Origin: an uncultured Actinomycetes bacterium
GTDB lineage: Bacteria; Actinomycetota; UBA4738; HRBIN12
Assembly: GCA_963810945.1 (NCBI GenBank)
Contig: CAWEPI010000008.1
Span: 74,366 to 138,365, forward strand
Reading direction: 5' to 3'
DNA: 64,000 nt
Shown here: positions 1-64,000 of the stretch, one piece after another
Numbering within the stretch: the first letter of the stretch is position 1
How the letters are laid out: the number at the start of each line of letters is the position of its first letter
Made by a program: the position numbers and the translations under genes
Notes under the pieces: generated by a model
Told to the model about the DNA's origin: nothing
Database searches by the model: none
What the model saw: the letters and a program-made list of their open reading frames with translations, nothing else

Positions 1-653
1 CGCTCGTCGTGAACTTCACGGACACGAGCACCGGCTCGCCGACGAGCTGGTCCTGGGACTTCGGGGACGGCGGCACGTCGACCTCGCAGTCGCCCCAGCA
101 CCAGTACGACACCACGGGACCTTCACCGCGACGTTGACCGCGACCAACGCGCTGGGGTCGGATCGAGGTCTCGCAGACGATCACCGTCAGCACCACGGCC
201 GTCATCACTCCCTCCGACGACACCCAGATCAACCTGTCGGGCGGGCTCGTGCCCGGGTCCGCGCCGAGCTTCAGCGCGGACGGCTCGCCGGTGAGCGACG
301 GCCTGCTCAAGTTCAACGTCAACGTCGGGGGTCCGATCACGGGCGCCACGCTCCGCCTGTACTGCGTGGACCCCTCCTCCGCGGGCGGCACCTTCTACGC
401 CGCCACCGAGACCAACCCCCCCTGGAGCGAGAACACGGTGACCTGGGCGACCGCTCCGGTAGCCGGCGCCAGCTACGGATCCCTCGGAGCGGTCAAGGTC
501 GGGTTCTGGTACGAGGTCAACCTCTCGGCGCTCGTGACCGCGAACGGCACCTACACCCTGAGGATCAAGAACACCTCGACCAACGGGGCGGACTACGCCA
601 CGAAGGAGGGCGCGGCTGGATTCGCTCCCCAGCTGGTGGTGACGACCGCCTGA
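1..653 (+). CDS. 5'-truncated secreted protein: PKD domain (WDFGDG...HQYDTTGTFTATLTATN) followed by a beta-sandwich C-terminal domain (WSENTVTW motif, DNRLRE/CBM-like); frame broken twice (near 116 and 160)
   Basis: Translation in frame 3 then frame 2 then frame 3 gives a continuous PKD-like sequence. The C-terminal 134 aa ORF 249..653 is clean. The window starts inside the gene. Confidence 0.5.
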
Positions 654-723
654 GTCCGGGCTCCGTCTCGTTCAGTCTCGCGCAGAGACTTGGAGCGCCC
701 CACACGTCTGCGAGGATGCCTAC

Positions 724-1182
724 ATGCTCCGGGCCGCCTTCCTCGCGCTCGCCGTCGTGACCCTCGCGGCGTGCGGCGGCGAGCACTGCCCCGACGCGAA
801 CACCACCCCCGGCCACATCACGTTCGCGAAGGGACCCGCGCTCACCGTGCGGATCGCGGACGACGCGCAGGAGCGCGCCGACGGGCTCATGAACGTGACG
901 GGGCTGCCCGCGAACGAGGGGATGGCGTTCCTGTTCGGTGGCCCCACCGACGCGACGTTCTGGATGAAGGACACGCCGCTACCCCTCTCCGTCGCGTTCG
1001 TCTCGAACGGGAAGATCGTCGCGATCCGCGACATGGCGCCGTGCACGGCGGATCCCTGCCGGACGTACGCTTCCCCATCGACGTACACGATGGCCGTCGA
1101 GGCGAACCGGGGGTGGTTCGCGGGCCACGGCATCGAGGTCGGCGACCGGGTGGAGAGCTTCGATGGACCGTTCTGTCAGTGA
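724..1182 (+). CDS. DUF192 domain lipoprotein
   Basis: Signal peptide with lipobox LAAC. Motifs ADDAQERADGLM, FWMKDTPLPLSVAF and EANRGWF are typical of DUF192. Confidence 0.8.
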   Translation: MLRAAFLALAVVTLAACGGEHCPDANTTPGHITFAKGPALTVRIADDAQERADGLMNVTGLPANEGMAFLFGGPTDATFWMKDTPLPLSVAFVSNGKIVAIRDMAPCTADPCRTYASPSTYTMAVEANRGWFAGHGIEVGDRVESFDGPFCQ

Positions 1183-1495
1183 GGGACCCGAGGACTGCCT
1201 GCTCTGCCGGGCCGAGCGCGTCACCGATTGGTTCCACGAGGACGACGACTGCTGGGTGGCCGAGTGCGTGGTCTGCCGCACCCCCATGGTCGTGTGGCGC
1301 ACCCACGGCCTGCCCGAGCCCGAACACGAGGCCCAACTCCTGGCCCACCTCGAACGGGTGGCCGCCGAGCGCTACGGCGACGAGGGCTACTGGGTGGATC
1401 CCGAACGCCGCCGCATCCCCGACCACTGGCACGCGCATGCGCGGCCGGCCGGAGAGTTCTTCGATCCCAAGAGCTCGCTGCACGGACGCACCTGA
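1163..1495 (+). CDS. hypothetical Cys-rich small protein (CxxC...C...CxxC)
   Basis: 110 aa ORF overlapping the DUF192 3' end by 20 nt. Composition is protein-like and there are two CxxC pairs. No family recognised. Confidence 0.4.
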   Translation: MDRSVSEGPEDCLLCRAERVTDWFHEDDDCWVAECVVCRTPMVVWRTHGLPEPEHEAQLLAHLERVAAERYGDEGYWVDPERRRIPDHWHAHARPAGEFFDPKSSLHGRT

Positions 1496-1612
1496 CCGAG
1501 CCGACCCGCAACTGTTGCGGACCTGTGACTTCTTCCGCTCGACGGCCGGATGAGCCCTTCGGTTGCTTGACACCGGTGGGTCCCCGCAGGCATCCTGGGG
1601 CCCGCGCAGCTG

Positions 1613-1720
1613 TTCGACCGGACCACCGGAGACACGGCTGCCATGCACGTCCGCTCCCTGCGGGGTTCATCCCCCCGGGCGACGGTACGACGTTCTTTTC
1701 GGTTGACCGGACCACCGGAG
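1613..1720. promoter_or_regulatory. two perfect 16-bp direct repeats GACCGGACCACCGGAG (89 bp apart) plus a related inverted copy CACCGGTGGGTCC in the sulfate ABC operon leader
   Basis: Repeats at 1616-1631 and 1705-1720. Related element at 1571-1583. All lie upstream of the sbp start at 1781. Confidence 0.4.
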
Positions 1721-1780
1721 GCCGAGCACCCAGAGGCCTACCGGCTGCTCGGCATGCCGGTCGATCGAAAGGAAGCTCGG

Positions 1781-2872
1781 ATGCCCATCCGTCTCAGGAG
1801 GCTCTACGACGCGGCGCTCGTCGTGCTCGTGATCCTCATCCTCGCCGCGTGCTCCGCGAGCAACGCGTCGGACTCATCCACCAGCGCCAGCGGCGGCTCC
1901 TGCACGCCGTCGGACAGCCCCACCATCACCTTCCTCGCGTACAGCACGCCGCAGGAGGTCTACGACGCCAAGATCATCCCGGCGTTCAAGTCCATGTGGA
2001 AGGACAAGCACGACGGCCAGATCGTGAACTTCCTGGAGTCCTACGGCCCGTCTACGACCCAGGCCCAGAACGTCGTGAACGGCCAGCCCGCCGACGTCGT
2101 GGCGCTCTCGCTCGCCCCCGACGTGGACACGATCGAGCAGGCCGGCCTGATCACCCACGACTGGACCGACGCCCCCGACGGCGGCATGGTCTCGTCCTCC
2201 GTGGTCGTGTTCGACGTCCGCCCCGGCAACCCCAAGGGCATCAAGGACTGGAACGACCTCGCCAAGTCCGGCACCCAGGTCCTCACGCCCGACCCCGCCC
2301 AGAGCGGCGGTGCGCGTTGGAACCTCGTGTCCATGTGGGGCTCCGCGCTCCGCGGCGACGTGCCCGGCATCTCGAAGGACGACGAGTCCGGCGCCACCAA
2401 GCTGATGAACGACGTGACCGCCAACGTGGTCGCCTACGACAGCTCGGCCCGGAGCTCGATCCAGAACTTCGAGGACGGCAACGGCGACGTGGCCATCACC
2501 TACGAGAACGAGGTGAAGACCGCCGAGGCGGCCGGACTCCCGGACGAGGCCGTCTACCCCAAGGGGTCGGTCCTGATCCAGAACCCGGTGGCCGTCGTGG
2601 ACAAGAACGTCGACGAGCACTGCGTCCGTGACGTGGCCGAGGCGTTCGTGAGCTTCCTGCACACGAAGGAGGCCAAGGGCTACTACGCCGACCCCGGCTT
2701 CCTCCGCTCGACCGACGTCGCCAAGGCGCAGGCCGGCGACCCGGCGAACGGGTACCCCGCGATCCAGGACCTCTTCACGGTCGATGACCTCGGGGGTTGG
2801 GACGCGCTGAACGAGAAGTTGTTCAGCGACAACGGCATCGCAACGCAGGCAGTGGCCAACTCCGGCCAGTAG
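1781..2872 (+). CDS. sbp: sulfate/thiosulfate ABC transporter substrate-binding lipoprotein
   Basis: Sbp/CysP-like sequence (FLESYGPSTTQAQNVVNGQPADVVALSLAPDVD). Start ATG at 1781 with SD GAAAGGAAG, followed by a lipoprotein signal (ILAACSAS). Confidence 0.85.
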   Translation: MPIRLRRLYDAALVVLVILILAACSASNASDSSTSASGGSCTPSDSPTITFLAYSTPQEVYDAKIIPAFKSMWKDKHDGQIVNFLESYGPSTTQAQNVVNGQPADVVALSLAPDVDTIEQAGLITHDWTDAPDGGMVSSSVVVFDVRPGNPKGIKDWNDLAKSGTQVLTPDPAQSGGARWNLVSMWGSALRGDVPGISKDDESGATKLMNDVTANVVAYDSSARSSIQNFEDGNGDVAITYENEVKTAEAAGLPDEAVYPKGSVLIQNPVAVVDKNVDEHCVRDVAEAFVSFLHTKEAKGYYADPGFLRSTDVAKAQAGDPANGYPAIQDLFTVDDLGGWDALNEKLFSDNGIATQAVANSGQ

Positions 2873-2886
2873 CCGAAAGGACGACG

Positions 2887-3744
2887 ATGAGCAGCGCCGC
2901 GCAGATCACGACCCGCAGTCGGACCCGGTTCTCCCCGCGGTCAGCTGCGCGGCTGCGGCGGCTGAGCCTGCGCGGCGCTGCCATCGTCTATCTCGGGGGC
3001 ATGGTGCTCCTGCCCGTGGTCGCCCTGCTCGTGAAGGGCTTCTCGGCAGGCTTCGGCTCCCTCTCGCACGCGCTGTCCGCGCCGGGAGCCCTCGCCGCCA
3101 TCCGCCTCACCCTGATCACGGCCACCCTCACGGCCGTCATCAACGCCGTGATGGGCACCCTGCTCGCCTACGTGATGGTGCGCTACCGCTTCCCGGGCCG
3201 CGCGCTGCTCTCCACGGTGGCGGACCTCCCCATCGCGATCCCCACCCTGGTCACGGGCCTGATGCTGGTGGCGATCTACGGGCCCAACGCGCCCATCGGG
3301 AAGTTCCTGTCGGACGCGGGCATCAAGGTGATCTTCGCGCCGCTCGGCATCGAGCTGGCGCTGCTCGTGGTCACCCTCCCGTTCGTCTTGCGCACCGTGC
3401 AGCCGGTGTTGCTGGAGCTCGACCCCGCCGAGGAGGAGGCCGCGACCACCCTCGGTGCGAACGGGTGGACCACCTTCCGCAAGGTCGTGCTCCCGACGAT
3501 CCGTCCCGCGATCGCCGCGGGCGCGCTGCTGTCGTTCGCACGCGCGTGCGGGGAGTTCGGCAGCATCGTGATCGTCTCGGGCAACATCGTGAACAAGACG
3601 CTCACGGCGCCCGTCTACATCTTCCAGCTCACGAGCCAGTTCCGTTTCGAGGAGGCCGCGGCGGTCGCCTCGCTCCTGTTCGCGATCTCGTTCGTGATGG
3701 TCATGATCACCGCGCGCCTCCTCCAGCGGAAGGAGTCGGCATGA
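2887..3744 (+). CDS. cysT: sulfate ABC transporter permease CysT
   Basis: Six-TM ABC permease with an EAA-like loop (EEAATTLGANGWTTFRKVVLP). ATG at 2887 with SD. Confidence 0.85.
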   Translation: MSSAAQITTRSRTRFSPRSAARLRRLSLRGAAIVYLGGMVLLPVVALLVKGFSAGFGSLSHALSAPGALAAIRLTLITATLTAVINAVMGTLLAYVMVRYRFPGRALLSTVADLPIAIPTLVTGLMLVAIYGPNAPIGKFLSDAGIKVIFAPLGIELALLVVTLPFVLRTVQPVLLELDPAEEEAATTLGANGWTTFRKVVLPTIRPAIAAGALLSFARACGEFGSIVIVSGNIVNKTLTAPVYIFQLTSQFRFEEAAAVASLLFAISFVMVMITARLLQRKESA

Positions 3745-4628
3745 GCACCGCCGCCGCGACGCCCTCGGCCGTGACGGCCACACCCCCGGAGCCCGCCGCC
3801 CGCCGCGCCGACCTGCGCAAGCGCCGGGTGACCAAGTGGCTGCTCGTCACGGCGGCGGTGAGCTACGTCGTGTTCCTCCTCTTCCTGCCGCTCGCCGGCA
3901 TCGTCTGGACCGTGGTGAAGGCCGGCTGGCACACGATCGCGGAGACCTTCTCGAACGGCAACGTGGTGCACGCCTTCGAGCTCACGGCGGTGATCGCCGT
4001 CATCACGGTGGCGGTCACGACGTTCTTCGGGGTGCTGGTGGCCTGGGTGCTGGTGCGCCAGCACTTCCGCGGCAAGTGGTTCCTGAACGCCCTGGTGGAC
4101 CTGCCCTTCGCGCTTTCGCCGGTCACCGTGGGACTGGCCGCCGTGCTCCTGTTCGGCCGCGGCGGCTGGTTCGAGCCCTGGTTCGACGCGCGCGGCATCC
4201 AGATCATGTACGCGCTGCCGGCCATGGTGATCGTGACGATCTTCATCAGCCTGCCCTTCACGATCCGCGAGGTGCAGCCCGTGCTCGAGGAGCTCGGCAA
4301 GGACGAGGAGGACGCCTCGCGCACCCTCGGCGCCTCCATCTCGCAGACGTTCCGCAAGGTGACGCTGCCCAACATCCGCTGGGCGCTGCTCTACGGCATC
4401 GCGCTGTCCACCGCGCGCGCGATCGGCGAGATCGGCGCCGTGCTCCTCGTCTCGGGCAACATCCAGGGCAAGACCGAGACGGCGACGCTCACCATCTACA
4501 ACGCGTTCGAACACCGGCAACAGGCCACGGGCTACATCGTGGCGCTCACGCTGGCGACGGTCTCCATCCTCCTGCTGGCGGGGATCGAAGCGACCAAACA
4601 CAAGATCAGAAGGGAGCGGACCAGATGA
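3741..4628 (+). CDS. cysW: sulfate ABC transporter permease CysW
   Basis: Paralogous permease. ATG 3741 overlaps the cysT stop (ATGA). SD GGAAGGAG. Confidence 0.85.
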   Translation: MSTAAATPSAVTATPPEPAARRADLRKRRVTKWLLVTAAVSYVVFLLFLPLAGIVWTVVKAGWHTIAETFSNGNVVHAFELTAVIAVITVAVTTFFGVLVAWVLVRQHFRGKWFLNALVDLPFALSPVTVGLAAVLLFGRGGWFEPWFDARGIQIMYALPAMVIVTIFISLPFTIREVQPVLEELGKDEEDASRTLGASISQTFRKVTLPNIRWALLYGIALSTARAIGEIGAVLLVSGNIQGKTETATLTIYNAFEHRQQATGYIVALTLATVSILLLAGIEATKHKIRRERTR

Positions 4629-5731
4629 CGCAGCCCATCGTGGTCGAGGCGCTCACGAAACGCTTCGGGGACTACGAAGCGGTATCCGACGTCTCATTCA
4701 CGGCGCCCGCGGGCGCCATCACCGCCCTGCTGGGGCCGAGCGGCTCCGGCAAGAGCACCGTCCTGCGCACGATCGCGGGCCTGGAGACGCCGTCGGCCGG
4801 GAGGATCTGGGTGGGCGACGAGGAGCTGACCGACAAGAGCGTCCAACAGCGCGAGGTCGGATTCGTCTTCCAGCACTACGCCCTCTTCCGGCACATGACG
4901 GTGGCGCAGAACGTCGCCTTCGGCCTGGCCGTGCGCAAGGAGTCCAAGGCCGTGCAGCGCCAGCGCGTCGACGAGCTGCTCGAGCTCGTGCAGCTCGCGC
5001 CCTTCGCCAAGCGCTACCCCGACCAGCTCTCCGGCGGGCAGCGCCAGCGCGTGGCCCTCGCCCGTGCGCTCGCTCCCCAGCCCCGCGTCCTGCTCCTCGA
5101 CGAGCCGTTCGGGGCCCTCGACGCGCGCGTCCGCCAGGACCTGCGCCGCTGGCTCGACGAGCTGCACCGCGAGCTGGGCGTCACGAGCCTCCTCGTCACC
5201 CACGACCAGGAGGAGGCCCTGGAGCTCGCCAACCAGATCGTGGTGATGCACCAGGGCAAGGTCGAGCAGGTCGGCACGCCCGACCAGATCTATGACGACC
5301 CGGCCACGGCGTTCGTGGCGGGCTTCGTGGGCTCGGCCAACGTCCTGCACGGCGAGGTCGTGGACGGACATGTGCACCTCGGGGTCGTCCGCGTGCCGGG
5401 CGCGGACCACCTGGAGGAGGGGTCGCAGGCCACCGCCTTCGTCCGCCCGCACGACGTCCGGATCACGCCCGACGCTCCCAGCGGGTCGATCTACGCGAAG
5501 ATCGACCGCGTCGCGTCGCTGGGCTGGCTCGCGCGCCTCACGCTCCGCCTGCCGGACGACACGATCATCGTGGCCCACGTCCCCCAGGATCAGCTGGCGG
5601 GCGCCGGCGAGGGCGACACCATCTCGGTGGATCTGCGCAACCCCAAGGCCTTCCACCGCGAGGACGCGATCGGCGCCGAGGCGCTCGCCGAGACGGACGA
5701 CGCCGCGCAGGAGGTGCCGAGCTCGGCATGA
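4625..5731 (+). CDS. cysA: sulfate ABC transporter ATP-binding protein CysA
   Basis: Walker A GPSGSGKST, signature LSGGQRQRVALARAL, Walker B LLLDEPFGALD, and a C-terminal TOBE-like domain. ATGA overlap with cysW. Confidence 0.9.
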   Translation: MTQPIVVEALTKRFGDYEAVSDVSFTAPAGAITALLGPSGSGKSTVLRTIAGLETPSAGRIWVGDEELTDKSVQQREVGFVFQHYALFRHMTVAQNVAFGLAVRKESKAVQRQRVDELLELVQLAPFAKRYPDQLSGGQRQRVALARALAPQPRVLLLDEPFGALDARVRQDLRRWLDELHRELGVTSLLVTHDQEEALELANQIVVMHQGKVEQVGTPDQIYDDPATAFVAGFVGSANVLHGEVVDGHVHLGVVRVPGADHLEEGSQATAFVRPHDVRITPDAPSGSIYAKIDRVASLGWLARLTLRLPDDTIIVAHVPQDQLAGAGEGDTISVDLRNPKAFHREDAIGAEALAETDDAAQEVPSSA

Positions 5732-5952
5732 GCGCCGAGCCGGCCCGCGTGCGCACGGTGGACACCCCCAGCGGCAGTGGCGACGTCCCCGCCGAGGTGC
5801 TCCGCTTCGCCGCGCTCCCCGAGGAGCAACGCAGGCTCCTGCTGCACGTGAGCGAGCTGCTCGGCGAGATCGCCTACGGCAACGTCGTGATCGTGTTGCA
5901 GGACGGCAAGGTGATCCAGATCGAGACCTCGGAGAAGATCCGCCTGCGCTGA
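5728..5952 (+). CDS. YezD/DUF2292-family small protein
   Basis: The C-terminus YGNVVIVLQDGKVIQIETSEKIRL matches the YezD family. ATG overlaps the cysA stop (ATGA). Confidence 0.6.
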   Translation: MSAEPARVRTVDTPSGSGDVPAEVLRFAALPEEQRRLLLHVSELLGEIAYGNVVIVLQDGKVIQIETSEKIRLR

Positions 5953-5961
5953 GGCCGCGAC

Positions 5962-7191
5962 CTACTCTCCCCATACGGCGCGGGCACGCTCGGTCAAGAC
6001 GGGGAGCCTGCTCGCGAACGGGAACGTCCACGCCTTCGCCAGGGCGATGCCGCCACCGAGCAGCGCCATCACGACGCCCAACGCTCCCCATCGATCCCCC
6101 AGCGACCCGGCGCCGCTGCCCGCCATCAGCAGCAGGCCGAGGTTCAGCAGCACCACCTGCGTCCGCCCGCCGGCTTCGAAGACCGCCAGCGCGCGGCGTC
6201 GCTCGGTGGGGTGACCCGGTCGGGCCATCGGCAGGAGGTACGACCACGCGCCCAGCAACACCTGGATCAGCCAGCCCAACACGAACGCCGTCAAGAAGAC
6301 CTCGCGGAAGCGATCGACGCCGGCCGCTCCGCTGAACAGCGCCACGGCGAGCCCGATCGATCCGCTCACGAACCACACGACCGCGCCCATCATGTGCCAG
6401 GCGGCCGACGGGATCGCCCACGACCGCTCCATCCGCAAGACCGAGCCGATGAGCCAGACGAGCGAGAGCGCGCCGGCCGCGTAGGCCACACCTCCCGCGG
6501 CGAGCGCGCCGGTCCAGGGCCCGACCCACCCGACGACCTGCAGGGCGAGGCCCGCGACGAGCAGGCCGAGCATGAGGGCACCGCGACGCGGCGGCATCCG
6601 CACCCGAAGGGCGGTGGGCAACAGGGTGATCATCGTGCCGACGACCGTGAGGGAGGCCCACCCCAGGACGTTCACGGTCATGTGCATCCGCTTGACGTCG
6701 AGGTACTCCGCGGCACCGACCGCGTGCGCGCCCATCAGGGCCCCGAGCGTCGCCCCCACGAGCACGGACGCGACGGCCGCGCCATAGGCGGCCATCGGCA
6801 ACCAGTGGCGCTTGTTGAGCGCGCGGCGCCACGCCCGGACGAGCACCCATCCCAGGATCGCCATGGCCGCGGTGAAGGAGGCGCCGCCCACGGCCGTGAG
6901 CCAAGGGGTGGACGTGGGCATGCCGATCGCGATCATCCCGACGCCCGCGGTGAGCAACGCGAACTGGCCGCGCACGAGCCGGTCGGGCGGGCCGGGCGTG
7001 GCCGTGAGCGCGAGCGCGAAGTTCTGCATGGCGCCGGAGATCGCGGTGGAGATCGCCCCGGCGAGGGCGAGATGGAGCGGCAGCCAGATACCGAGGCGCC
7101 ACCGGAACGGCAGGAGGAGCGAGAGGACCGCCGCCGTGAGCCATGCCCGCGAGGCGGTCTGATAGAGCGCGGTCGTCGTCCTCGGCCTCAT
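5962..7191 (-). CDS. polytopic membrane protein, function unknown
   Basis: 409 aa with about 10-12 hydrophobic helices. It lies 4 nt downstream of the AAA_16 ATPase gene on the same strand. Confidence 0.55.
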   Translation of the reverse strand: MRPRTTTALYQTASRAWLTAAVLSLLLPFRWRLGIWLPLHLALAGAISTAISGAMQNFALALTATPGPPDRLVRGQFALLTAGVGMIAIGMPTSTPWLTAVGGASFTAAMAILGWVLVRAWRRALNKRHWLPMAAYGAAVASVLVGATLGALMGAHAVGAAEYLDVKRMHMTVNVLGWASLTVVGTMITLLPTALRVRMPPRRGALMLGLLVAGLALQVVGWVGPWTGALAAGGVAYAAGALSLVWLIGSVLRMERSWAIPSAAWHMMGAVVWFVSGSIGLAVALFSGAAGVDRFREVFLTAFVLGWLIQVLLGAWSYLLPMARPGHPTERRRALAVFEAGGRTQVVLLNLGLLLMAGSGAGSLGDRWGALGVVMALLGGGIALAKAWTFPFASRLPVLTERARAVWGE

Positions 7192-7195
7192 CGGC

Positions 7196-8386
7196 TCAAC
7201 GCGAGGCGAGGGGGAACGACCGCCGCAGGAACCGATCGAACTGCGGGACCGTGAACGCGGCGTAGCCGTAGGACGGGCTGTACAGGAGTCCCTTGTCGAT
7301 CAAGCGCGTCCGGAGCTTGCCCAGCGCCTCCGACGATCGGCCGGCCACGCGCGCCACGTCGCCGGCCCGCTGCGGTTCGGGACCCAGCTCCGCCATCGCC
7401 CGCAGGTACCCGAGCTCCTGTTCGCTCGCTCGCTGGACCCTCACCTGGAAGAAGCTCGCGTCCAACCTCGCTTCGACGATGGCCTGCGCCTCGACCGCCT
7501 CGATCGCGGTGATGGGCGATCCCTCCGCCCGGTCCCACAAGGCCTTGCCGTATTCCTGGATGAAGTAGGGGTACCCCTCCGTGTACACGACCACGGCATC
7601 CACGGCTCGTTCGTCGAACGTCACCCCGAGGTCGTTGGCGGGTTCGGTCAACGCGTCGATCGCATCGGGCACGGCGAGCGGACCGAGTCGATGGAACCGG
7701 AAGAGGCGCTCGGCGTAGGACTTCGCCTCCCCCGCCAGGCGGGGGAGATGCGGAAGGCCCGCGCCCAGCAACGTGACGGGCAGCTGCCGCTGCCCGAGCT
7801 TGTGCAGCGCGCGGATCAGAGCCTCGAACTCCACGCGCGTCAGGAACTGGACCTCGTCGAAGAGGAAGACCACGCCGGTGTCCTGCTCGCGCGCCGCCTC
7901 CCCGAGGGCGACCAGCACGTCGGTGAGATCCTCCCCGAGCTCACCGCTGTCGGCCGTTCCGACGATGGGGTCGACGTCGATCGTGCCCGTCACCGAGCCG
8001 TCCGAAGAGACCGTGATCGAGAAGGACTGCAGGACGCCGGCCGCACGACGGAGGCGGTCACGCCATCGGTCGCGCGGCGCCAACTCCAGCAGCGCCCGCC
8101 GCACGAGCTGGACGATCCGCGGCCCGAACGGTGCGTCGGGCGAGATCTCGGCTTCGACGGGCACCCAGCCGACGAGGGCTGCACGCTCGGCGAACGCGCC
8201 GAGGAGGACGGTCTTCCCCACCCCGCGCAGGCCCGTGACCAGAACCGCCTGGTCGGCATGCCCGCGGCGGAGCCGTTCGAGCATGATCTCCACCTGGTCG
8301 AGCTCGGCGTCACGTCCTACGAGCGCCGGCGGACGCACCCCCGCGTTCGGCGTGTACGGATTGAGCCTCGGATCCACGAGGACCAC
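7196..8386 (-). CDS. AAA_16-type ATPase (archaeal-ATPase-like P-loop NTPase)
   Basis: Walker A LVTGLRGVGKT, Walker B VVFLFDEVQ, and a C-terminal winged-helix-like region. Confidence 0.7.
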   Translation of the reverse strand: MVLVDPRLNPYTPNAGVRPPALVGRDAELDQVEIMLERLRRGHADQAVLVTGLRGVGKTVLLGAFAERAALVGWVPVEAEISPDAPFGPRIVQLVRRALLELAPRDRWRDRLRRAAGVLQSFSITVSSDGSVTGTIDVDPIVGTADSGELGEDLTDVLVALGEAAREQDTGVVFLFDEVQFLTRVEFEALIRALHKLGQRQLPVTLLGAGLPHLPRLAGEAKSYAERLFRFHRLGPLAVPDAIDALTEPANDLGVTFDERAVDAVVVYTEGYPYFIQEYGKALWDRAEGSPITAIEAVEAQAIVEARLDASFFQVRVQRASEQELGYLRAMAELGPEPQRAGDVARVAGRSSEALGKLRTRLIDKGLLYSPSYGYAAFTVPQFDRFLRRSFPLASR

Positions 8387-8466
8387 CTTACCATCTTGGG
8401 CATAGTTTGTCGGCTACCGTCAAAGTCTGCCCAAGCTGACAATCGGCGGCGGGGATGCTTCGGGGG

Positions 8467-9963
8467 TCAGACCCCCTCCTGCGCCGTGATCCTCCCGGCG
8501 GAGACGGCGTCGAGGAGCGCCCGGTAGTCGCGCTCGTTCTGGTCGGCGTAGGCCACCGAGAAGTCCGCGATGGCGCGGTCGAAGGTCTCGCCCTTGCCGA
8601 GGTAGGACGCGATCGCGATGCGGTCGCCCCACCGCGCATGGGCCCTCGCGAGCGTCGCCCCGCACATCCGCGCGTAGAGTGTGGCCCCTGGCACCCGCAT
8701 GGAGTCCACCTCCGCCGATCCCTTCCAGTCGTGGAGCTGGCGCACGTAATAGTCGCGTGTCTCCCCGTCGAGATCCACGACGCGCTGCCAGCCCAGGAAG
8801 ATGTCGCTCGCGGCCTGCATCAGCCGCTGGCCCTCGACGACCCTGCGCCCGTGGTGTGAGAACTCGCTCCGACCGACGAACCGTTCCAACACGGATGGCT
8901 GCGCCTCCTTCGCTTGGAGGAACAAGGGGTCGTCGTCGTCGCGCCCCACGAGCAGGAGGACCCACGCGCGCGTGCCCACGCTCCCGACGCCCACGACCTT
9001 GCGCGCGGTGTGCACGTACGCGAATTCCTCGAGGGGATGATGTCGGTACGGGAGCGTCCGCCGATACGAGCGGAGCAGCCGACGCATGGAGTCCTCGGTG
9101 GCCTCCGCCGTCGTGCCGGGCAGCACGAGGCCCTCGATCGGCACGACCAGGGGTGGATCGGCCGCGATGCGCAGCTCCCCGTCGCGCTCCTCCCCCAGCC
9201 TCGTGAGGACCCGCGCATGGTCGCGCGTGCGCGCCTTCGCGATGTCCTTCTCGGCCTCCTTCGCCTCCCGCTTGCCGAGCTGATCCCTGCTGACCTCCTC
9301 CTGGATCCACTCCAGCATCTGTCCGATCTCCATGTGGGCGTACCAGGAGTCCAGCGTGCGCATCGCGGCCGCGTCGCGCATCACGCCGCGATACTCCCGC
9401 ACGGCGGTCATCACCACGGCCCGGCGCTCGGGTGCCGAGAAGCCGAGGTCGCGGCCGGCAACCTCGATGCTGGCGGCGAGGCGTTTGACGTCCCACTCCC
9501 ATGGTCCCGGGAGCGTCTCGTCGAAGTCGTTGATGTCGAACATCATCTGGCGCTCGGGGGAGGCGAACACCCCGAAGTTGGAGAGATGGGCGTCGCCGCA
9601 GAGCTGGACGTGGAGCCCGGTGCGAGGGGTCGCGGCGAGGTCGGAAGCCATGATGAGCGCGGCGCCCCTGAAGAACGTGAAGGGTGAGACCAGCATCCTC
9701 CCGTAGCGGACCGGCACGAGCTCCTCCACGCGGGTCGCGGCCTGCTCCTCGAGCAGGGCGATCGGGTCGGGTCGGCCGGTCGCCGGCTCCCAGCCTCCGT
9801 GATCGGAGCGCGGGATGCGCCCGCGGACGACCTTCCCCCTCGCGACGCGCTCGTCGGGGCTCAGGTGGGTCGCGGGCGCGGCCCAAGCCGTCGTCCTCGA
9901 GGCGCTCCCACCGTCGGGCCTGGGCGGAACCACATGGCTCGATCCGGTGGTATCGGAACTCAC
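8467..9963 (-). CDS. DUF2252 domain protein
   Basis: Motifs RPDPIALLEEQAATRVEELVPVRYGRM, QLCGDAHLSNFG and DINDFDETLPGPWEWDVKRL are typical of DUF2252. GTG at 9963 is preceded by GGAGG. An alternative ATG lies at 9981. Confidence 0.75.
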   Translation of the reverse strand: MSSDTTGSSHVVPPRPDGGSASRTTAWAAPATHLSPDERVARGKVVRGRIPRSDHGGWEPATGRPDPIALLEEQAATRVEELVPVRYGRMLVSPFTFFRGAALIMASDLAATPRTGLHVQLCGDAHLSNFGVFASPERQMMFDINDFDETLPGPWEWDVKRLAASIEVAGRDLGFSAPERRAVVMTAVREYRGVMRDAAAMRTLDSWYAHMEIGQMLEWIQEEVSRDQLGKREAKEAEKDIAKARTRDHARVLTRLGEERDGELRIAADPPLVVPIEGLVLPGTTAEATEDSMRRLLRSYRRTLPYRHHPLEEFAYVHTARKVVGVGSVGTRAWVLLLVGRDDDDPLFLQAKEAQPSVLERFVGRSEFSHHGRRVVEGQRLMQAASDIFLGWQRVVDLDGETRDYYVRQLHDWKGSAEVDSMRVPGATLYARMCGATLARAHARWGDRIAIASYLGKGETFDRAIADFSVAYADQNERDYRALLDAVSAGRITAQEGV

Positions 9964-10063
9964 GCGCGCGCCTCCTGTCATGCTCGGCGAGGTCAAGGAT
10001 AAGGGGGCCGACCTCCCGGGTGAGGCCGTACAGCCCGAGGATGCTCCTGCCGACAACCCAGGC

Positions 10064-11650
10064 ATGGACGTCGCCGGGACGCACGTGGTGCACGGCCGCC
10101 CTCCCCGTCGCCGGGTGCCTCCCGTCATCTCCGTCGCCGCGGTGAGCTCGCTGGCTGTGACCGGCGTGTGGATCGGCATGTGGCGCGCCGCGGTGCCCAT
10201 GGGGCAGTTCGAAGGCCTGTGCGAACGGCTGCGCGCGGCGCACCTCCCCATCGTGGGACGCGACTGGTTCTGCCTCCCCGCCTCGAGCGGCGCGCGCGCC
10301 GCCTCCACGGCCGCGACGATCCTGATGGTCGTCGGGATCGGGCTCGCGTGCTCGGTCCTCGCGGCCGGCGGGCGTCGCTTCACGGCGTTGGTGCCGCTCG
10401 CCGGACTCCTCGCGGTCGAGCGCGCGCCTTCCGTGATGCAGACGTGGAGCATCCCGCCGTTCCTCGACCGTCCGATCGCCAGGGTCGGGCTGGATCTGGC
10501 GCTCGTGGCCGCGCCGGCGCTCGCGGTGATGTGGGTCGGCAGGCATCGCCCGGCGCGCAAGACTGCGGTCCGTCCGCTCGCAGGCTTCGTGGCGTTCGCC
10601 GTGTGCGTGGCCGCCGCGGCCTGCGTCACGTTCGCCTGGAACGCGGTGTTGGCTCGCCATTTCGCCGCCATCGGCGGCATCCCGTTCACCCGGTGGCAGG
10701 TCCTGCCCGCCGCCTTCGTGATGGGCGCGTTCGGCATGCTGCTCGGTCCCGACGACCGCCGGTGGTGGCCGTGGATCCTGGTCGCGACCGCCTTCCTGCT
10801 GAGCGCAGCCCCGTCGATGGCGCTGCTCTTCGCGGAGGACCGCTTCCCGACGTACGCGAGCTTCGGGCTCGTGGTCCCGTTGGCGCTCGTCGGCCTGGTG
10901 GGTTCGGCGTGGCGGCCTATCGCGGACCTCATCGTCGCGAAGGGGCTGATCGGCGAGCCCGCCGAGGGTGAGGCCCCGCCACCGGCGAAGATCACGACCC
11001 CCATGCGGGATCTCCCTCGCGGCGCGATCCTCGCCGACGTGCTCGCCGCAGGGCTGGTCGTCGTCTCGCTGATCCTCTTCGCGGCCGACCCGCTCGCAGC
11101 GGAGATCGAGGCCACGATCCCCACATACGTCGGGGTGCGATACCAGGCGCACGACGTGCGCGCCAAGATGGACCTCCGCGAGGCCGTGGACGCGGCCTTC
11201 GCCTACCGCTCGCGGACGGGGACCTTCCGGGGCTTCGACGCGAGGACCGGCGCGCGCTCCGATCCCGCGCTCGCATGGATGGACGGCCCGCTCGCCGCCG
11301 GGACCCGCCCCGCGCCCGCACTGACGATGGCGGTCGCATCCACCACCGGATCCGCCGCGCACATCACCGCCCTCAGCGGATCGGGCCGCGTGTTCTGCAT
11401 CCGGGCCACCGCCGACGACCGTGTGACGTGGGGTGAGGGCGGGGTCGCAGGGGTGGTCGGCACGGCGCAGGTCCGTTCGGCCGAGCGCGAGGCGTTGGCG
11501 CATTGCGGCGAGACGCTCTGGACCGCGGCCGCCGTCGCGACGACCCCCCTGGGGGGATCCTGCGCCGTGGCGAGCGACAGCGACTACGTGATGTGTCGGG
11601 CGGTCGAGGCCGAGATCGTGCGCATCCTCGCGACCGCGAAGCCCGCCTAA
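10064..11650 (+). CDS. membrane protein with about 8 TM helices and a C-terminal soluble domain, function unknown
   Basis: Long ORF 9815..11650 with clear hydrophobic helices. The start is uncertain (ATG at 10064 or 10178); upstream of that it overlaps the DUF2252 5' end. Confidence 0.45.
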   Translation: MDVAGTHVVHGRPPRRRVPPVISVAAVSSLAVTGVWIGMWRAAVPMGQFEGLCERLRAAHLPIVGRDWFCLPASSGARAASTAATILMVVGIGLACSVLAAGGRRFTALVPLAGLLAVERAPSVMQTWSIPPFLDRPIARVGLDLALVAAPALAVMWVGRHRPARKTAVRPLAGFVAFAVCVAAAACVTFAWNAVLARHFAAIGGIPFTRWQVLPAAFVMGAFGMLLGPDDRRWWPWILVATAFLLSAAPSMALLFAEDRFPTYASFGLVVPLALVGLVGSAWRPIADLIVAKGLIGEPAEGEAPPPAKITTPMRDLPRGAILADVLAAGLVVVSLILFAADPLAAEIEATIPTYVGVRYQAHDVRAKMDLREAVDAAFAYRSRTGTFRGFDARTGARSDPALAWMDGPLAAGTRPAPALTMAVASTTGSAAHITALSGSGRVFCIRATADDRVTWGEGGVAGVVGTAQVRSAEREALAHCGETLWTAAAVATTPLGGSCAVASDSDYVMCRAVEAEIVRILATAKPA

Positions 11651-11658
11651 GCGTTCGG

Positions 11659-12309
11659 CTACCGCGTCCGCTCGGGAAGCGTCGAGGCCCCGACGTGGGT
11701 CTCCAGCCAGTCCCGGATCGGCGACGAGTCGCGGAAGAACCCCACCACCCTGTCCTTCGCCTTGGCGGTCCCGAGCCAGGCGCCGGCGCCCCAGTCGCGC
11801 CACATCGCCAGGCCCTTGTAGCGCAGCAGCTCGATCCGCGGATGGTCCTTCGGGTAGCCGCGCGGCGCCGTCTTCAGGGTTCCGTGCGCCATCACCTCGA
11901 GACCCGCCGCGCGCCCGTCCTCCACCAGAGCCGAAAGCTCGGCTCCGGTGCGCTCGTCGGCCACGGCGGCGCGGTAGCGCTCCAACTGGTCGGACGCCAT
12001 CTCCCACATACCGCATCCCGCGCTCAGACCTTCGGCGCTCAGCTGGACGTACCCCGCGCCGATCAGCGCGCCCATGTGCGTCTTGTACGGCGACTTGTCC
12101 GGGCTGAACCGGACGTCGCGGTAGGGCCGGAAGATGCGGCCCTCCCCCCACTCGGCCTCGAGCTCGGCGAGCAGCGCCTCCATGGGGGCGCGGACCTCAT
12201 GCTCGTAGATCTCCTTGTTCCGCTGCCAGTACGCCTTGGAGTTGTCGGCCTCCAAGCCCTCGAAGAACTCGAGCGCCTCTACCTTCCACCCGCGGAACGC
12301 CATGGCCAC
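11659..12309 (-). CDS. DUF2461 (TIGR02453) family protein
   Basis: FRGWKVEALEFFEGLEADNSKAYWQRNKEIYE and the rest match the family. Confidence 0.8.
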   Translation of the reverse strand: MAMAFRGWKVEALEFFEGLEADNSKAYWQRNKEIYEHEVRAPMEALLAELEAEWGEGRIFRPYRDVRFSPDKSPYKTHMGALIGAGYVQLSAEGLSAGCGMWEMASDQLERYRAAVADERTGAELSALVEDGRAAGLEVMAHGTLKTAPRGYPKDHPRIELLRYKGLAMWRDWGAGAWLGTAKAKDRVVGFFRDSSPIRDWLETHVGASTLPERTR

Positions 12310-12313
12310 TCGC

Positions 12314-14672
<2,359 letters not shown>

Positions 14673-14873
14673 CACGCACTCCGATCGGTTCGACGACGGT
14701 CGAGCGAGGATACCCCGCCCGCCGATGTTGGAGGGCCCCAGGTGCACGCGCCGCGTCGCGCACGCGAACAGACCGCGAACGATCGTGTGTTGGGGTGCCG
14801 GTGCCCGTACGCTTGGCCTGTAGGACTTGCCGGATGCACGTGGGATGGCCGGCACCGTGCAGAAGGAGCATCC

Positions 14874-15320
14874 GTGAGCAACGCAAGCGCGCCGAAGCCC
14901 AGGGTCGTGTTCCTGTGCGTGCACAACGCGGGCCGCTCGCAGATGGCCGCAGGCTGGCTCCAACACCTGGCCGGCGACGGTGCGGAGGTCTTCTCCGGTG
15001 GCTCGGACCCCGCGGCCGAGGTGAATCCGTCGGCCGTCGCGGTCATGGCCGAGGTCGGGATCGACATCGGCGACCGGATCCCCCGGCGTTGGACGGACGA
15101 CGTCGTGCGCAGCGCGGACGCCGTGATCACGATGGGCTGCGGCGACTCGTGCCCGGTCTTCCCGGGCGTCCGCTACGTCGACTGGGACCTGGACGATCCT
15201 GCGGGACTGCCGATCGAGGAGGTCCGGCCGATCCGCGACGAGATCGAGCACCGGGTGCGCGGCTTGATGACGGATCTCGCGATCCCCGCGATCGAAGGTC
15301 GGGGGGACGCGCCCGCGTAG
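14874..15320 (+). CDS. arsC: arsenate reductase / LMW protein-tyrosine phosphatase family (ArsC-like)
   Basis: P-loop FLCVHNAGRSQMAAGW (C-X5-R) and a second motif GCGDSCP. SD AAGGAG lies 5 nt before GTG 14874. Confidence 0.7.
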   Translation: MSNASAPKPRVVFLCVHNAGRSQMAAGWLQHLAGDGAEVFSGGSDPAAEVNPSAVAVMAEVGIDIGDRIPRRWTDDVVRSADAVITMGCGDSCPVFPGVRYVDWDLDDPAGLPIEEVRPIRDEIEHRVRGLMTDLAIPAIEGRGDAPA

Positions 15321-15331
15321 GGTGGCCCGAT

Positions 15332-16219
15332 CTACGGCAGCGGTTGCCAGCCGATGTTGTTGCCGGCGCCGCTCGCGACGACGACCTTGATGGCGCCGAG
15401 GTCGTCCGTCGGCGTGCGGGTCCAGATCTGGTCGGTCGTGCCGAACGCGATCCTGGTTCCGTTCGGCGACCACACCGGCGTCCTCGGCTCGCCCGGATAC
15501 GGGGTGGCGACGGCCAGGATGTTCTGATGGGTGCCGTCGGCATGCATCACGACGAGGGAGCCGGGCGCGACCAGGTTGCTCCAGTACACGATGCGTTTGC
15601 CGTTCGGCGACATGTCCGGCTCGAGCTCATCGCCCGGATCGTCGGTGAGGCGTCGCGTGCCGGTGCCGTCCGGCCTCATGCTGAAGATGTCCATGGTGCC
15701 GCGGCGGTCGCTGGAGAACACGATCCTCGAGCCGTCCGGCGTCCACTTCGGGTTCCAATCGTTGGCGTCGTTCGAGGTGATCTGACGGACGCTCGAGCCA
15801 TCGAGCCGCATCGTGCAGATCTCGTCGTCGCCGCCGCGAACGCAGACGTAGGCGATGCGGTCGAGCCCCTGATCGGGCCCCCAGTCCGTCCGGTCGTTGT
15901 GCGTGAGCTGCACGGCCTTCCCGCCACGCGCGCTCACCCGGTAGATCTCGTAGTCGGGATCGGCATCCCGGCTCGCGTCGAAGACGATGGATCTCCCGCG
16001 CGGGGTGAAGGACGGGTACTCGACCCCGGCGTTCTTGAGCGCCGGCCCCAGCTTGAGGATCCGTGGATGCGAACCGTCGCGCGCCACCGTCGTGAGCCCG
16101 TCGGCGGTGGAGACGAAGCGCCCGGGCCGTCCGGGGAACTGCGCGGCGGCCGGATGGGCGACGACGAACGTGAGGACGAGCGTGGCCGATGCTGCGAGGG
16201 CTGCGACACGGATCTTCAT
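15332..16219 (-). CDS. secreted TolB-like beta-propeller (PD40 repeat) protein
   Basis: Signal peptide, followed by repeated SPDG/TPDG...RIVF motifs. Confidence 0.7.
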   Translation of the reverse strand: MKIRVAALAASATLVLTFVVAHPAAAQFPGRPGRFVSTADGLTTVARDGSHPRILKLGPALKNAGVEYPSFTPRGRSIVFDASRDADPDYEIYRVSARGGKAVQLTHNDRTDWGPDQGLDRIAYVCVRGGDDEICTMRLDGSSVRQITSNDANDWNPKWTPDGSRIVFSSDRRGTMDIFSMRPDGTGTRRLTDDPGDELEPDMSPNGKRIVYWSNLVAPGSLVVMHADGTHQNILAVATPYPGEPRTPVWSPNGTRIAFGTTDQIWTRTPTDDLGAIKVVVASGAGNNIGWQPLP

Positions 16220-16362
16220 GCGCCGGCTCCTTCGGAGATGTGCGCACGACCCTACAACGGGCGGGCGCGACGAGGTTACCCGACGTCCGACAGACCACTC
16301 GACCGGCCACGTGAAACGGGCCCGGCGACTTCCACCGCCGGGCCCGTTCGTGATTCCGCCAT

Positions 16363-16392
16363 CGATCGTCCGATCGGTCGATCGCTCGATCG
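16363..16392. repeat. (CGATCGnn)4: four palindromic CGATCG hexamers at exact 8-bp spacing
   Basis: CGATCGtcCGATCGgtCGATCGctCGATCG, between the DUF1269 stop and the TolB-like gene's upstream region. Confidence 0.6.
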
Positions 16393-16409
16393 ATGAACCG
16401 CGATGCCTG

Positions 16410-16946
16410 CTAGCTCTGGCTCTCGGCTTCCTTGATCTGCTTCGCCAGCTCGTCGGCGTTGGCGTCGATCTCCTTGGAGACGAAGCGGTTCTCCGCCTTG
16501 ATGCTCGCCGCGATCTGGTCCGCCATGTTGGTGGCGTACACCACGAGCAGACCGGCCTTGCCCTTCTCGAGCGTCGTGCCGAGCTGCTTGAGGTCGCCGT
16601 CGTCCATGCCGCCCTTCACGTGGCCCGTGACGGCCCCGATCGTGGCGCCGGCGGCGCCGCCGGCGACCATGCCGCCCGCGAGGGCGACCGGCGGGAAGAT
16701 CGCGCAGACCGCCCCGATCGCGAGGCCCCACCCCAGGCCCTTCGCGGCGCCATGGCGGGTGGGCTGCTCGTGCTTCTTCACGACGCGGACCTTGCCCTCG
16801 TCGTCGCGGTCGATCACCGCGGCGTCGAAGTCGTGTGAGGCCTCGACCTCGTAGTACAAGGCCTTCACCGCCTCGTAGTCGACCTCGGCGTCGGAGACGC
16901 TGTCGTACGACGCTGCCAGGACCAGCAGCATGTCGTTGTCGGTCAT
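16410..16946 (-). CDS. DUF1269 membrane protein
   Basis: N-terminal soluble part (VIDRDDEGKV), Gly-rich TM pair, and a C-terminal GMDDGDLKQLG region. Confidence 0.7.
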   Translation of the reverse strand: MTDNDMLLVLAASYDSVSDAEVDYEAVKALYYEVEASHDFDAAVIDRDDEGKVRVVKKHEQPTRHGAAKGLGWGLAIGAVCAIFPPVALAGGMVAGGAAGATIGAVTGHVKGGMDDGDLKQLGTTLEKGKAGLLVVYATNMADQIAASIKAENRFVSKEIDANADELAKQIKEAESQS

Positions 16947-17107
16947 GTGCCCTCCCTTCCGGGCCCGTCCACGACGGGCCCACGGTTCCGCATCTCACGT
17001 GCGGACGTTCCTTCGAGCCTACGACCGAGCCAAGATTCCCGCACACCCTGCCTCGGGAGCAGAAGACCATCCAGGGCGGGGACCCTGCGGATAGTCTTTC
17101 GAGTGGG

Positions 17108-18085
17108 ATGTCCTTGACGCTTCTTCATCCGGAGATCGAGCCGCATGAGCACGGGATGTTGGACGTCGGAAGTGGCGACCGCATCTATTGGGAGGTCTGC
17201 GGGAACCCGCAGGGCAAGCCCGCCCTCGTGGTCCACGGCGGGCCCGGATCCGGCTGCACGCGGTGGCACCGTCGCATGTTCGATCCTGCGGCGTACCGCC
17301 TCGTGCTGTTCGATCAGCGCAACTGCGGTCGGAGCACGCCGCACGCGAGCAAGCCGGATATCGATCTCACGGCAAACACCACGCAGAACCTGATCGCGGA
17401 CATGGAGCTGTTGCGGGAGCACCTCGACATCGAGCGGTGGCTGGTGTGGGGCGGATCGTGGGGCAGCACGCTGGCCCTCGCTTACGCCGAGACCCACCCG
17501 GACCGGGTCACGGAGATGATCCTGTGGGGCGTGACGACGGGTCGGCGCGCGGAGGACGATTGGTGGTTCCGGGGCGGCGTGGCGCCGCTGCTCCCCGTGC
17601 AATGGCGGGCGCTCCTCGATGGCGTGCCCCCGGCCGCACGCGACGGGGACATCGTGGAGGCATACTCTCGGCTCCTACACGACCCCGTTCACGAGGTGCG
17701 CCGTCGCGCCGCGCTCGCGTGGTGCACGTGGGAGTCCGCCACGACCGATTGGCCGCCGACCATGGCGCTGGACCCGCGGTACAGCGACCCCAACTTCGCC
17801 TTGGCGTTCGCGCGCCTCGTGACGCACTACATCCGGCACGACGTCTTCCTCGAGGACGGGATCCTGCTCCGTAACGCCGATCTCCTGGCTGATATCCCGG
17901 GCATCCTCGTGCAGGGCCGGTTCGACCTGATGGCGCCGATCGCCAACGCGTGGGCGCTCCATCGAGTATGGCCGCAGGCCGAACTCGCGGTCGTAGATGA
18001 CGCGGGGCACGCTGCCGACGAGCCGGGGCTCACGAGGGAGTTGATCCGCGCCGCCGATCGATTGGCGGCTGGCGACGCATGGTGA
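17108..18085 (+). CDS. pip: prolyl aminopeptidase (proline iminopeptidase, S33)
   Basis: LHPEIEPHEHGMLDVGSGDRIYWEVCGNPQGKPALVVHGGPGSGC and the catalytic GGSWGS motif. Confidence 0.85.
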   Translation: MSLTLLHPEIEPHEHGMLDVGSGDRIYWEVCGNPQGKPALVVHGGPGSGCTRWHRRMFDPAAYRLVLFDQRNCGRSTPHASKPDIDLTANTTQNLIADMELLREHLDIERWLVWGGSWGSTLALAYAETHPDRVTEMILWGVTTGRRAEDDWWFRGGVAPLLPVQWRALLDGVPPAARDGDIVEAYSRLLHDPVHEVRRRAALAWCTWESATTDWPPTMALDPRYSDPNFALAFARLVTHYIRHDVFLEDGILLRNADLLADIPGILVQGRFDLMAPIANAWALHRVWPQAELAVVDDAGHAADEPGLTRELIRAADRLAAGDAW

Positions 18086-18755
18086 TCCAGACGATCGGCG
18101 ACTTCCTCCCTGCGGCCGTCGCGGTCGCGCTCAGTCCCATCCCGATCGTCGCCGTGGTCCTGATGCTCGGGACCCCACGGGCGCGGTCGAACGGTCCGGC
18201 GTTCGCGCTGGGTTGGGTGGCGGGCCTCGTCGCCGTCAGCATCGTAGTGGTGGTCGTGCTGGGCGGCTCGAGCCAACCAGGACCGGAACCGCGACAGCGA
18301 GCGACTGGCTCAAGGTCGCGGTCGGGGCGCTCTTCCTGTTCATGGCCGCGAGGCAGTGGCGGAAACGGCCAAAGGAAGGAGAGGATCCCGCCGTGCCGTC
18401 GTGGATGGCCACGATCGACGCCGTCACGCCGGGGAAGGCGCTCGTGCTCGGTGCAGCTCTGTCCGGTGCGAATCCGAAGAACCTTGCGCTCACCGCGGCG
18501 GCAGCTGCCTCGATCGCCCAGGCCGGCCTCGACGGGGCGGACACGGCCATCGCGATCGCGGCGTTCGTCGTGATCGGCTCGCTCACCGTCGTCGGGTCCG
18601 TCCTCTACTACCTCATCGACGCCGATCGCGCCGTCGGGCCGCTCGCCGGGGTGAAGGAGTTCATGCTCCGCCACAACGCCGTGATCATGATGGTCCTGCT
18701 GCTGGTGTTGGGCGCCAAGATCCTCGGCGACGGCGCCGCGGCGCTCTGGGGCTGA
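18079..18755 (+). CDS. GAP-family (DUF2910/Sap-like) membrane protein, frame broken near 18285
   Basis: ORFs 18079..18573 and 18213..18755 together form one GAP-family protein (ANPKNLALTAAAA...). Confidence 0.6.
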
Positions 18756-18773
18756 GCTGCGCGGGCTTCCTCG

Positions 18774-20108
18774 TCAGACCCGCGCGGGCAGGTCGGCGCC
18801 GTGGCAACGCTTCCACTTCCGCCCGCTGCCGCACGTGCAGGGGTCGTTCCGCCCGCGACGCGCGTCCTCCCTGCCGTAGACCGCCATCACGTCGGCAGGC
18901 GCTTCGCCGGCGCGCAAGAGGTCGCACATCATCCGCATGGGCCGATCGATGTGGTGGAAGAACGCCTTGTAGCTGGGACACAGGTAGTGCTGTCCCTCCT
19001 CGCCGTAAGGCGAGATCGCGAACCGATCCTTGGGGCATCCCCCGTTGCAGGCGAAGCGCACGTCGCAGTCCAGGCAGAACCGGGTCAGCGTGTCGAACTT
19101 GTCCTGGCCGAACTTCTGCTGCTGGGGCGAGACGATCAGCTCCAGCATGTGCTTGTCCTCGATGTTGCCGAGCAGGTAGTCGGGCTCAACGAAGTGGTCG
19201 CACGAATACAGGTCGCCGGTGTGCTCGATCGCGAGCTGCAGCCCGCACGTCTCCGCGTGCACGCACATCCCGCCAGGCTCCCCGTAGAAGTTCGCGAGGG
19301 CCGTGTCGAACATCTGGACGTATACGGTGCCGATGTCGTGGCGCACCCACTCCTCGAACACGTCGATCATGAACCGTCCGTACTGCTCGGGTCCGACCGA
19401 GCGGTGGGTGACGAGGTCGCCCTCCTGCTTGTAGAGGGGCCGGCCCTTCACGCCCTCGCCCCATCCCGCCTCGGCCACGGCGAAGGTCTCGGGGGTCGCG
19501 CGCTCGATGATCGGGATGAACTGGACGAAGGTGGCGCCCAACTCGTCGCGGAAGAACGTGTAGACCTCGCGGCCGTGATCGCCGTTCACCGCGTGGATCG
19601 TCGTGAGCACGTTCCAGTCGACCTCGTGGCGCTTGAGCACGTCGAGGCCCGCCATCACCCGGTCGAAGGTGGGCTTGCCGCCCTTGTCCACGCGATACGC
19701 GTCGTGCATCTCGGAGGGGCCGTCGATCGAGATGCCGACCAGGAAGCCGTGCTCCTTCAGGAAGGCGCCCCACTCGTCGTCGAGGAGCGTCCCGTTCGTC
19801 TGCATCGTGTTGAGGATCCGCTGGCCGGGCTTCGCGAATCGTCGCTCGAGCTCGACCGAGCGGCGGAAGAAGTCCAGGCCCATCATCGTGGGCTCCCCGC
19901 CCTGCCAGGCCACGACGACCTCGTGGTGATCGGGGTGGGCCTCCAGCAGCTGGCGGATGTAGCGCTCGTGGATCTCTTCGGCCATCCGGAAGCGGCTGCC
20001 GGGGTAGAGCATCTCCTTCGACAGGAAGAAGCAGTACTCGCAGTCGAGGTTGCAGACCGCGCCTGTGGGCTTGGCCATCAGGTGGAACGCCAGCGGCGCC
20101 CCCGGCAT
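18774..20108 (-). CDS. anaerobic sulfatase-maturating enzyme (radical SAM/SPASM, AslB/AtsB-like)
   Basis: CNLDCEYCF radical-SAM cluster motif, SPASM cysteines, and a C-terminal SEC-C motif (CTCGSGRKWKRCHG). Confidence 0.85.
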   Translation of the reverse strand: MPGAPLAFHLMAKPTGAVCNLDCEYCFFLSKEMLYPGSRFRMAEEIHERYIRQLLEAHPDHHEVVVAWQGGEPTMMGLDFFRRSVELERRFAKPGQRILNTMQTNGTLLDDEWGAFLKEHGFLVGISIDGPSEMHDAYRVDKGGKPTFDRVMAGLDVLKRHEVDWNVLTTIHAVNGDHGREVYTFFRDELGATFVQFIPIIERATPETFAVAEAGWGEGVKGRPLYKQEGDLVTHRSVGPEQYGRFMIDVFEEWVRHDIGTVYVQMFDTALANFYGEPGGMCVHAETCGLQLAIEHTGDLYSCDHFVEPDYLLGNIEDKHMLELIVSPQQQKFGQDKFDTLTRFCLDCDVRFACNGGCPKDRFAISPYGEEGQHYLCPSYKAFFHHIDRPMRMMCDLLRAGEAPADVMAVYGREDARRGRNDPCTCGSGRKWKRCHGADLPARV

Positions 20109-20181
20109 CGTCAAGACGGGACCGGCGGACTCGGGATCCGCCGCCGGGGTGATGTCCGTGCGCTCGACCATCCTGGCCAGT

Positions 20182-20946
20182 CTACGGGCGGTCTCGGCTC
20201 CCGGAGTCACGGGTCCCGACCTCCTCGCTGAGCCTCATCGGATCGATGAGGACGATCCGGTCGCGAGAGGTCTCGATCAGGCCCTCGTCCCGCAGCTCGT
20301 GGAGGCTCCGGGTCACGACCTCCCGCACCGACCCGATGGCGTCGGCAAGCTCCTGTTGGCTGGCGCGCACGACGAGACGCCGCTCGTCACCGAGGGAGGC
20401 AAGATCAAGCAGTTGGAGCACGAGACGCTCACGGATCGGAAGGAAGGCCTGCTCGGAGAGATCTTCTAGCGCCTTGTACAGCTGTCGTGTCAACTCCTCC
20501 GCACACGCGCGGGCGACGCGTGGATCCGAAGCGAGCAACGAACGAAGCGTGTCGATCTGAAGGGCCACCACCGTCGCCGAGGTCATCGCTTGGATGCTCG
20601 TCGGTCCGGGCCCTCCGAGCACCAGGAGGAGGCCCGCCACATCGCCGTCCCGCAGGTAGCGCACCGTCACCTGCCGACCGTCGACGGACCTCAGGAACAC
20701 CCGCAGGAGGCCGCTCATGACCACGATGACGCGAGGACTCTCACCGTCGCGGTAGATCAGCGCGCCCGCAGGGACGGAGATCCGGATCGCCCCGGCCAGG
20801 AGCCGTTCGGCCACGTCCTCCGGGAGGTCAGAGAGGAAGCCACCGCGCGCGCCTCCCTGAACGAGCTCTTCGAGCACGGTCTCCGACCGGGCCTGGATCG
20901 TCCCGATCGAGCCCTGGTCTTCCCCCTCCAGAGCCAGTGTAGGCAC
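20182..20946 (-). CDS. Crp/Fnr-family transcriptional regulator
   Basis: N-terminal cNMP-binding beta-roll and a C-terminal HTH (ELADAIGSVREVVTRSLHELRDEGLI). Confidence 0.8.
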   Translation of the reverse strand: MPTLALEGEDQGSIGTIQARSETVLEELVQGGARGGFLSDLPEDVAERLLAGAIRISVPAGALIYRDGESPRVIVVMSGLLRVFLRSVDGRQVTVRYLRDGDVAGLLLVLGGPGPTSIQAMTSATVVALQIDTLRSLLASDPRVARACAEELTRQLYKALEDLSEQAFLPIRERLVLQLLDLASLGDERRLVVRASQQELADAIGSVREVVTRSLHELRDEGLIETSRDRIVLIDPMRLSEEVGTRDSGSRDRP

Positions 20947-20971
20947 GCTCCGTAGACCGGCGTTCGTCGTC

Positions 20972-20987
20972 GGTGACCCAGGTCACC
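20972..20987. promoter_or_regulatory. CRP/FNR-type site GGTGAcccaggTCACC (GTGA-N6-TCAC) in the divergent Crp-family / DUF4177 intergenic region
   Basis: Matches the TGTGA-N6-TCACA core. Lies 25-40 bp upstream of the Crp-family gene start. Confidence 0.45.
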
Positions 20988-21067
20988 CTCGGATCGCATC
21001 CCGGTCACTGACTGGGTATGCGGGCCCTGCCAGCATGAAGTTGGAGGGGAAGCGAAGGGGGTGCGTG

Positions 21068-21280
21068 ATGAAGCGGTTCGAATACCGAGTGGAGCAACTG
21101 CCGACCTACGAGCACTACGAGGTACACACCAAGGAGCTGCTCGAGCGGCTGACCGAGTTGGGCAACGAGGGATGGGAGGTCGCAAGCGTCGACCTCACAT
21201 GGCACCCCTCCTACTCGCCTGCGGCACAGGCGCACACGCCGGTCCCCGTGCTGCTGAAGCGCGAGGTGGTCGCGGCCTGA
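21068..21280 (+). CDS. DUF4177 domain protein
   Basis: MKRFEYRVEQL...ELGNEGWEV. SD GAAGGGGG precedes the start. Confidence 0.65.
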   Translation: MKRFEYRVEQLPTYEHYEVHTKELLERLTELGNEGWEVASVDLTWHPSYSPAAQAHTPVPVLLKREVVAA

Positions 21281-21565
21281 GACCGCGCGGATGGACGAGG
21301 GCGACCGTCGACCGACGGCCGCCCTTCATCTCATGCGTCGTCCTCGCGTCATGAGGAACCTGCGAGGAACACCCCCTCCCAGGCAGGACGATCGGGCGCC
21401 GAGCCGTCAATCGAGCATCGCGCGCCACGCGTCGTCCGTCGGCCGATCGCTCACGGGCTGCGTGAACTCGTAGGACGCGTATGTGGCCTCCACCCCGAAC
21501 TGGAACCCGCCGAGGTCTCTCTGCGCGGCCAGAAGGCCTCCGACCCATCACCGGGGGCCTGTCGT

Positions 21566-23723
21566 CTAGTCAAGCAACGCGGAGTACGCGCGTTGCGCGT
21601 CGGTAAGGCGCACCGAGAGCGTGGTCGCGAGCCATCGATGGAGCGCGGCGGCGGTCTCGGGTTCCTCAGCCTCCAGACGCTCGATCGACGCACGGGTCAG
21701 CTCGAGGACCACGCTCGGCTCCTCGGCGATCACGTCCGCGGTCCGGGGAACCCCGGAGTACAGCGCCACCTCGCCCACCACGACCCCCGGTCTCACCGTG
21801 CTCAGGCGGAGCCGCTCCCCCTCGGGTGTCGTCAGCTCGACCCGCAATCGACCCGACTCCAGCACGAACAGGTCGTCTGGCGGATCGCCCTGGCGGATCA
21901 GCACGGTGCCCTCGGCGAGCGACCGGCGCTCGAGATAGGCCTCGAGGTGGGGTGGCAGGCCGGCGACGCCGTCGCCCGTGCCGCGCGCGACCGCCGGTCG
22001 GGCCTCCGCGAGCAGGACGTCCTCGCACCGCTGCAGGCCGCGATCCAGGTCCGGCTCGAACCGCACGATCCCCTCGGTCGCGACCACGCCTCCGCGTCGC
22101 AGCTGGTGCTCCACCCGCTCGGCCGCTCCCGCGAGCACGACCTCGAACCCGCTCGCCTCCGCGAGCTGGACCACCTTGTGGAACGCCAGCACGCCCGACG
22201 AGTCGACGCCGGTGACGCGTTGGACGTCGAGCAGGAGGAAGCGGATCGGCCCGGCCTCCACGCGCTTACGGATCCGCTCCAGGAGTCCGCTCGCGGTCCC
22301 GAAGAACACGAACCCGCTCAGCCGGAGGATCTGGACGCGGTCCACGAGATCGTGCAGCGCCGCGCGCTCGCCGGGCGGCCGGTCGACGTTGCTGCGGTAG
22401 GTCGTCCCGAAGGCCATCTCGTGCACGAGGTCGATCCGTCCGTAGTTCACCGCGAAGAGCACCACCGAGAGGATCAGTCCGACCACGAGACCGGCCAGGA
22501 GGCTTCCCGTCGCGATCGTCAGCACGATCGCGAGCACGATCAGGTACTCGCCCACGGGCAGCGACCGGCGCATGTCGAAGATCCACGAGACCAGGAACGA
22601 CAGGCCGACGAACACGAGCACGCCACCCACGATCATCCGCGGGACCAGCCCGACGACGCCGGCGCCGAAGATCACCGCCGCGAGCGGGACGAGCGCCGCC
22701 ACCAGGCCGGCCCCTCGCCCGTCGACGGACATCTGCTCCGCGAGCGCGGTCAGGCTGAGCGCGTGGTACCCGGGGATCGCCCCGAGGAGCCCCGTCACGA
22801 CGTTCACCAACCCCGCGTCGCGGAGCTCCCGGTTGGAATCGAGATCGGTGTGCAGCAGCAGCTCAACGCCGCCGACGTTGAACAGGCACGCCATCACGGC
22901 CACCAACACGGTGGTGGCGATGCCGGCGGCCTGGTCGAGGACCGCGGTCCAATCCGCACCGCCGAGCGCATGCAGGGTCCACGGTTGCCACAGCTGCGTC
23001 GAGGTGAACGGTCCCAGCAGCCACAGCCCGGTCCGAGCGTCCTGGATGGAGGACCCCGTGACGAGCATCCCGATCGCGAACAGCACGAGCCCGATCCCGA
23101 GGACGACCGGGATCACGAGTGAGCGCCGCACGACGCGGGTCGCGATCAGCAGGATCACGCCGAACGCGACGGCGGGGACCCAACGCACGAGCTCGAACGG
23201 GATCCACGAACTCCTTGATCGTGCCGATCTGCGGGGTCATGCCGGAGGCGACCCGGAGCCCGCCCTTGAAGAGCAGCCATCCCGTGCCCGCGAGGAAGCC
23301 ACCCACGACCGGATACGGGATGAACCGCGCCAGGTTGCCCAAGCGGAAGGTCCCGAGCAGCAGGAAGGTCGCGGCCGTCAGCAAGGTCACGACCATCGTC
23401 GCGGCCACGACCGTGAGGAACGCCTGGTAGACGCCCCCGACCGCGTCCAGCGCCGCGCTCGCGGCCACGATGCCAAGGACGGCCGCCGCCGCGTCCTGCA
23501 CGCTGCCTACGACGCCCCGCACGCCCCCCCTCCAGGCGAGGATCGCGAGCGTCAACGTCGCCGCGACGAGGTAGATGCCGATCCCGGCGGGCAGGTACTG
23601 CTCGATGTAGCCGCCGAACACGAGCGCGGCGAACGAGATCGCGAGCACCACCTCGACGATGCCGATCACCAAGCCGGCCGAGATGGTCGCCACCACCCTG
23701 CCGGCGCGCCGTTCCTCGGCCAC
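21566..23723 (-). CDS. SulP-family anion permease fused to STAS and cyclic-nucleotide-binding domains; frameshift near 23197-23203
   Basis: The SulP TM core is in the frame of ORF 22863..24038 and continues in ORF 21566..23188. The STAS domain is followed by a CNB domain (LIRQGDPPDDLFVLESGRLRV...GEVAL). GTG at 23723 is preceded by GGAGG. Confidence 0.75.
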
Positions 23724-23925
23724 CCCTCCCCCTCCGCGGCAACCTATGCGGGCCTGCGAGAACCCTATGCGCCGCCGACGCGGTTCCGCCAGGGGGAACC
23801 TGCATCTCGGTCGTGGGGATGCACGTCGCGTCCTGCGCCAGGTGAACCCCGACGGGGTCCGGTCCGTACTACCGGGATCGGAGCTCCGGTTCGCAACCCC
23901 ATCCACCCGTCGGAAGGAGTGACAC

Positions 23926-24324
23926 ATGGATACATCCCCGCCGCTCACGCACGTCGCGCTCACGGTCCGCGACCTCGCGGTGAGCGTCCCCTGGTACGAG
24001 GCGCTCCTCGGTGCCGAGCCCGCGATCGACGAAGACACCGTCGGCGACTTCCATCACACGGTGTACTTGGTCGGGAACGGCACGCTGCTCGGGCTGCACC
24101 AGCACCGGACGCCTGCGCCGGATGAACCGTTCAGCGAGTTCAGGGTCGGCCTCGATCACGTCGCCTTCGGCTGCGCGGATCGGGAGGAGCTCGAGAAGTG
24201 GGCGCTCAGGCTCGACGAGCTCGGCATCGAGCACGGCGCCATCGAGGATGCGCACTACGGCTCGGACGTGAGCTTCCGCGATCCCGACGGCATCGCGCTC
24301 GAGTTCTTCGCGCCCCCCGGCTGA
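23926..24324 (+). CDS. VOC/glyoxalase-family protein
   Basis: Glyoxalase/bleomycin-resistance fold. SD GGAAGGAG. Confidence 0.75.
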   Translation: MDTSPPLTHVALTVRDLAVSVPWYEALLGAEPAIDEDTVGDFHHTVYLVGNGTLLGLHQHRTPAPDEPFSEFRVGLDHVAFGCADREELEKWALRLDELGIEHGAIEDAHYGSDVSFRDPDGIALEFFAPPG

Positions 24325-24340
24325 GCCCCCGATCGGCTCG

Positions 24341-24380
24341 CGGTGCCGCGCTCGCTGTGCAGGCGGAGAGCGCGGCACCG
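24341..24380 (+). terminator. 13-bp GC-rich stem hairpin (CGGTGCCGCGCTC...GAGCGCGGCACCG) after the VOC gene
   Basis: Perfect 13-bp inverted repeat with a 14-nt loop, 17 nt after the stop. No U-tract. Confidence 0.45.
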
Positions 24381-24424
24381 AGGGACGGGACCGCGACCTG
24401 AGGCGGCGTCGGTAAAGTGCGCCC

Positions 24425-25399
24425 ATGAGAGCCGCCGTTCGCACCAGGTACGGCCCGCCGGACGTGGTGCGGATCGCCGAGGTGGAAGCGCCGACGGTCA
24501 CGGACCACGACGTGCTCGTCAAGGTGCACGTGGCGACGGTGAATCGGACCGATTGCGGCTTCCGGGCGGCCGAGCCGTTCATCGTCCGGTTCTTCAGCGG
24601 ACTGCTGCGGCCCAAGGCGCCGATCCTCGGGACCGAGTTCGCGGGCGTGGTCGAGGCGATCGGCAGGGACGTCACGGCCTTCGAGGTCGGCGACAGGGTG
24701 TTCGGGTTCAACGAGCGCCGGTTCGGCGCGCACGCCGAGTACCTGTCGATCCCCGAAGATGGTCCACTCACGACGATGCCGGCCGGCATGAGCTTCGAGG
24801 AGGCGGCGCCGAGCACCGAGGGCTCCCACTACGCCCTGGCGTGCATCACGAAGGCGCGGGTCCGCAGCGGTCAGCACGTGCTCGTGAACGGCGCGACCGG
24901 GGCGATCGGCTCGGCGGCGGTCCAGCTCCTGAAGGACCTCGACGCCGTCGTGACCGCCGTCTGCGACACCGAGCACATCGAGCTGGTGCGAGGGCTGGGG
25001 GCCGACCGGGTCATCGACTACACGGCCGAGGACTTCACGAAGGACGCGCAGACCTACGACGTCGTCTTCGACGCGGTCGGCAGGAGCTCGTTCGGCCGGT
25101 GCATGCGCCTGTTGGATACTCGCGGGTTCTACCTGTCGACGGACCTCGGGCGGTTCTGTCAGAACCCGATCCTGGCGCTCATCACGCCGCTCCTCGGCGG
25201 GAAGAAGGCCATGATGCCCATCCCGCCCAGATACGACCAGGCGAGGGTGCGGCGGTTCAAGGCGCTCCTCGAGTCCGGCGCCTTCAAGCCCGTCGTCGAC
25301 CGACGGTATCCCCTGGATGAGATCGTCGAGGCCTACCGCTTCGTCGAGTCGGGCCGCAAGATCGGCAACGTCGTGATCACCGTCGACCCCGAGAGCTGA
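24425..25399 (+). CDS. NAD(P)-dependent MDR-family oxidoreductase
   Basis: Rossmann motif GATGAIGSAAVQL and an MDR catalytic-domain fold. Confidence 0.85.
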   Translation: MRAAVRTRYGPPDVVRIAEVEAPTVTDHDVLVKVHVATVNRTDCGFRAAEPFIVRFFSGLLRPKAPILGTEFAGVVEAIGRDVTAFEVGDRVFGFNERRFGAHAEYLSIPEDGPLTTMPAGMSFEEAAPSTEGSHYALACITKARVRSGQHVLVNGATGAIGSAAVQLLKDLDAVVTAVCDTEHIELVRGLGADRVIDYTAEDFTKDAQTYDVVFDAVGRSSFGRCMRLLDTRGFYLSTDLGRFCQNPILALITPLLGGKKAMMPIPPRYDQARVRRFKALLESGAFKPVVDRRYPLDEIVEAYRFVESGRKIGNVVITVDPES

Positions 25400-25422
25400 C
25401 GGCGCATCGGTCGATCGCGTCT

Positions 25423-25442
25423 CGGGCGATGCGCATCGCCCG
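25423..25442. terminator. perfect 20-bp palindrome CGGGCGATGCGCATCGCCCG, 24 nt after the MDR oxidoreductase stop (terminator or operator)
   Basis: Self-complementary over its full length. The flanking GCGCATCG...CGATGCGC also pairs. Confidence 0.4.
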
Positions 25443-25502
25443 GATGCTCAACCGGTTGCCACAGGAAGTGAGCTCCCGAGGCGGTCGAGCGACGGGCCAC
25501 AG

Positions 25503-26597
25503 ATGCCGATACACCTCGGTATGCGGAAGATCGCGTGTTGCCTCGTCGTGGTCCTGTTCGGGGCCGGCGTCCTCACGGCCACGCCGGCCTTCGCGGCGTA
25601 CGGCGCGATCGTGCAGCTGCCCGCGAGCACCGTGTACTCCCCCTACGGGGGCCCCGCGACCGTGACCTTCACGTTCGACTCCGGGGACGCGAGCGCGATC
25701 TTCACGATCCGGATCCGCCGGCCGGGCCACGGCACGATCAAGGAGAAGGACGTCCTGGTCGATCCCGAGACCGAGACGTCCCCGCACCCCGTCAACTTCT
25801 CGTGGGCCGACCTCTCGGTGGCCGCCCCCACCGACTACGTGGTCGACGTCCGTCGACAGGACGGCGGATCGGTCATCACGAGCGAAACCTTCACGGTGCT
25901 GCCGAAGTTGGTCTCGGAGCTCTCGGCGACCCCGTCGCCGTTCTATCCGCTGGTCCAGGACGGGTACAAGGACCACTCCACGATCGGCTTCTCGCTGGCC
26001 GCGGACTCCGTCGACACCGTCGTGCACGTCTTCGAAGACGACGTCTACGGTCGATGCTGCGGCACGGAGATCCGGACCGAGGACCTCGGCTCGCTCGCGG
26101 CGGGCGCGCACACGTGGATCTGGGACGGGACGGCGGGCGACGCCTCGTCCGCTCCGAAGGGCACCTACTTCGCGCGGGTCGAGGCGACCGACACGGACGC
26201 GGTCTCCATGGTCTCCCAAGCGCAGAAGGTGGAGATCACGAGGGGTCTGATCCGCAAGACGGCCACGAAGGAGAGGAACGGGAGCACCTACGCGCGCGTC
26301 GCCGACGAACAGGACACGCGGCGCGGGGGCGATTGCCTGGCGTCGCGCGACGCCTCGACGCACGAAGTCAAGATCCTGTGCGCCAACGCGGAGATCTCGG
26401 TCTACTGGCGATGGGGGCTGCGCCCCGGGGAACGGGTCGAGTCGGTGTCCTTCAAGATCGACGGCGGCTACTACGGGTGCCACCGGACCGTCGGCCACAC
26501 GACCACATGGTCGTTCCTCCGCGTGCACGCACCGCCGACCTCGACGTGCGACGTGATCTCGGCCAAGATCACCTACAGCTATCCCGTCCAAGCCTGA
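25503..26597 (+). CDS. secreted hypothetical protein with Ig-like (FlgD-Ig-like) domain
   Basis: Signal peptide. TWIWDGTAGDASSAPKGTYFARVEATD resembles FlgD Ig-like domains. Confidence 0.55.
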   Translation: MPIHLGMRKIACCLVVVLFGAGVLTATPAFAAYGAIVQLPASTVYSPYGGPATVTFTFDSGDASAIFTIRIRRPGHGTIKEKDVLVDPETETSPHPVNFSWADLSVAAPTDYVVDVRRQDGGSVITSETFTVLPKLVSELSATPSPFYPLVQDGYKDHSTIGFSLAADSVDTVVHVFEDDVYGRCCGTEIRTEDLGSLAAGAHTWIWDGTAGDASSAPKGTYFARVEATDTDAVSMVSQAQKVEITRGLIRKTATKERNGSTYARVADEQDTRRGGDCLASRDASTHEVKILCANAEISVYWRWGLRPGERVESVSFKIDGGYYGCHRTVGHTTTWSFLRVHAPPTSTCDVISAKITYSYPVQA

Positions 26598-26653
26598 ACG
26601 ACGTCTCGCCGCGGGACGAGCGGGTTCGGGTCACCCGGCGTCGGAGGATCCAC

Positions 26654-27031
26654 TCAGTCCCAGAACTCCTGGTAGCTGAAGATCGTGAGGATGACGATCA
26701 TCGCGGCGCTGGCGAGCGCCGGGACGATCGCGGCGGGCCGGTGTCCTCTGAGCCAGCCGAGCACTCCTATGACGATCGCGGCGGCGAGCGGCGCCATCAT
26801 CCAGACGTAGAGCGCCGCATAGATATAGCCGGGGACAGCCACGCCGGCGCCGAAGTCCCCGCCGGCGCCCGCGGTGACCCAGAGCGCGATCCCCCCGCCA
26901 ACGAGGTGCCACGGATACGACAGCAGGAACAGGAACCAGGACCATCGGAGGGCCCGATCCCCGAAGGGTCGCGTGGCCTCAGGTCTCCGCTGCAGGGGCT
27001 GGTCGAGCATGCTCACCACCTCCCCGTCCAC
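26654..27031 (-). CDS. small membrane protein, unknown
   Basis: 125 aa ORF with three hydrophobic helices. Confidence 0.35.
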   Translation of the reverse strand: MDGEVVSMLDQPLQRRPEATRPFGDRALRWSWFLFLLSYPWHLVGGGIALWVTAGAGGDFGAGVAVPGYIYAALYVWMMAPLAAAIVIGVLGWLRGHRPAAIVPALASAAMIVILTIFSYQEFWD

Positions 27032-27158
27032 CTACAGCGTAGACGTGAGACCGAGCACCCCACGTCGCCTCGCGGATCCTCCGGAAGGCAACGCCCGAAC
27101 GCCGTCGAGCATCTGGAGCGACTACGTCGACGACCCGGCCGCCAAGTCGTCCCAGGTC

Positions 27159-30100
27159 TCAGGGAGCGCCGCCAAGGCGGCATCCAGCTCGCGCGCGATC
27201 CGTTCTACCAGCGGCGGGCAAGCGTTCAGATCGCCGCCCCTTCGCCGCCTCTTCCAGCGTCCGGCTGCTGTCGGCGAGGGGTCGAGCACCGAACGTCGCG
27301 GCGTTGGACTTGAGGGTGTGGGCGGCGCGACGGAGCTCTGCGGTGTCGCCCGCGGCGAGCGCCGTGCGCGCCGCTGCGAGCAGCGCCGGCGCGTCCGCGG
27401 CGAACTGGTCGATCAGCTCGGCAACGAACGCCGCGTCGCCGCCGACGCCCTCGGCCAAGTGGGCAAGCGCCTCGCGGTCGATCGGTTCGACGTCGGGCCC
27501 CACCGACGACCCGGCCGCGGCCCCGCGCCTTCGGGGCGTGCGCTTGATCGCGGCAACGAGCTCGTCAACGCGGATCGGCTTCGTGAGGTAGTCGTTCATG
27601 CCCGCATCGAGGCATCGCTCGCGGTCACCGCTCATCGCCTCCGCGGTCATCGCGACGATCCAAGGGCGCTCCCCCTCCCGCCACCGCTCGATGATCCGCC
27701 TGGTCGCCTCGAGGCCGTCCATCTCCGGCATCTGGACGTCGGACAGGAGCAGATCGTAGGACTGCCGCTCGAGCGCCTCGATCGCCTCGATACCGTTGCC
27801 GGCGACGTCCGCCCGATAGCCGAGCTTCTCCAGCAGCCGGATCGCGAGCTTCTGATTCACGACGTTGTCCTCGGCCAGCAGGATCCGCAGCGGGTGCTTC
27901 GACGCCAGCGTCCCATCGAGCTCGCTCGTCGTCGCCTCCTCCGCGAGGCTCAGCGATGCCCCGAGCGCGGTCGCGAGCGCGCCGTGGAGCGGCGAGGCCT
28001 TGAGCGGCTTGGTGATGACCGCCCCGATCCCGGACGCCGGCCAGCGCGGGTCTTCCGCGACGTCGTGCTGGCTCATCGACGAGGCGAGCACGATCGGAAG
28101 ATCCGGGTCGCGCTCGTGGATCCGTATCGCCAGGTCGAGCCCGTCCATGCCGGGCATCAGCATGTCGAGCACCGCGACGTCGAACCGTTGCTCCGCCAGC
28201 GCGGCGAGCGCGGCCTCGTGCCCTTCGGTGACGACCGACTCGATCCCCCAGGCGCCGAGGAACGCCTGCAACAGGCGGCGGTTCGTCTCGTTGTCGTCGA
28301 CGACCAGCGCGCGGCGGTCGGCGAACGACCCGTCCCGTCGTAGGGCGGTCGGCGTCATGTCGGTCGTGCCTGCCTCGAGCGTGATGTGGAAGGTGCTCCC
28401 CTCGCCCGGGACCCCGGAGCTGATCGCCCACGCCGTGCCGCCCATCAGCTCGGCCAGACGTTTGCTGATGGCGAGACCGAGACCCGTCCCTCCGTATCTG
28501 CGGCTCGTCGACGCATCCACCTGCGTGAAGGACTTGAACAATCGGTCGATCCGATCCAGGGGGATGCCGATCCCCGTGTCGCGCACGCTCAGGTGATAGC
28601 CGATCGTGTCGGATCGCTCGACCGGCTGAGCGGCGGCCGTGATCACGATCTCGCCGGCGTCGGTGAACTTCACCGCGTTGTTCAGTAGGTTCAGGAGGAT
28701 CTGTCGGATGCGGCTCGCGTCGCCGACCGCCGTCTCCGGCGTGCCGGGCTCGATCTCGTAGACGACCTCGAGCCCCTTGCCCATCGCCACCGGTCCGATC
28801 AGGTCCGTCACCGACTCGATGCACGCCCGCAGGTCGAACGGCGCCCGCTCGAGGTCCATGCGTCCCGCCTCGATCTTCGAGAAGTCGAGGATGTCGTTGA
28901 TGATCGAGAGGAGCGCCTCGCCGGAGTTCGCGATCGTCGCCGCGTAGTCGCGCTGCTCGGCGTCCAGCGACGTTTCCAGGAGCAGACCGCTCATGCCGAT
29001 GATCGCGTTCATCGGCGTGCGGATCTCGTGGCTCGTCGCGGCGAGGAAGGCGCTCTTCGCAGCGTTCGCCTCCTCGGCCACCTCGCGTGCCTCCCGCGCC
29101 TCGCGGAACAGGCGCGCGTTCTGGATCGCGATGCCGACGTTCGCAGCGATCGTGGCGAGCAACCGCGTCTCGCTCTCGCCGTACAGACCTTCCTTCCCCG
29201 CACTCTGCACGCTGATGACGCCGATCGCGGTGGGCCCGACCATGATCGGCACGCCGAGGAAGGAGCGCACGGGCGTCCCCACCATCGAACCGCCACGCGC
29301 TTGGAACGCCTCTGCCCGGTTGAGCAGCAGCGGCTCACGCGACCTCAGGATCTCGGACGTCAACCCCTCGCCGAACTGGAGGGGCGCCTGCGGCTCCTTC
29401 CTGCCGTCTTCGTTGTGGTACGCGAATTCGATCGTCCCGGCCGCCTCGTCGAGCAGCGCGACGTACACGATGTCCGCGCCGAACACGTCGCGGAGGCCGT
29501 CGCCGAGGCGCTCGATCAACGCCCCAAGGTCGAGCTGATCGGCGAGCGCCTGGCCGACGTTGTTCACGATCGACATCTCGGCGGCGTTCTGTCGTGTCTC
29601 CTCGAACAACCGGGCGTTCTCCAGGGCGACGCTCAGGCTGCCGGCGAGGGTCGCCAAGAGCCGCACGTCGACCTCGGTGAAGGCGTTCTCACGATCGAGG
29701 TTCTGCAGAGAGATGACCCCGGTCGCGCGGCCACCGACCATCAAGGGCACGAACACCGCCGACCGGGGGGTCTCACCGGCGATCGACTCCGGCTGATCGG
29801 GAGCGAGCTGGAGACCATCGGCCCACGCTTGGATCAGGAGTGGCTCCCCGGTCTCGAGGGTGTGGCGGCGGAACCCGACCACGTCGACCGGCTCATCCGG
29901 GAAGCGGACCCCGCGTTCGATCGTGTACGGGAAGTTGATCCGCGTCTCCTCCTCGTTCAGGATCCCGATATCGACCACCTGCGCGTCGAAGATGTCGCGG
30001 ATCCGGTCGCCCACCAGGTCGTACATCGCCTGCATCTCGAGGTTCTCTGCGAGTCCGCGCTGCACGTCGTTGATCAGCGCGAGCTCGGCATTGCGCTGGC

Positions 30101-32237
30101 GGGTCTCCTCGAACAGCCGGGCGTTCTCGAGCGCCACGCTCAAGCCCCGTGCGATCGTCGTCAGCAGCCGGACGTCGCCTTCGCTGAAGGCGTGCTCACG
30201 ATCGAGGTTGTGGAGGGAGACCACGCCGGTCCCTCGGTTGCCGACGACCAGCGGGACGAAGACCGAAGACAGTGACGGCTCTCCGGCGATCGCGAACGGA
30301 TTCCCCGCCTCGATGCACCGGCGTTCCATGTCGTCGTTGACGACGACGGGTTCGTGCGTCTCGAGCGCGATCTTGCGGAACCCCATCACCTCTATCGGAT
30401 GGTCGACCAGACGCTGGCCGCGCTCGAGCGAATATGGGAACCAGATCTGGTCCGTGGTCTCGTCGAGCATGCCGATGTCGACCGTTTGCGCGTCGAAGAT
30501 CTCCTGGATCCGTTCTCCGACGAGGGTGTACATCGCCTGCGGGTCGAGATTCTCGACGAGACCGCGCTGGACCTCGTTGATCAGCGCCAGCTCGGCGTTC
30601 CGCTGGCGTGTCTCCTCGAACAGCCGGGCGTTCTCGAGCGCGGCGCTGAGGCTGCCGGCGAGCGTGGTGAGGAGCCGAACGTCCGCGTCACTGAACGCGT
30701 GCTCGCGATCCAGGTTCTGCAGCGAAACGACGCCGGTCGCCTTCAGACCGACCACCAGCGGCACGTACACCACCGACATCGCTGGCTCCCCTTGGAGCAC
30801 CGGGGCGCCACCCAGCTCAACGACCTGTTCGGAGGCCCGGTCGTTGAAGACGATGGGCTCGCGCGTCTCAAGTACCTTCCCACGCGGGCCGCCCACCTCC
30901 ATCGGCTCGTCGTGGAAGCGAACGCCCCGCTCGATCGTGTAGGGGAAGCGGATCAGCCCGGCGTCCTCGTCGAGGATGGCGATGTCGACCACCTGTGCGT
31001 CGAAGATGTCGCGGATCCGGTCCCCGACCAGGTCGTACATCGCTTGCATCTCGAGGTTCTGGGCGAGACCTCGCTGCACGTCGTTGATGAGCGCGAGTTC
31101 GGCGTTGCGCTGGCGCGCCTCTTCGAAGAGCCGGGCGTTCTCTAGCGCAACGCTGAGGCTGCCGGCGAGCGTCGTGAGCAAGCGGACGTCTGCCTCGGTG
31201 AACGCGTGCTCGCGATCGAGGTTCTGCAACGAGATCACGCCGAACGCCTCGCCGCCTGTGATGAGCGGGACGAACAGGACTGACTTCGACTGCTCCCCCG
31301 CCAAGAGATCGGCCGCCTGACCGAACTCGGGCAATCGCTCCAGAACACGCTCGTTGAGCAGCAAGGGCGCGCGCGCGTCGAGTACGTGCCTCCGAAATCC
31401 GACGATGGGGATCCGTTCCAGGGGGAAGCGGACCCCGCGTTCGATCGTATAGGTGATGTCGAGCGCCTCCGCGGCGCGGTCGACGATCCCGATGTCGACC
31501 ACCTGCGCGTCGAAGATCGACTGCAGGCGATCCCCCACCAGGTCGTACATCCCCTGCATCTCGAGGTTCGCGGCGAGACCGTGCTGCACGTCGTTGATCA
31601 GCGCCAGCTCCGCGTTGCGTTGCCGGGTCTCCTCGATCGCGCGGGCGCGACTCAGGGCCGCGCCGACGTGGCTCGCGACGAAGGTCAGGAGGTCCTTGTC
31701 CTCCTCCGTGTGATGCACGTCGTCGCGATAGCTCTGCACGACCATCGCGCCGACGATCCGCCCGTCGGCGCGGAGCGGAACGCCGAGCCAGTCGACCGAA
31801 GGCACGCCGAGGAGCTGGACCTTGCCCTCCCGGATCAGGTCCTCGATGTCCGCGAGCGACAGCAGCATGGAGGTGCCCGTCCGCAGGAGGTACGCGGTCA
31901 GACCGGTGGCGTCACCCTCCCCCATCGGCTCCCAGACGCTCGGATCCGGGAAGGCCTCGTCCGCGTCGACGTCGACATAGAACGGCCAGTTCATCGCCTG
32001 CCGCTCTTCGTCGTACAGGGCGACGTAGAAGTTGTCCGCGTTCATGAGCTCGCCGACGATGCCGTGGATCGCGGCGTAGAACTGCTGCATGTCCTGGGCG
32101 GCGCTCGCCGTCTCAGCGATGCGGTAGAGGGCGGCCTGGACGTGAGCGGAGTGGCGTCGATCCGCGTCCAGTCCCTCGAGTTCCTCGACACGACGCCGGA
32201 GCGCGTCCAGATCCGACGACCCGGCCCGGTCGGTCAC
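27159..32237 (-). CDS. cytoplasmic hybrid sensor histidine kinase: 6 tandem GAF domains, HisKA, HATPase_c, REC, REC, HPt
   Basis: The ORF continues upstream as a junk-like frame, so the start is placed at the GTG overlapping the stop of the upstream cyclase gene (GGTGA). H-box SHEIRTP, two D-containing REC domains, and a C-terminal HPt ([12 protein letters not shown]). No TM helices. Confidence 0.85.
29700..31660. repeat. intragenic tandem repeat: four to five diverged copies (about 480 bp each, about 80% nt identity), each encoding one GAF domain ([14 protein letters not shown]...LENARLFEE)
   Basis: Recurrent strings such as ctcgaacagccgggcgttctcgagcgc and gtgctcgcgatcgaggttctgca recur at about 29.6, 30.1, 30.6, 31.1 and 31.6 kb. 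Confidence 0.7.
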
Positions 32238-33313
32238 CCGGAAGCTTCCCGCTGTGGGTCGGCGGTCCACACCTTGATGCGAGCCTGCTTCCCACGGATC
32301 TCGAACTCGTCCACGAACGTCAGCTCGTCGGCGCCGCTCGTGAGGTTCGTCCGCGTCTGGTCGGCGAGGAGGATCGTCCTCCCCGTCTGCTTGGTCAGCT
32401 GCTCGATGCGCGATGCGGTGTTGACGGTGTCGCCGATCACCGAGTAGTCGATGCGTCGCTCGGAGCCCAGCGTGCCGGACATCACGCGGCCGGAGTCCAG
32501 CCCGATCCCCATCCGGAAGCCCTCCCCGATGCCTTCGGCCCGGAGCCAGCCGTTGAACTCCGACAGCCGTCGCGCGGCCATGTCGCGCGCGGCGGCGACC
32601 GCCCGGTCCGCGTGATCCACGCTCTCGACCGGCGCGCCGAACACGGCCATCAGGCCATCGCCCAGGTAGTGGACCAGCGTGCCCCCGTGATCCAGCACGG
32701 CGTCGCCCATCGTGCCCAGGTAACGGCCCAGCACCGTCATCACCTGTTCGACCGGCCGCGATTCGGCGAAGGTCGTGAATCCGCGGAGATCGATGAACAT
32801 CACGGTGACCCACAGTCGCACCGCCCCGATCGAGGGCAACCCGTCGCTGCGCGAAAGCATCTCGGCGGCGATCGGCTCCGGCAGGAAGCGGGTGAACACG
32901 TCGCGCACACGTTCCTGCTCGATGTCAGCGAGCTGCTTGCGGTTCAGACCGGATCGGATGCGCGCTCGCAGGATCACGGGGTCGAACGGCTTGGGCAGGA
33001 AGTCCTCGGCTCCCGCCTCGATGCACCGAACGATGCTGTCGGTGTCCTCGACGCCGGAGATCATGACCACCGGGGTGTGCCGGAGCTCCGGGTCCTCCTT
33101 CAGCCGCTCGAGCACCTCGATGCCGTCGAGCCCCGGCATCTCGACGTCCAACAGGACGAGATCCGGCCGGTCGGCGGAGAACGCCGCGAGCGCAGAGAAC
33201 CCGTCCTCGAACTGCGTGACGTGATGCCCGTCGTCCTCGAGGTGCTTGGCGAGGAGCCGGCGATTCAGCGGATCGTCGTCCACGATGGCGATGTGACCTC
33301 GACGACCCTCCAT
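32234..33313 (-). CDS. response regulator with class III adenylate/guanylate cyclase output domain
   Basis: REC domain ([12 protein letters not shown]...[11 protein letters not shown]) followed by a cyclase homology domain ([36 protein letters not shown]). Confidence 0.85.
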
Positions 33314-33655
33314 GCGACCCCCTGTGCCGGACGCTGGAGTCTCTCACGCGGTTGTCGGTTCGAACAATCGATCGGTCTCGGGACCGGATCCTTCCTAGCT
33401 CGGCACGAGCCGGATCGTCGTGGATCGCGCCTCCGGACTCGTGATGTGGTCGACCGCCGTGGAGGATCGGCCGTACTTGCGCCTACGGATCGCACGTAGA
33501 CGTCGTCGCCGAGGCGGACTACCCAGACGACCCGCGGGCGCTGCAGCATCGCAGTACCCTCCGATCCCGTTCCTGATCCTCCCCACCTTGCTCCAGCGGC
33601 GGTCGTTGGTCGGATCGGACTCGCTCAGCCTCACTCTCCACGGTAGTGTGCGATC

Positions 33656-34159
33656 GTGGAGCATCCGGAGATCGCCGCAACCTTGATGCGTGCCGAGGTC
33701 TTCGGAGGACTCGACCCGCGCGTCGTGAGCCACGTCGCTGGGATCGCCTACTGGCGTTCGATCCCTCCTGGCCAACACGTCTTCTTCGAAGGCGATATCG
33801 CGACCGAGTTCTACGTCGTGTCTTCCGGAAGCGTGCGCGTCTACATCCCCTCACACGGCGACGAGCTCAACGCCGCCATCGTTCGAGAGGGCCAGATGTT
33901 CGGCGAGGGCGGGATGCTCGACGGGGGGCCGCGGGTGGCGTCGGCCCTCGCCCTGGAGCCCACGACGCTACTGGTCGTGCCGAGGGCACCGTGGTTCGCT
34001 CTGATCGAAAGCGAACCCGCCTTGGCACTCCGAGTGTTTTCAGCGTTCGGGGCCGCCCTCCGGAGATACGTGGGTCACGTGCTGGAATCCCTGTTCTTGG
34101 ACGTGGAGGTCCCCGAAGCTCCGCCGCTCCAGAGCGAGGAGTGGCCCGGTTCGGAGTGA
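33656..34159 (+). CDS. stand-alone cyclic-nucleotide-binding domain protein
   Basis: CNB fold (FFEGDIATEFYVVSSGSVRV...GEGGML). GTG at 33656. Confidence 0.7.
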   Translation: MEHPEIAATLMRAEVFGGLDPRVVSHVAGIAYWRSIPPGQHVFFEGDIATEFYVVSSGSVRVYIPSHGDELNAAIVREGQMFGEGGMLDGGPRVASALALEPTTLLVVPRAPWFALIESEPALALRVFSAFGAALRRYVGHVLESLFLDVEVPEAPPLQSEEWPGSE

Positions 34160-34192
34160 CGTGGACTTACTGCCGTGTGTGCTTCCCACGGG

Positions 34193-36940
34193 TCATGAGG
34201 GACGCTCGACCGGTGTCGCCGCCCGCGCGCCTCCCACCCTGCGACGGGCGATCAGCTTGCCGAGCTCCCACAGGACGAACAGCACCAGGGCAGGAAGGGC
34301 GCCGCCGATCAGCCATTGCCGGCCGGTGAGGGCCTGGGTGCTCAGCAGCGATGTCAGCAAGCCACCCCGGGCGAGCAGGATCGCGAGGACGACCTCGATC
34401 AGGATGGTGACGTTCACGACGTTGTTGTCGAACGTCTCCATGCGGAGGATCGACCCCGTCTCGTCGCGGGACTCGAACGCCGCGATCACGAGCATCAGGG
34501 AGAAGGCCACCAGTCCCATCGTGCTCCCGATCGCGACGTTGCCGTAGTGGTCCCGCCCGAAGACGATCACGAGGTCGATCGCGGCGGACATGAAGACGCC
34601 GACCAGCCCCACGGTCGTGATGACGGAGCGCGACATGATCGAGGCCGAGCGGGGGCGCGGCTTGCGATCCATGAGGCCCGGGGTCTCCTTGTCCAAGCCC
34701 AGCGCGATGCCGACGGGTGCCGTGATCAGGAAGTTGATCCACAGGATCTGGACGGCCGTGAAGGGTTGCCCTCCGGCGATGTTCAACAGCGTGGCCACCA
34801 GGAACGTCACGATGTAGGTGACGAGCGCCACCAGCATGAAGCGGATGTACTTGAGCATGTTGTCGTAGAGCTTGCGTCCCTCGGAGACCGCACGCACGAT
34901 CGTGGCGAAGTTGTCGTCGGTGAGGATCATCTTGCCGGCGTTCTTGGCGACCTCGGTGCCGGTGCCCATCGCGATGCCGATGTCGGCTGCCTTGATGGCC
35001 GGAGCGTCGTTGACCCCATCGCCGGTCATGGCCACGACGTCCCCCTGCTTGCGCAGGGTGTCCACCATCAGCACCTTGTGCTCGGGTGCCACCCTGCCCA
35101 CGACACCGATGCCATCGATGCGCACCAGCCGCTCTTCCTCCGACAAGGCGGCGAACTCCGCACCAAGGATCGCTTCGCCGGGGATGCCGAGCTGCTTGGC
35201 GATCGCAGCGCCGGTCACGACGTCGTCGCCCGTCACCATCCGCACGCGGACGTTGGCGGCCTGGGCGTTGCGGACCGCGTCCTTGGACTCGGCCCTGGGT
35301 GGGTCGATCATCCCCACCATCGCCGTCATCTGCAGCTCCTTCACCATCGAGAGCAGGTCGCCGTTGGGATCGAAGTCCGAGGGGTCGATATCCCGCGTGG
35401 CCGCGACCATGATCCGCAAGCCCTGCTCGCCGAGGCGTGCCATCTCTCGGTCGGCCCTCTCGTTCTGCTCGTCGCCCCATGGAACGCTCGTGCCGTTCGC
35501 CAGTGCGGACGCTGCTCGCCCGATCACCGCCGGGCCGGCTCCCTTGACGAACATCCGAACGACGGCCGTGCCGGACGCATCCTTCGCATCGGCGAAGACG
35601 GCCATGAGCTTGTAGGTGGGGTCGAACGGCAGCGTAGCGAGCCGGGGATGGGTGGCCTGCGTCCCCTCGACATCGAGCTTGGCCTTGTGCCCGAGGACGA
35701 GGAGCGCACCTTCGGTGGGATCGCCCACGACCTTGCCGTCGACGAGTTTGGCGTCGTTCGCGATCAGGAACGGCACGATCGCCTCCTCGATCGTGCTCGT
35801 GTTGCCGGCGGCGTGCTTGACCTCGCCGTCGAGGCCGTAGCCCATCCCGGTGATCGTGTAGCGATCCGTGGGGTCGATCACCTCGACGACCGTCACCTGG
35901 TTCATCGTCAGGGTCCCGGTCTTGTCCGAGTTGATCGCCGAGGTCGAGCCGAGGGTCTCGACGGAGGCGAGGTTCTTCACGACGGCGCCATGGTCCGCGA
36001 GGGTCGTGGATCCCTTCGACAAGATCACCTGCAGGACCGTGGGCATGGCCATCGGCACGGCGGCGAGGGCCAGCGCGATGGCGGTCGTGAAGATCGTCTC
36101 GGTCGATTGGTCGCGGGAGATGCCGAGGGCGAACATGATCACGATCGTCAGGCCGGCGGCACCGGCGATCCAGAGCGTCAACGTGTCGAGCTGCGCGGTC
36201 AGCGGGGTCTTGAGGGTGGGCGTCGACTTCAACATCCCGGAGATGCGGCCGACCTCGGTGTCGGCGCCGGTCCCGGTGACGATCATCACACCGCTCCCGT
36301 GCGTGACCGGGGAGTTCATGAACGCCATGTTCGTCTGATCCCCCACGCCGGGCTTCTCGTCGGTGATCGCCTCGGTGCCCTTGGACGCGGGGACGCTCTC
36401 ACCGGTCAGCCCGGACTCGTCGATCTGCAGCGACGCCGCCTCGATGATCCGCCCGTCCGCGCACACGTCATCGCCCGCCTCGAGCAGCACGACGTCGCCG
36501 ACGACAACCTGGTCCGCGACGATCTCGACCTCCGTCCCGTCACGCCGGACCCGCGCGGAGGCCTTGAGCATCGACTGCAGCGCGTTCATGGCGCTCTCCG
36601 CCTTGCCCTGCTGGCGCATCCCCCCGAGCGCGTTGACCGCCGTGATCGCCAAGACCGCGATGCCCGTGGAGATCTCACCGATCAGGATCGAGCCGACGGC
36701 CGCCACGACGAGGATGATCTGCATGTAGCTCCGGTACTGGGCCAGGAACTGCTTCCAGCCGGGGACCGTCGCTTCGGCCGGAAGGGCGTTGGGGCCGTTC
36801 TTCTGCAGCAGCTCCGCAGCCTTCGCTGCACTCAGCCCCTGCGCGGGGTCGACGCCGGATCGCTGCGCCACGTCCTCGGGTGTGAGCGCGTACCAGGCCG
36901 TCGCGGAGGCATCGTCCTGGCTCTGGACGATCTCGGTCAT
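34193..36940 (-). CDS. P-type cation-transporting ATPase (P2-type, Ca2+/Mg2+-ATPase-like)
   Basis: DKTGTLT, TGES, MTGDGVNDAPAIK and 10 TM helices. Confidence 0.9.
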   Translation of the reverse strand: MTEIVQSQDDASATAWYALTPEDVAQRSGVDPAQGLSAAKAAELLQKNGPNALPAEATVPGWKQFLAQYRSYMQIILVVAAVGSILIGEISTGIAVLAITAVNALGGMRQQGKAESAMNALQSMLKASARVRRDGTEVEIVADQVVVGDVVLLEAGDDVCADGRIIEAASLQIDESGLTGESVPASKGTEAITDEKPGVGDQTNMAFMNSPVTHGSGVMIVTGTGADTEVGRISGMLKSTPTLKTPLTAQLDTLTLWIAGAAGLTIVIMFALGISRDQSTETIFTTAIALALAAVPMAMPTVLQVILSKGSTTLADHGAVVKNLASVETLGSTSAINSDKTGTLTMNQVTVVEVIDPTDRYTITGMGYGLDGEVKHAAGNTSTIEEAIVPFLIANDAKLVDGKVVGDPTEGALLVLGHKAKLDVEGTQATHPRLATLPFDPTYKLMAVFADAKDASGTAVVRMFVKGAGPAVIGRAASALANGTSVPWGDEQNERADREMARLGEQGLRIMVAATRDIDPSDFDPNGDLLSMVKELQMTAMVGMIDPPRAESKDAVRNAQAANVRVRMVTGDDVVTGAAIAKQLGIPGEAILGAEFAALSEEERLVRIDGIGVVGRVAPEHKVLMVDTLRKQGDVVAMTGDGVNDAPAIKAADIGIAMGTGTEVAKNAGKMILTDDNFATIVRAVSEGRKLYDNMLKYIRFMLVALVTYIVTFLVATLLNIAGGQPFTAVQILWINFLITAPVGIALGLDKETPGLMDRKPRPRSASIMSRSVITTVGLVGVFMSAAIDLVIVFGRDHYGNVAIGSTMGLVAFSLMLVIAAFESRDETGSILRMETFDNNVVNVTILIEVVLAILLARGGLLTSLLSTQALTGRQWLIGGALPALVLFVLWELGKLIARRRVGGARAATPVERPS

Positions 36941-36991
36941 GGTCGGGTCCTTTCCTCTACGTCCGCCGCTGCGCCGCGGGTCGGGCTGCGA

Positions 36992-37759
36992 TCAGAATGG
37001 CGTCGGGATGTTGGGCCGCGACGATTCCGGTTCGACGTACCCGTCGTGGCTCGGCGGCTTGGGCATCTTCACGTCCATCGGTGCCGGGCGTTCGTACGGG
37101 ATCTGGCCGAGCAGGTGGGTGATGATGTTCAGCCGACCGCGCTTCTTGTCGTCGTTGTCCGCGATGTGCCAGGGCGCCCACCCCGAGCTGGTGGCGACGA
37201 TCATGGCGTCGCGGGCCCGGAGGTAGGCGTACCGACGGCTGTAGGACTTGAGATCCGTGGGCGACAGCTTCCAGACCTTCCGCGGGTCGTCGATCCGGCT
37301 CTCGAGCCTCCGGGTCTGCTCGTCGCGGCTGACGTTCAGGAAGTACTTGATCAGGATGATCCCGTCATCGACCATCGCCTTCTCGACCATCGGCACCATA
37401 TCCAGGAACCGCTTGGTCTCCTCCGGTGTGCAGTAGCCCATGACGGGCTCGACGCCGGCGCGGTTGTACCAGCTGCGGTCGAAGATCACGACCTCTCCGG
37501 CCGACGGGAAGTGCGCCATGTAGCGCTGGATGTACATCTGCGACTTGACCCGCGCGTCCGGCGCGGGCAGGGCGATGTGCTTGAACACCCGGGGACTCGT
37601 TCGCTCGGTGATCCGCCGGATCGTGCCGCCCTTGCCCGCGCTGTCCACGCCCTCGAACACGACGCAGACCCTGGCGCCGGTGGCCTTGACCCACTCCTGC
37701 ATCGCCACGAGCTCACCCTGCAGGATCCGCATCTCCCGCTCGTACTCCTTCCGCTTCAT
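36992..37759 (-). CDS. ppk2: polyphosphate kinase 2
   Basis: Walker A FEGVDSAGKGG, FDRSWYNRAG, and a lid motif. Confidence 0.85.
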   Translation of the reverse strand: MKRKEYEREMRILQGELVAMQEWVKATGARVCVVFEGVDSAGKGGTIRRITERTSPRVFKHIALPAPDARVKSQMYIQRYMAHFPSAGEVVIFDRSWYNRAGVEPVMGYCTPEETKRFLDMVPMVEKAMVDDGIILIKYFLNVSRDEQTRRLESRIDDPRKVWKLSPTDLKSYSRRYAYLRARDAMIVATSSGWAPWHIADNDDKKRGRLNIITHLLGQIPYERPAPMDVKMPKPPSHDGYVEPESSRPNIPTPF

Positions 37760-37869
37760 CTTCGCGAGGGATGCGCCTCGGCCTGCGCCGCCGACGGATC
37801 AGGCGCGGCGGCCGCCTCGTGATGGTGGTTCTCGTGGCTCCCCGACTTCTTCTTCTTCTTCTTGCCCAT
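37756..37869 (-). CDS. small ORF MGKKKKKKSGSHENHHHEAAAAPDPSAAQAEAHPSRR (37 aa). Either a coupled leader peptide or a frameshifted N-terminal extension of PPK2.
   Basis: ATG with SD GGGGGT. Its stop overlaps the ppk2 ATG (ATGA). Contains an (AAG)6 trinucleotide run. Confidence 0.3.
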   Translation of the reverse strand: MGKKKKKKSGSHENHHHEAAAAPDPSAAQAEAHPSRR

Positions 37870-38092
37870 CGTTCGTACCCCCGTTTCGGCCGTCAGAGCC
37901 CGGCGACGATCTCGTATGCCTCGTGCAACCCGTGCATCATGACGGAGACCGCGCTCAGCTCGTCGGGGAACCTACCCACGGGGGCCACGCTCGGCGGTGC
38001 AGGAGCCTAGCGGTCGTGACGACGCTATCGCCCCCACCGTCGCTGCCGTGATCCGCTGTTGATCGCCGGATGAGCGGCGGGGCGGCTCACGC

Positions 38093-38560
38093 TCACGCGG
38101 CCGCCGCACGCCGCTCGAAGACCACGACCGCCGTCTCGTGCGGGCGTCGTGCCGCGAAGCTGTCGAGGTTCTCGTCCAGTTCGCGCCAACGCTGCCACAG
38201 CCGTTCACGCTCCTCGCCCACCGCGGGCCTACCGAGCACCTCGCGCCGGATGCCTCCCGCTAGATCGACGACCGCCAGCGGATCGGCCTGCAGGTTCAGC
38301 CACCAGGCCGGCTCGGCCGCACCCCAGCCGTTCATGGCCATCGAAACCAGGTTGGGCCCATCCTCGTAGTAGCCGAGGACCACGCTCCGCGGCTCGCCGC
38401 TGCGCCGGCCCCTCGTGGTGAGCCGCAAGGCGCCCCACTTCTCCGGGCGTGGACGCCACAGCCCCTTGCGCCCGCGGGTCGCTCGGACGAGCCACCTGTG
38501 CACGTGCCAGAAGGTCACGATGAACCACCGCGGTTGTAGGCGCGCCTTCCCTCCGGCCAT
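38093..38560 (-). CDS. F420H2-dependent nitroreductase/quinone reductase family (DUF385) protein
   Basis: RWFIVTFWHVHRW...LTTRGRRSGEPR...ERERLWQRW is typical of the family. SD GGAGGAG. Confidence 0.8.
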   Translation of the reverse strand: MAGGKARLQPRWFIVTFWHVHRWLVRATRGRKGLWRPRPEKWGALRLTTRGRRSGEPRSVVLGYYEDGPNLVSMAMNGWGAAEPAWWLNLQADPLAVVDLAGGIRREVLGRPAVGEERERLWQRWRELDENLDSFAARRPHETAVVVFERRAAAA

Positions 38561-38633
38561 GTCACTCCTCCTCTCACGGATGACCCACCCTCACGTGTCG
38601 CTCCCCGCTCCATCCGTCCTGCGCGGGCCGCTC

Positions 38634-39395
38634 TCAGCCGCCGACCGACACCGGTTCCCGCTCGGCCACACGGATGGAGGGTGTTGCCGGCGTGCTGAAT
38701 CCCTTGGCGATCAGCCACACCGCCAAGACCATCTCCTGCACGCCGAGGGGAAGCGCCAAGATCGTGTACGTCGTCAGTTCCTCCTGTCTGAATAGGGCCA
38801 AGAGGCACGCCAGGAACATCAGGATGACGGCGCCGATGCCCCAACCCGACAGCCATCGAGGCACGAGACGGGATCGATAGAACAGGTAGGAATAGAGCAA
38901 GCCACCGACGCTGAAGGCGAACACACCGACGAGGGCAGCCTGCTCGCGCACATCGAGGAACGCATCTCCGGCCGTTCGGAATGACACCGGATCTGCGGGC
39001 ACCGCTGAGGTGAACCGCTGGCTCAGCGCCAGCAACGACAGCAAGCACACCACGCTGATCATGTACATGACGGCTTCGGCCGTCCTGAACACGACGGATC
39101 CTAGGGCCAGGCTCGCGCCCCACCTCTTCAGAACCGGGTAGAGCGAGATGGCGATGCCGGCTGAGGCACCGGCGGCGATGAGCTCGAGCAGGGCTCCCGT
39201 CGCCACCCGGTTCGCGTGGTGGGCTACGCCAACGAGGTAGTACGGAGCTTCGAGGAGAGACCTCGAGAGTCCCGTGCCGATGACGTTCGCGACGGTCGCC
39301 GTGATGAAGAGGACTCCGGCGCACAGCGCCGTCCGTCGATCCGAGCGGACCCCTGTCCCCGTCCCCAACACCTCCTTCGGATGCCGTACTCGCAT
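38634..39395 (-). CDS. DUF4386 membrane protein
   Basis: Multi-TM protein with DUF4386-like helices. Confidence 0.65.
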   Translation of the reverse strand: MRVRHPKEVLGTGTGVRSDRRTALCAGVLFITATVANVIGTGLSRSLLEAPYYLVGVAHHANRVATGALLELIAAGASAGIAISLYPVLKRWGASLALGSVVFRTAEAVMYMISVVCLLSLLALSQRFTSAVPADPVSFRTAGDAFLDVREQAALVGVFAFSVGGLLYSYLFYRSRLVPRWLSGWGIGAVILMFLACLLALFRQEELTTYTILALPLGVQEMVLAVWLIAKGFSTPATPSIRVAEREPVSVGG

Positions 39396-39481
39396 CCGTG
39401 CAGCCCTTCGACCTCACCCGATGAGCGCGTCCGAGCCGACACCCGCTCAAGGCCAATGTCGCGCGCGGGATGCCTGCGATA

Positions 39482-39515
39482 GGTGGTCCAAAGGCCCTGA
39501 CGATGAGGGACCACC
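39482..39515 (-). terminator. 8-bp stem hairpin GGTGGTCC-N18-GGACCACC downstream of the lipid kinase gene
   Basis: Inverted repeat in the 169-bp gap between two minus-strand genes. Confidence 0.3.
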
Positions 39516-39564
39516 CCGATGCCGACACGTCACGCGTGGGTGACGGTGGTGCTGCGCAACGGCT

Positions 39565-40476
39565 TCACGGAGCCGTGCGTACGCCGGTGGGCACACGGAC
39601 CCGGAGCGTGCCGGGCAGGCTCCGGAGCCGAACGGGCGGATCGAACTTCAGCGCCTCGCCATCCACTCCGACCGGGATCGGACCCGGCGATCGAACCTCG
39701 AACTCGGACGCCTCCCACTCGAGCCACGCCCCCGACGGATGTCGCTGCCCGGCCCACCACGCTTCCGCGAAAACGGGGAAGTCTTCTCGTTCTCCCGCCC
39801 TCGCTGCGGCGATCCCCAGCACGCCCAGGTCGATCCGTTCCCTCGACCCGAACCGGCTGTCGGCCGTGAAGCGATACGGGTCGTTCGAGGCGAGGATGAA
39901 CTGGAAGCCGGTGCGCTCCTGGCCGTCCGGCCCCGCGAAGGACAGATCGAGGGGTCCGGCCTCCGGGCCGAGGACGCTCGGAAGCACCTGCCAAGCCGTT
40001 ACGGGCTTGTTCTCTCGGTATCCCTCGGTACCGACGATCATCGCGTAGACGCCGAAGGACACGTTGTTGACGAACACGCGATCCGCGATCAGTCCGAGAT
40101 CGATCCGAACCTCCTCCGCGGGCCCGAAGGCGTCGAGGGCGGCGATGGGGTTGCCCGGATCAAGACCGAGATCCTTGGCGAAGTGGTTGCGCGTCCCGAC
40201 CGGCACGCACACGAACCCTAGATCGTGGGCCTGGGCGACCTGGGCGACCAGGGCCAGCGAGCCATCGCCACCAGCCATGCCAAGGACATCGGCTCCGCGC
40301 TGCACGGCGCCCTCGGCCCGCCGTCGGAGATCGTCGCCGGGGCCGAGCACCACGTATTCGATCCCTCGTCGGATCGCCTCGTCAGCCAGGGCCACCCTCT
40401 CGGCGGTCCCGCCGCCTGACTTCGGGTTCGCCAAGAGCACCGGATGGGTGCTCGGGCCGACTCGCGCACCGGACAT
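39565..40476 (-). CDS. diacylglycerol-kinase-catalytic-domain lipid kinase (YegS/DagK-like)
   Basis: VLLANPKSGGG and GGDGSL motifs. Confidence 0.7.
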   Translation of the reverse strand: MSGARVGPSTHPVLLANPKSGGGTAERVALADEAIRRGIEYVVLGPGDDLRRRAEGAVQRGADVLGMAGGDGSLALVAQVAQAHDLGFVCVPVGTRNHFAKDLGLDPGNPIAALDAFGPAEEVRIDLGLIADRVFVNNVSFGVYAMIVGTEGYRENKPVTAWQVLPSVLGPEAGPLDLSFAGPDGQERTGFQFILASNDPYRFTADSRFGSRERIDLGVLGIAAARAGEREDFPVFAEAWWAGQRHPSGAWLEWEASEFEVRSPGPIPVGVDGEALKFDPPVRLRSLPGTLRVRVPTGVRTAP

Positions 40477-40549
40477 GCGCACCGCTGGGGGGTGCCTGAC
40501 CGCGGTGCGCACGGACCGTCTGGCGCCCTCCAAACCCGGGGCCAGGCGT

Positions 40550-42589
40550 TCAGTGGTGGTGCGCCTCGTGAGCCGCGGGCTTTGTATGCGTGGGAGCCGC
40601 GCCGAGGGATCCGTCGCCCGGTCGCAGATCGAGGGTCCTGAGCAGGGTCGCGTTGACCGCCACGACGATCGTCGAGACGCTCATCGCGAGCGCCCCGACC
40701 GCTGGCGGGAACAGGATCCCGGCCCACGCGAGCGCACCCGCGGCGAGTGGGATCGCGACCACGTTGTACCCGAGCGCCCATCCGAGGTTCTGGCGCATCT
40801 TGCGATAGCTCGCCGTCGAGAGCCGGCGCACGGAGATCACGCCGCGCGGATCGTCGCTCGCCAGGACGACACCCGCCGACTCGATCGCCACGTCCGTGCC
40901 GGCCCCGATCGCGATCCCCACGTCGGCACGGGCCAAGGCCGGGGCGTCGTTCACGCCGTCTCCAACCATCGCAACCCGGAGCCCACGTGCCTGCAGTTCC
41001 GCGACCGCCACGTCCTTGTCCTGCGGCAGTACCTCCGCCATGACCTCGTCCACGCCGACATCGGCCCCGACAGCGTCGGCTACCTGTCGAGCATCACCCG
41101 TGATCATCACCACGCGGATCCCCTCTTCACGAAGCGCTCGAACCGCCTCGACCGACTCCGGCCGCACCTGATCTTCGAGGGCGAGAGCGCCGATCACACG
41201 ATCGTCGCGGAGCACGATGAGCACCGATGCACCGCGCTCCCGCCATGTAGCGAGCTCACCTGCGAGCTGGGTGGGCTCCTCTACCTGCCGCTCACGGAGG
41301 AGCGCCGGGCCACCCACCTCGACGCGGACGCCCTCCACGTCCGCTTGAACGCCGCGGCCGGTGAGCGAGCGGAACCCGGAGGCCGGCGGGATCGATCCGG
41401 CCGTGGCCGCGGCGTCGACGATCGCCCGGGCGAGTGGATGCTCGCTGTCTGACTCCGCCGCTGCGGCCAGCCGCAGCACCTCGTCGCCGCTCCCTCCGAC
41501 ACCCGCCACCTCGCGAACGATCGGGCGCCCAACGGTCAACGTGCCGGTCTTGTCGAACAGAACCGCGCTCACCGTTCGCATCCGCTCGAGGGCGAGTCGA
41601 TCCTTGACCAAGATGCCGGAACGCGCGGCCACGGAGGTCGAGATCGCGATCACGAGGGGGATCGCGAGCCCGAGCGCGTGCGGGCACGAGATCACGAGGA
41701 CCGTAACGCTACGTTCCACCGCTTGGCTCACGTCGCCGAGCGCGGACCAAACCAGGAAGGTCACCAGTCCCGCGATCACGGCCACGTAGAACAGGATCGC
41801 GGCGGCCCGGTCGGCGAGCGCTTGTGCGCGCGACCTCGATGACTGCGCCTGCTCGACCAGGCGCAGGATCCCGGCGAGCGTCGTCTCCTCACCCACGGCC
41901 GCCACGCGAACCCTGACCGAACTGTCGGTGGCGACCGTGCCGGCGACGACCCGATCACCCAACCCGCGCAGCGCGGGCTTCGACTCACCGGTGATCATCG
42001 ATTCGTCGAAGGCCGCAGATCCGTCCTCGATCGTCCCGTCCGCCGGAACGCGGCCGCCGGAGCGGACGAGGACGAGGTCTCCCGGCACGAGGTCGGTCAC
42101 GGACACGATCCTGGGGGAATGCCCCTCGACGATCTCGGCCTCATCGGGAAGCAATGCGGCGAGGGCTTCGAGCGCACCCGACGCTTGACCGATCGCCTTC
42201 ATCTCCTGCCAGTGGCCCAGCAGCATCACGTCGATGAGGAGCGCGAGTTCCCACCAGAACTCCAGGTCGAGTGCGCGTGTCTCCGACGCCACGCTCGAGG
42301 CGAAGGCGACCACGATCGCGAGCGAGATCAGGAGCATCATGCCCGGCTGCCGCTCGCGGACCTCTCGCACGCCACCCTGCAGGAACGGCAGCCCGCCGTA
42401 GACGAACACGATCGTGCCGAAGAGCGCTGGGATCCGATCGGAGAGCGGGAAGGATGGTGCCCCATAGCCGAGCCACCCCTGCACGGTCTCCGACCACACC
42501 AGGATCGGAACCGTGAGGAGCGTGCAGAGCCAGAAACGGTCGCGGAACATCGCGACGCTGTGCCCCGCGTGCTTGTCGTGCCCATTCAT
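40550..42589 (-). CDS. heavy-metal P1B-type ATPase with CPH transmembrane motif and His-rich termini (P1B-3/CopB-like), no N-terminal HMA domain
   Basis: SCPHALGLAIP, DKTGTLT, GDGVNDAPAL. His-rich N-terminus (MNGHDKHAGHS) and C-terminus (HEAHHH). ATG at 42589. Confidence 0.85.
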   Translation of the reverse strand: MNGHDKHAGHSVAMFRDRFWLCTLLTVPILVWSETVQGWLGYGAPSFPLSDRIPALFGTIVFVYGGLPFLQGGVREVRERQPGMMLLISLAIVVAFASSVASETRALDLEFWWELALLIDVMLLGHWQEMKAIGQASGALEALAALLPDEAEIVEGHSPRIVSVTDLVPGDLVLVRSGGRVPADGTIEDGSAAFDESMITGESKPALRGLGDRVVAGTVATDSSVRVRVAAVGEETTLAGILRLVEQAQSSRSRAQALADRAAAILFYVAVIAGLVTFLVWSALGDVSQAVERSVTVLVISCPHALGLAIPLVIAISTSVAARSGILVKDRLALERMRTVSAVLFDKTGTLTVGRPIVREVAGVGGSGDEVLRLAAAAESDSEHPLARAIVDAAATAGSIPPASGFRSLTGRGVQADVEGVRVEVGGPALLRERQVEEPTQLAGELATWRERGASVLIVLRDDRVIGALALEDQVRPESVEAVRALREEGIRVVMITGDARQVADAVGADVGVDEVMAEVLPQDKDVAVAELQARGLRVAMVGDGVNDAPALARADVGIAIGAGTDVAIESAGVVLASDDPRGVISVRRLSTASYRKMRQNLGWALGYNVVAIPLAAGALAWAGILFPPAVGALAMSVSTIVVAVNATLLRTLDLRPGDGSLGAAPTHTKPAAHEAHHH

Positions 42590-42670
42590 CTGCGGGAGAC
42601 CGGCTCGACGTTCGTCACGATGTTCCCTGTACCACATCCACGGCCGCGGCGAAGCACTACATTGCGCGGC

Positions 42671-44168
42671 ATGACGCAGGGGACATCGAGCGGACGTGTC
42701 GACCGCGCTAGGGAGCGCGCGACGCAGACGCTGCACCGGCTGACCTCCCTCACGAGGACGTGGTACGCGCCGTCGGCCGACGACCCCGAGTTGGTGTGTT
42801 CGCCGCCCGTGGACGACCCCCGTGTACGGTTGGACATCGAGGTGAACGACCTGAGCCGCCTGCCCTGGTTCTACAAGCGATACCCGTCGCCGCTGCCCAG
42901 GCTGCCCCTCCCTCGCGACCTCCTCGCGACCACGCCCTCGGCGGTGGCCGTGCTCTCGGGCACCGCGGACGCCATACCTACCGAACCGGATCTCGCGCAG
43001 CTCTCGCGGGTGCTCCACCTGTCGGCGGGGGTCGTGCGCACGATGGCGCGGCCGTACGGCACGTGGCTGTTCCGAGCGGCCGGGTCGGCGGGCGGCCGTT
43101 TCCCGCTCGAGCTGTACGTGGCGGTGCCCGAGGGCATCTCCCTCCCGCCGGGCGTGCACTGGTACGACCCGTCCGACCACGCGCTGGTGCGAGGTGGGGC
43201 CGCCGCCCAGGGCGAGACGCCGGTGGTCGTCGTCACCGGTGTCCCGTGGCGCACCGGATGGCGCTATCGCGAACGCGGGTACCGCCACGTCTACTGGGAC
43301 GCCGGCACGATGCTCGCGCAGCTCCTGGCCGTGGCCGACTCCGCCGGTCTCACCTCCCGGCTGTACACGCGCTTCCCGGACGCGGAGGTCACCGGGCTCG
43401 TCGGCGCGGACGGGATCCACGAGTGGCCCGTGGCGGCCGTGGCGCTCGGCGAGGGGCAACCCGCGCTGCGCGCGTCCGGCTGCTGCGACCGCGGGCGGGA
43501 TCGACGCGACGCCGGAGGAGTTCCCGCTCGTCACCGCGGCGCAGCGTGCGGGTGACGGCGACGTGCTGGGAGTGCCCTGGGATCGCGGCGCCCCGGGCGA
43601 TGTGCCGCCCGTGCAGAGCGACCCGATCGAGACCGTGGTGCTCAAGCGAGGGTCGCTCCGTCGCATGGACCCCGGCCGCGGCGTCTCGCAGGAGTTGCTC
43701 CGCATGTCGATGTCGGCCGCGATGCGCGGCATCGATGTCCCGCACCGGGTCGTGGTACAGGGCGTCGATGGCCTCGCGCCCGGCGTCTACCGCTGGCCGG
43801 AGCTCTCGGCCCCGGCGCGCTCGGGCGCGATGCGCGACGAGCTCTACCGGGTGTGCCTCGAGCAGGGGCTCGCGCACGACGCAGCGTTCGTCGTGATCGG
43901 CGCGACCGACGTCGGTGCCCTCGACGACCGCGCGTACCGGGAGGCGCAGCTCGCCGCCGGCCTCGTCGAAGGTCGGCTGCACCTCCTCGCCTACGCACTC
44001 GGCGCCGGCGCATCCGGCATGACGTTCATCGACGACGCGGTGCCGGGACTCCTGGGCGAGCCGCTCGACCCCTTGCTGTTCACCTGCGTGGGCGTGCCGG
44101 AGTATGCCTCGGCGCTCGGGGGGCTCCCGGGCGCCCCCACCGCGGTGCGCAAGGTCCTCGAGCGATGA
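42671..44168 (+). CDS. SagB-type dehydrogenase / nitroreductase-superfamily protein (two nitroreductase-like halves), frameshift near 43470-43490
   Basis: ORFs 42119..43555 and 43194..44168 together give one about 499 aa protein with YKRYPSP...RFPLELYV...YWDAG motifs. Confidence 0.65.
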
Positions 44169-44253
44169 GCCCGTCGGCGCTGCTGGGCGAGGATTGCACT
44201 TCGCCACGGACCTCCGTACCCTCGATCTCATCCGAGCGGTCAAGGAGGTCAAC

Positions 44254-44664
44254 GTGCCCTCACGACTCAATCCGTACGTCGCGTTCGATGGGAACGCCCG
44301 AGAAGCGATGGAGTTCTATCGAGATGTCTTCGGCGGCGACCTGACCATCAACACCTTCGGGGAGTACGGCACGGACGATCCGGCGGTCGCGGACAAGACG
44401 ATGCATGCGCTACTGGAGACGGACCGAGGGTTCACACTGATGGCCTCGGACGCCGCACCCGGCATGGAGCATCGACCCGGGAACAACATCACGGTGAGCC
44501 TCAGCGGCGATGACGCCGAGGAGCTCCGCGGCTATTGGGACGGCTTGTCGGGGAGCGGGACCGTGATGATGCCGCTCGAGAAGCAGATGTGGGGTGACGA
44601 GTTCGGCATGTGCGTCGACCGGTTCGGCATCCCCTGGATGGTGAACATCACGCAACCCGCGTAG
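44254..44664 (+). CDS. VOC-family (PhnB/glyoxalase-like) protein
   Basis: SD AAGGAGG lies 5 nt before GTG. VOC fold. Confidence 0.7.
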   Translation: MPSRLNPYVAFDGNAREAMEFYRDVFGGDLTINTFGEYGTDDPAVADKTMHALLETDRGFTLMASDAAPGMEHRPGNNITVSLSGDDAEELRGYWDGLSGSGTVMMPLEKQMWGDEFGMCVDRFGIPWMVNITQPA

Positions 44665-44668
44665 TCGA

Positions 44669-45386
44669 CTACCGGCTGATCCGAGAAGGTGGCTCGAGCC
44701 TGGCGCAGCACTCGCCGGGCGTCGGATCCAGCACGACGCCAACGGTGTCGTTCCCCAACCCGCGCACGATCCCATCGACCAAACGCTCGTTCATGCCGCA
44801 GACGAGCTCGCGGTCTTGCTCGGCGAACTCGTGGAACGGACAGCTCCGTAGGCGCACGCATCCGCGGTCGTCACGGTACGGCTCGAAACCCGTCTCCTCG
44901 AGAACCTCTGATGCGACGGCCATCGCTCGCTCGGCCCCCGGCGGCGCGATGCCACGTCGCTTCCGCTCCGCTCGGCCGATCTCCCTACCCACGTCTGCCG
45001 CGGTTCGGCGTGCTGCCTCCCGGCCCGACTCGTCCCCCCGCTGAGAGCCGAGCGCGCGAAGGAGTACCGACCCGAGGAGGTCGTACCGGCGCTCCGGGGA
45101 TCGTCACGTCGATCTGGCGGTCCGAGGGTTCGTAGTACTTCGCGGAGCGACCGGCGCCGCGACCTCCCCGCCCCGGCGGCCGCGCGTACGAGAAGGTCAG
45201 AAGCCCACGATCCACCAGCTTGTCCAGGTGGAACGCCGCGAGCTTCCGCGAGACGCCCGCCGCGGATGCAGCCTCATCGCGATTGACGGGTCGCCCCTGC
45301 GACCGGACGAAGAGGTAGAGCCGCCGTCGAAGGTCGTCTTCGAGCGCGCCCAGCGCCTCGGCGTCCCGTCTCAGCCCTCGTAGCAT
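44669..45386 (-). CDS. HTH transcriptional regulator with C-terminal Cys/His-rich domain; frameshift at G4 run 45096-45099
   Basis: N-terminal wHTH (RRRLYLFVRSQGRPVNRDEAASAAGVSRKLAAFHLDKLV) in ORF 44985..45488. C-terminal part (IPERRYDLL...CVRLRSCPFH...CGMN...ECC) in ORF 44669..44992. Confidence 0.6.
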
Positions 45387-45452
45387 GGATCTCACCCCTA
45401 CACCAATATGTTCTGGATATAGCCCCACTTCAAGCGTGCTTGCGATTATTTG

Positions 45453-45468
45453 GCTAAGCATTCTTAGC
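45453..45468. promoter_or_regulatory. palindrome GCTAAGcattCTTAGC in the AT-richer divergent region between the Cys-rich HTH regulator and the secreted protein gene
   Basis: 6-4-6 perfect inverted repeat, 67 bp upstream of the regulator ATG. Confidence 0.4.
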
Positions 45469-45558
45469 GTTACGACCCTTGACACCACGCTCAGGCCTTG
45501 CCTAGGGTGAGTCGTAACACCAGTGAGAGACTGGCGTTAGAAAGGAAGGGAGGAGCCG

Positions 45559-46247
45559 ATGGCTCTCAAGGGGAAGATGTGGCAGCGAGGGATCGCCGCG
45601 ACGCTGGCCGTCGCGACGGTCGCCGTGCTCGGGCTCGGAACCTCGTCCTTCGCGACGACGAGCGCGACGTCGGCGACGGCGAGCGCCCAGAGGAACGGTG
45701 CCGCCATCTCGAAGCGTGGGTTCCACGACGGGATGCGACGTCTCTGGGTGGACCACGTGACATGGACCCGCCTGTTCATCGTGAGCTTCGCCGCCGACCT
45801 GCCCGATCTGCATGCCACCACGGACCGGCTCTTGCAGAACCAGGTGGACATCGGCAACGCGATCAAGCCCTTCTACGGCACGTCGGCCGGGCACCGGCTC
45901 ACCGCGCTGCTGACACAGCACATCCTGACGGCGGCCGACCTCCTGACGGCGGCGAAGGCCAACGACACGACGGCGTTCAACCAGGCCAAGATGGAGTGGT
46001 ACGCGAACGCGAGGAAGATCGCGAGCTTCCTGCACGACGCGAACCCGGAGAACTGGCCACTCGCCGACCTGCGCAGCATGATGAAGGCCCACCTCGACCT
46101 CACGCTGCAGGAGGCGTCCGACCAGCTCGGTGGCCACTACGCCGCCGAGCGTGGCCGACTACGACGTCGGTAGAGACGGAGATCCTGCACATGGCGGACA
46201 TGCTTTCGTCGGGGATCATCGCCCAGTTCCCGAAGAAGTTCTCCTAG
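45559..46247 (+). CDS. secreted helical protein, unknown; probable frameshift near 46140-46170
   Basis: The clean ORF 45559..46173 has a signal peptide. An alternative frame continues to stop 46245-46247, immediately followed by a 9-bp GC hairpin. Confidence 0.45.
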
Positions 46248-46258
46248 ACCCAACCGCG

Positions 46259-46286
46259 GGACCCGGCGGCCGAGGTTGCCGGGTCC
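46259..46286 (+). terminator. 9-bp GC stem hairpin GGACCCGGC-N10-GCCGGGTCC
   Basis: Immediately after stop 46247 of the alternative-frame C-terminus of the secreted protein. Confidence 0.4.
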
Positions 46287-46521
46287 TCGCGTCAGGAGGC
46301 TCCGATGAGACCCTCGATGTACGTCGATCGACGGGCGGCCGCTCGGCTGAGGTACGCATCATCCTGGCCTCAGCCTCCATCGTAGCCGGTGCGATCCACA
46401 CGGCCGTAGCGCTCGTACACCTCACGGAGGCTCGCCGCGACGTTCGACCTCTGCTCCTTCATGGGTCACAGGGGTCGGCCGTCGACAGATCTACGTCCGC
46501 CACGCAGGAGGCGCATCGGCC

Positions 46522-47208
46522 ATGACAGAGCGCGGTGTCGATCAGCAGAGGCGAATCGAAGCATCACACGTGCACACCGACCCCGAGGACGACGTGCAGT
46601 GGGAGATCGTTCGTCCTCGCAACATCACCACCGAGCGATGGGATCGGTATCAGGGCTACATCGCCGAGATCCTCGAGTCGCTGGGGATGGACCTCGCGAC
46701 GCCTGGGACGAGCCGAACGCCCGAGCGCTTCCTGAAGGCTCTGCTCGACTCGACCGCGGGCTACGAGGGCGATCCGAAGCTGCTCACCGCGTTCCCGACC
46801 GAGTGCCGCGGCGGCCCGGACTGTCGGATCAGCCAGATCATCGAAGGACCGATCTCGTTCTTCGCCCTGTGTGAGCACCACGCACTCCCGTTCCATGGCA
46901 CGGCGTATGTCGGAGACGTAGCCCACGAGAACATCATCGGGATCTCCAAACTCACGAGACTGGTCCGTGTGTTCGCTCGACGCTTCACGGTCCAAGAGCG
47001 TGTCGGTCAACAGGTCGCCGACGCGCTCATGGACCTGATGCAGCCACACGGCGTCGCGGTCCATCTCGAGGCCGTGCATCTGTGCACGCAGATGCGGGGT
47101 GTCCGAGAGGAAGGATCGAGCACCTGGACATCGTTCTGGCGCGGCACCTACGAGGAGGACAGCGAACTCCGTCGCTCGTTCCTTCAGGCCGCGACGCGGG
47201 CGAGATGA
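46522..47208 (+). CDS. folE: GTP cyclohydrolase I
   Basis: CEHHALPFHG, GISKLTRLV, FARRFTVQER. Confidence 0.85.
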   Translation: MTERGVDQQRRIEASHVHTDPEDDVQWEIVRPRNITTERWDRYQGYIAEILESLGMDLATPGTSRTPERFLKALLDSTAGYEGDPKLLTAFPTECRGGPDCRISQIIEGPISFFALCEHHALPFHGTAYVGDVAHENIIGISKLTRLVRVFARRFTVQERVGQQVADALMDLMQPHGVAVHLEAVHLCTQMRGVREEGSSTWTSFWRGTYEEDSELRRSFLQAATRAR

Positions 47209-47220
47209 GGTCGAGACGCC

Positions 47221-48027
47221 ATGGACCCTCTTGCACCGTTGTTCGAGATCGACGGGTTGCCGACCTACGACCTACCGGAGCCCCTGAGGCGGCTCTACGG
47301 GGGGAGCTTGGGGTTCGCGAGGCCGCGCGTGTACGCGAACTTCGTCGCGTCCCTGGACGGTGTCGTCGCCCTTGAGGACGAGCCACACTCCAGCCAGTTG
47401 ATCAGCGGCAGCAGCGAAGCGGATCGATTCGTGATGGGTCTGCTCCGGGCGTGCGCCGACGCCGTCGTCATCGGGGCGGGCACGTTGCGCGCGGCACCCG
47501 ATTCGGTCTGGACGCCTGCGTTCATCTTCCCCGACGCGGCTCGGGATTTCGCGGCGCTCCGACGAGACCTGGGTCGCCCGGACCCCCCCCGCCTGGTCGT
47601 CCTCACCGCCTCCGGCGAGCTCGACCCCCACCACCCGGCGTTCGAATCCGGAGCGCTCGTGCTCACGACGGAGGCGGGAGCAACGAAGCTCGGACCACGA
47701 CTGCCCCCGGCTTCCACCGTTCGCGCGCTTGGGCACGGTCGAGCGATCGACCTCGCCGACGTGACCGCGACCCTCCTGAACGACGGGCACGAGACCCTCC
47801 TCACGGAAGGCGGGCCCACCGTGATCGGCGGCCTGCTCGAGGCCGGACTCCTTGACGAGCTGTTCCTCACGGTCTCCCCGATCCTCGCGGGTCGATCCGC
47901 CGCGGACGGCCGCCCCGGGCTCATCGAAGGGATAGACCTCCTGCCATCAAGGGAGATCTCCGCCGTCCTGTCGAGCGTTCGCACCCATGGATCCCATCTC
48001 TTCCTGCGCTACGCGATCCCGAGCTGA
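47221..48027 (+). CDS. dihydrofolate-reductase-like (RibD C-terminal domain) reductase
   Basis: RibD_C/DHFR-family fold (YANFVASLDGVVA...LLDELFLTVSPIL). Confidence 0.75.
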   Translation: MDPLAPLFEIDGLPTYDLPEPLRRLYGGSLGFARPRVYANFVASLDGVVALEDEPHSSQLISGSSEADRFVMGLLRACADAVVIGAGTLRAAPDSVWTPAFIFPDAARDFAALRRDLGRPDPPRLVVLTASGELDPHHPAFESGALVLTTEAGATKLGPRLPPASTVRALGHGRAIDLADVTATLLNDGHETLLTEGGPTVIGGLLEAGLLDELFLTVSPILAGRSAADGRPGLIEGIDLLPSREISAVLSSVRTHGSHLFLRYAIPS

Positions 48028-48045
48028 CTCCAGTGGGGATCGCCG

Positions 48046-49875
48046 ATGATCCGGTCGGGCGAGGCCGCCGGTGGCGCACGCCGACGCGAGCCGGCGCGGA
48101 TCGCGGGGTTCGTCCCGATCCGTGAGTACGCAGCGATCGGCGATGGGCGCACCGTTGCGCTCGTCGCCAGCGATGGGTCGATCGATTGGCTCCCGGTACC
48201 GACGATCGATTCGCCGAGCGTGTTCGCCGGACTGCTCGACGCAGAGCGAGGGGGCTCGTTCGAGCTCTCTCCCGATCGGCCTTTCGAAGTCAGCCGACGC
48301 TACCTTCCGGGGACCTGCGTGTTGGAAACCACCTTCTGGACGACTGAGGGGACGGTCCGCGTCACCGATGCGATGACGGTTCCGTCGGGAGGGTTGCCGC
48401 CGTTCCGCGAAGTGGCTCGGAGGATCGACGGACTCGGCGGCCGGGTCCCGATGCGATGGCGCGTGCGTCCCCGGTTCGGCTACGGGCAGGCCCGCACGCG
48501 CATCGGTCGGCGGAACGGGGTTCCCGTCGCCGAATCGAGGCTCGGCGCGGTCGCCGTAGGCTCGTTCGGGGTTGGGGAACCGGGCTTGTCAGCGGACGCG
48601 ATCTCGGGGCAGTTCGAGATCAGTGGCGGCCAACGCGCGCTCCTCTCACTCTCGCTCGCCTACCAGGAGCCTCTCGTCTTGCCGGCCCGAGACGACGTCG
48701 ATGGTCGCGTGAGCGAGACCGTCTCGACGTGGCAGCGATGGAGCGCCGGCCTCACGGCGACGGGGCCGTGGAAGGACGCCGTGGAGCGGAGCGCACTCAC
48801 ACTGAAACTGCTTCTCTCGGCGGCCTCCGGCGCGGTCGCCGCAGCCTCCACGACCTCGCTCCCTGAGACGATCGGTGGTGAACGGAACTGGGACTACCGG
48901 TACTGCTGGATCAGGGACTCGGCGTTCACACTGGACGCCCTCCTCCATCTGGGGTGTGCGCCGGAGGCGAACGCGTTCTTCTGGTGGCTGATGCACGCCT
49001 CACAGCTCACGCACCCCCGCCTACGGGTGCTCTACCGGATGGACGGAGGCCCCGACGCGAAGGAGCGACTCTTGAACCTGGGCGGGTACCGTGGCTCGAC
49101 CCCGGTTCGGATCGGCAACGGTGCCGTCGATCAGCTTCAGCTCGACATCTACGGTGACCTTCTCCAAGCGGCGTGGACGTACGCCGAGGCGGGGTATGTC
49201 ACCGACGTCGATGTCGGGCGACGCCTCGCGGGGGCCGCCGATCAGGTGTGTTCCGTGTGGCGCGAGCCGGATGCGGGGATCTGGGAGGTGCGCAGCGAAC
49301 CTCGCCACTTCAGCCACTCCAAGATGATGAGCTGGGTCGCCCTCGATCGAGCCGTTCGGCTCGCCGAGCGTGGAGCGATCCCCGACCGCCACGTGGATCG
49401 ATGGCGTGAGGCTCGCGCCGCGATCGAGGACTTCGTCTGGTCGTCCTGCTGGTCGGAGACGAAGGGGGCGCTCGTTCGAGCGCCGGACGGCGAGGATCTC
49501 GATGCCGCGCTGTTGCTCAGCGCGCACTTCGGCTTCGGCGCCGGCACGAGATCGCTTCGCCGCACCGTCGACGCGATCAACCGGGAGCTCCGGTCGGGCC
49601 CCCACGTCTACCGTTACTCCGGGGAGGATGGCCTCGCGGGGCGGGAGGGGGCCTTCCTCGCTTGCTCGTTCTGGCTCGTGGAGGCGTTGGCGCGGGTCGG
49701 CAGACTCGACGAGGCCCGCGACCTGATGGGTGAGCTCGTCCGTCTTGCGAACGATGTCGGCCTGTACGCCGAGGAGATCGACCCAGCCGATGAGGCGTTC
49801 CTGGGCAACTTCCCCCAGGGCCTCACACACCTCGCACTGATCGAGGCGGCACTCGCTCTGGGGGAAGACGGGTGA
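48046..49875 (+). CDS. glycoside hydrolase family 15 (glucoamylase/trehalase-like)
   Basis: GH15 signatures (NWDYRYCWIRDSAFT, LDIYGDLL). Confidence 0.85.
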   Translation: MIRSGEAAGGARRREPARIAGFVPIREYAAIGDGRTVALVASDGSIDWLPVPTIDSPSVFAGLLDAERGGSFELSPDRPFEVSRRYLPGTCVLETTFWTTEGTVRVTDAMTVPSGGLPPFREVARRIDGLGGRVPMRWRVRPRFGYGQARTRIGRRNGVPVAESRLGAVAVGSFGVGEPGLSADAISGQFEISGGQRALLSLSLAYQEPLVLPARDDVDGRVSETVSTWQRWSAGLTATGPWKDAVERSALTLKLLLSAASGAVAAASTTSLPETIGGERNWDYRYCWIRDSAFTLDALLHLGCAPEANAFFWWLMHASQLTHPRLRVLYRMDGGPDAKERLLNLGGYRGSTPVRIGNGAVDQLQLDIYGDLLQAAWTYAEAGYVTDVDVGRRLAGAADQVCSVWREPDAGIWEVRSEPRHFSHSKMMSWVALDRAVRLAERGAIPDRHVDRWREARAAIEDFVWSSCWSETKGALVRAPDGEDLDAALLLSAHFGFGAGTRSLRRTVDAINRELRSGPHVYRYSGEDGLAGREGAFLACSFWLVEALARVGRLDEARDLMGELVRLANDVGLYAEEIDPADEAFLGNFPQGLTHLALIEAALALGEDG

Positions 49876-50357
49876 GCGTCTGGGGCGCGGCGATCGGCGG
49901 GCTCACCGGAACGTTCGTCCTGACGACGGTCCTCCGCGGAGCGAGCGAGCTTCATCTCACGAGGATGGATCTGCCGTTCCTGCTGGGCACAGCCGTCACT
50001 CCCAACCGCGCCCGGGCCAAGGCGGTCGGGTACGTGCTGCATTTCATCGCCGGTCTCCTCTTCGCCTTGGTGTACGCGATCGGGTTCGCCGTGCTGGGCG
50101 AGAGCGGGTGGCTGCTCGGCGCGATCTTCGGTCTGATCCACGGCCTGTTCGCGGGTAGTGCGCTCGTGAACATCTTGCTGCCCATCGTGCACCCGCGCAT
50201 GGGGACGTCGATGTCGAGCGTCGGGTCGACGGCCATGCTCGAGCCACCCGGTTTCATGATGATGAACTACGGTCGCGCGACGCCGGTCGTGAGTCTGGGG
50301 GCACACATCCTCTACGGTGCGATCGTCGGCGCGTTCGCGGCGGCCGCCGGCGGTTAG
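49872..50357 (+). CDS. small polytopic membrane protein, unknown
   Basis: GTG overlaps the GH15 stop (GTGA). Four hydrophobic helices. Confidence 0.5.
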   Translation: MSVWGAAIGGLTGTFVLTTVLRGASELHLTRMDLPFLLGTAVTPNRARAKAVGYVLHFIAGLLFALVYAIGFAVLGESGWLLGAIFGLIHGLFAGSALVNILLPIVHPRMGTSMSSVGSTAMLEPPGFMMMNYGRATPVVSLGAHILYGAIVGAFAAAAGG

Positions 50358-51205
50358 TCGGTCTTCGAGAACCGGACGATCGCGATCCCGAGCATCAAGA
50401 GTCCCGCGACCCCGACCACGGCGAGGGCCATGCCGCTGGGGAGTCGCCACCCGTCCCAGGTGACCCCCCCGTTCAGGCGGAGAGCAAGCGCCGGTGGGAC
50501 GGCGACGTGGGCGAAGACCGCTCGACGCATCGGGTCGACCGCGTAGGCGAGCGGGTCGATCTTCGTCAAGGCGGAGAGCCACCGCGGCAATCCGGTCAGC
50601 GGGAAGATCGCCCCCGCGAGGAAGAACATCGGAAGCACGAACAGCTGCATCACGACCTGGAACGACTCGACCTGCTTGATCCGACTCGCGAGCATCAGCC
50701 CGAACGCCGTGAGCATGAACGCCGCCAGGGCCATCTCGCCGAGGAGCTCCAACATCAGGATCGGCGAATACGGGACGTGGACGACCCCCGCGAGGGCCAG
50801 GATGATCACGCCCTGCATGGTCGCGACCGTGGCTCCGCCTGCTGCCTTGCCGACCATGATGGCCCAGCGACGCGACGGCGCGACGAGCATCTCGCGGAGG
50901 AACCCGAACTCGCGATCCCAGACGATCGATACGGCGGAGAAGATGGCCGTGAAGAGGATCGTCATGGAGATGACCCCGGGGAACATGAAGGTGCGGTAGT
51001 CGAACCCCGTGGCGCCCGGGAGCAGGTGCGAGAGCCCGGTCCCGAGCACGAACAGGAACAGGATCGGCTGCGCGAGCGACGTCAGGATCCGCGGCTTGTT
51101 CCGGCGGAACCGGATCAGCTCTCGCTTCCAGACCACCTTCACGGCGCGCCAGTCATCAGCCAACGTGCCGCTGGCGACGCGAACGGGAGCGATCTCGATG
51201 CTCAT
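50354..51205 (-). CDS. ABC-2 family transporter permease
   Basis: Six-TM ABC-2 permease fold. Confidence 0.8.
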   Translation of the reverse strand: MSIEIAPVRVASGTLADDWRAVKVVWKRELIRFRRNKPRILTSLAQPILFLFVLGTGLSHLLPGATGFDYRTFMFPGVISMTILFTAIFSAVSIVWDREFGFLREMLVAPSRRWAIMVGKAAGGATVATMQGVIILALAGVVHVPYSPILMLELLGEMALAAFMLTAFGLMLASRIKQVESFQVVMQLFVLPMFFLAGAIFPLTGLPRWLSALTKIDPLAYAVDPMRRAVFAHVAVPPALALRLNGGVTWDGWRLPSGMALAVVGVAGLLMLGIAIVRFSKTD

Positions 51206-52198
51206 CGGCGCGCCCCCATCCTTCGCCGGATGAACGGGCTGCTCGCCAGCCGCTCCGCGCTCGACGCCTCGGTGTCGCGGATGGTTCGTCCCGTATAGGA
51301 CATGAACACATCGTCGAGGGTGGGCTGCGCCAACGAGACGGAGAGGATCGGGACCTTCAGCTCGGCGAACAGCGTGGGGATGAACCGATCGCCGTTGGGC
51401 ACGTAGATCCGCACCGCCCCCTCGGCGACCGTCGGGTCGAGCCCCAGCCCGTCGCGCAGCTCCTCGATCGTGGCCTCGTCGTCGGCCGTTCGGAGCTCGA
51501 TCCGATCGCGCCCGACGCTCGACTTCAGGGCTTCGGGCGTGTCGATCGCGACGATGCTTCCGTGATCGATGATCGCGATCCGATCGCAGTGCTCGGCCTC
51601 GTCCATGTAGTGGGTGGTCAGGAAGATCGTGATCGACTCCCGGCGCCGGAGCTCCTCGATGTAGCTCCAGATATGGGCGCGCGTCTGAGGGTCGAGGCCC
51701 ACCGTGGGCTCATCGAGGAATAGGACCCGCGGCGAATGCAGCAGGCCCCTGGCGATCTCCAACCGTCGCTTCATCCCACCCGAGAAGGTCGACACGATGC
51801 TCCCGCGGCGCTCCCAGAGGCCGACCATCTCGAGGACGTCCTTCAGACGCGTCGGCGGCGACCTCGCGCGGTACCCCGTAGAGCTCGGCATGGAACCGCA
51901 GGTTCTCTTCCGCGGTCAGGTACTCGTCGAGGGTGGGGTCCTGGAACACGAGACCGATGTGCCGGCGCACGTCTGCAGGGCGCGTCGAAACGTCGAACCC
52001 GGCGACCGCGGCGCGTCCCGCCGTCGGGCGCAGGAGCGTGCAGAGGATGTTGATCGTCGTCGACTTGCCGGCTCCGTTCGGGCCTAAGAAGCCGAACGAC
52101 TCCCCGGCTTGAACCACGAACGAGACGTCATCTACAGCGGTGATGTCATCGAATGACTTGCCGAGATGCTCTACGACGATCGCTCGCTCGCGGCTCAC
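51202..52198 (-). CDS. ABC transporter ATP-binding protein; frameshift near 51850-51860
   Basis: Walker A GPNGAGKST in ORF 51710..52198. Signature FSGGMKRRLEIA and Walker B LFLDEPTVGLD in ORF 51202..51891. Confidence 0.8.
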
Positions 52199-52653
52199 GT
52201 GGCATCTCCCCGGTCCGATCCCGCCTCATCCATCACGTCGCGAAGGGCGCGGAGGCCGGCAAGCAGGTGCAGCGCGTCCTGCGAAGAGAGGGACCCGACC
52301 TTCTCCTCGGCGATGCCTCGGTAGGTCGCCCGCCAGTGCTCGAGCTCGCGGGCGCCGGCCGCCGACAGATGTAGCCGCACGAGCCGTTGGTCCGCAGGAT
52401 CCTTGGCCTTGCGAACCAGACCCTCCAGGCTCAAGTCCGCGATGATCAGGGAGACGAGGCTCTTCGGCATGTACTTCCGCCGGGCCAGCTCGCTCAAGCT
52501 GATCCCCGGCTCCTTGGAGATCGCGCGCATGAGCGAAAGGGTCGCGAGCGAGCGCTTCCGCTCCTCCGCCGCCTCCATCAGCCGCTCTCGAAGCGCGCGG
52601 TTCACGTCCCGCAGGTGATCGACGATCTCCTCGTCGCGGCTCGACCGACTCAC
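52195..52653 (-). CDS. MarR-family transcriptional regulator
   Basis: wHTH ISLSELARRKYMPKSLVSLIIADLSLEGLVRK...DQRLVRLHLS. The start is placed at GTG 52653, downstream of a palindromic operator. The ORF is open to 52710. Confidence 0.7.
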   Translation of the reverse strand: MSRSSRDEEIVDHLRDVNRALRERLMEAAEERKRSLATLSLMRAISKEPGISLSELARRKYMPKSLVSLIIADLSLEGLVRKAKDPADQRLVRLHLSAAGARELEHWRATYRGIAEEKVGSLSSQDALHLLAGLRALRDVMDEAGSDRGDAT

Positions 52654-52658
52654 GGCGC

Positions 52659-52694
52659 ACTCGTTCTGATACGAACGTTCATTCCAGAACGAGT
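52659..52694. promoter_or_regulatory. composite palindrome ACTCGTTCTG-ataC-GAACGTTC-attc-CAGAACGAGT (10-bp inverted-repeat arms plus a central 8-bp palindrome), candidate MarR operator
   Basis: Located at the 5' edge of the MarR ORF, upstream of the proposed GTG start, and upstream of the ABC-2 exporter genes. Confidence 0.5.
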
Positions 52695-52787
52695 TTAACA
52701 GGGGAGACACGAGAGGCCCGTTCGTCGTCTAGTGAGTCACTCCGGCTCTCTCGCTCGATCGTGCTCGTGTCTACGGAAGGGGGCCAA

Positions 52788-53786
52788 TCAACCGAACGTG
52801 AAGGCGAACGCCTCCGCACCTCGATCAAGGAACTCGATCGTGAATAGACGATCCGTGATCGGCCCGCGTTGCCGAACGAGTTGATACATCCGTGGCTGGA
52901 CGAGGAGCCCTGCTCCTTCATCATCGACATCGGTCCCTGAAGCGTCACGGAGTGGCTCGCCGTCGATCGACACTCGGAACGCGACCGGCGTCGAGCCATC
53001 CATCGGCCCCATCACGAGATGGACGTCGCGCGCATGGAACCGGAACGAGATCTCACCCTTCGGATGATGGAGGACCACGCTCTCCTGGTTAGCCGTCCAA
53101 TCCCCGGACAGCGCCCAGTGATCCAGCGGCAGTGTGTCGGGGGTGATGTACGCGTGCGGGCGCCCCGGCGCCATCCCATCGGGTGAGGTGAAGTTCCGTG
53201 TTCGTCCGTATCCGAGGTACGTCTCGGAGGAACGGAGATCGCCCCAGTCCGCTTCGACTTCCGGTCCCCGCGGGTCCACGGCAACGAGCGTGTCGTCGCC
53301 CCGGCCGGCCCCGGCGTCAGCGAGGAGCTGCTGGATCACGGTCTCCGATCGCTCGTAGTCCCCTTCACCGAACCAGTGATGCCGGATCCGCCCGGTCGCA
53401 TCGATGAAGTACAGAGCCGGCCAATAATGGTTCGCGAATGCGTCCCAGATCGCGTACCCGTTGTCGACGGCGACCGGATACTCGACGGCCATCGCCGCGA
53501 GCGCCTGGCGGACGTTGTCGAGGTCACTCTCGAACGAGAACTCGGGCGTGTGCGCGCCGATCACGACGAGTCCCTGTTCCTCGTACTTCTCGGCCCAGGC
53601 GCGCACGTACGGCAGCGTCCTGAGCCAGTTGATGCACGTATACGTGCAGAAATCGACGACGACCACGTTCCCCTGCAGACCCTCCGGGTCGAGTGGTTGG
53701 GAGTTCAGCCACGCGGTCGCACCTGCCAGGGACGGGAACTGCCCTTCAACCCGTAGCTTCGATGGCGGACGGAGCATCTGTCCCAT
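52788..53786 (-). CDS. thioredoxin-like/redoxin domain protein (DipZ C-terminal-like) with a C-terminal beta-sandwich domain
   Basis: VVVVDFCTYTCINWLRTLPYV resembles redoxin active-site regions. Confidence 0.6.
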   Translation of the reverse strand: MGQMLRPPSKLRVEGQFPSLAGATAWLNSQPLDPEGLQGNVVVVDFCTYTCINWLRTLPYVRAWAEKYEEQGLVVIGAHTPEFSFESDLDNVRQALAAMAVEYPVAVDNGYAIWDAFANHYWPALYFIDATGRIRHHWFGEGDYERSETVIQQLLADAGAGRGDDTLVAVDPRGPEVEADWGDLRSSETYLGYGRTRNFTSPDGMAPGRPHAYITPDTLPLDHWALSGDWTANQESVVLHHPKGEISFRFHARDVHLVMGPMDGSTPVAFRVSIDGEPLRDASGTDVDDEGAGLLVQPRMYQLVRQRGPITDRLFTIEFLDRGAEAFAFTFG

Positions 53787-53873
53787 ATGCCCTCCTCTCG
53801 GAGCTGTTACGACTGGCGTTCTCGCCCACGCGTCGCGTCGAGACTCCCTTCCGTCAGCGCGGACGAGGTGCGA

Positions 53874-55127
53874 TCAACGCAACGACCGGAACGCCGCGCG
53901 CACCTCGCTCGTGAACAGCTCCGGCTCCTGCCACGCCGCGAAGTGGTTCCCCTCCGGGAGCTCGTTGAAATAGATGAGGTTGGGATAGGCCTCCTCCGCC
54001 CAGCTCCGCGGCACCTGATAGAGCTCGCGCGGGAACACGCTGACGGCGGCCGGTACGGTGACCCCCTTCGCGTCGAAGAAGCCCAGCGTGTTCTCCCAGT
54101 ACAGACGACCGGAGGACACCCCTGTGTTCGTCACCCAGGTCATCGTGATGTTGTCCAGGACCTCGTCGCGCGTGAGGCTCCCGACGGGGTGGCCCTCGAA
54201 GGCGGCGGCGATGTCCTCGAGGCTGCGCGCGTCGTGGTCGAGCATCCAGGCCGCGAGGGCAGCGGGCGAATCGGCGAGCCCGTACAAGGTCTGCGGGCGC
54301 AGCCCCATCTCCAGCGCGTAGCCGATGCCCTTCGTGAAGAGGAAGCTCAGCTGATCGTACCCGCGCTGCTCCTCGGCCGAGAGATCGGACGGCGGTGGGT
54401 CGCCGGCACCCAGGACGTTCGACGCGAGCGCCTTCACCGCGTCGGGCGGAACGGTGCCGGCCATGTTGGAGTGGATCCCGAGCAAGCCCGGAGGCGCCAC
54501 CGCACCCATCGTGTCCGTGATCTGCGCACCCCAGTCGCCGCCCTGGGCGACGTAGCGGGTGTAACCGAGGCGCTCCATCAGGGCGATCCAGGCGTGCGCG
54601 ATGTGGACGGGGCCCCAGCCCGTCTCCGCCGGCTTGGCCGAGAACGCGTAGCCGGGCATCGACGGGACCACGACGTCGAACGCATCGCCGGCGTCGCCGC
54701 CGTGGGCCGTGGGGTCGCTGAGCGGGTCGATCACGTTGAGCATCTCGATGATCGAGCCGGGCCAGCCGTGCGTGATGATGAGCGGCAGGGCGTTCTCGTG
54801 CGGCGACCGGACGTGGATGAGGTGGATGTCGAGGCCGTCGATCTCGGTGATGAACTGCGGGAACGCGTTCAGCCTCGACTCGAACCTCCGGAGGTCGTAG
54901 TCGTTGGCCCAGTACCGCACGAGCTCGCGCATCGTCGCCAAGGGCACGCCCTGCGACTGGTCGGCGACGGTCTCCTTCTCGGGGAAGCGTGTCGCAGCCA
55001 AGCGTCGACGCAGATCATCGAGGTCCGCTTGGGGAACGCTGACCTGGAAAGGGCGGATGGCGCCATCTTCGAGATGGATCACCTCGTCATGGACAGTGCC
55101 CTGAGGTGTTCTCGAATCCTGATCCAT
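53874..55127 (-). CDS. epoxide hydrolase (alpha/beta hydrolase, EH N-terminal domain)
   Basis: ITHGWPGS oxyanion motif and the EH N-terminal domain. Confidence 0.8.
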   Translation of the reverse strand: MDQDSRTPQGTVHDEVIHLEDGAIRPFQVSVPQADLDDLRRRLAATRFPEKETVADQSQGVPLATMRELVRYWANDYDLRRFESRLNAFPQFITEIDGLDIHLIHVRSPHENALPLIITHGWPGSIIEMLNVIDPLSDPTAHGGDAGDAFDVVVPSMPGYAFSAKPAETGWGPVHIAHAWIALMERLGYTRYVAQGGDWGAQITDTMGAVAPPGLLGIHSNMAGTVPPDAVKALASNVLGAGDPPPSDLSAEEQRGYDQLSFLFTKGIGYALEMGLRPQTLYGLADSPAALAAWMLDHDARSLEDIAAAFEGHPVGSLTRDEVLDNITMTWVTNTGVSSGRLYWENTLGFFDAKGVTVPAAVSVFPRELYQVPRSWAEEAYPNLIYFNELPEGNHFAAWQEPELFTSEVRAAFRSLR

Positions 55128-55578
55128 CGCTCCTTCTCCTTCCCGCGGTATCCGCTCTCGGACCGAACTCCTCGCCCTGGAGCACTACGGTAATCCCGTC
55201 GCGAAGATCAGGTGAAGCGAGCGGTCCCTGCGGAGAGCGAACAGCAGGTGAACATGGCCTCCCGATGTCACCAGACACCAGCCGGAAGCGGTTCCCCGCC
55301 CCGGGAGGGAGCCGCTCCGGTCGGAACGATCGATCTATCGAAGGACGTCGGTATCACATCCGCCCGATGTCGTACGGAAACGCATGCATCGCGCTCCGAG
55401 GTACTCCGGAACTTCGATGCGCTGGCAACCAGATCGATCGCGATGAGATCCCGGACGCGAACAAGGCCAAGGATCCAACGATGAGAAACGCTGCCTGCCG
55501 GGTGCGGCGCGTCAGACGATGACAGAACCGTCATGTGGGCCTCTCGCTCCCGACTTCCCACCCCGGGAGGGGATGACT

Positions 55579-56307
55579 ATGGTTACCGCGAGGGGGGCTG
55601 CTGTGGCTTCGACCGCGCATGGTGCCAACCGCGAAACGGCTGCCGCCGGCCGCGTGTTGATGATCGATGACGAGCCGCGGATCTTGAACTTCGTTCGGCG
55701 CGGGCTCGAGGCTGAGGGCCTGGAAGTCGACGAGGCCTCCTCGGGCCAGGAGGGGCTCGATCTGGCGCTCGAAGGGCGATACGACCTCGTGATCCTGGAC
55801 CTGGTGATGCCGGGTCTCGACGGGAACAAGGTGCTCAGTCGGCTCCTCGAGCGGCGGCCCGAACAACAGGTACTCGTGCTTTCGGCACTGAACGACACCG
55901 CCACGAAGGTGCGCAGCCTCGAACGTGGGGCGGAGGACTACATCGCCAAACCGTTCTCGTTGGAGGAGCTACTCGCCCGGGTCGAGGTCCGACTGCGCAA
56001 CGCGCAGCGCACGAACGAGACCCACCTGCGTTCACGGGGCCTCTCGTTGGATGTGATCCACCGGCGCGCCGATACCGGTACCGGCCCGGTGCCGCTCGCA
56101 GATCGAGAGTTCCTCCTGTTGCGCGAGTTGATGCGGGATGCAGGTCGCACGGTCTCGAAGGAGCGCCTGTTGTCGTCGGTGTGGGGGTATCACTTCGATC
56201 CGGAGTCCAACGTCGTCGACGTCTACGTCCGCCGACTTCGGGCCAAGCTCGGCGCCGCGACGATCGTGACGGAGCGGGGAGTGGGGTACCGTGTCGAAGC
56301 GCCGTGA
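55579..56307 (+). CDS. OmpR-family response regulator
   Basis: REC domain (VLMIDDEPR...LDLVMPGLDG) with a winged-helix output. SD GGGAGGGG. Confidence 0.8.
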   Translation: MVTARGAAVASTAHGANRETAAAGRVLMIDDEPRILNFVRRGLEAEGLEVDEASSGQEGLDLALEGRYDLVILDLVMPGLDGNKVLSRLLERRPEQQVLVLSALNDTATKVRSLERGAEDYIAKPFSLEELLARVEVRLRNAQRTNETHLRSRGLSLDVIHRRADTGTGPVPLADREFLLLRELMRDAGRTVSKERLLSSVWGYHFDPESNVVDVYVRRLRAKLGAATIVTERGVGYRVEAP

Positions 56308-57412
56308 GCACGTCGAGTGGCCCGCTCGCGACCGGTGGATCGACGTCGCCTGGGTGCTGTTCTCGCTCGCCAACCTCGCTGCCATGCTGCTCATCCCCGA
56401 TTGGGAGACGGTGCCGTTCCACTTCATCTGGGTGAGCCTGACGATCCTGTACGGGTTCCGCGTGTGGCGCACGCGGCCGACCGTCGTGATCCTCGCGCTG
56501 GTGATGGCCACGACCGGCGCATCCATCTACTTCGACGTGAGACGTGGGGGTCAGCCGCTCGACGAGATCACCGAAGTGCCGCTCATGGCCGCCATGTTCG
56601 CGGCCATGGTGTGGCATGCGCGGCGTCGACTGACGGCCACCGAGGAGACGGAACGCGTTTCCTTGGACAACCTTCGTCTCCTCGAGCGCGAGCGCCGCTT
56701 CGTCCAAGACGCCTCCCATGAGCTCCGCACCCCGATCACGGTGGCCCTCGGCCACGCAGAGCTGATCCAACGACAGACAATCGACCCCACCATCGGGCAG
56801 GATGCCGCGGTGATCAACGACGAGCTGATGCGGTTGCGCAGGCTCGCCGACCGTCTCTTGCTCCTAGCGAGCTCGGAGGATCTCGAGCGTTCCCCAGACG
56901 GTTCCGATCGGCGTGGAGCAGCTCGTGGTCGAGGCCGTCGAATCGGTGGGCGGCGACACCGCGGCGGTGGGTCCTCTCCACCACCGAGGAGGTGTTGGTG
57001 CTCGCCGACGCCAGACAGGCTCGCCGTCGCGATCGACGCCGTGATCGAGAACGCGGTGCAACATACCGATGAGGCGGACACGATCGGATTGGGCGTCGAG
57101 CGGCGCGGTACCGAAGCGGTGATCTGGATCCGTGATACGGGAACGGGGATCGCGGCCGTGGACCTGGATCGGATCTTCGATCGGTTCGCTCGGTCCTATC
57201 CGGGTCGAAGCAGGCACACCGGTGGGTTCGGTCTCGGACTGCCGATCGTGCAGGCCATCGTCGAAGGGCACGGAGGCTCGGTGCGCGTCGAAAGCGTCGA
57301 GGGAGCCTGGACGCGGTTCGAGATCGCACTGCCGGTGGCTCAACAGATCATCGGCCCGGAGCTCGGTGACGTCGTGATGGTGGACGGGGATACTCGTGAT
57401 CCCGTCGGTTGA
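56291..57412 (+). CDS. sensor histidine kinase with three frameshifts in the 56890-57010 region
   Basis: Two TM helices, H-box SHELRTP, and a G-box DTGTGI. The stretch between them reads as an R/G-rich junk-like segment in-frame, but as a normal HK sequence across two other frames. Confidence 0.7.
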   Translation: MSKRREHVEWPARDRWIDVAWVLFSLANLAAMLLIPDWETVPFHFIWVSLTILYGFRVWRTRPTVVILALVMATTGASIYFDVRRGGQPLDEITEVPLMAAMFAAMVWHARRRLTATEETERVSLDNLRLLERERRFVQDASHELRTPITVALGHAELIQRQTIDPTIGQDAAVINDELMRLRRLADRLLLLASSEDLERSPDGSDRRGAARGRGRRIGGRRHRGGGSSPPPRRCWCSPTPDRLAVAIDAVIENAVQHTDEADTIGLGVERRGTEAVIWIRDTGTGIAAVDLDRIFDRFARSYPGRSRHTGGFGLGLPIVQAIVEGHGGSVRVESVEGAWTRFEIALPVAQQIIGPELGDVVMVDGDTRDPVG

Positions 57413-58235
57413 TCCGATCGCGTTGTGCGCGATCGTGGCGGGATTCGCGTATGCGAGCGCCGACAGGAGCGTTCGGCGCGCGCGCGGCCGGCCGGCGCCG
57501 CGCGCCCGCCGGACGGCGTTCTACGCGGGCCTGGCGGTCGTCGTTCTCGCACTCACCGGACCGATCGATGCGTCCGTGGAGTCCTCGTTCTCGATGCACA
57601 TGGTCCAGCATCTGCTGCTCACGATGGTGGCCGCGCCGCTGCTCCTGCTGGGCGCACCGCTGACGCTTGCCATCGCCGTGTGGCCGAAGGCCTCTCGTCG
57701 ATCGTTCGCCCACGTCCTGCATAGCGGCCCGGCGCGGTTCGTCTCGAATCCGCTCGTCGCCTGGACGTCGTTCTTCGCCGTGCTGTGGATGGCTCACCTC
57801 ACCGGCCTGTACGAGGCCTCACTGCGCAGCAACGGGATCCATGCGGGCGAACACCTCGCCTTCCTCGCGACCGCACTGGTGTTCTGGGCGCCGATCGTCC
57901 GCGCGGATCCATCGCCATCGGTGTTGTCCTACCCGGCGAAGATCCTGTACCTGTTCGTGGCGATGCCGGCGATGGCGCTCCTCGGTCTGACGATCGTGAG
58001 CGCGCGGCAGGTGCTGTACCCGACCTATGCGCAGGCGGAGGGCGTGGCTCGCGCACTCGCCGACCAGCGGACGGCCGGAGCGATCATGTGGGCCGGGACG
58101 ATGATCCTGATCGTCCCGGCGCTCGGGGTCGTGCTGTGGGAGTGGATGGCCGCCGATGAACGCGAGGCCCGCCGGGTGGATGCCCGACTCGGACATGCCG
58201 AAATGATCGATGCGATCGAGGAAGGTGCCAGATGA
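57396..58235 (+). CDS. ctaG: cytochrome c oxidase (caa3-type) assembly factor CtaG-like membrane protein
   Basis: Multi-TM protein with MHMVQHLLL motif. Sits in the cta neighbourhood. Confidence 0.65.
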   Translation: MIPSVDPIALCAIVAGFAYASADRSVRRARGRPAPRARRTAFYAGLAVVVLALTGPIDASVESSFSMHMVQHLLLTMVAAPLLLLGAPLTLAIAVWPKASRRSFAHVLHSGPARFVSNPLVAWTSFFAVLWMAHLTGLYEASLRSNGIHAGEHLAFLATALVFWAPIVRADPSPSVLSYPAKILYLFVAMPAMALLGLTIVSARQVLYPTYAQAEGVARALADQRTAGAIMWAGTMILIVPALGVVLWEWMAADEREARRVDARLGHAEMIDAIEEGAR

Positions 58236-58414
58236 GTGCGAAGGATCGATGCCTCCGTTGTCGGGGACCGGTCGCCGAGGGAGTTGGCGTCTGTTCGCGC
58301 TGCAACCCCGCGGGCCTGCCGGGTCCCAGCCCCACGCAGTATCACGCGACGGTGTTCCTCGTGGTGATCGTCAGCATGGTGCTGACCGTGGCGGTCCTGA
58401 TCGCGCGCGGCTAA
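58232..58414 (+). CDS. small zinc-ribbon (2x CxxC) protein with C-terminal TM helix
   Basis: ATG overlaps the ctaG stop (ATGA). CLRC...CSRC followed by a hydrophobic helix. Confidence 0.4.
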   Translation: MSAKDRCLRCRGPVAEGVGVCSRCNPAGLPGPSPTQYHATVFLVVIVSMVLTVAVLIARG

Positions 58415-58419
58415 CGGAG

Positions 58420-58788
58420 TCAGTGCCCGCCGGCGTGGGATCGAGCGACGTCGCGGAGCCATCCTGCGGCGCACAGCACGAACGCGACGCCACCGGGGAT
58501 CAGGATCCACGGGCTGACGATCAGCCCGAGCCCGATGATCACGGCCGAGATCGCGAACCCGAGCGGCCAGATCGTCGGCGCCACGTGGATCTCCGTTCCT
58601 TCCTCGGAGGGTCGCTCCGCCTCCTGTCGCGCGACGCGCCGAGCCACCAAGGCGAGGAACCAGAACGTGGCCGACCCGACCAGCAGCAGCGTGGTGCCGG
58701 CGGGCTCGTGGCTCGTGGCGCCGTAGACGCTCCCCGCGACGAGGAGGAACAAGCCCAGCCACATGCAGATGCGAGAGAGGGAGCTCAC
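58420..58788 (-). CDS. ctaF: cytochrome c oxidase subunit IV (actinobacterial CtaF-like)
   Basis: Four-TM small protein directly downstream of ctaE. Confidence 0.6.
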   Translation of the reverse strand: MSSLSRICMWLGLFLLVAGSVYGATSHEPAGTTLLLVGSATFWFLALVARRVARQEAERPSEEGTEIHVAPTIWPLGFAISAVIIGLGLIVSPWILIPGGVAFVLCAAGWLRDVARSHAGGH

Positions 58789-58792
58789 ACCA

Positions 58793-59380
58793 TCACCTCG
58801 GGGTCAGCAGGTAGAAGACGGTGAACAGGCACAGCCAGACGACGTCGACGAAGTCCCAATAGATCGCACCTGCCGCGAGCGGATCATGGTGCGTAGGGGA
58901 CAGCCGGCCGCGCCGGCTCTGGCCGAACACGAGGGCCAGGAACACGACACCACCGATCACGTGGGCCATATGGATCCCCGTCATCACGTAGAACAGCGTG
59001 CCGAACACGCCGTCCTTCAGTCCGAATCCCAGCTGCGAGTAGTCGTACAACTGCAGCGAGAGGAAGCAGATCCCCAGCACGATCGTCACCCCGAGCCAGA
59101 CCGTGGATCGTCTGAGGGAGCCGCTCCTGATCGATCGCAGCGACAGCTGGATCGTGATGCTGCTGATCACAAGGATCACGGTCAGGATCGTGGCGATGTC
59201 GATCTTCAGGTGCGGCGTACCCGCGGGCGGCCACTCGGGTGCGTTGGCCTTGATCGTGAAATATCCACCGAAGAACGCGGCGAAGAACATCGCCTCGGAC
59301 GCCACGAACAAGACCATCCCGAGGACGGGACCGCTCAGCTCGGGTCGGGCACGCTGCTTCGTGGCCATGACATCGCTCAT
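58793..59380 (-). CDS. ctaE: cytochrome c oxidase subunit III
   Basis: COX3 fold. ATG at 59380 with SD GGAG. Overlaps the ctaD stop. Confidence 0.85.
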   Translation of the reverse strand: MSDVMATKQRARPELSGPVLGMVLFVASEAMFFAAFFGGYFTIKANAPEWPPAGTPHLKIDIATILTVILVISSITIQLSLRSIRSGSLRRSTVWLGVTIVLGICFLSLQLYDYSQLGFGLKDGVFGTLFYVMTGIHMAHVIGGVVFLALVFGQSRRGRLSPTHHDPLAAGAIYWDFVDVVWLCLFTVFYLLTPR

Positions 59381-61002
59381 GCGGAAGGCTCCTTCCCGGC
59401 CATGCGTTGGTCGTACACGGGGCGATCCGAGTGGATCGGCGGCAGGGAATCGAAGTTGTGCGCGGGCGGCGGGGACGTGGTTGCCCATTCCAGCGTGTTG
59501 CCCCCCCAGGGATCGTCCGGCGCCGTGCGCGGCCTGCGCAGAGTGAGGAAGACGTTGATGAAGAACAACAGCATCGCTATGGCGATCGTGAACGCGCCGA
59601 TCGTCGACAGCAGGTTCAGGAAGCTCCAACCGAGATCCGGCGGGTAGTCGGCGACGCGGCGCGGCATCCCGCGCAGGCCGAGGATGTGCATCGGGAAGAA
59701 GGTCAGGTTGAACCCGACGAGCTGCAGCCAGAACTGCCAGAGGCCGAGTCGGCGAGACAGCATCCGCCCGGTCATCTTCGGGAACCAGTAGAACATCCCT
59801 GCGAAGACGCCGAACAGGGTGCCGCCGAACAAGACGTAGTGGAGATGCGCCACCACCCAGTACGTGTCGTGGATCGCGAAGTCCATGGCCGGCGACGCGG
59901 CCCAGACGCCGTCGATCCCGCCGATCAGGAACATGGCGATGAAGCCGAGGGCGAACAGCATCGGCGGCTCGAAGCGCAGCCGTCCACGCCAGAGCGTGCC
60001 GAGCCAGATGAAGAACAGGACCCCGGTCGGGATCGAGATCATCTCGGTCGTGACGCTGAAGAACGGCAGCTCGACGGCGCCGGTCGCGAACATGTGGTGG
60101 GCCCAGACGCTGAACGACAGTGCGGTGATCAGCAGGAAGGACAGGACCACGCCCCGGTAGCTGAAGATCGGTCTGCCCGAGAATACGGAGACGATCTCCG
60201 TCACGATCCCCCAGGCACCCAGGATCAGCATGTACACCTCGGGGTGGCCGAAGAACCAGAACACGTGCTGCCACAGGATCACGACGCCGCCCCGACTCGG
60301 GTCGAAGAACACGGTGCCGAGCTGCCGATCCGCGAAGACCATCAGCAGGCCCGCCGTCAGCACGGGCGCGGCAAGGATCACGAGGAGCGAGGTCGCCAAG
60401 ATGCTCCAGGTGAACACCGGCATGCGCATCATCGTCATCCCGGGTGCGCGCATCCGCAGGATCGTCACGATGAAGTTGATCCCGCCGAGGATCGACGCGG
60501 TGCCGACGATCATCAGCCCGATCAGCCAGAGGTCCTCGCCCGTGCCCAGCTGCTCGGACAACGGAGGGTAGTTCGTCCAGCCAGCGGCGGCGCTGCCACC
60601 CTTCGCGAGGAACCCCGACAGGATCGTCAGCCCGCCGACCGGGAGCAGCCAGAACGACAGCGCGTTGATCCGAGGGAACGCCATGTCGAGCGCCCCTATC
60701 TGCAGCGGCACGAAGTAGTTCCCGAAGCCGGCGAGCAGCGGGAAGATGACCAGGAAGATCATCAGCGTGCCGTGCAGCGTGAAGATCTGGTTGTAGGCGT
60801 GGGGAGCGAAGATCTGCGTGCCGGGGCGCGCGAGCTCTGTCCGCATCAGCAACGCGAATACACCTGCGATGACGAAGAACGCGAGGCTGTTGATCAGGTA
60901 GAGGATCCCGATCTTCTTGTGATCGGTCGTGGTCAGCCACGTCTTCCAACCGCGTTCCGGCTCGGGAGCCAGCTGCGCGGCAGGAGCCTCAGTTATCGCC
61001 AT
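59377..61002 (-). CDS. ctaD: cytochrome c oxidase subunit I
   Basis: Canonical COX1 histidines (WFFGHPEVY, HHMF). ATG at 61002 with SD GGAGGA. Confidence 0.9.
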   Translation of the reverse strand: MAITEAPAAQLAPEPERGWKTWLTTTDHKKIGILYLINSLAFFVIAGVFALLMRTELARPGTQIFAPHAYNQIFTLHGTLMIFLVIFPLLAGFGNYFVPLQIGALDMAFPRINALSFWLLPVGGLTILSGFLAKGGSAAAGWTNYPPLSEQLGTGEDLWLIGLMIVGTASILGGINFIVTILRMRAPGMTMMRMPVFTWSILATSLLVILAAPVLTAGLLMVFADRQLGTVFFDPSRGGVVILWQHVFWFFGHPEVYMLILGAWGIVTEIVSVFSGRPIFSYRGVVLSFLLITALSFSVWAHHMFATGAVELPFFSVTTEMISIPTGVLFFIWLGTLWRGRLRFEPPMLFALGFIAMFLIGGIDGVWAASPAMDFAIHDTYWVVAHLHYVLFGGTLFGVFAGMFYWFPKMTGRMLSRRLGLWQFWLQLVGFNLTFFPMHILGLRGMPRRVADYPPDLGWSFLNLLSTIGAFTIAIAMLLFFINVFLTLRRPRTAPDDPWGGNTLEWATTSPPPAHNFDSLPPIHSDRPVYDQRMAGKEPSA

Positions 61003-61018
61003 CGCTGATCCTCCAGGT

Positions 61019-62074
61019 TCACGGCGGCGCGACGATGAACGCGCCCGACATGGCCGGGCCGTGCACATCGCATTGGAAGTAGTAGTGCCCGGGCGGCAGT
61101 CCCGACGCATCCAAGACCTCGTTCGCGACGCCGGTGATCTTCGGAGACGTGAAGAACCTCTTGTTCTCGAAGAAGCTGTCGTAGATCGAGAAGTTGTGCT
61201 CGATCCCAGCGTCTTCGTTGGTGATGTTGACGGTGAACGGCGTGTTCGCAGGAACGGCGAGGCAATACTGGTTCCACGAGATGTTGGATGCGATGAGCGA
61301 CAGGTCGGTGCCGTTCGCGTCACAGGTGACGCTCTTGGCCGCCTTGCGCTGCTGGAGTATCCACGCCTGGTAGTCGACCGACGAGACGACCTGCACCGCG
61401 AACGTCATCTTCGAATGCCACAGACCACAGAACTCAGCGCACTGGGCATGGAACGTGCCGATCTTCGTCGGCGTGAACTCGAACGTGGTCGTTCGGCCGG
61501 GGATCGCATCGCGCTTGAACAGTAGGTCGGGCACGAAGAAGGAATGGATCACGTCTCGCGACGTCAGTTTGATCTGGACCGTCTCATCGACGGGCAGGAC
61601 CATGACCGCCGGCGTCTGCGGCTTGTCCGCGGAGGCGGTCTTGCCCGCCACGAAGATCCCTTCGCTCAGGTACAGGAACGTCCATTCCCACTGGAACCCT
61701 TCCACCTTGATCTGCACCTGCGGTGCCGGCTGGTCCTGCAGCTTCATCAGCGTCTGTTCGCCGAACGGGAACAGCACGGCAACGATCACGGCGGGGATCA
61801 CGAAGAACACGACCAGCGATCGGTTGCCGCCGACCGACTGCGCCGCGAGCGTATCGTCGCGCTTGCGGTAGCGGACGATGCACCAGATCAAGAGCGCTTC
61901 CACGGCGATGAACACCGGCAAGGCGAGCGCCATGATCACGAGGTACAACTGGTGGACGTCGTTACCGGTGGGCGAGATCCCCTGCTTCGCGCAACCCGAT
62001 AGGAGCAGCGTCGCCGGCACGCCGGCGATCCACCGGGAAGTTCGAGTCCAACGAACGCCGCCGTCCGGCTTCAT
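61019..62074 (-). CDS. ctaC: cytochrome c oxidase subunit II lipoprotein fused to an extra C-terminal type-1-copper cupredoxin domain
   Basis: Lipobox LLSGC, two TM helices, and CuA site HAQCAEFCGLWHSKM. An additional about 105 aa domain carries HNF...QCDVHGPAM ligands. Confidence 0.85.
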   Translation of the reverse strand: MKPDGGVRWTRTSRWIAGVPATLLLSGCAKQGISPTGNDVHQLYLVIMALALPVFIAVEALLIWCIVRYRKRDDTLAAQSVGGNRSLVVFFVIPAVIVAVLFPFGEQTLMKLQDQPAPQVQIKVEGFQWEWTFLYLSEGIFVAGKTASADKPQTPAVMVLPVDETVQIKLTSRDVIHSFFVPDLLFKRDAIPGRTTTFEFTPTKIGTFHAQCAEFCGLWHSKMTFAVQVVSSVDYQAWILQQRKAAKSVTCDANGTDLSLIASNISWNQYCLAVPANTPFTVNITNEDAGIEHNFSIYDSFFENKRFFTSPKITGVANEVLDASGLPPGHYYFQCDVHGPAMSGAFIVAPP

Positions 62075-62080
62075 CCCCAG

Positions 62081-62590
62081 TCAGGACACGGTGAAGGAGG
62101 TGACCATGCCCTTGGCGGCATGCGGCGGTCCATCCTCGCCCCCGTTCTGTGTACCGGTTTGCCAGCAGGCGAACGCGTAGGTGCCTGGGGGCAGGTTCAA
62201 GATCTCCACGATGCCGGCGCCGGTGTCTATCGCGCCGAAGTCGCCACCGATGTGCAGCCAGTCATCCTCGGACTTCGCGCCGTCGGCCTTCGCCGCGTCG
62301 ATGACGTCCTGAGCCGTCTTCCCGGCCGGCAAGGCGATCGGGATCATCTCGTGCGTGATCGGGAACGACTCATGGTTCTGGAACAGGAACTCGGTGATGC
62401 CGGCACTGACGTTCGCGGGTACGCCGTTGTACTTGAAGTTCTGCACGAAGATCGTGGCGGTCGGGGTGGTCCCGGAGGTCCCGGAGTCCGAATTCGAGGA
62501 GTTCGAGCAGGAAGAGACCGCCCAGGCCACGAGGGATACGCAGAACAGCACCGGTACCAACTTCCTACCGCGAAGAACTGAGCCCACCAT
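62081..62590 (-). CDS. cupredoxin-like lipoprotein (His...Cys...His...Met pattern), first gene of the cta operon
   Basis: Lipoprotein signal. ITHEM...FACWQTG...PPHAAKGM. Stop lies 6 nt before ctaC. Confidence 0.5.
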   Translation of the reverse strand: MVGSVLRGRKLVPVLFCVSLVAWAVSSCSNSSNSDSGTSGTTPTATIFVQNFKYNGVPANVSAGITEFLFQNHESFPITHEMIPIALPAGKTAQDVIDAAKADGAKSEDDWLHIGGDFGAIDTGAGIVEILNLPPGTYAFACWQTGTQNGGEDGPPHAAKGMVTSFTVS

Positions 62591-62648
62591 GATCCGCCCC
62601 CCTGGATCGCTCGCCGGCCGGTCTTGATCAGCCGCGGATCGAACCTTG

Positions 62649-62745
62649 TGACAGGGACGCTGCGAGGGCAAGATTGATGACAGGACTGTCACCCAGTCGT
62701 TCCCGACGGACGAGTGGGGATGCGCGTTTCATATCAGACCTGTCA
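62649..62745. promoter_or_regulatory. three TGACAGG motifs (one as palindrome TGACAGgaCTGTCA) upstream of the cupredoxin-ctaCDEF operon
   Basis: TGACAGG at 62649, TGACAGGACTGTCA at 62678-62691, and CCTGTCA at 62739, 59-150 bp upstream of the operon start codon on the minus strand. Confidence 0.4.
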
Positions 62746-62950
62746 TCTTGTCGGCCCTTCGAGTCGGCCGGAGAGGCTCACTCGTTCGTGGGGTGTTCTC
62801 AGAACTCCCTCACCACACTGTTTCCGCCACTTCTGCGGAACCTCCCACAGGTTGAGAGGAGCGGCCGTTACGCAGGCGGGGGGACCGGCGCCGGTTCAGC
62901 GCCTGGGTCGAGGTGAACGCATGGCACGAGCGGGCCGGGGCGGCCGTGGC

Positions 62951-63541
62951 CTACGGGCGACGTTCCGGGATCTTCGGCTCCGGCGCGTGGGAGAGCCACG
63001 TCAGCGCTTCGAGCGCGAGCACGCGACGCTGTCCCTCGGTCGTGCCGCTGCCGAGGTCGCCGAACCAGACGCCCACGTCGCCTCCGAGAACGTTCGTGCC
63101 GGCGTCGGTCTCGACGACGACCACCTGGTGCCCGTCCGTATGCCCGGGCGCCGGCAGCATGCGGATCCCCGGCAGCAGCTCCACCTCGCCCACGTGCTCA
63201 ACATACGTCGCGCCGTCGAAGTCGACCCATTCACGGATCGTGTAGTCGTCGAGCGAACGCGCGTCGGCGAGCTCGCGCGCCTGGACGTGGATCGGCACGC
63301 CCGGGAAGAGGCGGTTGCCGCCGCAGTGGTCGAAATGGAGGTGGGTGTTGATGACGCAGGCGACGTCGCGGGGGATGTTCTCGGGGTGCGGCGTCGGGCT
63401 CAGATCGTCGACCTCGGGCCTCGAATCGATCATCCCGGTGTCGACGAGCACGAGCCCGGCCGGGTGGTCGATCGTCCAGACGAACACGGGCAAGCGCTCG
63501 CCGTCGACGAGGAGCTCTGCCGCGAGGTGGGCGCGGATCAC
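62951..63541 (-). CDS. MBL-fold metallo-hydrolase
   Basis: HLHFDHCGG motif. Confidence 0.75.
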   Translation of the reverse strand: MIRAHLAAELLVDGERLPVFVWTIDHPAGLVLVDTGMIDSRPEVDDLSPTPHPENIPRDVACVINTHLHFDHCGGNRLFPGVPIHVQARELADARSLDDYTIREWVDFDGATYVEHVGEVELLPGIRMLPAPGHTDGHQVVVVETDAGTNVLGGDVGVWFGDLGSGTTEGQRRVLALEALTWLSHAPEPKIPERRP

Positions 63542-63605
63542 GTGTCGACCCTAGCACCGGGGGCCGGCGCGACACCGGCCGGCTAGGTCTGCGAGCGTCC
63601 GTCGA

Positions 63606-64000
63606 TCAGACGGTGATGACGATCTTCCCTTTCCTGCCGCGACCCTCCAGGAGGTACCTCATCGCTTCAGGGACGTCACCCAGAGAGAACGTCCTGTCGA
63701 TCAAGGGCGTGACTTTCCCAGCCTCGATGAGGTCCTTGAGGGCCACGAGGTCATCGGCGTTCTCCTTTGCGACGAACCCCTTCATCTTCTGGCTCGTGAA
63801 CACCGACTCCAACGGCGCTCGGACGGTCCCTCGAGTGAAGCCGCCGAGGAACCTGCCCTTGCCGCCCTCGCCTCCAACGATGACAAGCGTCCCCCGAGGC
63901 GCCAGGGCACGCCGCGATACCGACAGCTTGCGGTTCCCGCCCGTGTCGAGGATGACGTCGTATCGGATTCCCGACTCGGCGAAGTCCTCACGGGTGTAGT
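63606..64000 (-). CDS. MDR-family zinc-type alcohol dehydrogenase/quinone oxidoreductase, 3' part only (start is beyond the window end)
   Basis: The frame is open to the window edge. C-terminal MDR motifs (LVIVGGEGG...GKIVITV). Confidence 0.7.
   Translation of the reverse strand, partial: YTREDFAESGIRYDVILDTGGNRKLSVSRRALAPRGTLVIVGGEGGKGRFLGGFTRGTVRAPLESVFTSQKMKGFVAKENADDLVALKDLIEAGKVTPLIDRTFSLGDVPEAMRYLLEGRGRKGKIVITV

Follow-up and report, generated by a model that had tools for sequence, protein, structure and literature searches.

The DNA analysed here holds what we consider, with somewhat better than even confidence, to be a translationally coupled two-gene phosphorelay operon of uncultured soil Actinomycetota, in which a hybrid histidine kinase ending in an HPt domain would control a REC-cyclase, that is, a class III nucleotide cyclase preceded by a receiver. 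Modules of this kind are ordinary in bacterial signalling; here the two genes form a conserved operon of a soil actinobacterium. Its one unusual point, as far as sequence tells, is a cyclase that lacks the residues on which the choice of cAMP or cGMP usually depends. The features of the locus (Table 1), which lies in a window of 64,000 nucleotides (the whole stretch analysed), are far beyond chance, as seen from the domain E-values and from synteny kept across about 20 independent loci.

Table 1. Coordinates of the module and its context genes, numbered along the window.
Feature	Position	Strand	Basis
REC-cyclase gene, 359 aa	32234-33313	-	Pfam Response_reg + Guanylate_cyc
Parts of the REC-cyclase protein	receiver aa 8-120; helical linker; class III cyclase domain aa 169-346		
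Hybrid histidine kinase gene, as read, 1692 aa	27159-32237	-	Pfam
Hybrid kinase gene after removing one inserted G, 1704 aa, end 27122-27124	27122-32237	-	
GTGA overlap, cyclase stop (TGA) / kinase start (GTG)	32234-32237	-	read in sequence
Six-unit GAF array, period 169 aa	29094-32132	-	
GAF unit 1	31623-32132	-	hmmsearch
GAF unit 2	31113-31622	-	hmmsearch
GAF unit 3	30606-31112	-	hmmsearch
GAF unit 4	30099-30605	-	hmmsearch
GAF unit 5	29592-30098	-	hmmsearch
GAF unit 6	29094-29591	-	hmmsearch
HisKA + HATPase_c core	28338-29093	-	Pfam HisKA aa 1060-1125, HATPase_c aa 1172-1289
RECa	27918-28322	-	Pfam Response_reg
RECb	27522-27893	-	Pfam Response_reg
HPt domain, His1640	27125-27452	-	Pfam Hpt
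Run of four G with one extra base vs relatives	27233-27236	-	alignment with L085, L001
Stand-alone cNMP-binding (CNB) protein, 167 aa, divergent from cyclase	33656-34159	+	Pfam cNMP_binding
Divergent intergenic region, cyclase/CNB	33314-33655	.	
Crp-family regulator (context gene)	20182-20982	-	Pfam
SulP-STAS-CNB transporter (context gene)	21566-23723	-	Pfam
P-type ATPase	34193-36940	-	

The cyclase gene encodes a receiver (Response_reg, 1.5e-31, 109 bits) and a catalytic domain (Guanylate_cyc, 1.5e-22) that scores 80.6 bits with the class III cyclase profile PF00211 against a curated cut-off of 21.9; the linker between them carries a cyclase-transducer-like segment (aa ~112-155). Across 137 close-clade homologues (120 from the database and 17 derived from loci), the receiver residues D12, D13, D56, S86 and K108, the metal-binding D175 and D219, and the transition-state residues N298 and R302 are all invariant, and the enzyme looks catalytically competent. 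The best solved relative of the receiver is PleD REC1 (40-50% alike, E about 1e-25), which dimerises on phosphorylation, while the solved structures closest to the cyclase domain are Cya2 (PDB 2w01, E 6e-30) and IlaC (6fht, E 8e-34); linker and cyclase together can be aligned to the Cya2 domain of the phytochrome-cyclase 6fht. An AF2 model from 40 homologues (71-95% identity) had a good receiver and a continuous helix over residues 112-143. Because pLDDT fell below 50 in its catalytic domain, we kept the model out of the fold search and drew no structural argument about the active site.

For the kinase, Pfam agrees with the architecture given in the initial annotation: GAF or GAF_2 in six stretches (E 1e-81), HisKA (E 3e-21), HATPase_c (E 3e-28), Response_reg in two stretches (E 5e-48) and Hpt (E 4e-13). 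The H-box His1070 is present (SHEIRTP at 1069), as are the N, G1 and G2 ATP-binding boxes; both receivers retain their acceptors, Asp1358 in the first and Asp1500 in RECb, and the HPt His1640 stands in HTLKS, matching the HxxK[GS] context. No transmembrane segment was predicted in the kinase, consistent with its earlier description as cytoplasmic. Its most hydrophobic 19-mer lies in a GAF beta-strand, and a role as membrane sensor was rejected because no hydrophobic segment exists outside the GAF strands. Within the array, GAF units 2-5 are mutually 56-69% identical in protein and 66-73% in DNA, and units 1 and 6 share 28-39% identity with the remaining units; unit 5 was modelled by AF2 as a GAF fold (pLDDT 82.5). 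Six tandem GAF domains is thus the right count for the window, but not for the family, as orthologous kinases have about 4 to 11, differing by steps of one 169-aa unit. A bilin-binding (cyanobacteriochrome-like) nature of these GAFs was rejected, since no Cys is common to the units.

The cyclase-kinase pair was present in every close relative found, all of them uncultured soil Actinomycetota represented by metagenome-assembled genomes. A multi-GAF kinase follows the cyclase in 14 of 14 close-clade genome loci and also in L001, L003, L085 and L088. As first noted, the GTG start of the kinase overlaps the cyclase stop codon in the window; every one of the 17 distinct scorable loci of the close clade has an RTGA overlap (GTGA or ATGA), and translation from the start within it gives a conserved kinase N-terminus. 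Translational coupling of the two genes is therefore plausible, although an overlap of 4 bp is no basis for the "stoichiometric co-translation" originally proposed. In the sister clade, the next gene upstream of the REC-cyclase encodes a stand-alone HPt of 129 aa (7/7 loci), and a nearby dCache-HAMP-GAF-HisKA-HATPase-REC kinase has no HPt; the kinases of this clade keep only the RECb-type receiver. Gaiellaceae keep the pair in reversed gene order, with the 4-bp overlap still there. Further afield, among 59 more distant REC-cyclases of other phyla, 49 have a kinase core on the same strand no more than 8 kb away. Both families are abundant in soil Actinomycetota, with >5000 homologues each.

The pairing, the HPt gene beside the REC-cyclase of the sister clade and the reversal in Gaiellaceae together support a relay from the HPt to the cyclase receiver. 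We infer its phosphotransfer route, sign of regulation and ligand as follows. With its array of dimeric GAF domains, the soluble hybrid kinase would detect at least one intracellular signal and then autophosphorylate on His1070. The phosphoryl group would move to the kinase's own receiver, most likely to Asp1500 of RECb, and then to His1640 of the C-terminal HPt, from which Asp56 of the REC-cyclase would be phosphorylated. The receivers would then dimerise, and the alpha5/linker helix with the transducer-like segment would align two class III catalytic domains, so that cyclic-nucleotide synthesis is switched, probably on. Phosphorylation-driven receiver dimerisation that assembles a dimeric nucleotide cyclase has been described for a REC-GGDEF protein (PMC8041772). 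The initial annotation regarded the HPt as the obvious phosphodonor of the cyclase; comparative data (adjacency in 14/14 loci, the split HPt gene, the order reversal) now support this choice of partner, with the phosphotransfer itself a prediction, as gene adjacency by itself is no proof of which protein phosphorylates which.

The locus had originally been termed a "cAMP module", yet cAMP as the product would be a default guess. Tentatively, the enzyme might be an adenylate cyclase specific for cAMP, with the CNB, Crp and SulP-CNB proteins as readers of its product and the kinase GAFs also binding it, which would close a feedback loop. Among class III cyclases of bacteria the great majority are adenylate cyclases, according to background cited in PMC4215837, and CNB, Crp and SulP-CNB genes all lie within 14 kb in the window; SulP-CNB genes also occur near the cyclase in L004. 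The initial annotation counted three further cNMP-related genes, of which Crp and SulP-CNB stand, whereas the P-type ATPase has no cyclic-nucleotide domain and its label is therefore unfounded. The divergent CNB protein (cNMP_binding, PF00027, 76.8 bits, E 1.2e-21) has the phosphate-binding-cassette Glu and Arg in FGEGGMLDGGPRVA, and its start is 342 bp from that of the cyclase (340 bp as first reported). However, this gene adjoins the cyclase only in the window, in L088 (98.9% DNA identity) and in L085 (95% cyclase identity); it is absent from cyclase loci at 90%, 83% and lower cyclase identity, which speaks against a cAMP circuit built around it and against its earlier inclusion in the module.

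The initial annotation took the six GAFs to integrate several small-molecule signals, possibly cNMPs; at present this is a conjecture. By sequence (18% identity, E 0.0016) and by fold, the top match to a kinase GAF, at a narrow margin, is the Lcd1 GAF 5w10, which was solved with cAMP bound (PMC8846402). Non-nucleotide GAFs from PtsP, sigma-54 regulators and DosS score almost as high, and although the units have the same fold as the cNMP-binding GAFs of Lcd1, PDE2/5/10 and CyaB2, identity to these is only 14-24%. Cyclic-nucleotide-binding GAFs carry an NKFDE-type motif, N[KR]...F...DE, which is incomplete here, its Lys/Arg and final Glu being missing; the motif is structural and does not contact the ligand, and its loss is therefore weak evidence against cAMP binding.

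There is also the pair of residues that specifies the purine. Guanylate cyclases have Glu plus Cys, Gly or Ser at these two positions. The adenylate cyclase signature is Lys/Asp or Lys/Thr (PMC4215837). The corresponding pair of the window cyclase, His215/Ser291, aligns gap-free with E488/G562 of Cya2 and with the engineered Lys of 6fht. Inspection of these residues (Lys/Asp vs Glu/Cys) had been suggested as a check, and neither signature is present: His/Ser replaces Lys/Asp or Lys/Thr, and His occupies the position of the guanylate Glu. Neither the window nor any of the 137 close-clade homologues has Lys where adenine would be specified, and Glu occurs at the selector position in only 2 of the 120 database homologues. 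Close-clade pairs are mostly Asp/Ala (D/A), with S/T, A/A, D/T and H/S as well. These findings weaken the case for cAMP, as does the fact that the closest solved cyclase, Cya2, is a guanylate cyclase.

Since the catalytic residues are all kept, the enzyme would be active on something, and we have weighed whether the clade gave up Lys-based adenine recognition, making this a guanylate, dual-specificity or other non-cAMP cyclase. We think this unlikely, if far from negligible. Cya2, its best solved homologue, has an E/G pair (PMC4215837), the same exact pair is carried by related REC-cyclases of Gammaproteobacteria, and the Asp/Ala of the clade majority combines an acidic with a small residue, like Glu/Gly. 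Against it, the selector position is loosely constrained, being D, S, A, H, E or N across the clade with about 10 changes inferred on the tree where the median column has 6, which argues that the position is not a specificity determinant at all. The same position reportedly does not decide specificity in some mycobacterial cyclases (Rv1900c). Moreover, the neighbouring CNB lacks the Thr that is typical of cGMP-selective sites. Likewise, Cya2 has a Tyr that raises its use of GTP (PMC4215837), and the window cyclase has Ser at that position. We also considered the purine-selecting site as hypervariable and rejected this, its variability being only moderate (entropy rank 78 of 359 columns).

A clade with neither Lys nor Glu as its selector, and tolerant of D, S, A, H, E and N there, may thus make something besides plain cAMP. 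Candidates are cGMP, the two purine cNMPs together and a pyrimidine cNMP. Even close strains might not share one product, and the variable GAF array might sense what the cyclase makes, as part of a self-tuning relay; this is a speculation to which we give little credence.

A hybrid kinase that carries an HPt can feed more than one regulator, and the route proposed above gives RECa no role. That the genes are co-expressed without the cyclase receiver being the HPt target, so that it is phosphorylated by HisKA directly or by another kinase, or serves mainly as a phosphate sink while the HPt feeds an unlinked regulator, seems improbable: two receivers plus an HPt are more parts than one linear relay needs and branched relays are common (PMC9239204), but the stand-alone HPt gene of the sister clade adjoins the REC-cyclase and not the kinase, the pairing survives reversal of gene order, and the neighbourhood contains no further conserved regulator.

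The HPt-to-cyclase relay that we favour can be compared with several known systems. CyaC of Spirulina and Anabaena (REC-GAF-GAF-HisKA-HATPase-REC-class IIIb cyclase) likewise has a receiver directly N-terminal to a class III cyclase and a GAF-containing histidine kinase as its controller, but it is one polypeptide with direct His-to-Asp transfer and two GAFs, whereas here an extra REC-HPt step is predicted between the products of two putatively coupled genes, and the GAFs number six (4-11 in orthologues). CyaC also carries the Lys/Thr adenylate signature in place of the His/Ser found in the window. According to PMC3009899, which cites Kasahara and Ohmori 1999, phosphorylating the receiver beside the cyclase domain activates Spirulina CyaC. 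Cya2 (2w01) and the engineered fusion IlaC (6fht) have, like our cyclase, a helical transducer segment, and their metal-binding and transition-state residues are identical to those seen here; Synechocystis Cya2 differs in its regulatory domain and in having Glu/Gly plus the GTP-favouring Tyr instead of His/Ser plus Ser. PleD-type REC-GGDEF proteins resemble it in the receiver, which is nearest PleD REC1, and in the proposed phosphorylation-driven dimerisation of a nucleotide cyclase, although the output of PleD is GGDEF and here a single receiver precedes a class III cyclase. The kinase has the HisKA-HATPase-REC-HPt order of ArcB, BarA and TorS with every phosphorylatable residue present; unlike those, it is soluble, relies on a long GAF array as its sole sensor region, has two receivers, and is partnered with an enzyme rather than a transcription factor.

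In the literature we found no description of a REC-cyclase/multi-GAF-kinase operon, nor a receiver-controlled class III cyclase characterised with an HPt-mediated multistep relay. We regard the module as a previously undescribed variant of a known signalling type, of modest interest; it leaves current concepts unchanged and its value is incremental. Receiver-controlled class III cyclases tie two-component to cyclic-nucleotide signalling, and few have been studied. This family offers fused and split versions of a relay, a sensor series of 4 to 11 GAF domains, all of natural origin, and a cyclase that appears catalytically intact with non-canonical substrate-selecting residues. Knowing its product would better annotate thousands of genes labelled "adenylate cyclase" by default.

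The intergenic region between the cyclase and CNB genes includes about 237 bp (33381-33618) that are present in L088 and absent from L085. We considered this segment as a mobile or repeated element and rejected the idea, as a search of the window and of the loci compared for this purpose gave no second copy. Rfam gave no match in this region, in the locus (E-value mode) or, in gathering mode, anywhere in the window, and a tRNA scan was equally empty. A sigma-70 scan returned 0 promoters and terminators at chance level, and was uninformative. Matches to the Crp box (TGTGA-N6-TCACA, <=2 mismatches) were fewer than chance, with none between the cyclase and CNB genes.

Finally, compared with L085 (95% cyclase identity) and L088 (98.9% DNA identity), the 3' end of the kinase gene has one inserted nucleotide at 27236 that is specific to the window and puts the final helix of the HPt out of frame. 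The end at 27159 is a consequence of it, and the HPt is cut to Pfam positions 1-64 of 84. With one G removed, the kinase has 1704 aa and its HPt covers positions 1-83 of 84 at 68 bits. Because L088 stays in frame here at such high identity, the extra G is likely a sequencing error; if the base is genuinely there, the source strain would have an impaired relay. The SulP-STAS-CNB gene is also broken by a one-nucleotide insertion, near 23199 (an indel relative to L088), and spans two frames in the window when searched by tblastn with the L004 orthologue as query.

Mechanical ORF lists are crowded here because the region is about 68% G+C. Three genes stand out by their third-position G+C: a REC-cyclase, a multi-GAF hybrid kinase and a cyclic-nucleotide-binding (CNB) protein. 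Pfam searches and reading of the sequence bear out the coordinates and domain content that the initial annotation had assigned to them. The TGA of the cyclase overlaps the GTG of the kinase in GTGA at 32237-32234, and no transmembrane-like segment was found in the kinase.

Features of the window and of related loci discussed in the text
Feature	Locus	Position	Strand	Content
REC-cyclase, 359 aa	window	32234-33313	-	Pfam Response_reg aa 8-120, Guanylate_cyc aa 169-346
Hybrid kinase, 1692 aa as read	window	27159-32237	-	six GAF stretches, HisKA, HATPase_c, two Response_reg, Hpt
CNB protein, 167 aa	window	33656-34159	+	single domain, cNMP_binding
Extra intergenic DNA, ~237 bp	window	33381-33618		several GGATCG motifs
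SulP-STAS-CNB gene	window	21566-23723	-	in two frames
Radical SAM/SPASM protein	window	18774-20234	-	C-terminal SEC-C motif; directly adjoins Crp-family gene
Palindrome GGTGACCCAGGTCACC	window	20972-20987		5' end of Crp-family gene
Second, unrelated two-component pair	window	55645-57331	+	receiver-like and kinase-core-like matches
Split relay operon	L018, L019, L021, L023-L025	e.g. L021 9594-14874		HPt, REC-cyclase, periplasmic SBP_bac_3, membrane kinase
Reversed pair	L089 (Gaiellaceae MAG)	6001-15485		PAS+GAF hybrid kinase with HPt, 2807 aa, then REC-cyclase
Lys/Asp REC-cyclase	L060 (Xanthobacteraceae MAG)	9452-11041		canonical pair; N-terminal HisKA-like domain, no ATPase
Glu/Gly locus	e.g. 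L035 (gammaproteobacterial)	8724-13015

Judged by gene order, what is conserved is the pairing of cyclase and kinase, not the CNB gene. The best 120 of more than 5600 cyclase homologues are 71-95% identical and 349-391 aa long, except for a single entry of 596 aa with an additional GAF match. They all come from uncultured Actinomycetota or unnamed metagenomes; the relatives are all metagenome-assembled. We searched 85 fetched loci with HMMs made from the window's own domains. In every locus of the close clade (cyclase identity of 63% or more), the REC-cyclase is directly followed by GAF1, n GAF repeats, GAF6, the kinase core, two receivers (RECa and RECb) and HPt, the contig stopping inside the GAF array in four of them. 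The genes overlap by GTGA or ATGA in 17 of 17 distinct scorable close-clade loci; L016 has an adjacent TGATG instead, and L014 was left unscored because of a frameshift. Read from the overlap start, the kinase N-terminus is conserved. Flanking genes show no conservation across the relatives' loci. The CNB gene lies beside the cyclase only in the window, in the strain L088 and in L085 (95% cyclase identity), and is already missing at 90% cyclase identity. The CNB protein, previously counted as part of the module, is therefore a local neighbour rather than a defining component. The extra DNA between the divergent cyclase and CNB genes is common to the window and L088 and absent from L085; searches for a further copy, an Rfam match or a Crp box came back empty.

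As read, the kinase matched the Pfam Hpt profile at positions 1-64 of 84 only, and the typical last HPt helix continues in another frame. Alignment with relatives places the break at AAGGGGCGGCGA in the window versus AAGGGCGGCGA in L085; L088, 98.9% identical over 16 kb, reads AAGGGGGGCGA in frame at this site. Deletion of one G yields a kinase of 1704 aa ending at 27122-27124, with the Hpt match extended to positions 1-83 of 84 (68 bits). A second window-specific 1-nt insertion, CCC versus CC in L088 near 23199 (window 23190-23215), splits the SulP-STAS-CNB gene. L088 and L085 carry kinase breaks of their own, the former at residue 1455 (position 10291; called as 1455+245 aa) and the latter at 13542-13574 (called as 821+874 aa). 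Because near-identical assemblies break at different single bases, these interruptions are more probably assembly errors than pseudogenes. The extra C is probably an error of the same kind as that in the kinase tail, and the single breaks in L088 and L085 are consistent with long-read indel errors in these MAG assemblies.

The HPt domain had been proposed as phosphodonor for the cyclase receiver, and three comparative observations support such a transfer. First, each of the seven loci of a sister clade (cyclases 54-58% identical) carries HPt as a stand-alone gene immediately upstream of its REC-cyclase. In L021, Pfam gives the order Hpt (129 aa), REC-cyclase, SBP_bac_3 and dCache-HAMP-GAF-HisKA-HATPase-REC, the last being a hybrid kinase without an HPt of its own. 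A stand-alone HPt beside the cyclase, together with a kinase lacking one, is thus the same relay split into separate genes; by its gene order HPt travels with the cyclase in this clade, where the split relay probably senses an extracellular ligand. Second, the Gaiellaceae MAG keeps the pairing with the gene order reversed relative to the window, with a 4-bp overlap and a cyclase 41% identical to the window's. Third, among 59 REC-cyclases of greater divergence, drawn from Proteobacteria, Verrucomicrobiota and Acidimicrobiia, 49 have a kinase core encoded in the same orientation no more than 8 kb away. The window kinase has a large sister family of PAS+GAF hybrid kinases, which measure 2450-2950 aa and share 45% identity with it.

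The phospho-sites of the kinase (H1070, D1358, D1500, H1640) are intact, and D12/D13/D56/S86/K108 of the cyclase are invariant in 137 close-clade homologues (120 database proteins and 17 locus sequences). HPt would pass its phosphoryl group to the cyclase receiver, whose best match is PleD REC1. The cyclase linker aligns with the Cya2/IlaC transducer helix and is predicted to form a single long helix; the cyclase-domain model was too poor for use. CyaC offers a published precedent, an enzyme activated by phosphorylation of its cyclase-proximal receiver (PMC3009899). For the window's module, the path taken by the phosphoryl group, the sign of its effect on the cyclase and the part played by RECa are inferred. 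In L060, a two-receiver HAMP hybrid kinase and a single-domain REC precede the REC-cyclase, whose HisKA-like domain may be a built-in histidine phosphotransferase.

The cAMP label originally given to the module is not borne out by the purine-specifying residues, whose signatures in class III cyclases have been described (PMC4215837). The window cyclase aligns without gaps around both specificity motifs to Cya2 (2w01) and the Lys-engineered fusion 6fht, so that His215 occupies the Lys/Glu position and Ser291 the Asp/Thr/Cys/Gly position. This H/S pair belongs to a varied close-clade set of D/A (93), S/T, A/A, D/T, S/A and others, and Lys never occupies the position among the 137 homologues. The pair is G/T or A/T in the sister clade, Q/T in the Gaiellaceae partner, and K/D (28), E/G (14), Q/T or Q/A in distant REC-cyclases. 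Within its otherwise invariant motif no residue varies more than this site, which is only moderately variable overall (10 inferred changes versus a median of 6 per column); the sequences suggest that it is not the selector in the close clade. Metal-binding D175 and D219 and transition-state N298 and R302 are invariant. Given conserved catalytic residues and non-canonical pairs, the enzyme is very probably active and "adenylate" is only a default label. We regard cAMP as about an even bet for the product and cGMP, or both, as a lesser possibility; another nucleotide is improbable, as is an inactive enzyme. A Cya2-like Glu/Gly guanylate signature occurs in gammaproteobacterial REC-cyclases (L029, L030, L032, L034-L037, L039, L043), with a divergent Crp-family (CNB+HTH) gene upstream and a single-domain REC and HAMP kinase downstream; these loci are candidate cGMP modules.

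The GAF units repeat with a period of 169 aa. Units 2-5 share 56-69% identity as protein and 66-73% as DNA; the first and sixth units are distant from the others. Across orthologues the best match of each unit is usually in a different genome (window unit 4 is 81-83% identical to L015_6, L004_3, L008_3 and L001_5, units of other loci), which makes the unit types old paralogues; within-protein duplicates are few (e.g. L004 units 2 and 4, 82%). Copy number varies from 5 to 10 in the loci analysed, and kinase lengths climb in one-unit steps (1333, 1679-1704, 1847-1883, 2011-2047, 2198-2224 and 2559 aa). Within units, the flanking helices are near-identical and the central strands and loops variable. 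The AF2 model of unit 5 is a standard GAF (pLDDT 82.5) whose top PDB match is the cAMP-bound GAF of Lcd1 (5w10; function in PMC8846402), followed by GAFs of PtsP, PDE2A, HD-GYP, a sigma-54 regulator, PDE10A and DosS; all top matches, 5w10 included, have 14-24% identity and similar TM-scores. Feedback of cyclic nucleotides through the array is possible but unsupported.

Like CyaC and PleD, the module would work as a receiver-controlled nucleotide cyclase, here combined with an ArcB-type His-Asp-His-Asp relay. Unlike those systems, it is split into two coupled genes and has a predicted HPt step, a long, variable, soluble GAF array and a non-canonical substrate pair. Literature searches found no published description of this operon. 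The module is uncharacterised and conceptually ordinary, and its comparative genomics is well supported.

Further cNMP-related genes noted earlier in the window include a Crp-type regulator and the SulP-STAS-CNB transporter; the P-type ATPase, whose gene adjoins the CNB gene, drops out, as it contains no cyclic-nucleotide domain. Crp-consensus matches across the window are not above chance. The palindrome GGTGACCCAGGTCACC could be an autoregulatory site of the Crp-family gene.

What the first reader, a model, noticed from the sequence alone, without database searches (positions are those of the whole stretch)
61019..62590. aa3-type oxidase with blue-copper electron entry: CtaC fused to a type-1 cupredoxin domain, preceded by a second cupredoxin-like lipoprotein
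Subunit II has the normal CuA site (H-x34-CAEFCGLWHSKM). It then continues for about 105 aa with His (HNF), Cys-x2-His-x3-Met ligands typical of plastocyanin/amicyanin-type copper centres, where caa3 oxidases carry a fused cytochrome c. The first gene of the operon is another lipoprotein with a His/Cys/His/Met pattern. No cytochrome c domain is present in the operon. This points to a cupredoxin-based electron donor for this cta(C)DEF oxidase.
Basis: partly seen in the sequence, partly recalled or inferred. Interest (0 to 1): 0.55.

Follow-up and report, generated by a model that had tools for sequence, protein, structure and literature searches.

The report
Oxidase subunit II fused to blue-copper domain
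This respiratory oxygen-reducing enzyme carries a blue-copper (type-1 cupredoxin) domain at the spot where related enzymes carry a fused cytochrome c, and the same uncharacterised design is widespread in uncultured soil Actinomycetota and Chloroflexota.

Summary

Among 82 related CtaC, tails are cupredoxin (46), cytochrome c (17) or absent (19), never both. The fused oxidases form essentially one CtaD clade.

The best explanation is that a T1-Cu domain relays electrons to CuA, as heme c does in caa3 oxidases. This is inferred, not shown. The chain is probably not free of cytochrome c. Orthologues of the Rieske/cyt b6 operon that lies next to one fused oxidase (L010) also encode a monoheme cyt c and a di-sulfocyanin-like lipoprotein.

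In the window's clade the K-channel Lys (CtaD) and Glu (CtaC) are both Leu, as described for Fe(II)-oxidiser oxidases.

I found no paper describing the fusion. I rate it a new variant of a known kind.

The parts
62084..62590 (-). Cupredoxin-fold lipoprotein, 169 aa. Lipobox Cys28 is at 62507-62509. Invariant residues are H80, E81, M82, H113, C142, H157 and M162. The Cys-His loop is long (C-x14-H-x4-M).
61019..62074 (-). ctaC: lipoprotein subunit II of an A-family heme-copper oxidase with a C-terminal type-1 cupredoxin domain (351 aa plus stop).
   Evidence: Pfam COX2_TM, COX2 and Cupredoxin_1. NCBIfam CoxB TIGR02866 scores 182.6 bits against a cut-off of 147.7. PDB hits to subunit II end at about aa 245.
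61385..61711 (-). CuA domain (aa 122-230). Ligands are H177, C212, E214, C216, H220 and M223. The electron-entry Trp129 is conserved.
61022..61327 (-). Type-1 cupredoxin domain (aa 250-351). Ligands are H293 (61196-61198), C335 (61070-61072), H338 (61061-61063) and M342 (61049-61051). C251 and C271 are conserved and probably form a disulfide.
   Evidence: Pfam. Profile against the PDB with ligand alignment. H/C/H/M kept in 46 of 46 fused CtaC. Eight beta-strands in the AF2 model at pLDDT about 65-80.
59377..60999 (-). ctaD, subunit I (A1-type GHPEVY motif; D-channel Asp present). The K-channel Lys is replaced by Leu328 (60016-60018).
   Evidence: Pfam COX1 E 1.8e-159. Alignment to M. smegmatis CtaD 6adq_F shows PTGIKFF against PTGVLFF.
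58793..59410 (-). ctaE, subunit III.
   Evidence: Pfam COX3 E 1.5e-37.
58420..58788 (-). ctaF, actinobacterial-type subunit IV.
   Evidence: Pfam Cyt_c_ox_IV E 2.5e-11.
57396..58235 (+). ctaG (Caa3_CtaG CuB-insertion factor), divergent partner of the operon and part of the conserved module.
   Evidence: Pfam E 3.8e-68. Conserved next to the operon in 50 loci.
55519..57412 (+). Two-component system: an OmpR-type response regulator (55519-56307) and a histidine kinase (56291-57412). It is conserved with the oxidase module.
   Evidence: Pfam HisKA/HATPase_c. The regulator's best NCBIfam hit is the heavy-metal response regulator subfamily, below cut-off. Present in 12-13 of the fused loci (14 loci in all). 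Nucleotide homology to L002, L003 and L011 spans exactly 55518-62737.

Best explanation
The operon encodes an A1-type heme-copper oxygen reductase (CtaC-D-E-F) whose subunit II carries an extracytoplasmic type-1 ('blue') copper cupredoxin domain. The domain is fused to the C-terminus of the CuA domain, at the position where caa3 oxidases carry a fused cytochrome c.

Proposed mechanism: the T1 copper accepts single electrons from an upstream periplasmic or membrane-anchored donor. It passes them intramolecularly to CuA, and from there they go to heme a and the heme a3-CuB site.

The likely donor is the cytochrome c or sulfocyanin-like cupredoxins of a Rieske/cyt b6 complex seen in relatives. 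The cupredoxin lipoprotein encoded immediately upstream may also take part.

Shown here:
- the domain architecture;
- the complete and invariant CuA and T1 ligand sets;
- homology of the extra domain to electron-transfer cupredoxins, with ligands aligned;
- mutual exclusivity with the cytochrome c tail in relatives;
- the fused oxidases forming essentially one clade.

Inferred: copper occupancy, the direction and partners of electron transfer, and the heme type.

The upstream lipoprotein is a dedicated partner. It is either a second carrier or docking cupredoxin (compare AcoP in the rus operon) or a copper-delivery factor for the two copper centres of CtaC.
For: - Architecture and ligands.
- Profile of the extra domain against the PDB: auracyanin A 3e-9, auracyanin-like 6kol 2e-8, plastocyanin 1e-6, amicyanin 2.5e-5, with H/C/H/M aligned on the copper ligands.
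- 46 of 46 fused CtaC from Actinomycetota and Chloroflexota (identity down to 32%) keep H, C, H and M.
- Of 82 related CtaC, 46 have a cupredoxin tail, 17 have a CXXCH cytochrome c tail and 19 have no tail. None has both.
- The same cupredoxin family occurs as stand-alone lipoproteins and as tandem multi-domain proteins (A3). It is also encoded as separate 2-3-domain genes inside caa3-type oxidase operons (L069, L072, L078).
- The electron-entry Trp129 of the CuA domain is invariant.
- Unfused sister oxidases sit next to qcrCAB. Fused ones do not.
- L010 has the fused oxidase 4 kb from a GltD-like/cyt b6/SUIV operon. Orthologues of that operon (88-89% nucleotide identity) continue with Rieske, a monoheme cyt c and a di-sulfocyanin-like lipoprotein.
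- Precedents: a halocyanin fused to subunit IIa of haloarchaeal ba3 oxidases, halocyanin being the described redox partner (PMC3128077). From established knowledge: sulfocyanin SoxE in the SoxM complex, and plastocyanin donating to cyanobacterial cytochrome oxidase.
Against: - There is no experimental or structural evidence for copper binding or for T1-to-CuA electron transfer.
- The full-length AlphaFold model is poor (pLDDT 63), so the T1-CuA distance could not be assessed.
- The donor is unknown, and no complex III genes lie in the 20 kb nearest the operon (genes before about 44 kb were not scanned).
- One MAG (AC_66) appears to hold both a fused oxidase and a caa3 oxidase (L006 and L069). 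The fused enzyme may therefore be a conditional, specialised oxidase rather than the main route.
- The lipoprotein's Cys-His spacing of 14 residues is unlike any characterised T1 site. Only its His and Cys align with T1 positions.
Confidence: 0.7

Rival explanations
1. Copper-handling role. The upstream lipoprotein, and possibly the fused domain, are copper chaperones or copper-buffering modules. On this view they metallate CuA and/or CuB, as PCuAC, Sco, CupA or YtkA/CtaK do, rather than act as redox carriers.
For: - The lipoprotein has an atypical long Cys-His loop and extra invariant E81, M82, H113 and D117.
- The module also carries ctaG. In relatives it carries TlpA-like thioredoxins and YtkA-like proteins, i.e. 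assembly genes cluster here.
- The Chloroflexota fused clade lacks this lipoprotein, so it is not essential to the fused design.
Against: - The fused domain has the canonical four-ligand T1 set and aligns best with bona fide electron carriers.
- It replaces a cytochrome c domain, which is a redox module, not a chaperone.
- The lipoprotein lacks the PCuAC H(M)x10Mx21HxM motif and the Sco CxxxC motif. This was checked by direct reading of the sequence; the motif definition comes from PMC9145763.
- Chaperone sites are usually solvent-exposed Cys/Met sites, not H-C-H-M.
Confidence: 0.15
2. Specialised high-potential-donor oxidase. The module would be an analogue of the Acidithiobacillus rus-operon oxidase, which has a cupredoxin gene before coxB and no K-channel. 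It would oxidise an extracellular or periplasmic high-potential donor such as Fe(II), or copper-protein-mediated substrates, rather than serve the ordinary quinol-to-complex III chain.
For: - In the window's clade the CtaD K-channel Lys is Leu328 and the CtaC TM2 Glu is Leu87. This is the same double substitution reported for Fe(II)-oxidiser COX and some Actinobacteria/Chloroflexi MAGs (bioRxiv 10.1101/2020.03.01.968255).
- The gene order cup-COX2-1-3-4 matches the rus operon core.
- The module is a self-contained 7-9 kb cassette with its own two-component regulator, inserted in different genomic contexts.
Against: - There is no Cyc2-like or other outer-envelope cytochrome, and no rusticyanin gene, in the window.
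- The CuA-ligand Glu214 is retained, unlike in proteobacterial Fe(II) oxidisers.
- The Chloroflexota fused clade keeps both K-channel residues (A4), so the fusion and K-channel loss are separable.
- The MAGs come from ordinary soils (record titles).
Confidence: 0.12
3. The extra domain is a structural or vestigial appendage with no redox or copper role.
For: Nothing beyond the absence of experimental data.
Against: All four ligands plus flanking Gly/Phe/Asn are invariant across 46 sequences at 32-95% identity and across two phyla. A decaying domain would not show this.
Confidence: 0.03

Closest known systems
caa3-type cytochrome c oxidases (e.g. Thermus thermophilus 2yev, Bacillus, Rhodothermus)
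   Same: An A-family oxidase whose subunit II has a one-electron redox domain fused to the C-terminus of the CuA domain. caa3-type relatives with a CXXCH tail were found among the related loci (L060-L082).
   Different: The fused domain is a type-1 copper cupredoxin, not a heme c domain. There is no CXXCH in the protein or in the window.
Actinobacterial aa3 oxidase of the bcc-aa3 supercomplex (Mycobacterium, Corynebacterium CtaC/D/E/F)
   Same: The closest solved relatives: CtaD scores E 4e-188 to M. smegmatis 6adq_F. CtaF subunit IV is present and CtaC is a lipoprotein. This type is the sister clade in the CtaD tree.
   Different: - It has the extra T1 domain.
- No qcrCAB lies adjacent, whereas unfused relatives have it.
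- The NCBIfam aa3_CtaC_Actin score is 194 bits, below the 250 cut-off.
- The K-channel Lys and Glu are replaced.
Halocyanin-subunit IIa fusion of haloarchaeal ba3 oxidases; sulfocyanin SoxE of the Sulfolobus SoxM complex
   Same: A blue-copper protein is physically tied to a terminal oxidase and acts (halocyanin) or is proposed to act as its electron donor (PMC3128077; SoxE from established knowledge).
   Different: Those are archaeal. The halocyanin case involves a B-type oxidase with the fusion to the small helix IIa. SoxE is a separate subunit. Here the fusion is to the CuA subunit itself, in bacterial A1-type oxidases.
Auracyanins, plastocyanin and amicyanin (type-1 cupredoxins)
   Same: Best sequence-profile matches, with the ligand set H...C-x2-H-x3-M aligned. 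Stand-alone members of the same family are lipoproteins, as auracyanin is membrane-anchored.
   Different: The domain is covalently part of an oxidase subunit. It has its own conserved Cys pair (C251/C271). It forms a distinct family with 1632 representative clusters and many tandem architectures.
rus-operon oxidase of Acidithiobacillus ferrooxidans with AcoP (cup) and rusticyanin
   Different: No cyc2, cyc1 or rus genes are present. The CuA Glu ligand is retained. Subunit II is itself fused to a T1 domain. The source is high-GC soil Actinomycetota MAGs.

Membership tests
A-family heme-copper oxidase subunit II (CoxB/CtaC) | N-terminal two-helix membrane anchor plus a cupredoxin domain with the binuclear CuA ligand set H...C-x-E-x-C-x3-H-x2-M | tested here: met
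   Pfam COX2_TM and COX2. TIGR02866 is above its cut-off. H177, C212, E214, C216, H220 and M223 are invariant.
A-family heme-copper oxidase subunit II (CoxB/CtaC) | Encoded with subunit I carrying the A1 motif GHPEVY (cross-linked Tyr, D-channel Glu) | tested here: met
   ctaD lies directly downstream. It has GHPEVY at aa 251-256 and the D-channel Asp in LDMAFPR.
Canonical A-family proton pathways | K-channel Lys in helix VIII of subunit I (Pd K354 / Rs K362) and Glu in TM2 of subunit II (Pd E78 / Rs E101) | tested here: not met
   Leu328 in CtaD (PTGVLFF against PTGIKFF) is found in 17 of 17 members of the clade. Leu87 in CtaC aligns with Rs E101 and is nearly invariant in the clade.
caa3-type oxidase | C-terminal cytochrome c domain with a CXXCH heme-binding motif on subunit II | tested here: not met
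   No CXXCH in CtaC or in any ORF of the window.
Type-1 (blue) copper cupredoxins | Cupredoxin beta-sandwich domain | tested here: met
   Pfam Cupredoxin_1 scores 49.9 bits against a cut-off of 27. Profile hits to auracyanin, plastocyanin and amicyanin. Eight beta-strands at aa 257-349 in the AF2 model, at moderate confidence.
Type-1 (blue) copper cupredoxins | Ligands: one upstream His, plus Cys, His and Met in the loop between the last two strands, aligned with those of solved T1 proteins | tested here: met
   H293, C335, H338 and M342 align with plastocyanin H37/C84/H87/M92 and amicyanin H53/C92/H95/M98. Invariant in 46 of 46.
Type-1 (blue) copper cupredoxins | Binds one Cu, with an intense ~600 nm S(Cys)-to-Cu charge-transfer band and small A-parallel in EPR | not testable with these tools
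   Requires purified protein.
Actinobacterial bcc-aa3 supercomplex oxidase | CtaC matching NF050117, CtaF present, and functional or genomic link to the di-heme QcrC | tested here: inconclusive
   CtaF is present. NF050117 scores 194 bits, below the 250 cut-off. No qcr genes were found in the window's last 20 kb (the part scanned against Pfam) or in fused loci, whereas unfused relatives have them.
PCuAC / Sco copper chaperones (considered for the upstream lipoprotein) | PCuAC motif H(M)x10Mx21HxM, or Sco thioredoxin fold with CxxxC plus His | tested here: not met
   The motifs are absent from the sequence (motif definition from PMC9145763). The fold is a cupredoxin closest to EfeO-N, Cupredoxin_1 and auracyanin.
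Type-1 cupredoxins (considered for the upstream lipoprotein) | Cupredoxin fold with H / C-xn-H-xm-M ligands, n = 2-6 in characterised proteins | tested here: inconclusive
rus-operon-type oxidase of Fe(II) oxidisers | K-channel-less COX1/COX2, a cup gene before coxB, Cyc2/Cyc1 cytochromes and rusticyanin in the operon, and loss of the CuA Glu ligand | tested here: not met
   The first two features are met. Cyc2, Cyc1 and rus are absent. The CuA Glu214 is present.

The most novel reading that the evidence does not exclude
The Actinomycetota form is a distinct class of A-type oxidase, carried on a mobile, self-regulated 7-9 kb cassette. Electrons would enter through an all-copper relay (lipoprotein cupredoxin to fused T1 Cu to CuA), and the enzyme would work without a K-channel. 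It would be a copper-for-heme substitution switched on by its own (possibly metal-sensing) two-component system. Its purpose would be iron sparing, or use of a high-potential donor such as Fe(II) in soil.
Probability: 0.2. Interest if true: 0.8.

Novelty: new variant of a known kind. Interest (0 to 1): 0.6.

Why it matters
Heme-copper oxidases are textbook enzymes whose electron-entry modules are thought of as CuA alone, CuA plus heme c (caa3), or heme c subunits (cbb3). This finding would add a bacterial A-type lineage whose entry module is T1 Cu plus CuA. The lineage is abundant in soil metagenomes from two phyla: thousands of database proteins, all labelled simply 'subunit II'.

It would give a natural system for studying intramolecular T1-to-CuA electron transfer. 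It would revise respiratory-chain reconstructions for uncultured Actinomycetota and Chloroflexota (Limnocylindria and others). In the actinobacterial branch it would also offer a natural A1 oxidase lacking both key K-channel residues, which bears on how protons reach the active site.

Annotation pipelines currently hide all of this.

Tried and rejected
- Exact-sequence look-ups of the window's own lipoprotein (P0121) and CtaD found no contig on record. The source genome could therefore not be inspected for complex III or cytochrome c biogenesis genes.
- The full-length CtaC AlphaFold model was too poor (pLDDT 63) to judge domain packing. Model coordinates are not exposed, so ligand geometry could not be measured.
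- The profile of the lipoprotein family against PDB sequences gave nothing. Pfam gave only a sub-threshold Cupredoxin_1 hit.
- The afdb50 fold library was unavailable.
- The promoter/terminator scan and the repeat search of the 360-bp region upstream of the operon found nothing.
- Seven literature searches found no description of a COX2-type-1 cupredoxin fusion. Subscription-only literature was not searchable.
- The idea that the lineage lacks cytochrome c altogether was rejected. Orthologues (L084/L085) of the Rieske/cyt b operon that lies next to the fused oxidase in L010 encode a monoheme cyt c.
- An apparent absence of Rieske and cyt c genes in the closest loci turned out to be an artefact of my GC3-based gene caller. 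tblastn corrected it.
- Membership of the lipoprotein in PCuAC or Sco was rejected on motifs.
- Cluster look-ups for diverse fused representatives returned only metagenomic sources and no cultured organism.
Full report
**What is in the window.** The last 9 kb of this 67% GC window holds, on the minus strand, a tightly packed operon.
- A 169-aa lipoprotein, 62084-62590.
- ctaC, 61019-62074.
- ctaD, 59377-60999.
- ctaE, 58793-59410.
- ctaF, 58420-58788.

Facing it on the plus strand are a 60-aa Zn-ribbon/TM ORF (58232-58414), ctaG (57396-58235), a histidine kinase (56291-57412) and an OmpR-type response regulator (55519-56307).

Pfam assigns COX2_TM, COX2 and Cupredoxin_1 to CtaC. It assigns COX1, COX3, Cyt_c_ox_IV and Caa3_CtaG to the others.

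**Check of the observation.**
- The CuA site is H177-x34-C212-A-E-F-C216-G-L-W-H220-S-K-M223.
- The extension carries H293-N-F and C335-x2-H338-x3-M342. Codons were verified.
- All of these residues are invariant in an alignment of 37 homologues at 70-95% identity. So are the lipobox Cys28 and a Cys pair C251/C271.
- PDB subunit II sequences align only up to about residue 245. The last 100 or so residues are therefore an addition.
- No CXXCH motif exists in any ORF of 50 aa or more, in any frame of the 64-kb window.
- The genes upstream of the operon are a metallo-beta-lactamase-fold protein and a zinc-type dehydrogenase fragment.

**Identity of the extra domain.** A search of 1.8 billion cluster representatives with residues 236-351 found 1632 related clusters. 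They fall into three kinds.
- Stand-alone lipoproteins of 130-200 aa.
- Proteins with two to six tandem copies.
- C-terminal fusions to COX2, including one with COX2 plus two copies.

In an alignment with 24 stand-alone members, the His, Cys, His and Met are invariant. A profile of that alignment matches auracyanin A (E 3e-9), an auracyanin-like protein (2e-8), plastocyanin (1e-6) and amicyanin (2.5e-5). The printed alignments put the four residues on the known copper ligands.

The full-length AlphaFold model is only moderate (pLDDT 63). It shows eight beta-strands in residues 257-349.

**The upstream lipoprotein.** It has 393 homologues, all annotated 'hypothetical' and without Pfam domains. 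Invariant residues include H80, E81, M82, H113, C142, H157 and M162.

A profile-profile comparison links it to the fused-domain family (probability 79%, E 1.6e-5). That comparison aligns H80 and C142 with the T1 His and Cys. The Cys-His spacing is 14 residues, outside the range of characterised T1 sites.

It is a cupredoxin. Whether it is a carrier or a copper-delivery protein is open.

**Distribution and comparative anatomy.** The closest 120 database proteins all have the COX2 plus Cupredoxin_1 architecture. They are named only 'cytochrome c oxidase subunit II'.

A scan of one genome per prokaryotic species returned the fusion from two groups.
- Uncultured Actinomycetota MAGs, at 43-85% identity.
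- Chloroflexota MAGs (Limnocylindria, Chloroflexia, Anaerolineaceae), at 32-41% identity.

A profile search centred on the Chloroflexota form again returned only MAG or metagenome proteins. Cluster look-ups gave no cultured source.

Of 82 CtaC in the fetched loci, 46 have the cupredoxin tail with H/C/H/M in 46 of 46. Seventeen have a CXXCH cytochrome c tail and 19 have none. None has both.

A neighbour-joining tree of CtaD puts the fused oxidases in one clade. Three untailed Chloroflexota sequences are nested inside it. The clade is sister to the ordinary actinobacterial aa3 type (no support values).

The lipoprotein gene precedes ctaC only in the Actinomycetota branch. The Chloroflexota branch often has a roughly 400-aa protein ending in a cupredoxin of the same family after ctaE.

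Some caa3-type operons (L069, L072, L078) encode 2-3-domain proteins of the same cupredoxin family after ctaG. This again ties the family to terminal oxidases.

**Where the electrons may come from.** Unfused relatives sit next to qcrC, qcrA and qcrB. Fused ones do not.

One fused locus (L010, CtaC 74% identical) has an operon 4 kb downstream. It begins with a small ORF, a GltD-like Fe-S flavoprotein, cytochrome b6 and subunit IV.

Orthologous operons in metagenome contigs (88-89% nucleotide identity) continue with three more genes.
- A Rieske protein.
- A membrane-anchored monoheme cytochrome c.
- A lipoprotein with two sulfocyanin (SoxE)-like domains that have T1 motifs.

The lineage thus appears rich in copper carriers but not devoid of cytochrome c. 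A plausible chain is Rieske/cyt b6, then cyt c and/or sulfocyanin-like protein, then fused T1 Cu, then CuA. This is inference.

One MAG (AC_66) contributes both a fused locus (L006) and a caa3 locus (L069). The fused oxidase may therefore be one of several.

**An unexpected extra.** In the window and in 17 of 17 members of its Actinomycetota clade, the K-channel lysine of subunit I is leucine (Leu328). The motif is PTGVLFF, against PTGIKFF in M. smegmatis.

The subunit II transmembrane glutamate at the channel entrance is Leu87, aligned with R. sphaeroides E101 and nearly invariant in the clade.

The Chloroflexota fused clade and all other relatives keep both residues (alignment A4). The D-channel Asp and the GHPEVY Glu and Tyr are present.

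The same double substitution is described for the rus-operon oxidase of Fe(II) oxidisers and for some Actinobacteria and Chloroflexi MAGs. There, too, a cupredoxin gene (cup/AcoP) lies just before coxB (bioRxiv 10.1101/2020.03.01.968255). No Cyc2, Cyc1 or rusticyanin genes are present here, and the CuA Glu ligand is retained. I therefore do not file this enzyme under that type.

**Module behaviour.** Nucleotide similarity between the window and three related MAG loci covers exactly 55518-62737, from the response regulator to the lipoprotein. The flanks are unrelated.

In L010 the equivalent block of about 9 kb is absent from an otherwise collinear contig, L085.

The oxidase, its assembly factor and its two-component regulator thus travel as a unit.

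**Comparison with what is known.** The enzyme works like a caa3 oxidase, with T1 copper in place of heme c. It fails the caa3 defining feature (CXXCH).

It is an A1-type CoxB/CtaC by all tested features except the K-channel.

There are precedents for blue-copper proteins tied to oxidases.
- Halocyanin fused to subunit IIa of haloarchaeal ba3 oxidases (PMC3128077).
- Sulfocyanin in SoxM (my own knowledge).
- Plastocyanin donating to cyanobacterial oxidase (my own knowledge).

Seven full-text searches found no description of a COX2-T1 cupredoxin fusion in bacteria. Domain databases already record the architecture implicitly (precomputed Pfam domains).

**Verdict.** Function is still untested. 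I rate it a new variant of a known kind, of moderate-to-high interest to bioenergetics.

Noticed in passing
window 60016-60018 (CtaD Leu328) and 61814-61816 (CtaC Leu87): Both key K-channel residues of A-type oxidases are leucine: the subunit I Lys and the subunit II TM2 Glu. This holds in 17 of 17 members of the Actinomycetota fused clade, but not in the Chloroflexota fused clade or in other relatives. It is the same pattern reported for Fe(II)-oxidiser oxidases.
   Followed up: partly
window 55518-62737; L010:8622-17571 against L085: The oxidase operon plus ctaG plus HK-RR behaves as a 7-9 kb cassette. Homology to related MAGs stops exactly at its ends. In L010 the block is an insertion relative to the collinear contig L085.
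   Followed up: partly
window 55519-57412 (+): A two-component system is conserved next to ctaG in 12-13 of the fused loci (14 loci in all). The response regulator's best NCBIfam match is the heavy-metal (CztR/SilR/CopR) subfamily, but below cut-off. It may be a copper- or redox-responsive control of the oxidase.
   Followed up: partly
window 58232-58414 (+): A 60-aa ORF with a CxxC...CxxC zinc-ribbon and one TM helix. It overlaps the ctaG stop and converges on ctaF. A gene of the same size is called at the same place in L001. It matches no family.
   Followed up: no
L084:5565-11155, L085:7826-12914, L010:17602-20953: An operon of a small ORF, a GltD-like NAD(P)-binding Fe-S flavoprotein, cytochrome b6, subunit IV, Rieske, a monoheme cyt c and a lipoprotein with two sulfocyanin-like T1 domains. 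It is a flavoprotein-bearing Rieske/cyt b complex, reminiscent of those discussed for anammox bacteria (my recollection, not checked).
   Followed up: partly
L069:8411-9349, L072:14666-16057, L078:14779-15819: caa3-type oxidase operons (CtaC with CXXCH) encode, after ctaG, membrane-anchored proteins with 2-3 tandem cupredoxin domains of the same family as the fused domain.
   Followed up: partly
L027:13697-14968, L029:11769-12968 and about 10 other Chloroflexota loci: A protein of about 400 aa, with an unassigned N-terminal 300 aa and a C-terminal Cupredoxin_1 domain, follows ctaE in the Chloroflexota fused operons. YtkA-like and TlpA-like (AhpC/TSA) genes are also conserved neighbours.
   Followed up: partly
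P0242 (458 aa; cluster members 454-488 aa): A variant subunit II with COX2 followed by two cupredoxin domains.
   Followed up: no
L019:2-3932 and 9273-13698; L021: Two fused-type oxidase operons lie side by side in the same contig. One copy is split into many frame-shifted pieces, which suggests a pseudogene or long-read assembly errors.
   Followed up: no
window 27159-32924 (-), 12438-15626 (-), 40550-43786 (-): Three very long ORFs (about 1900, 1060 and 1080 aa) elsewhere in the window were not examined.
   Followed up: no
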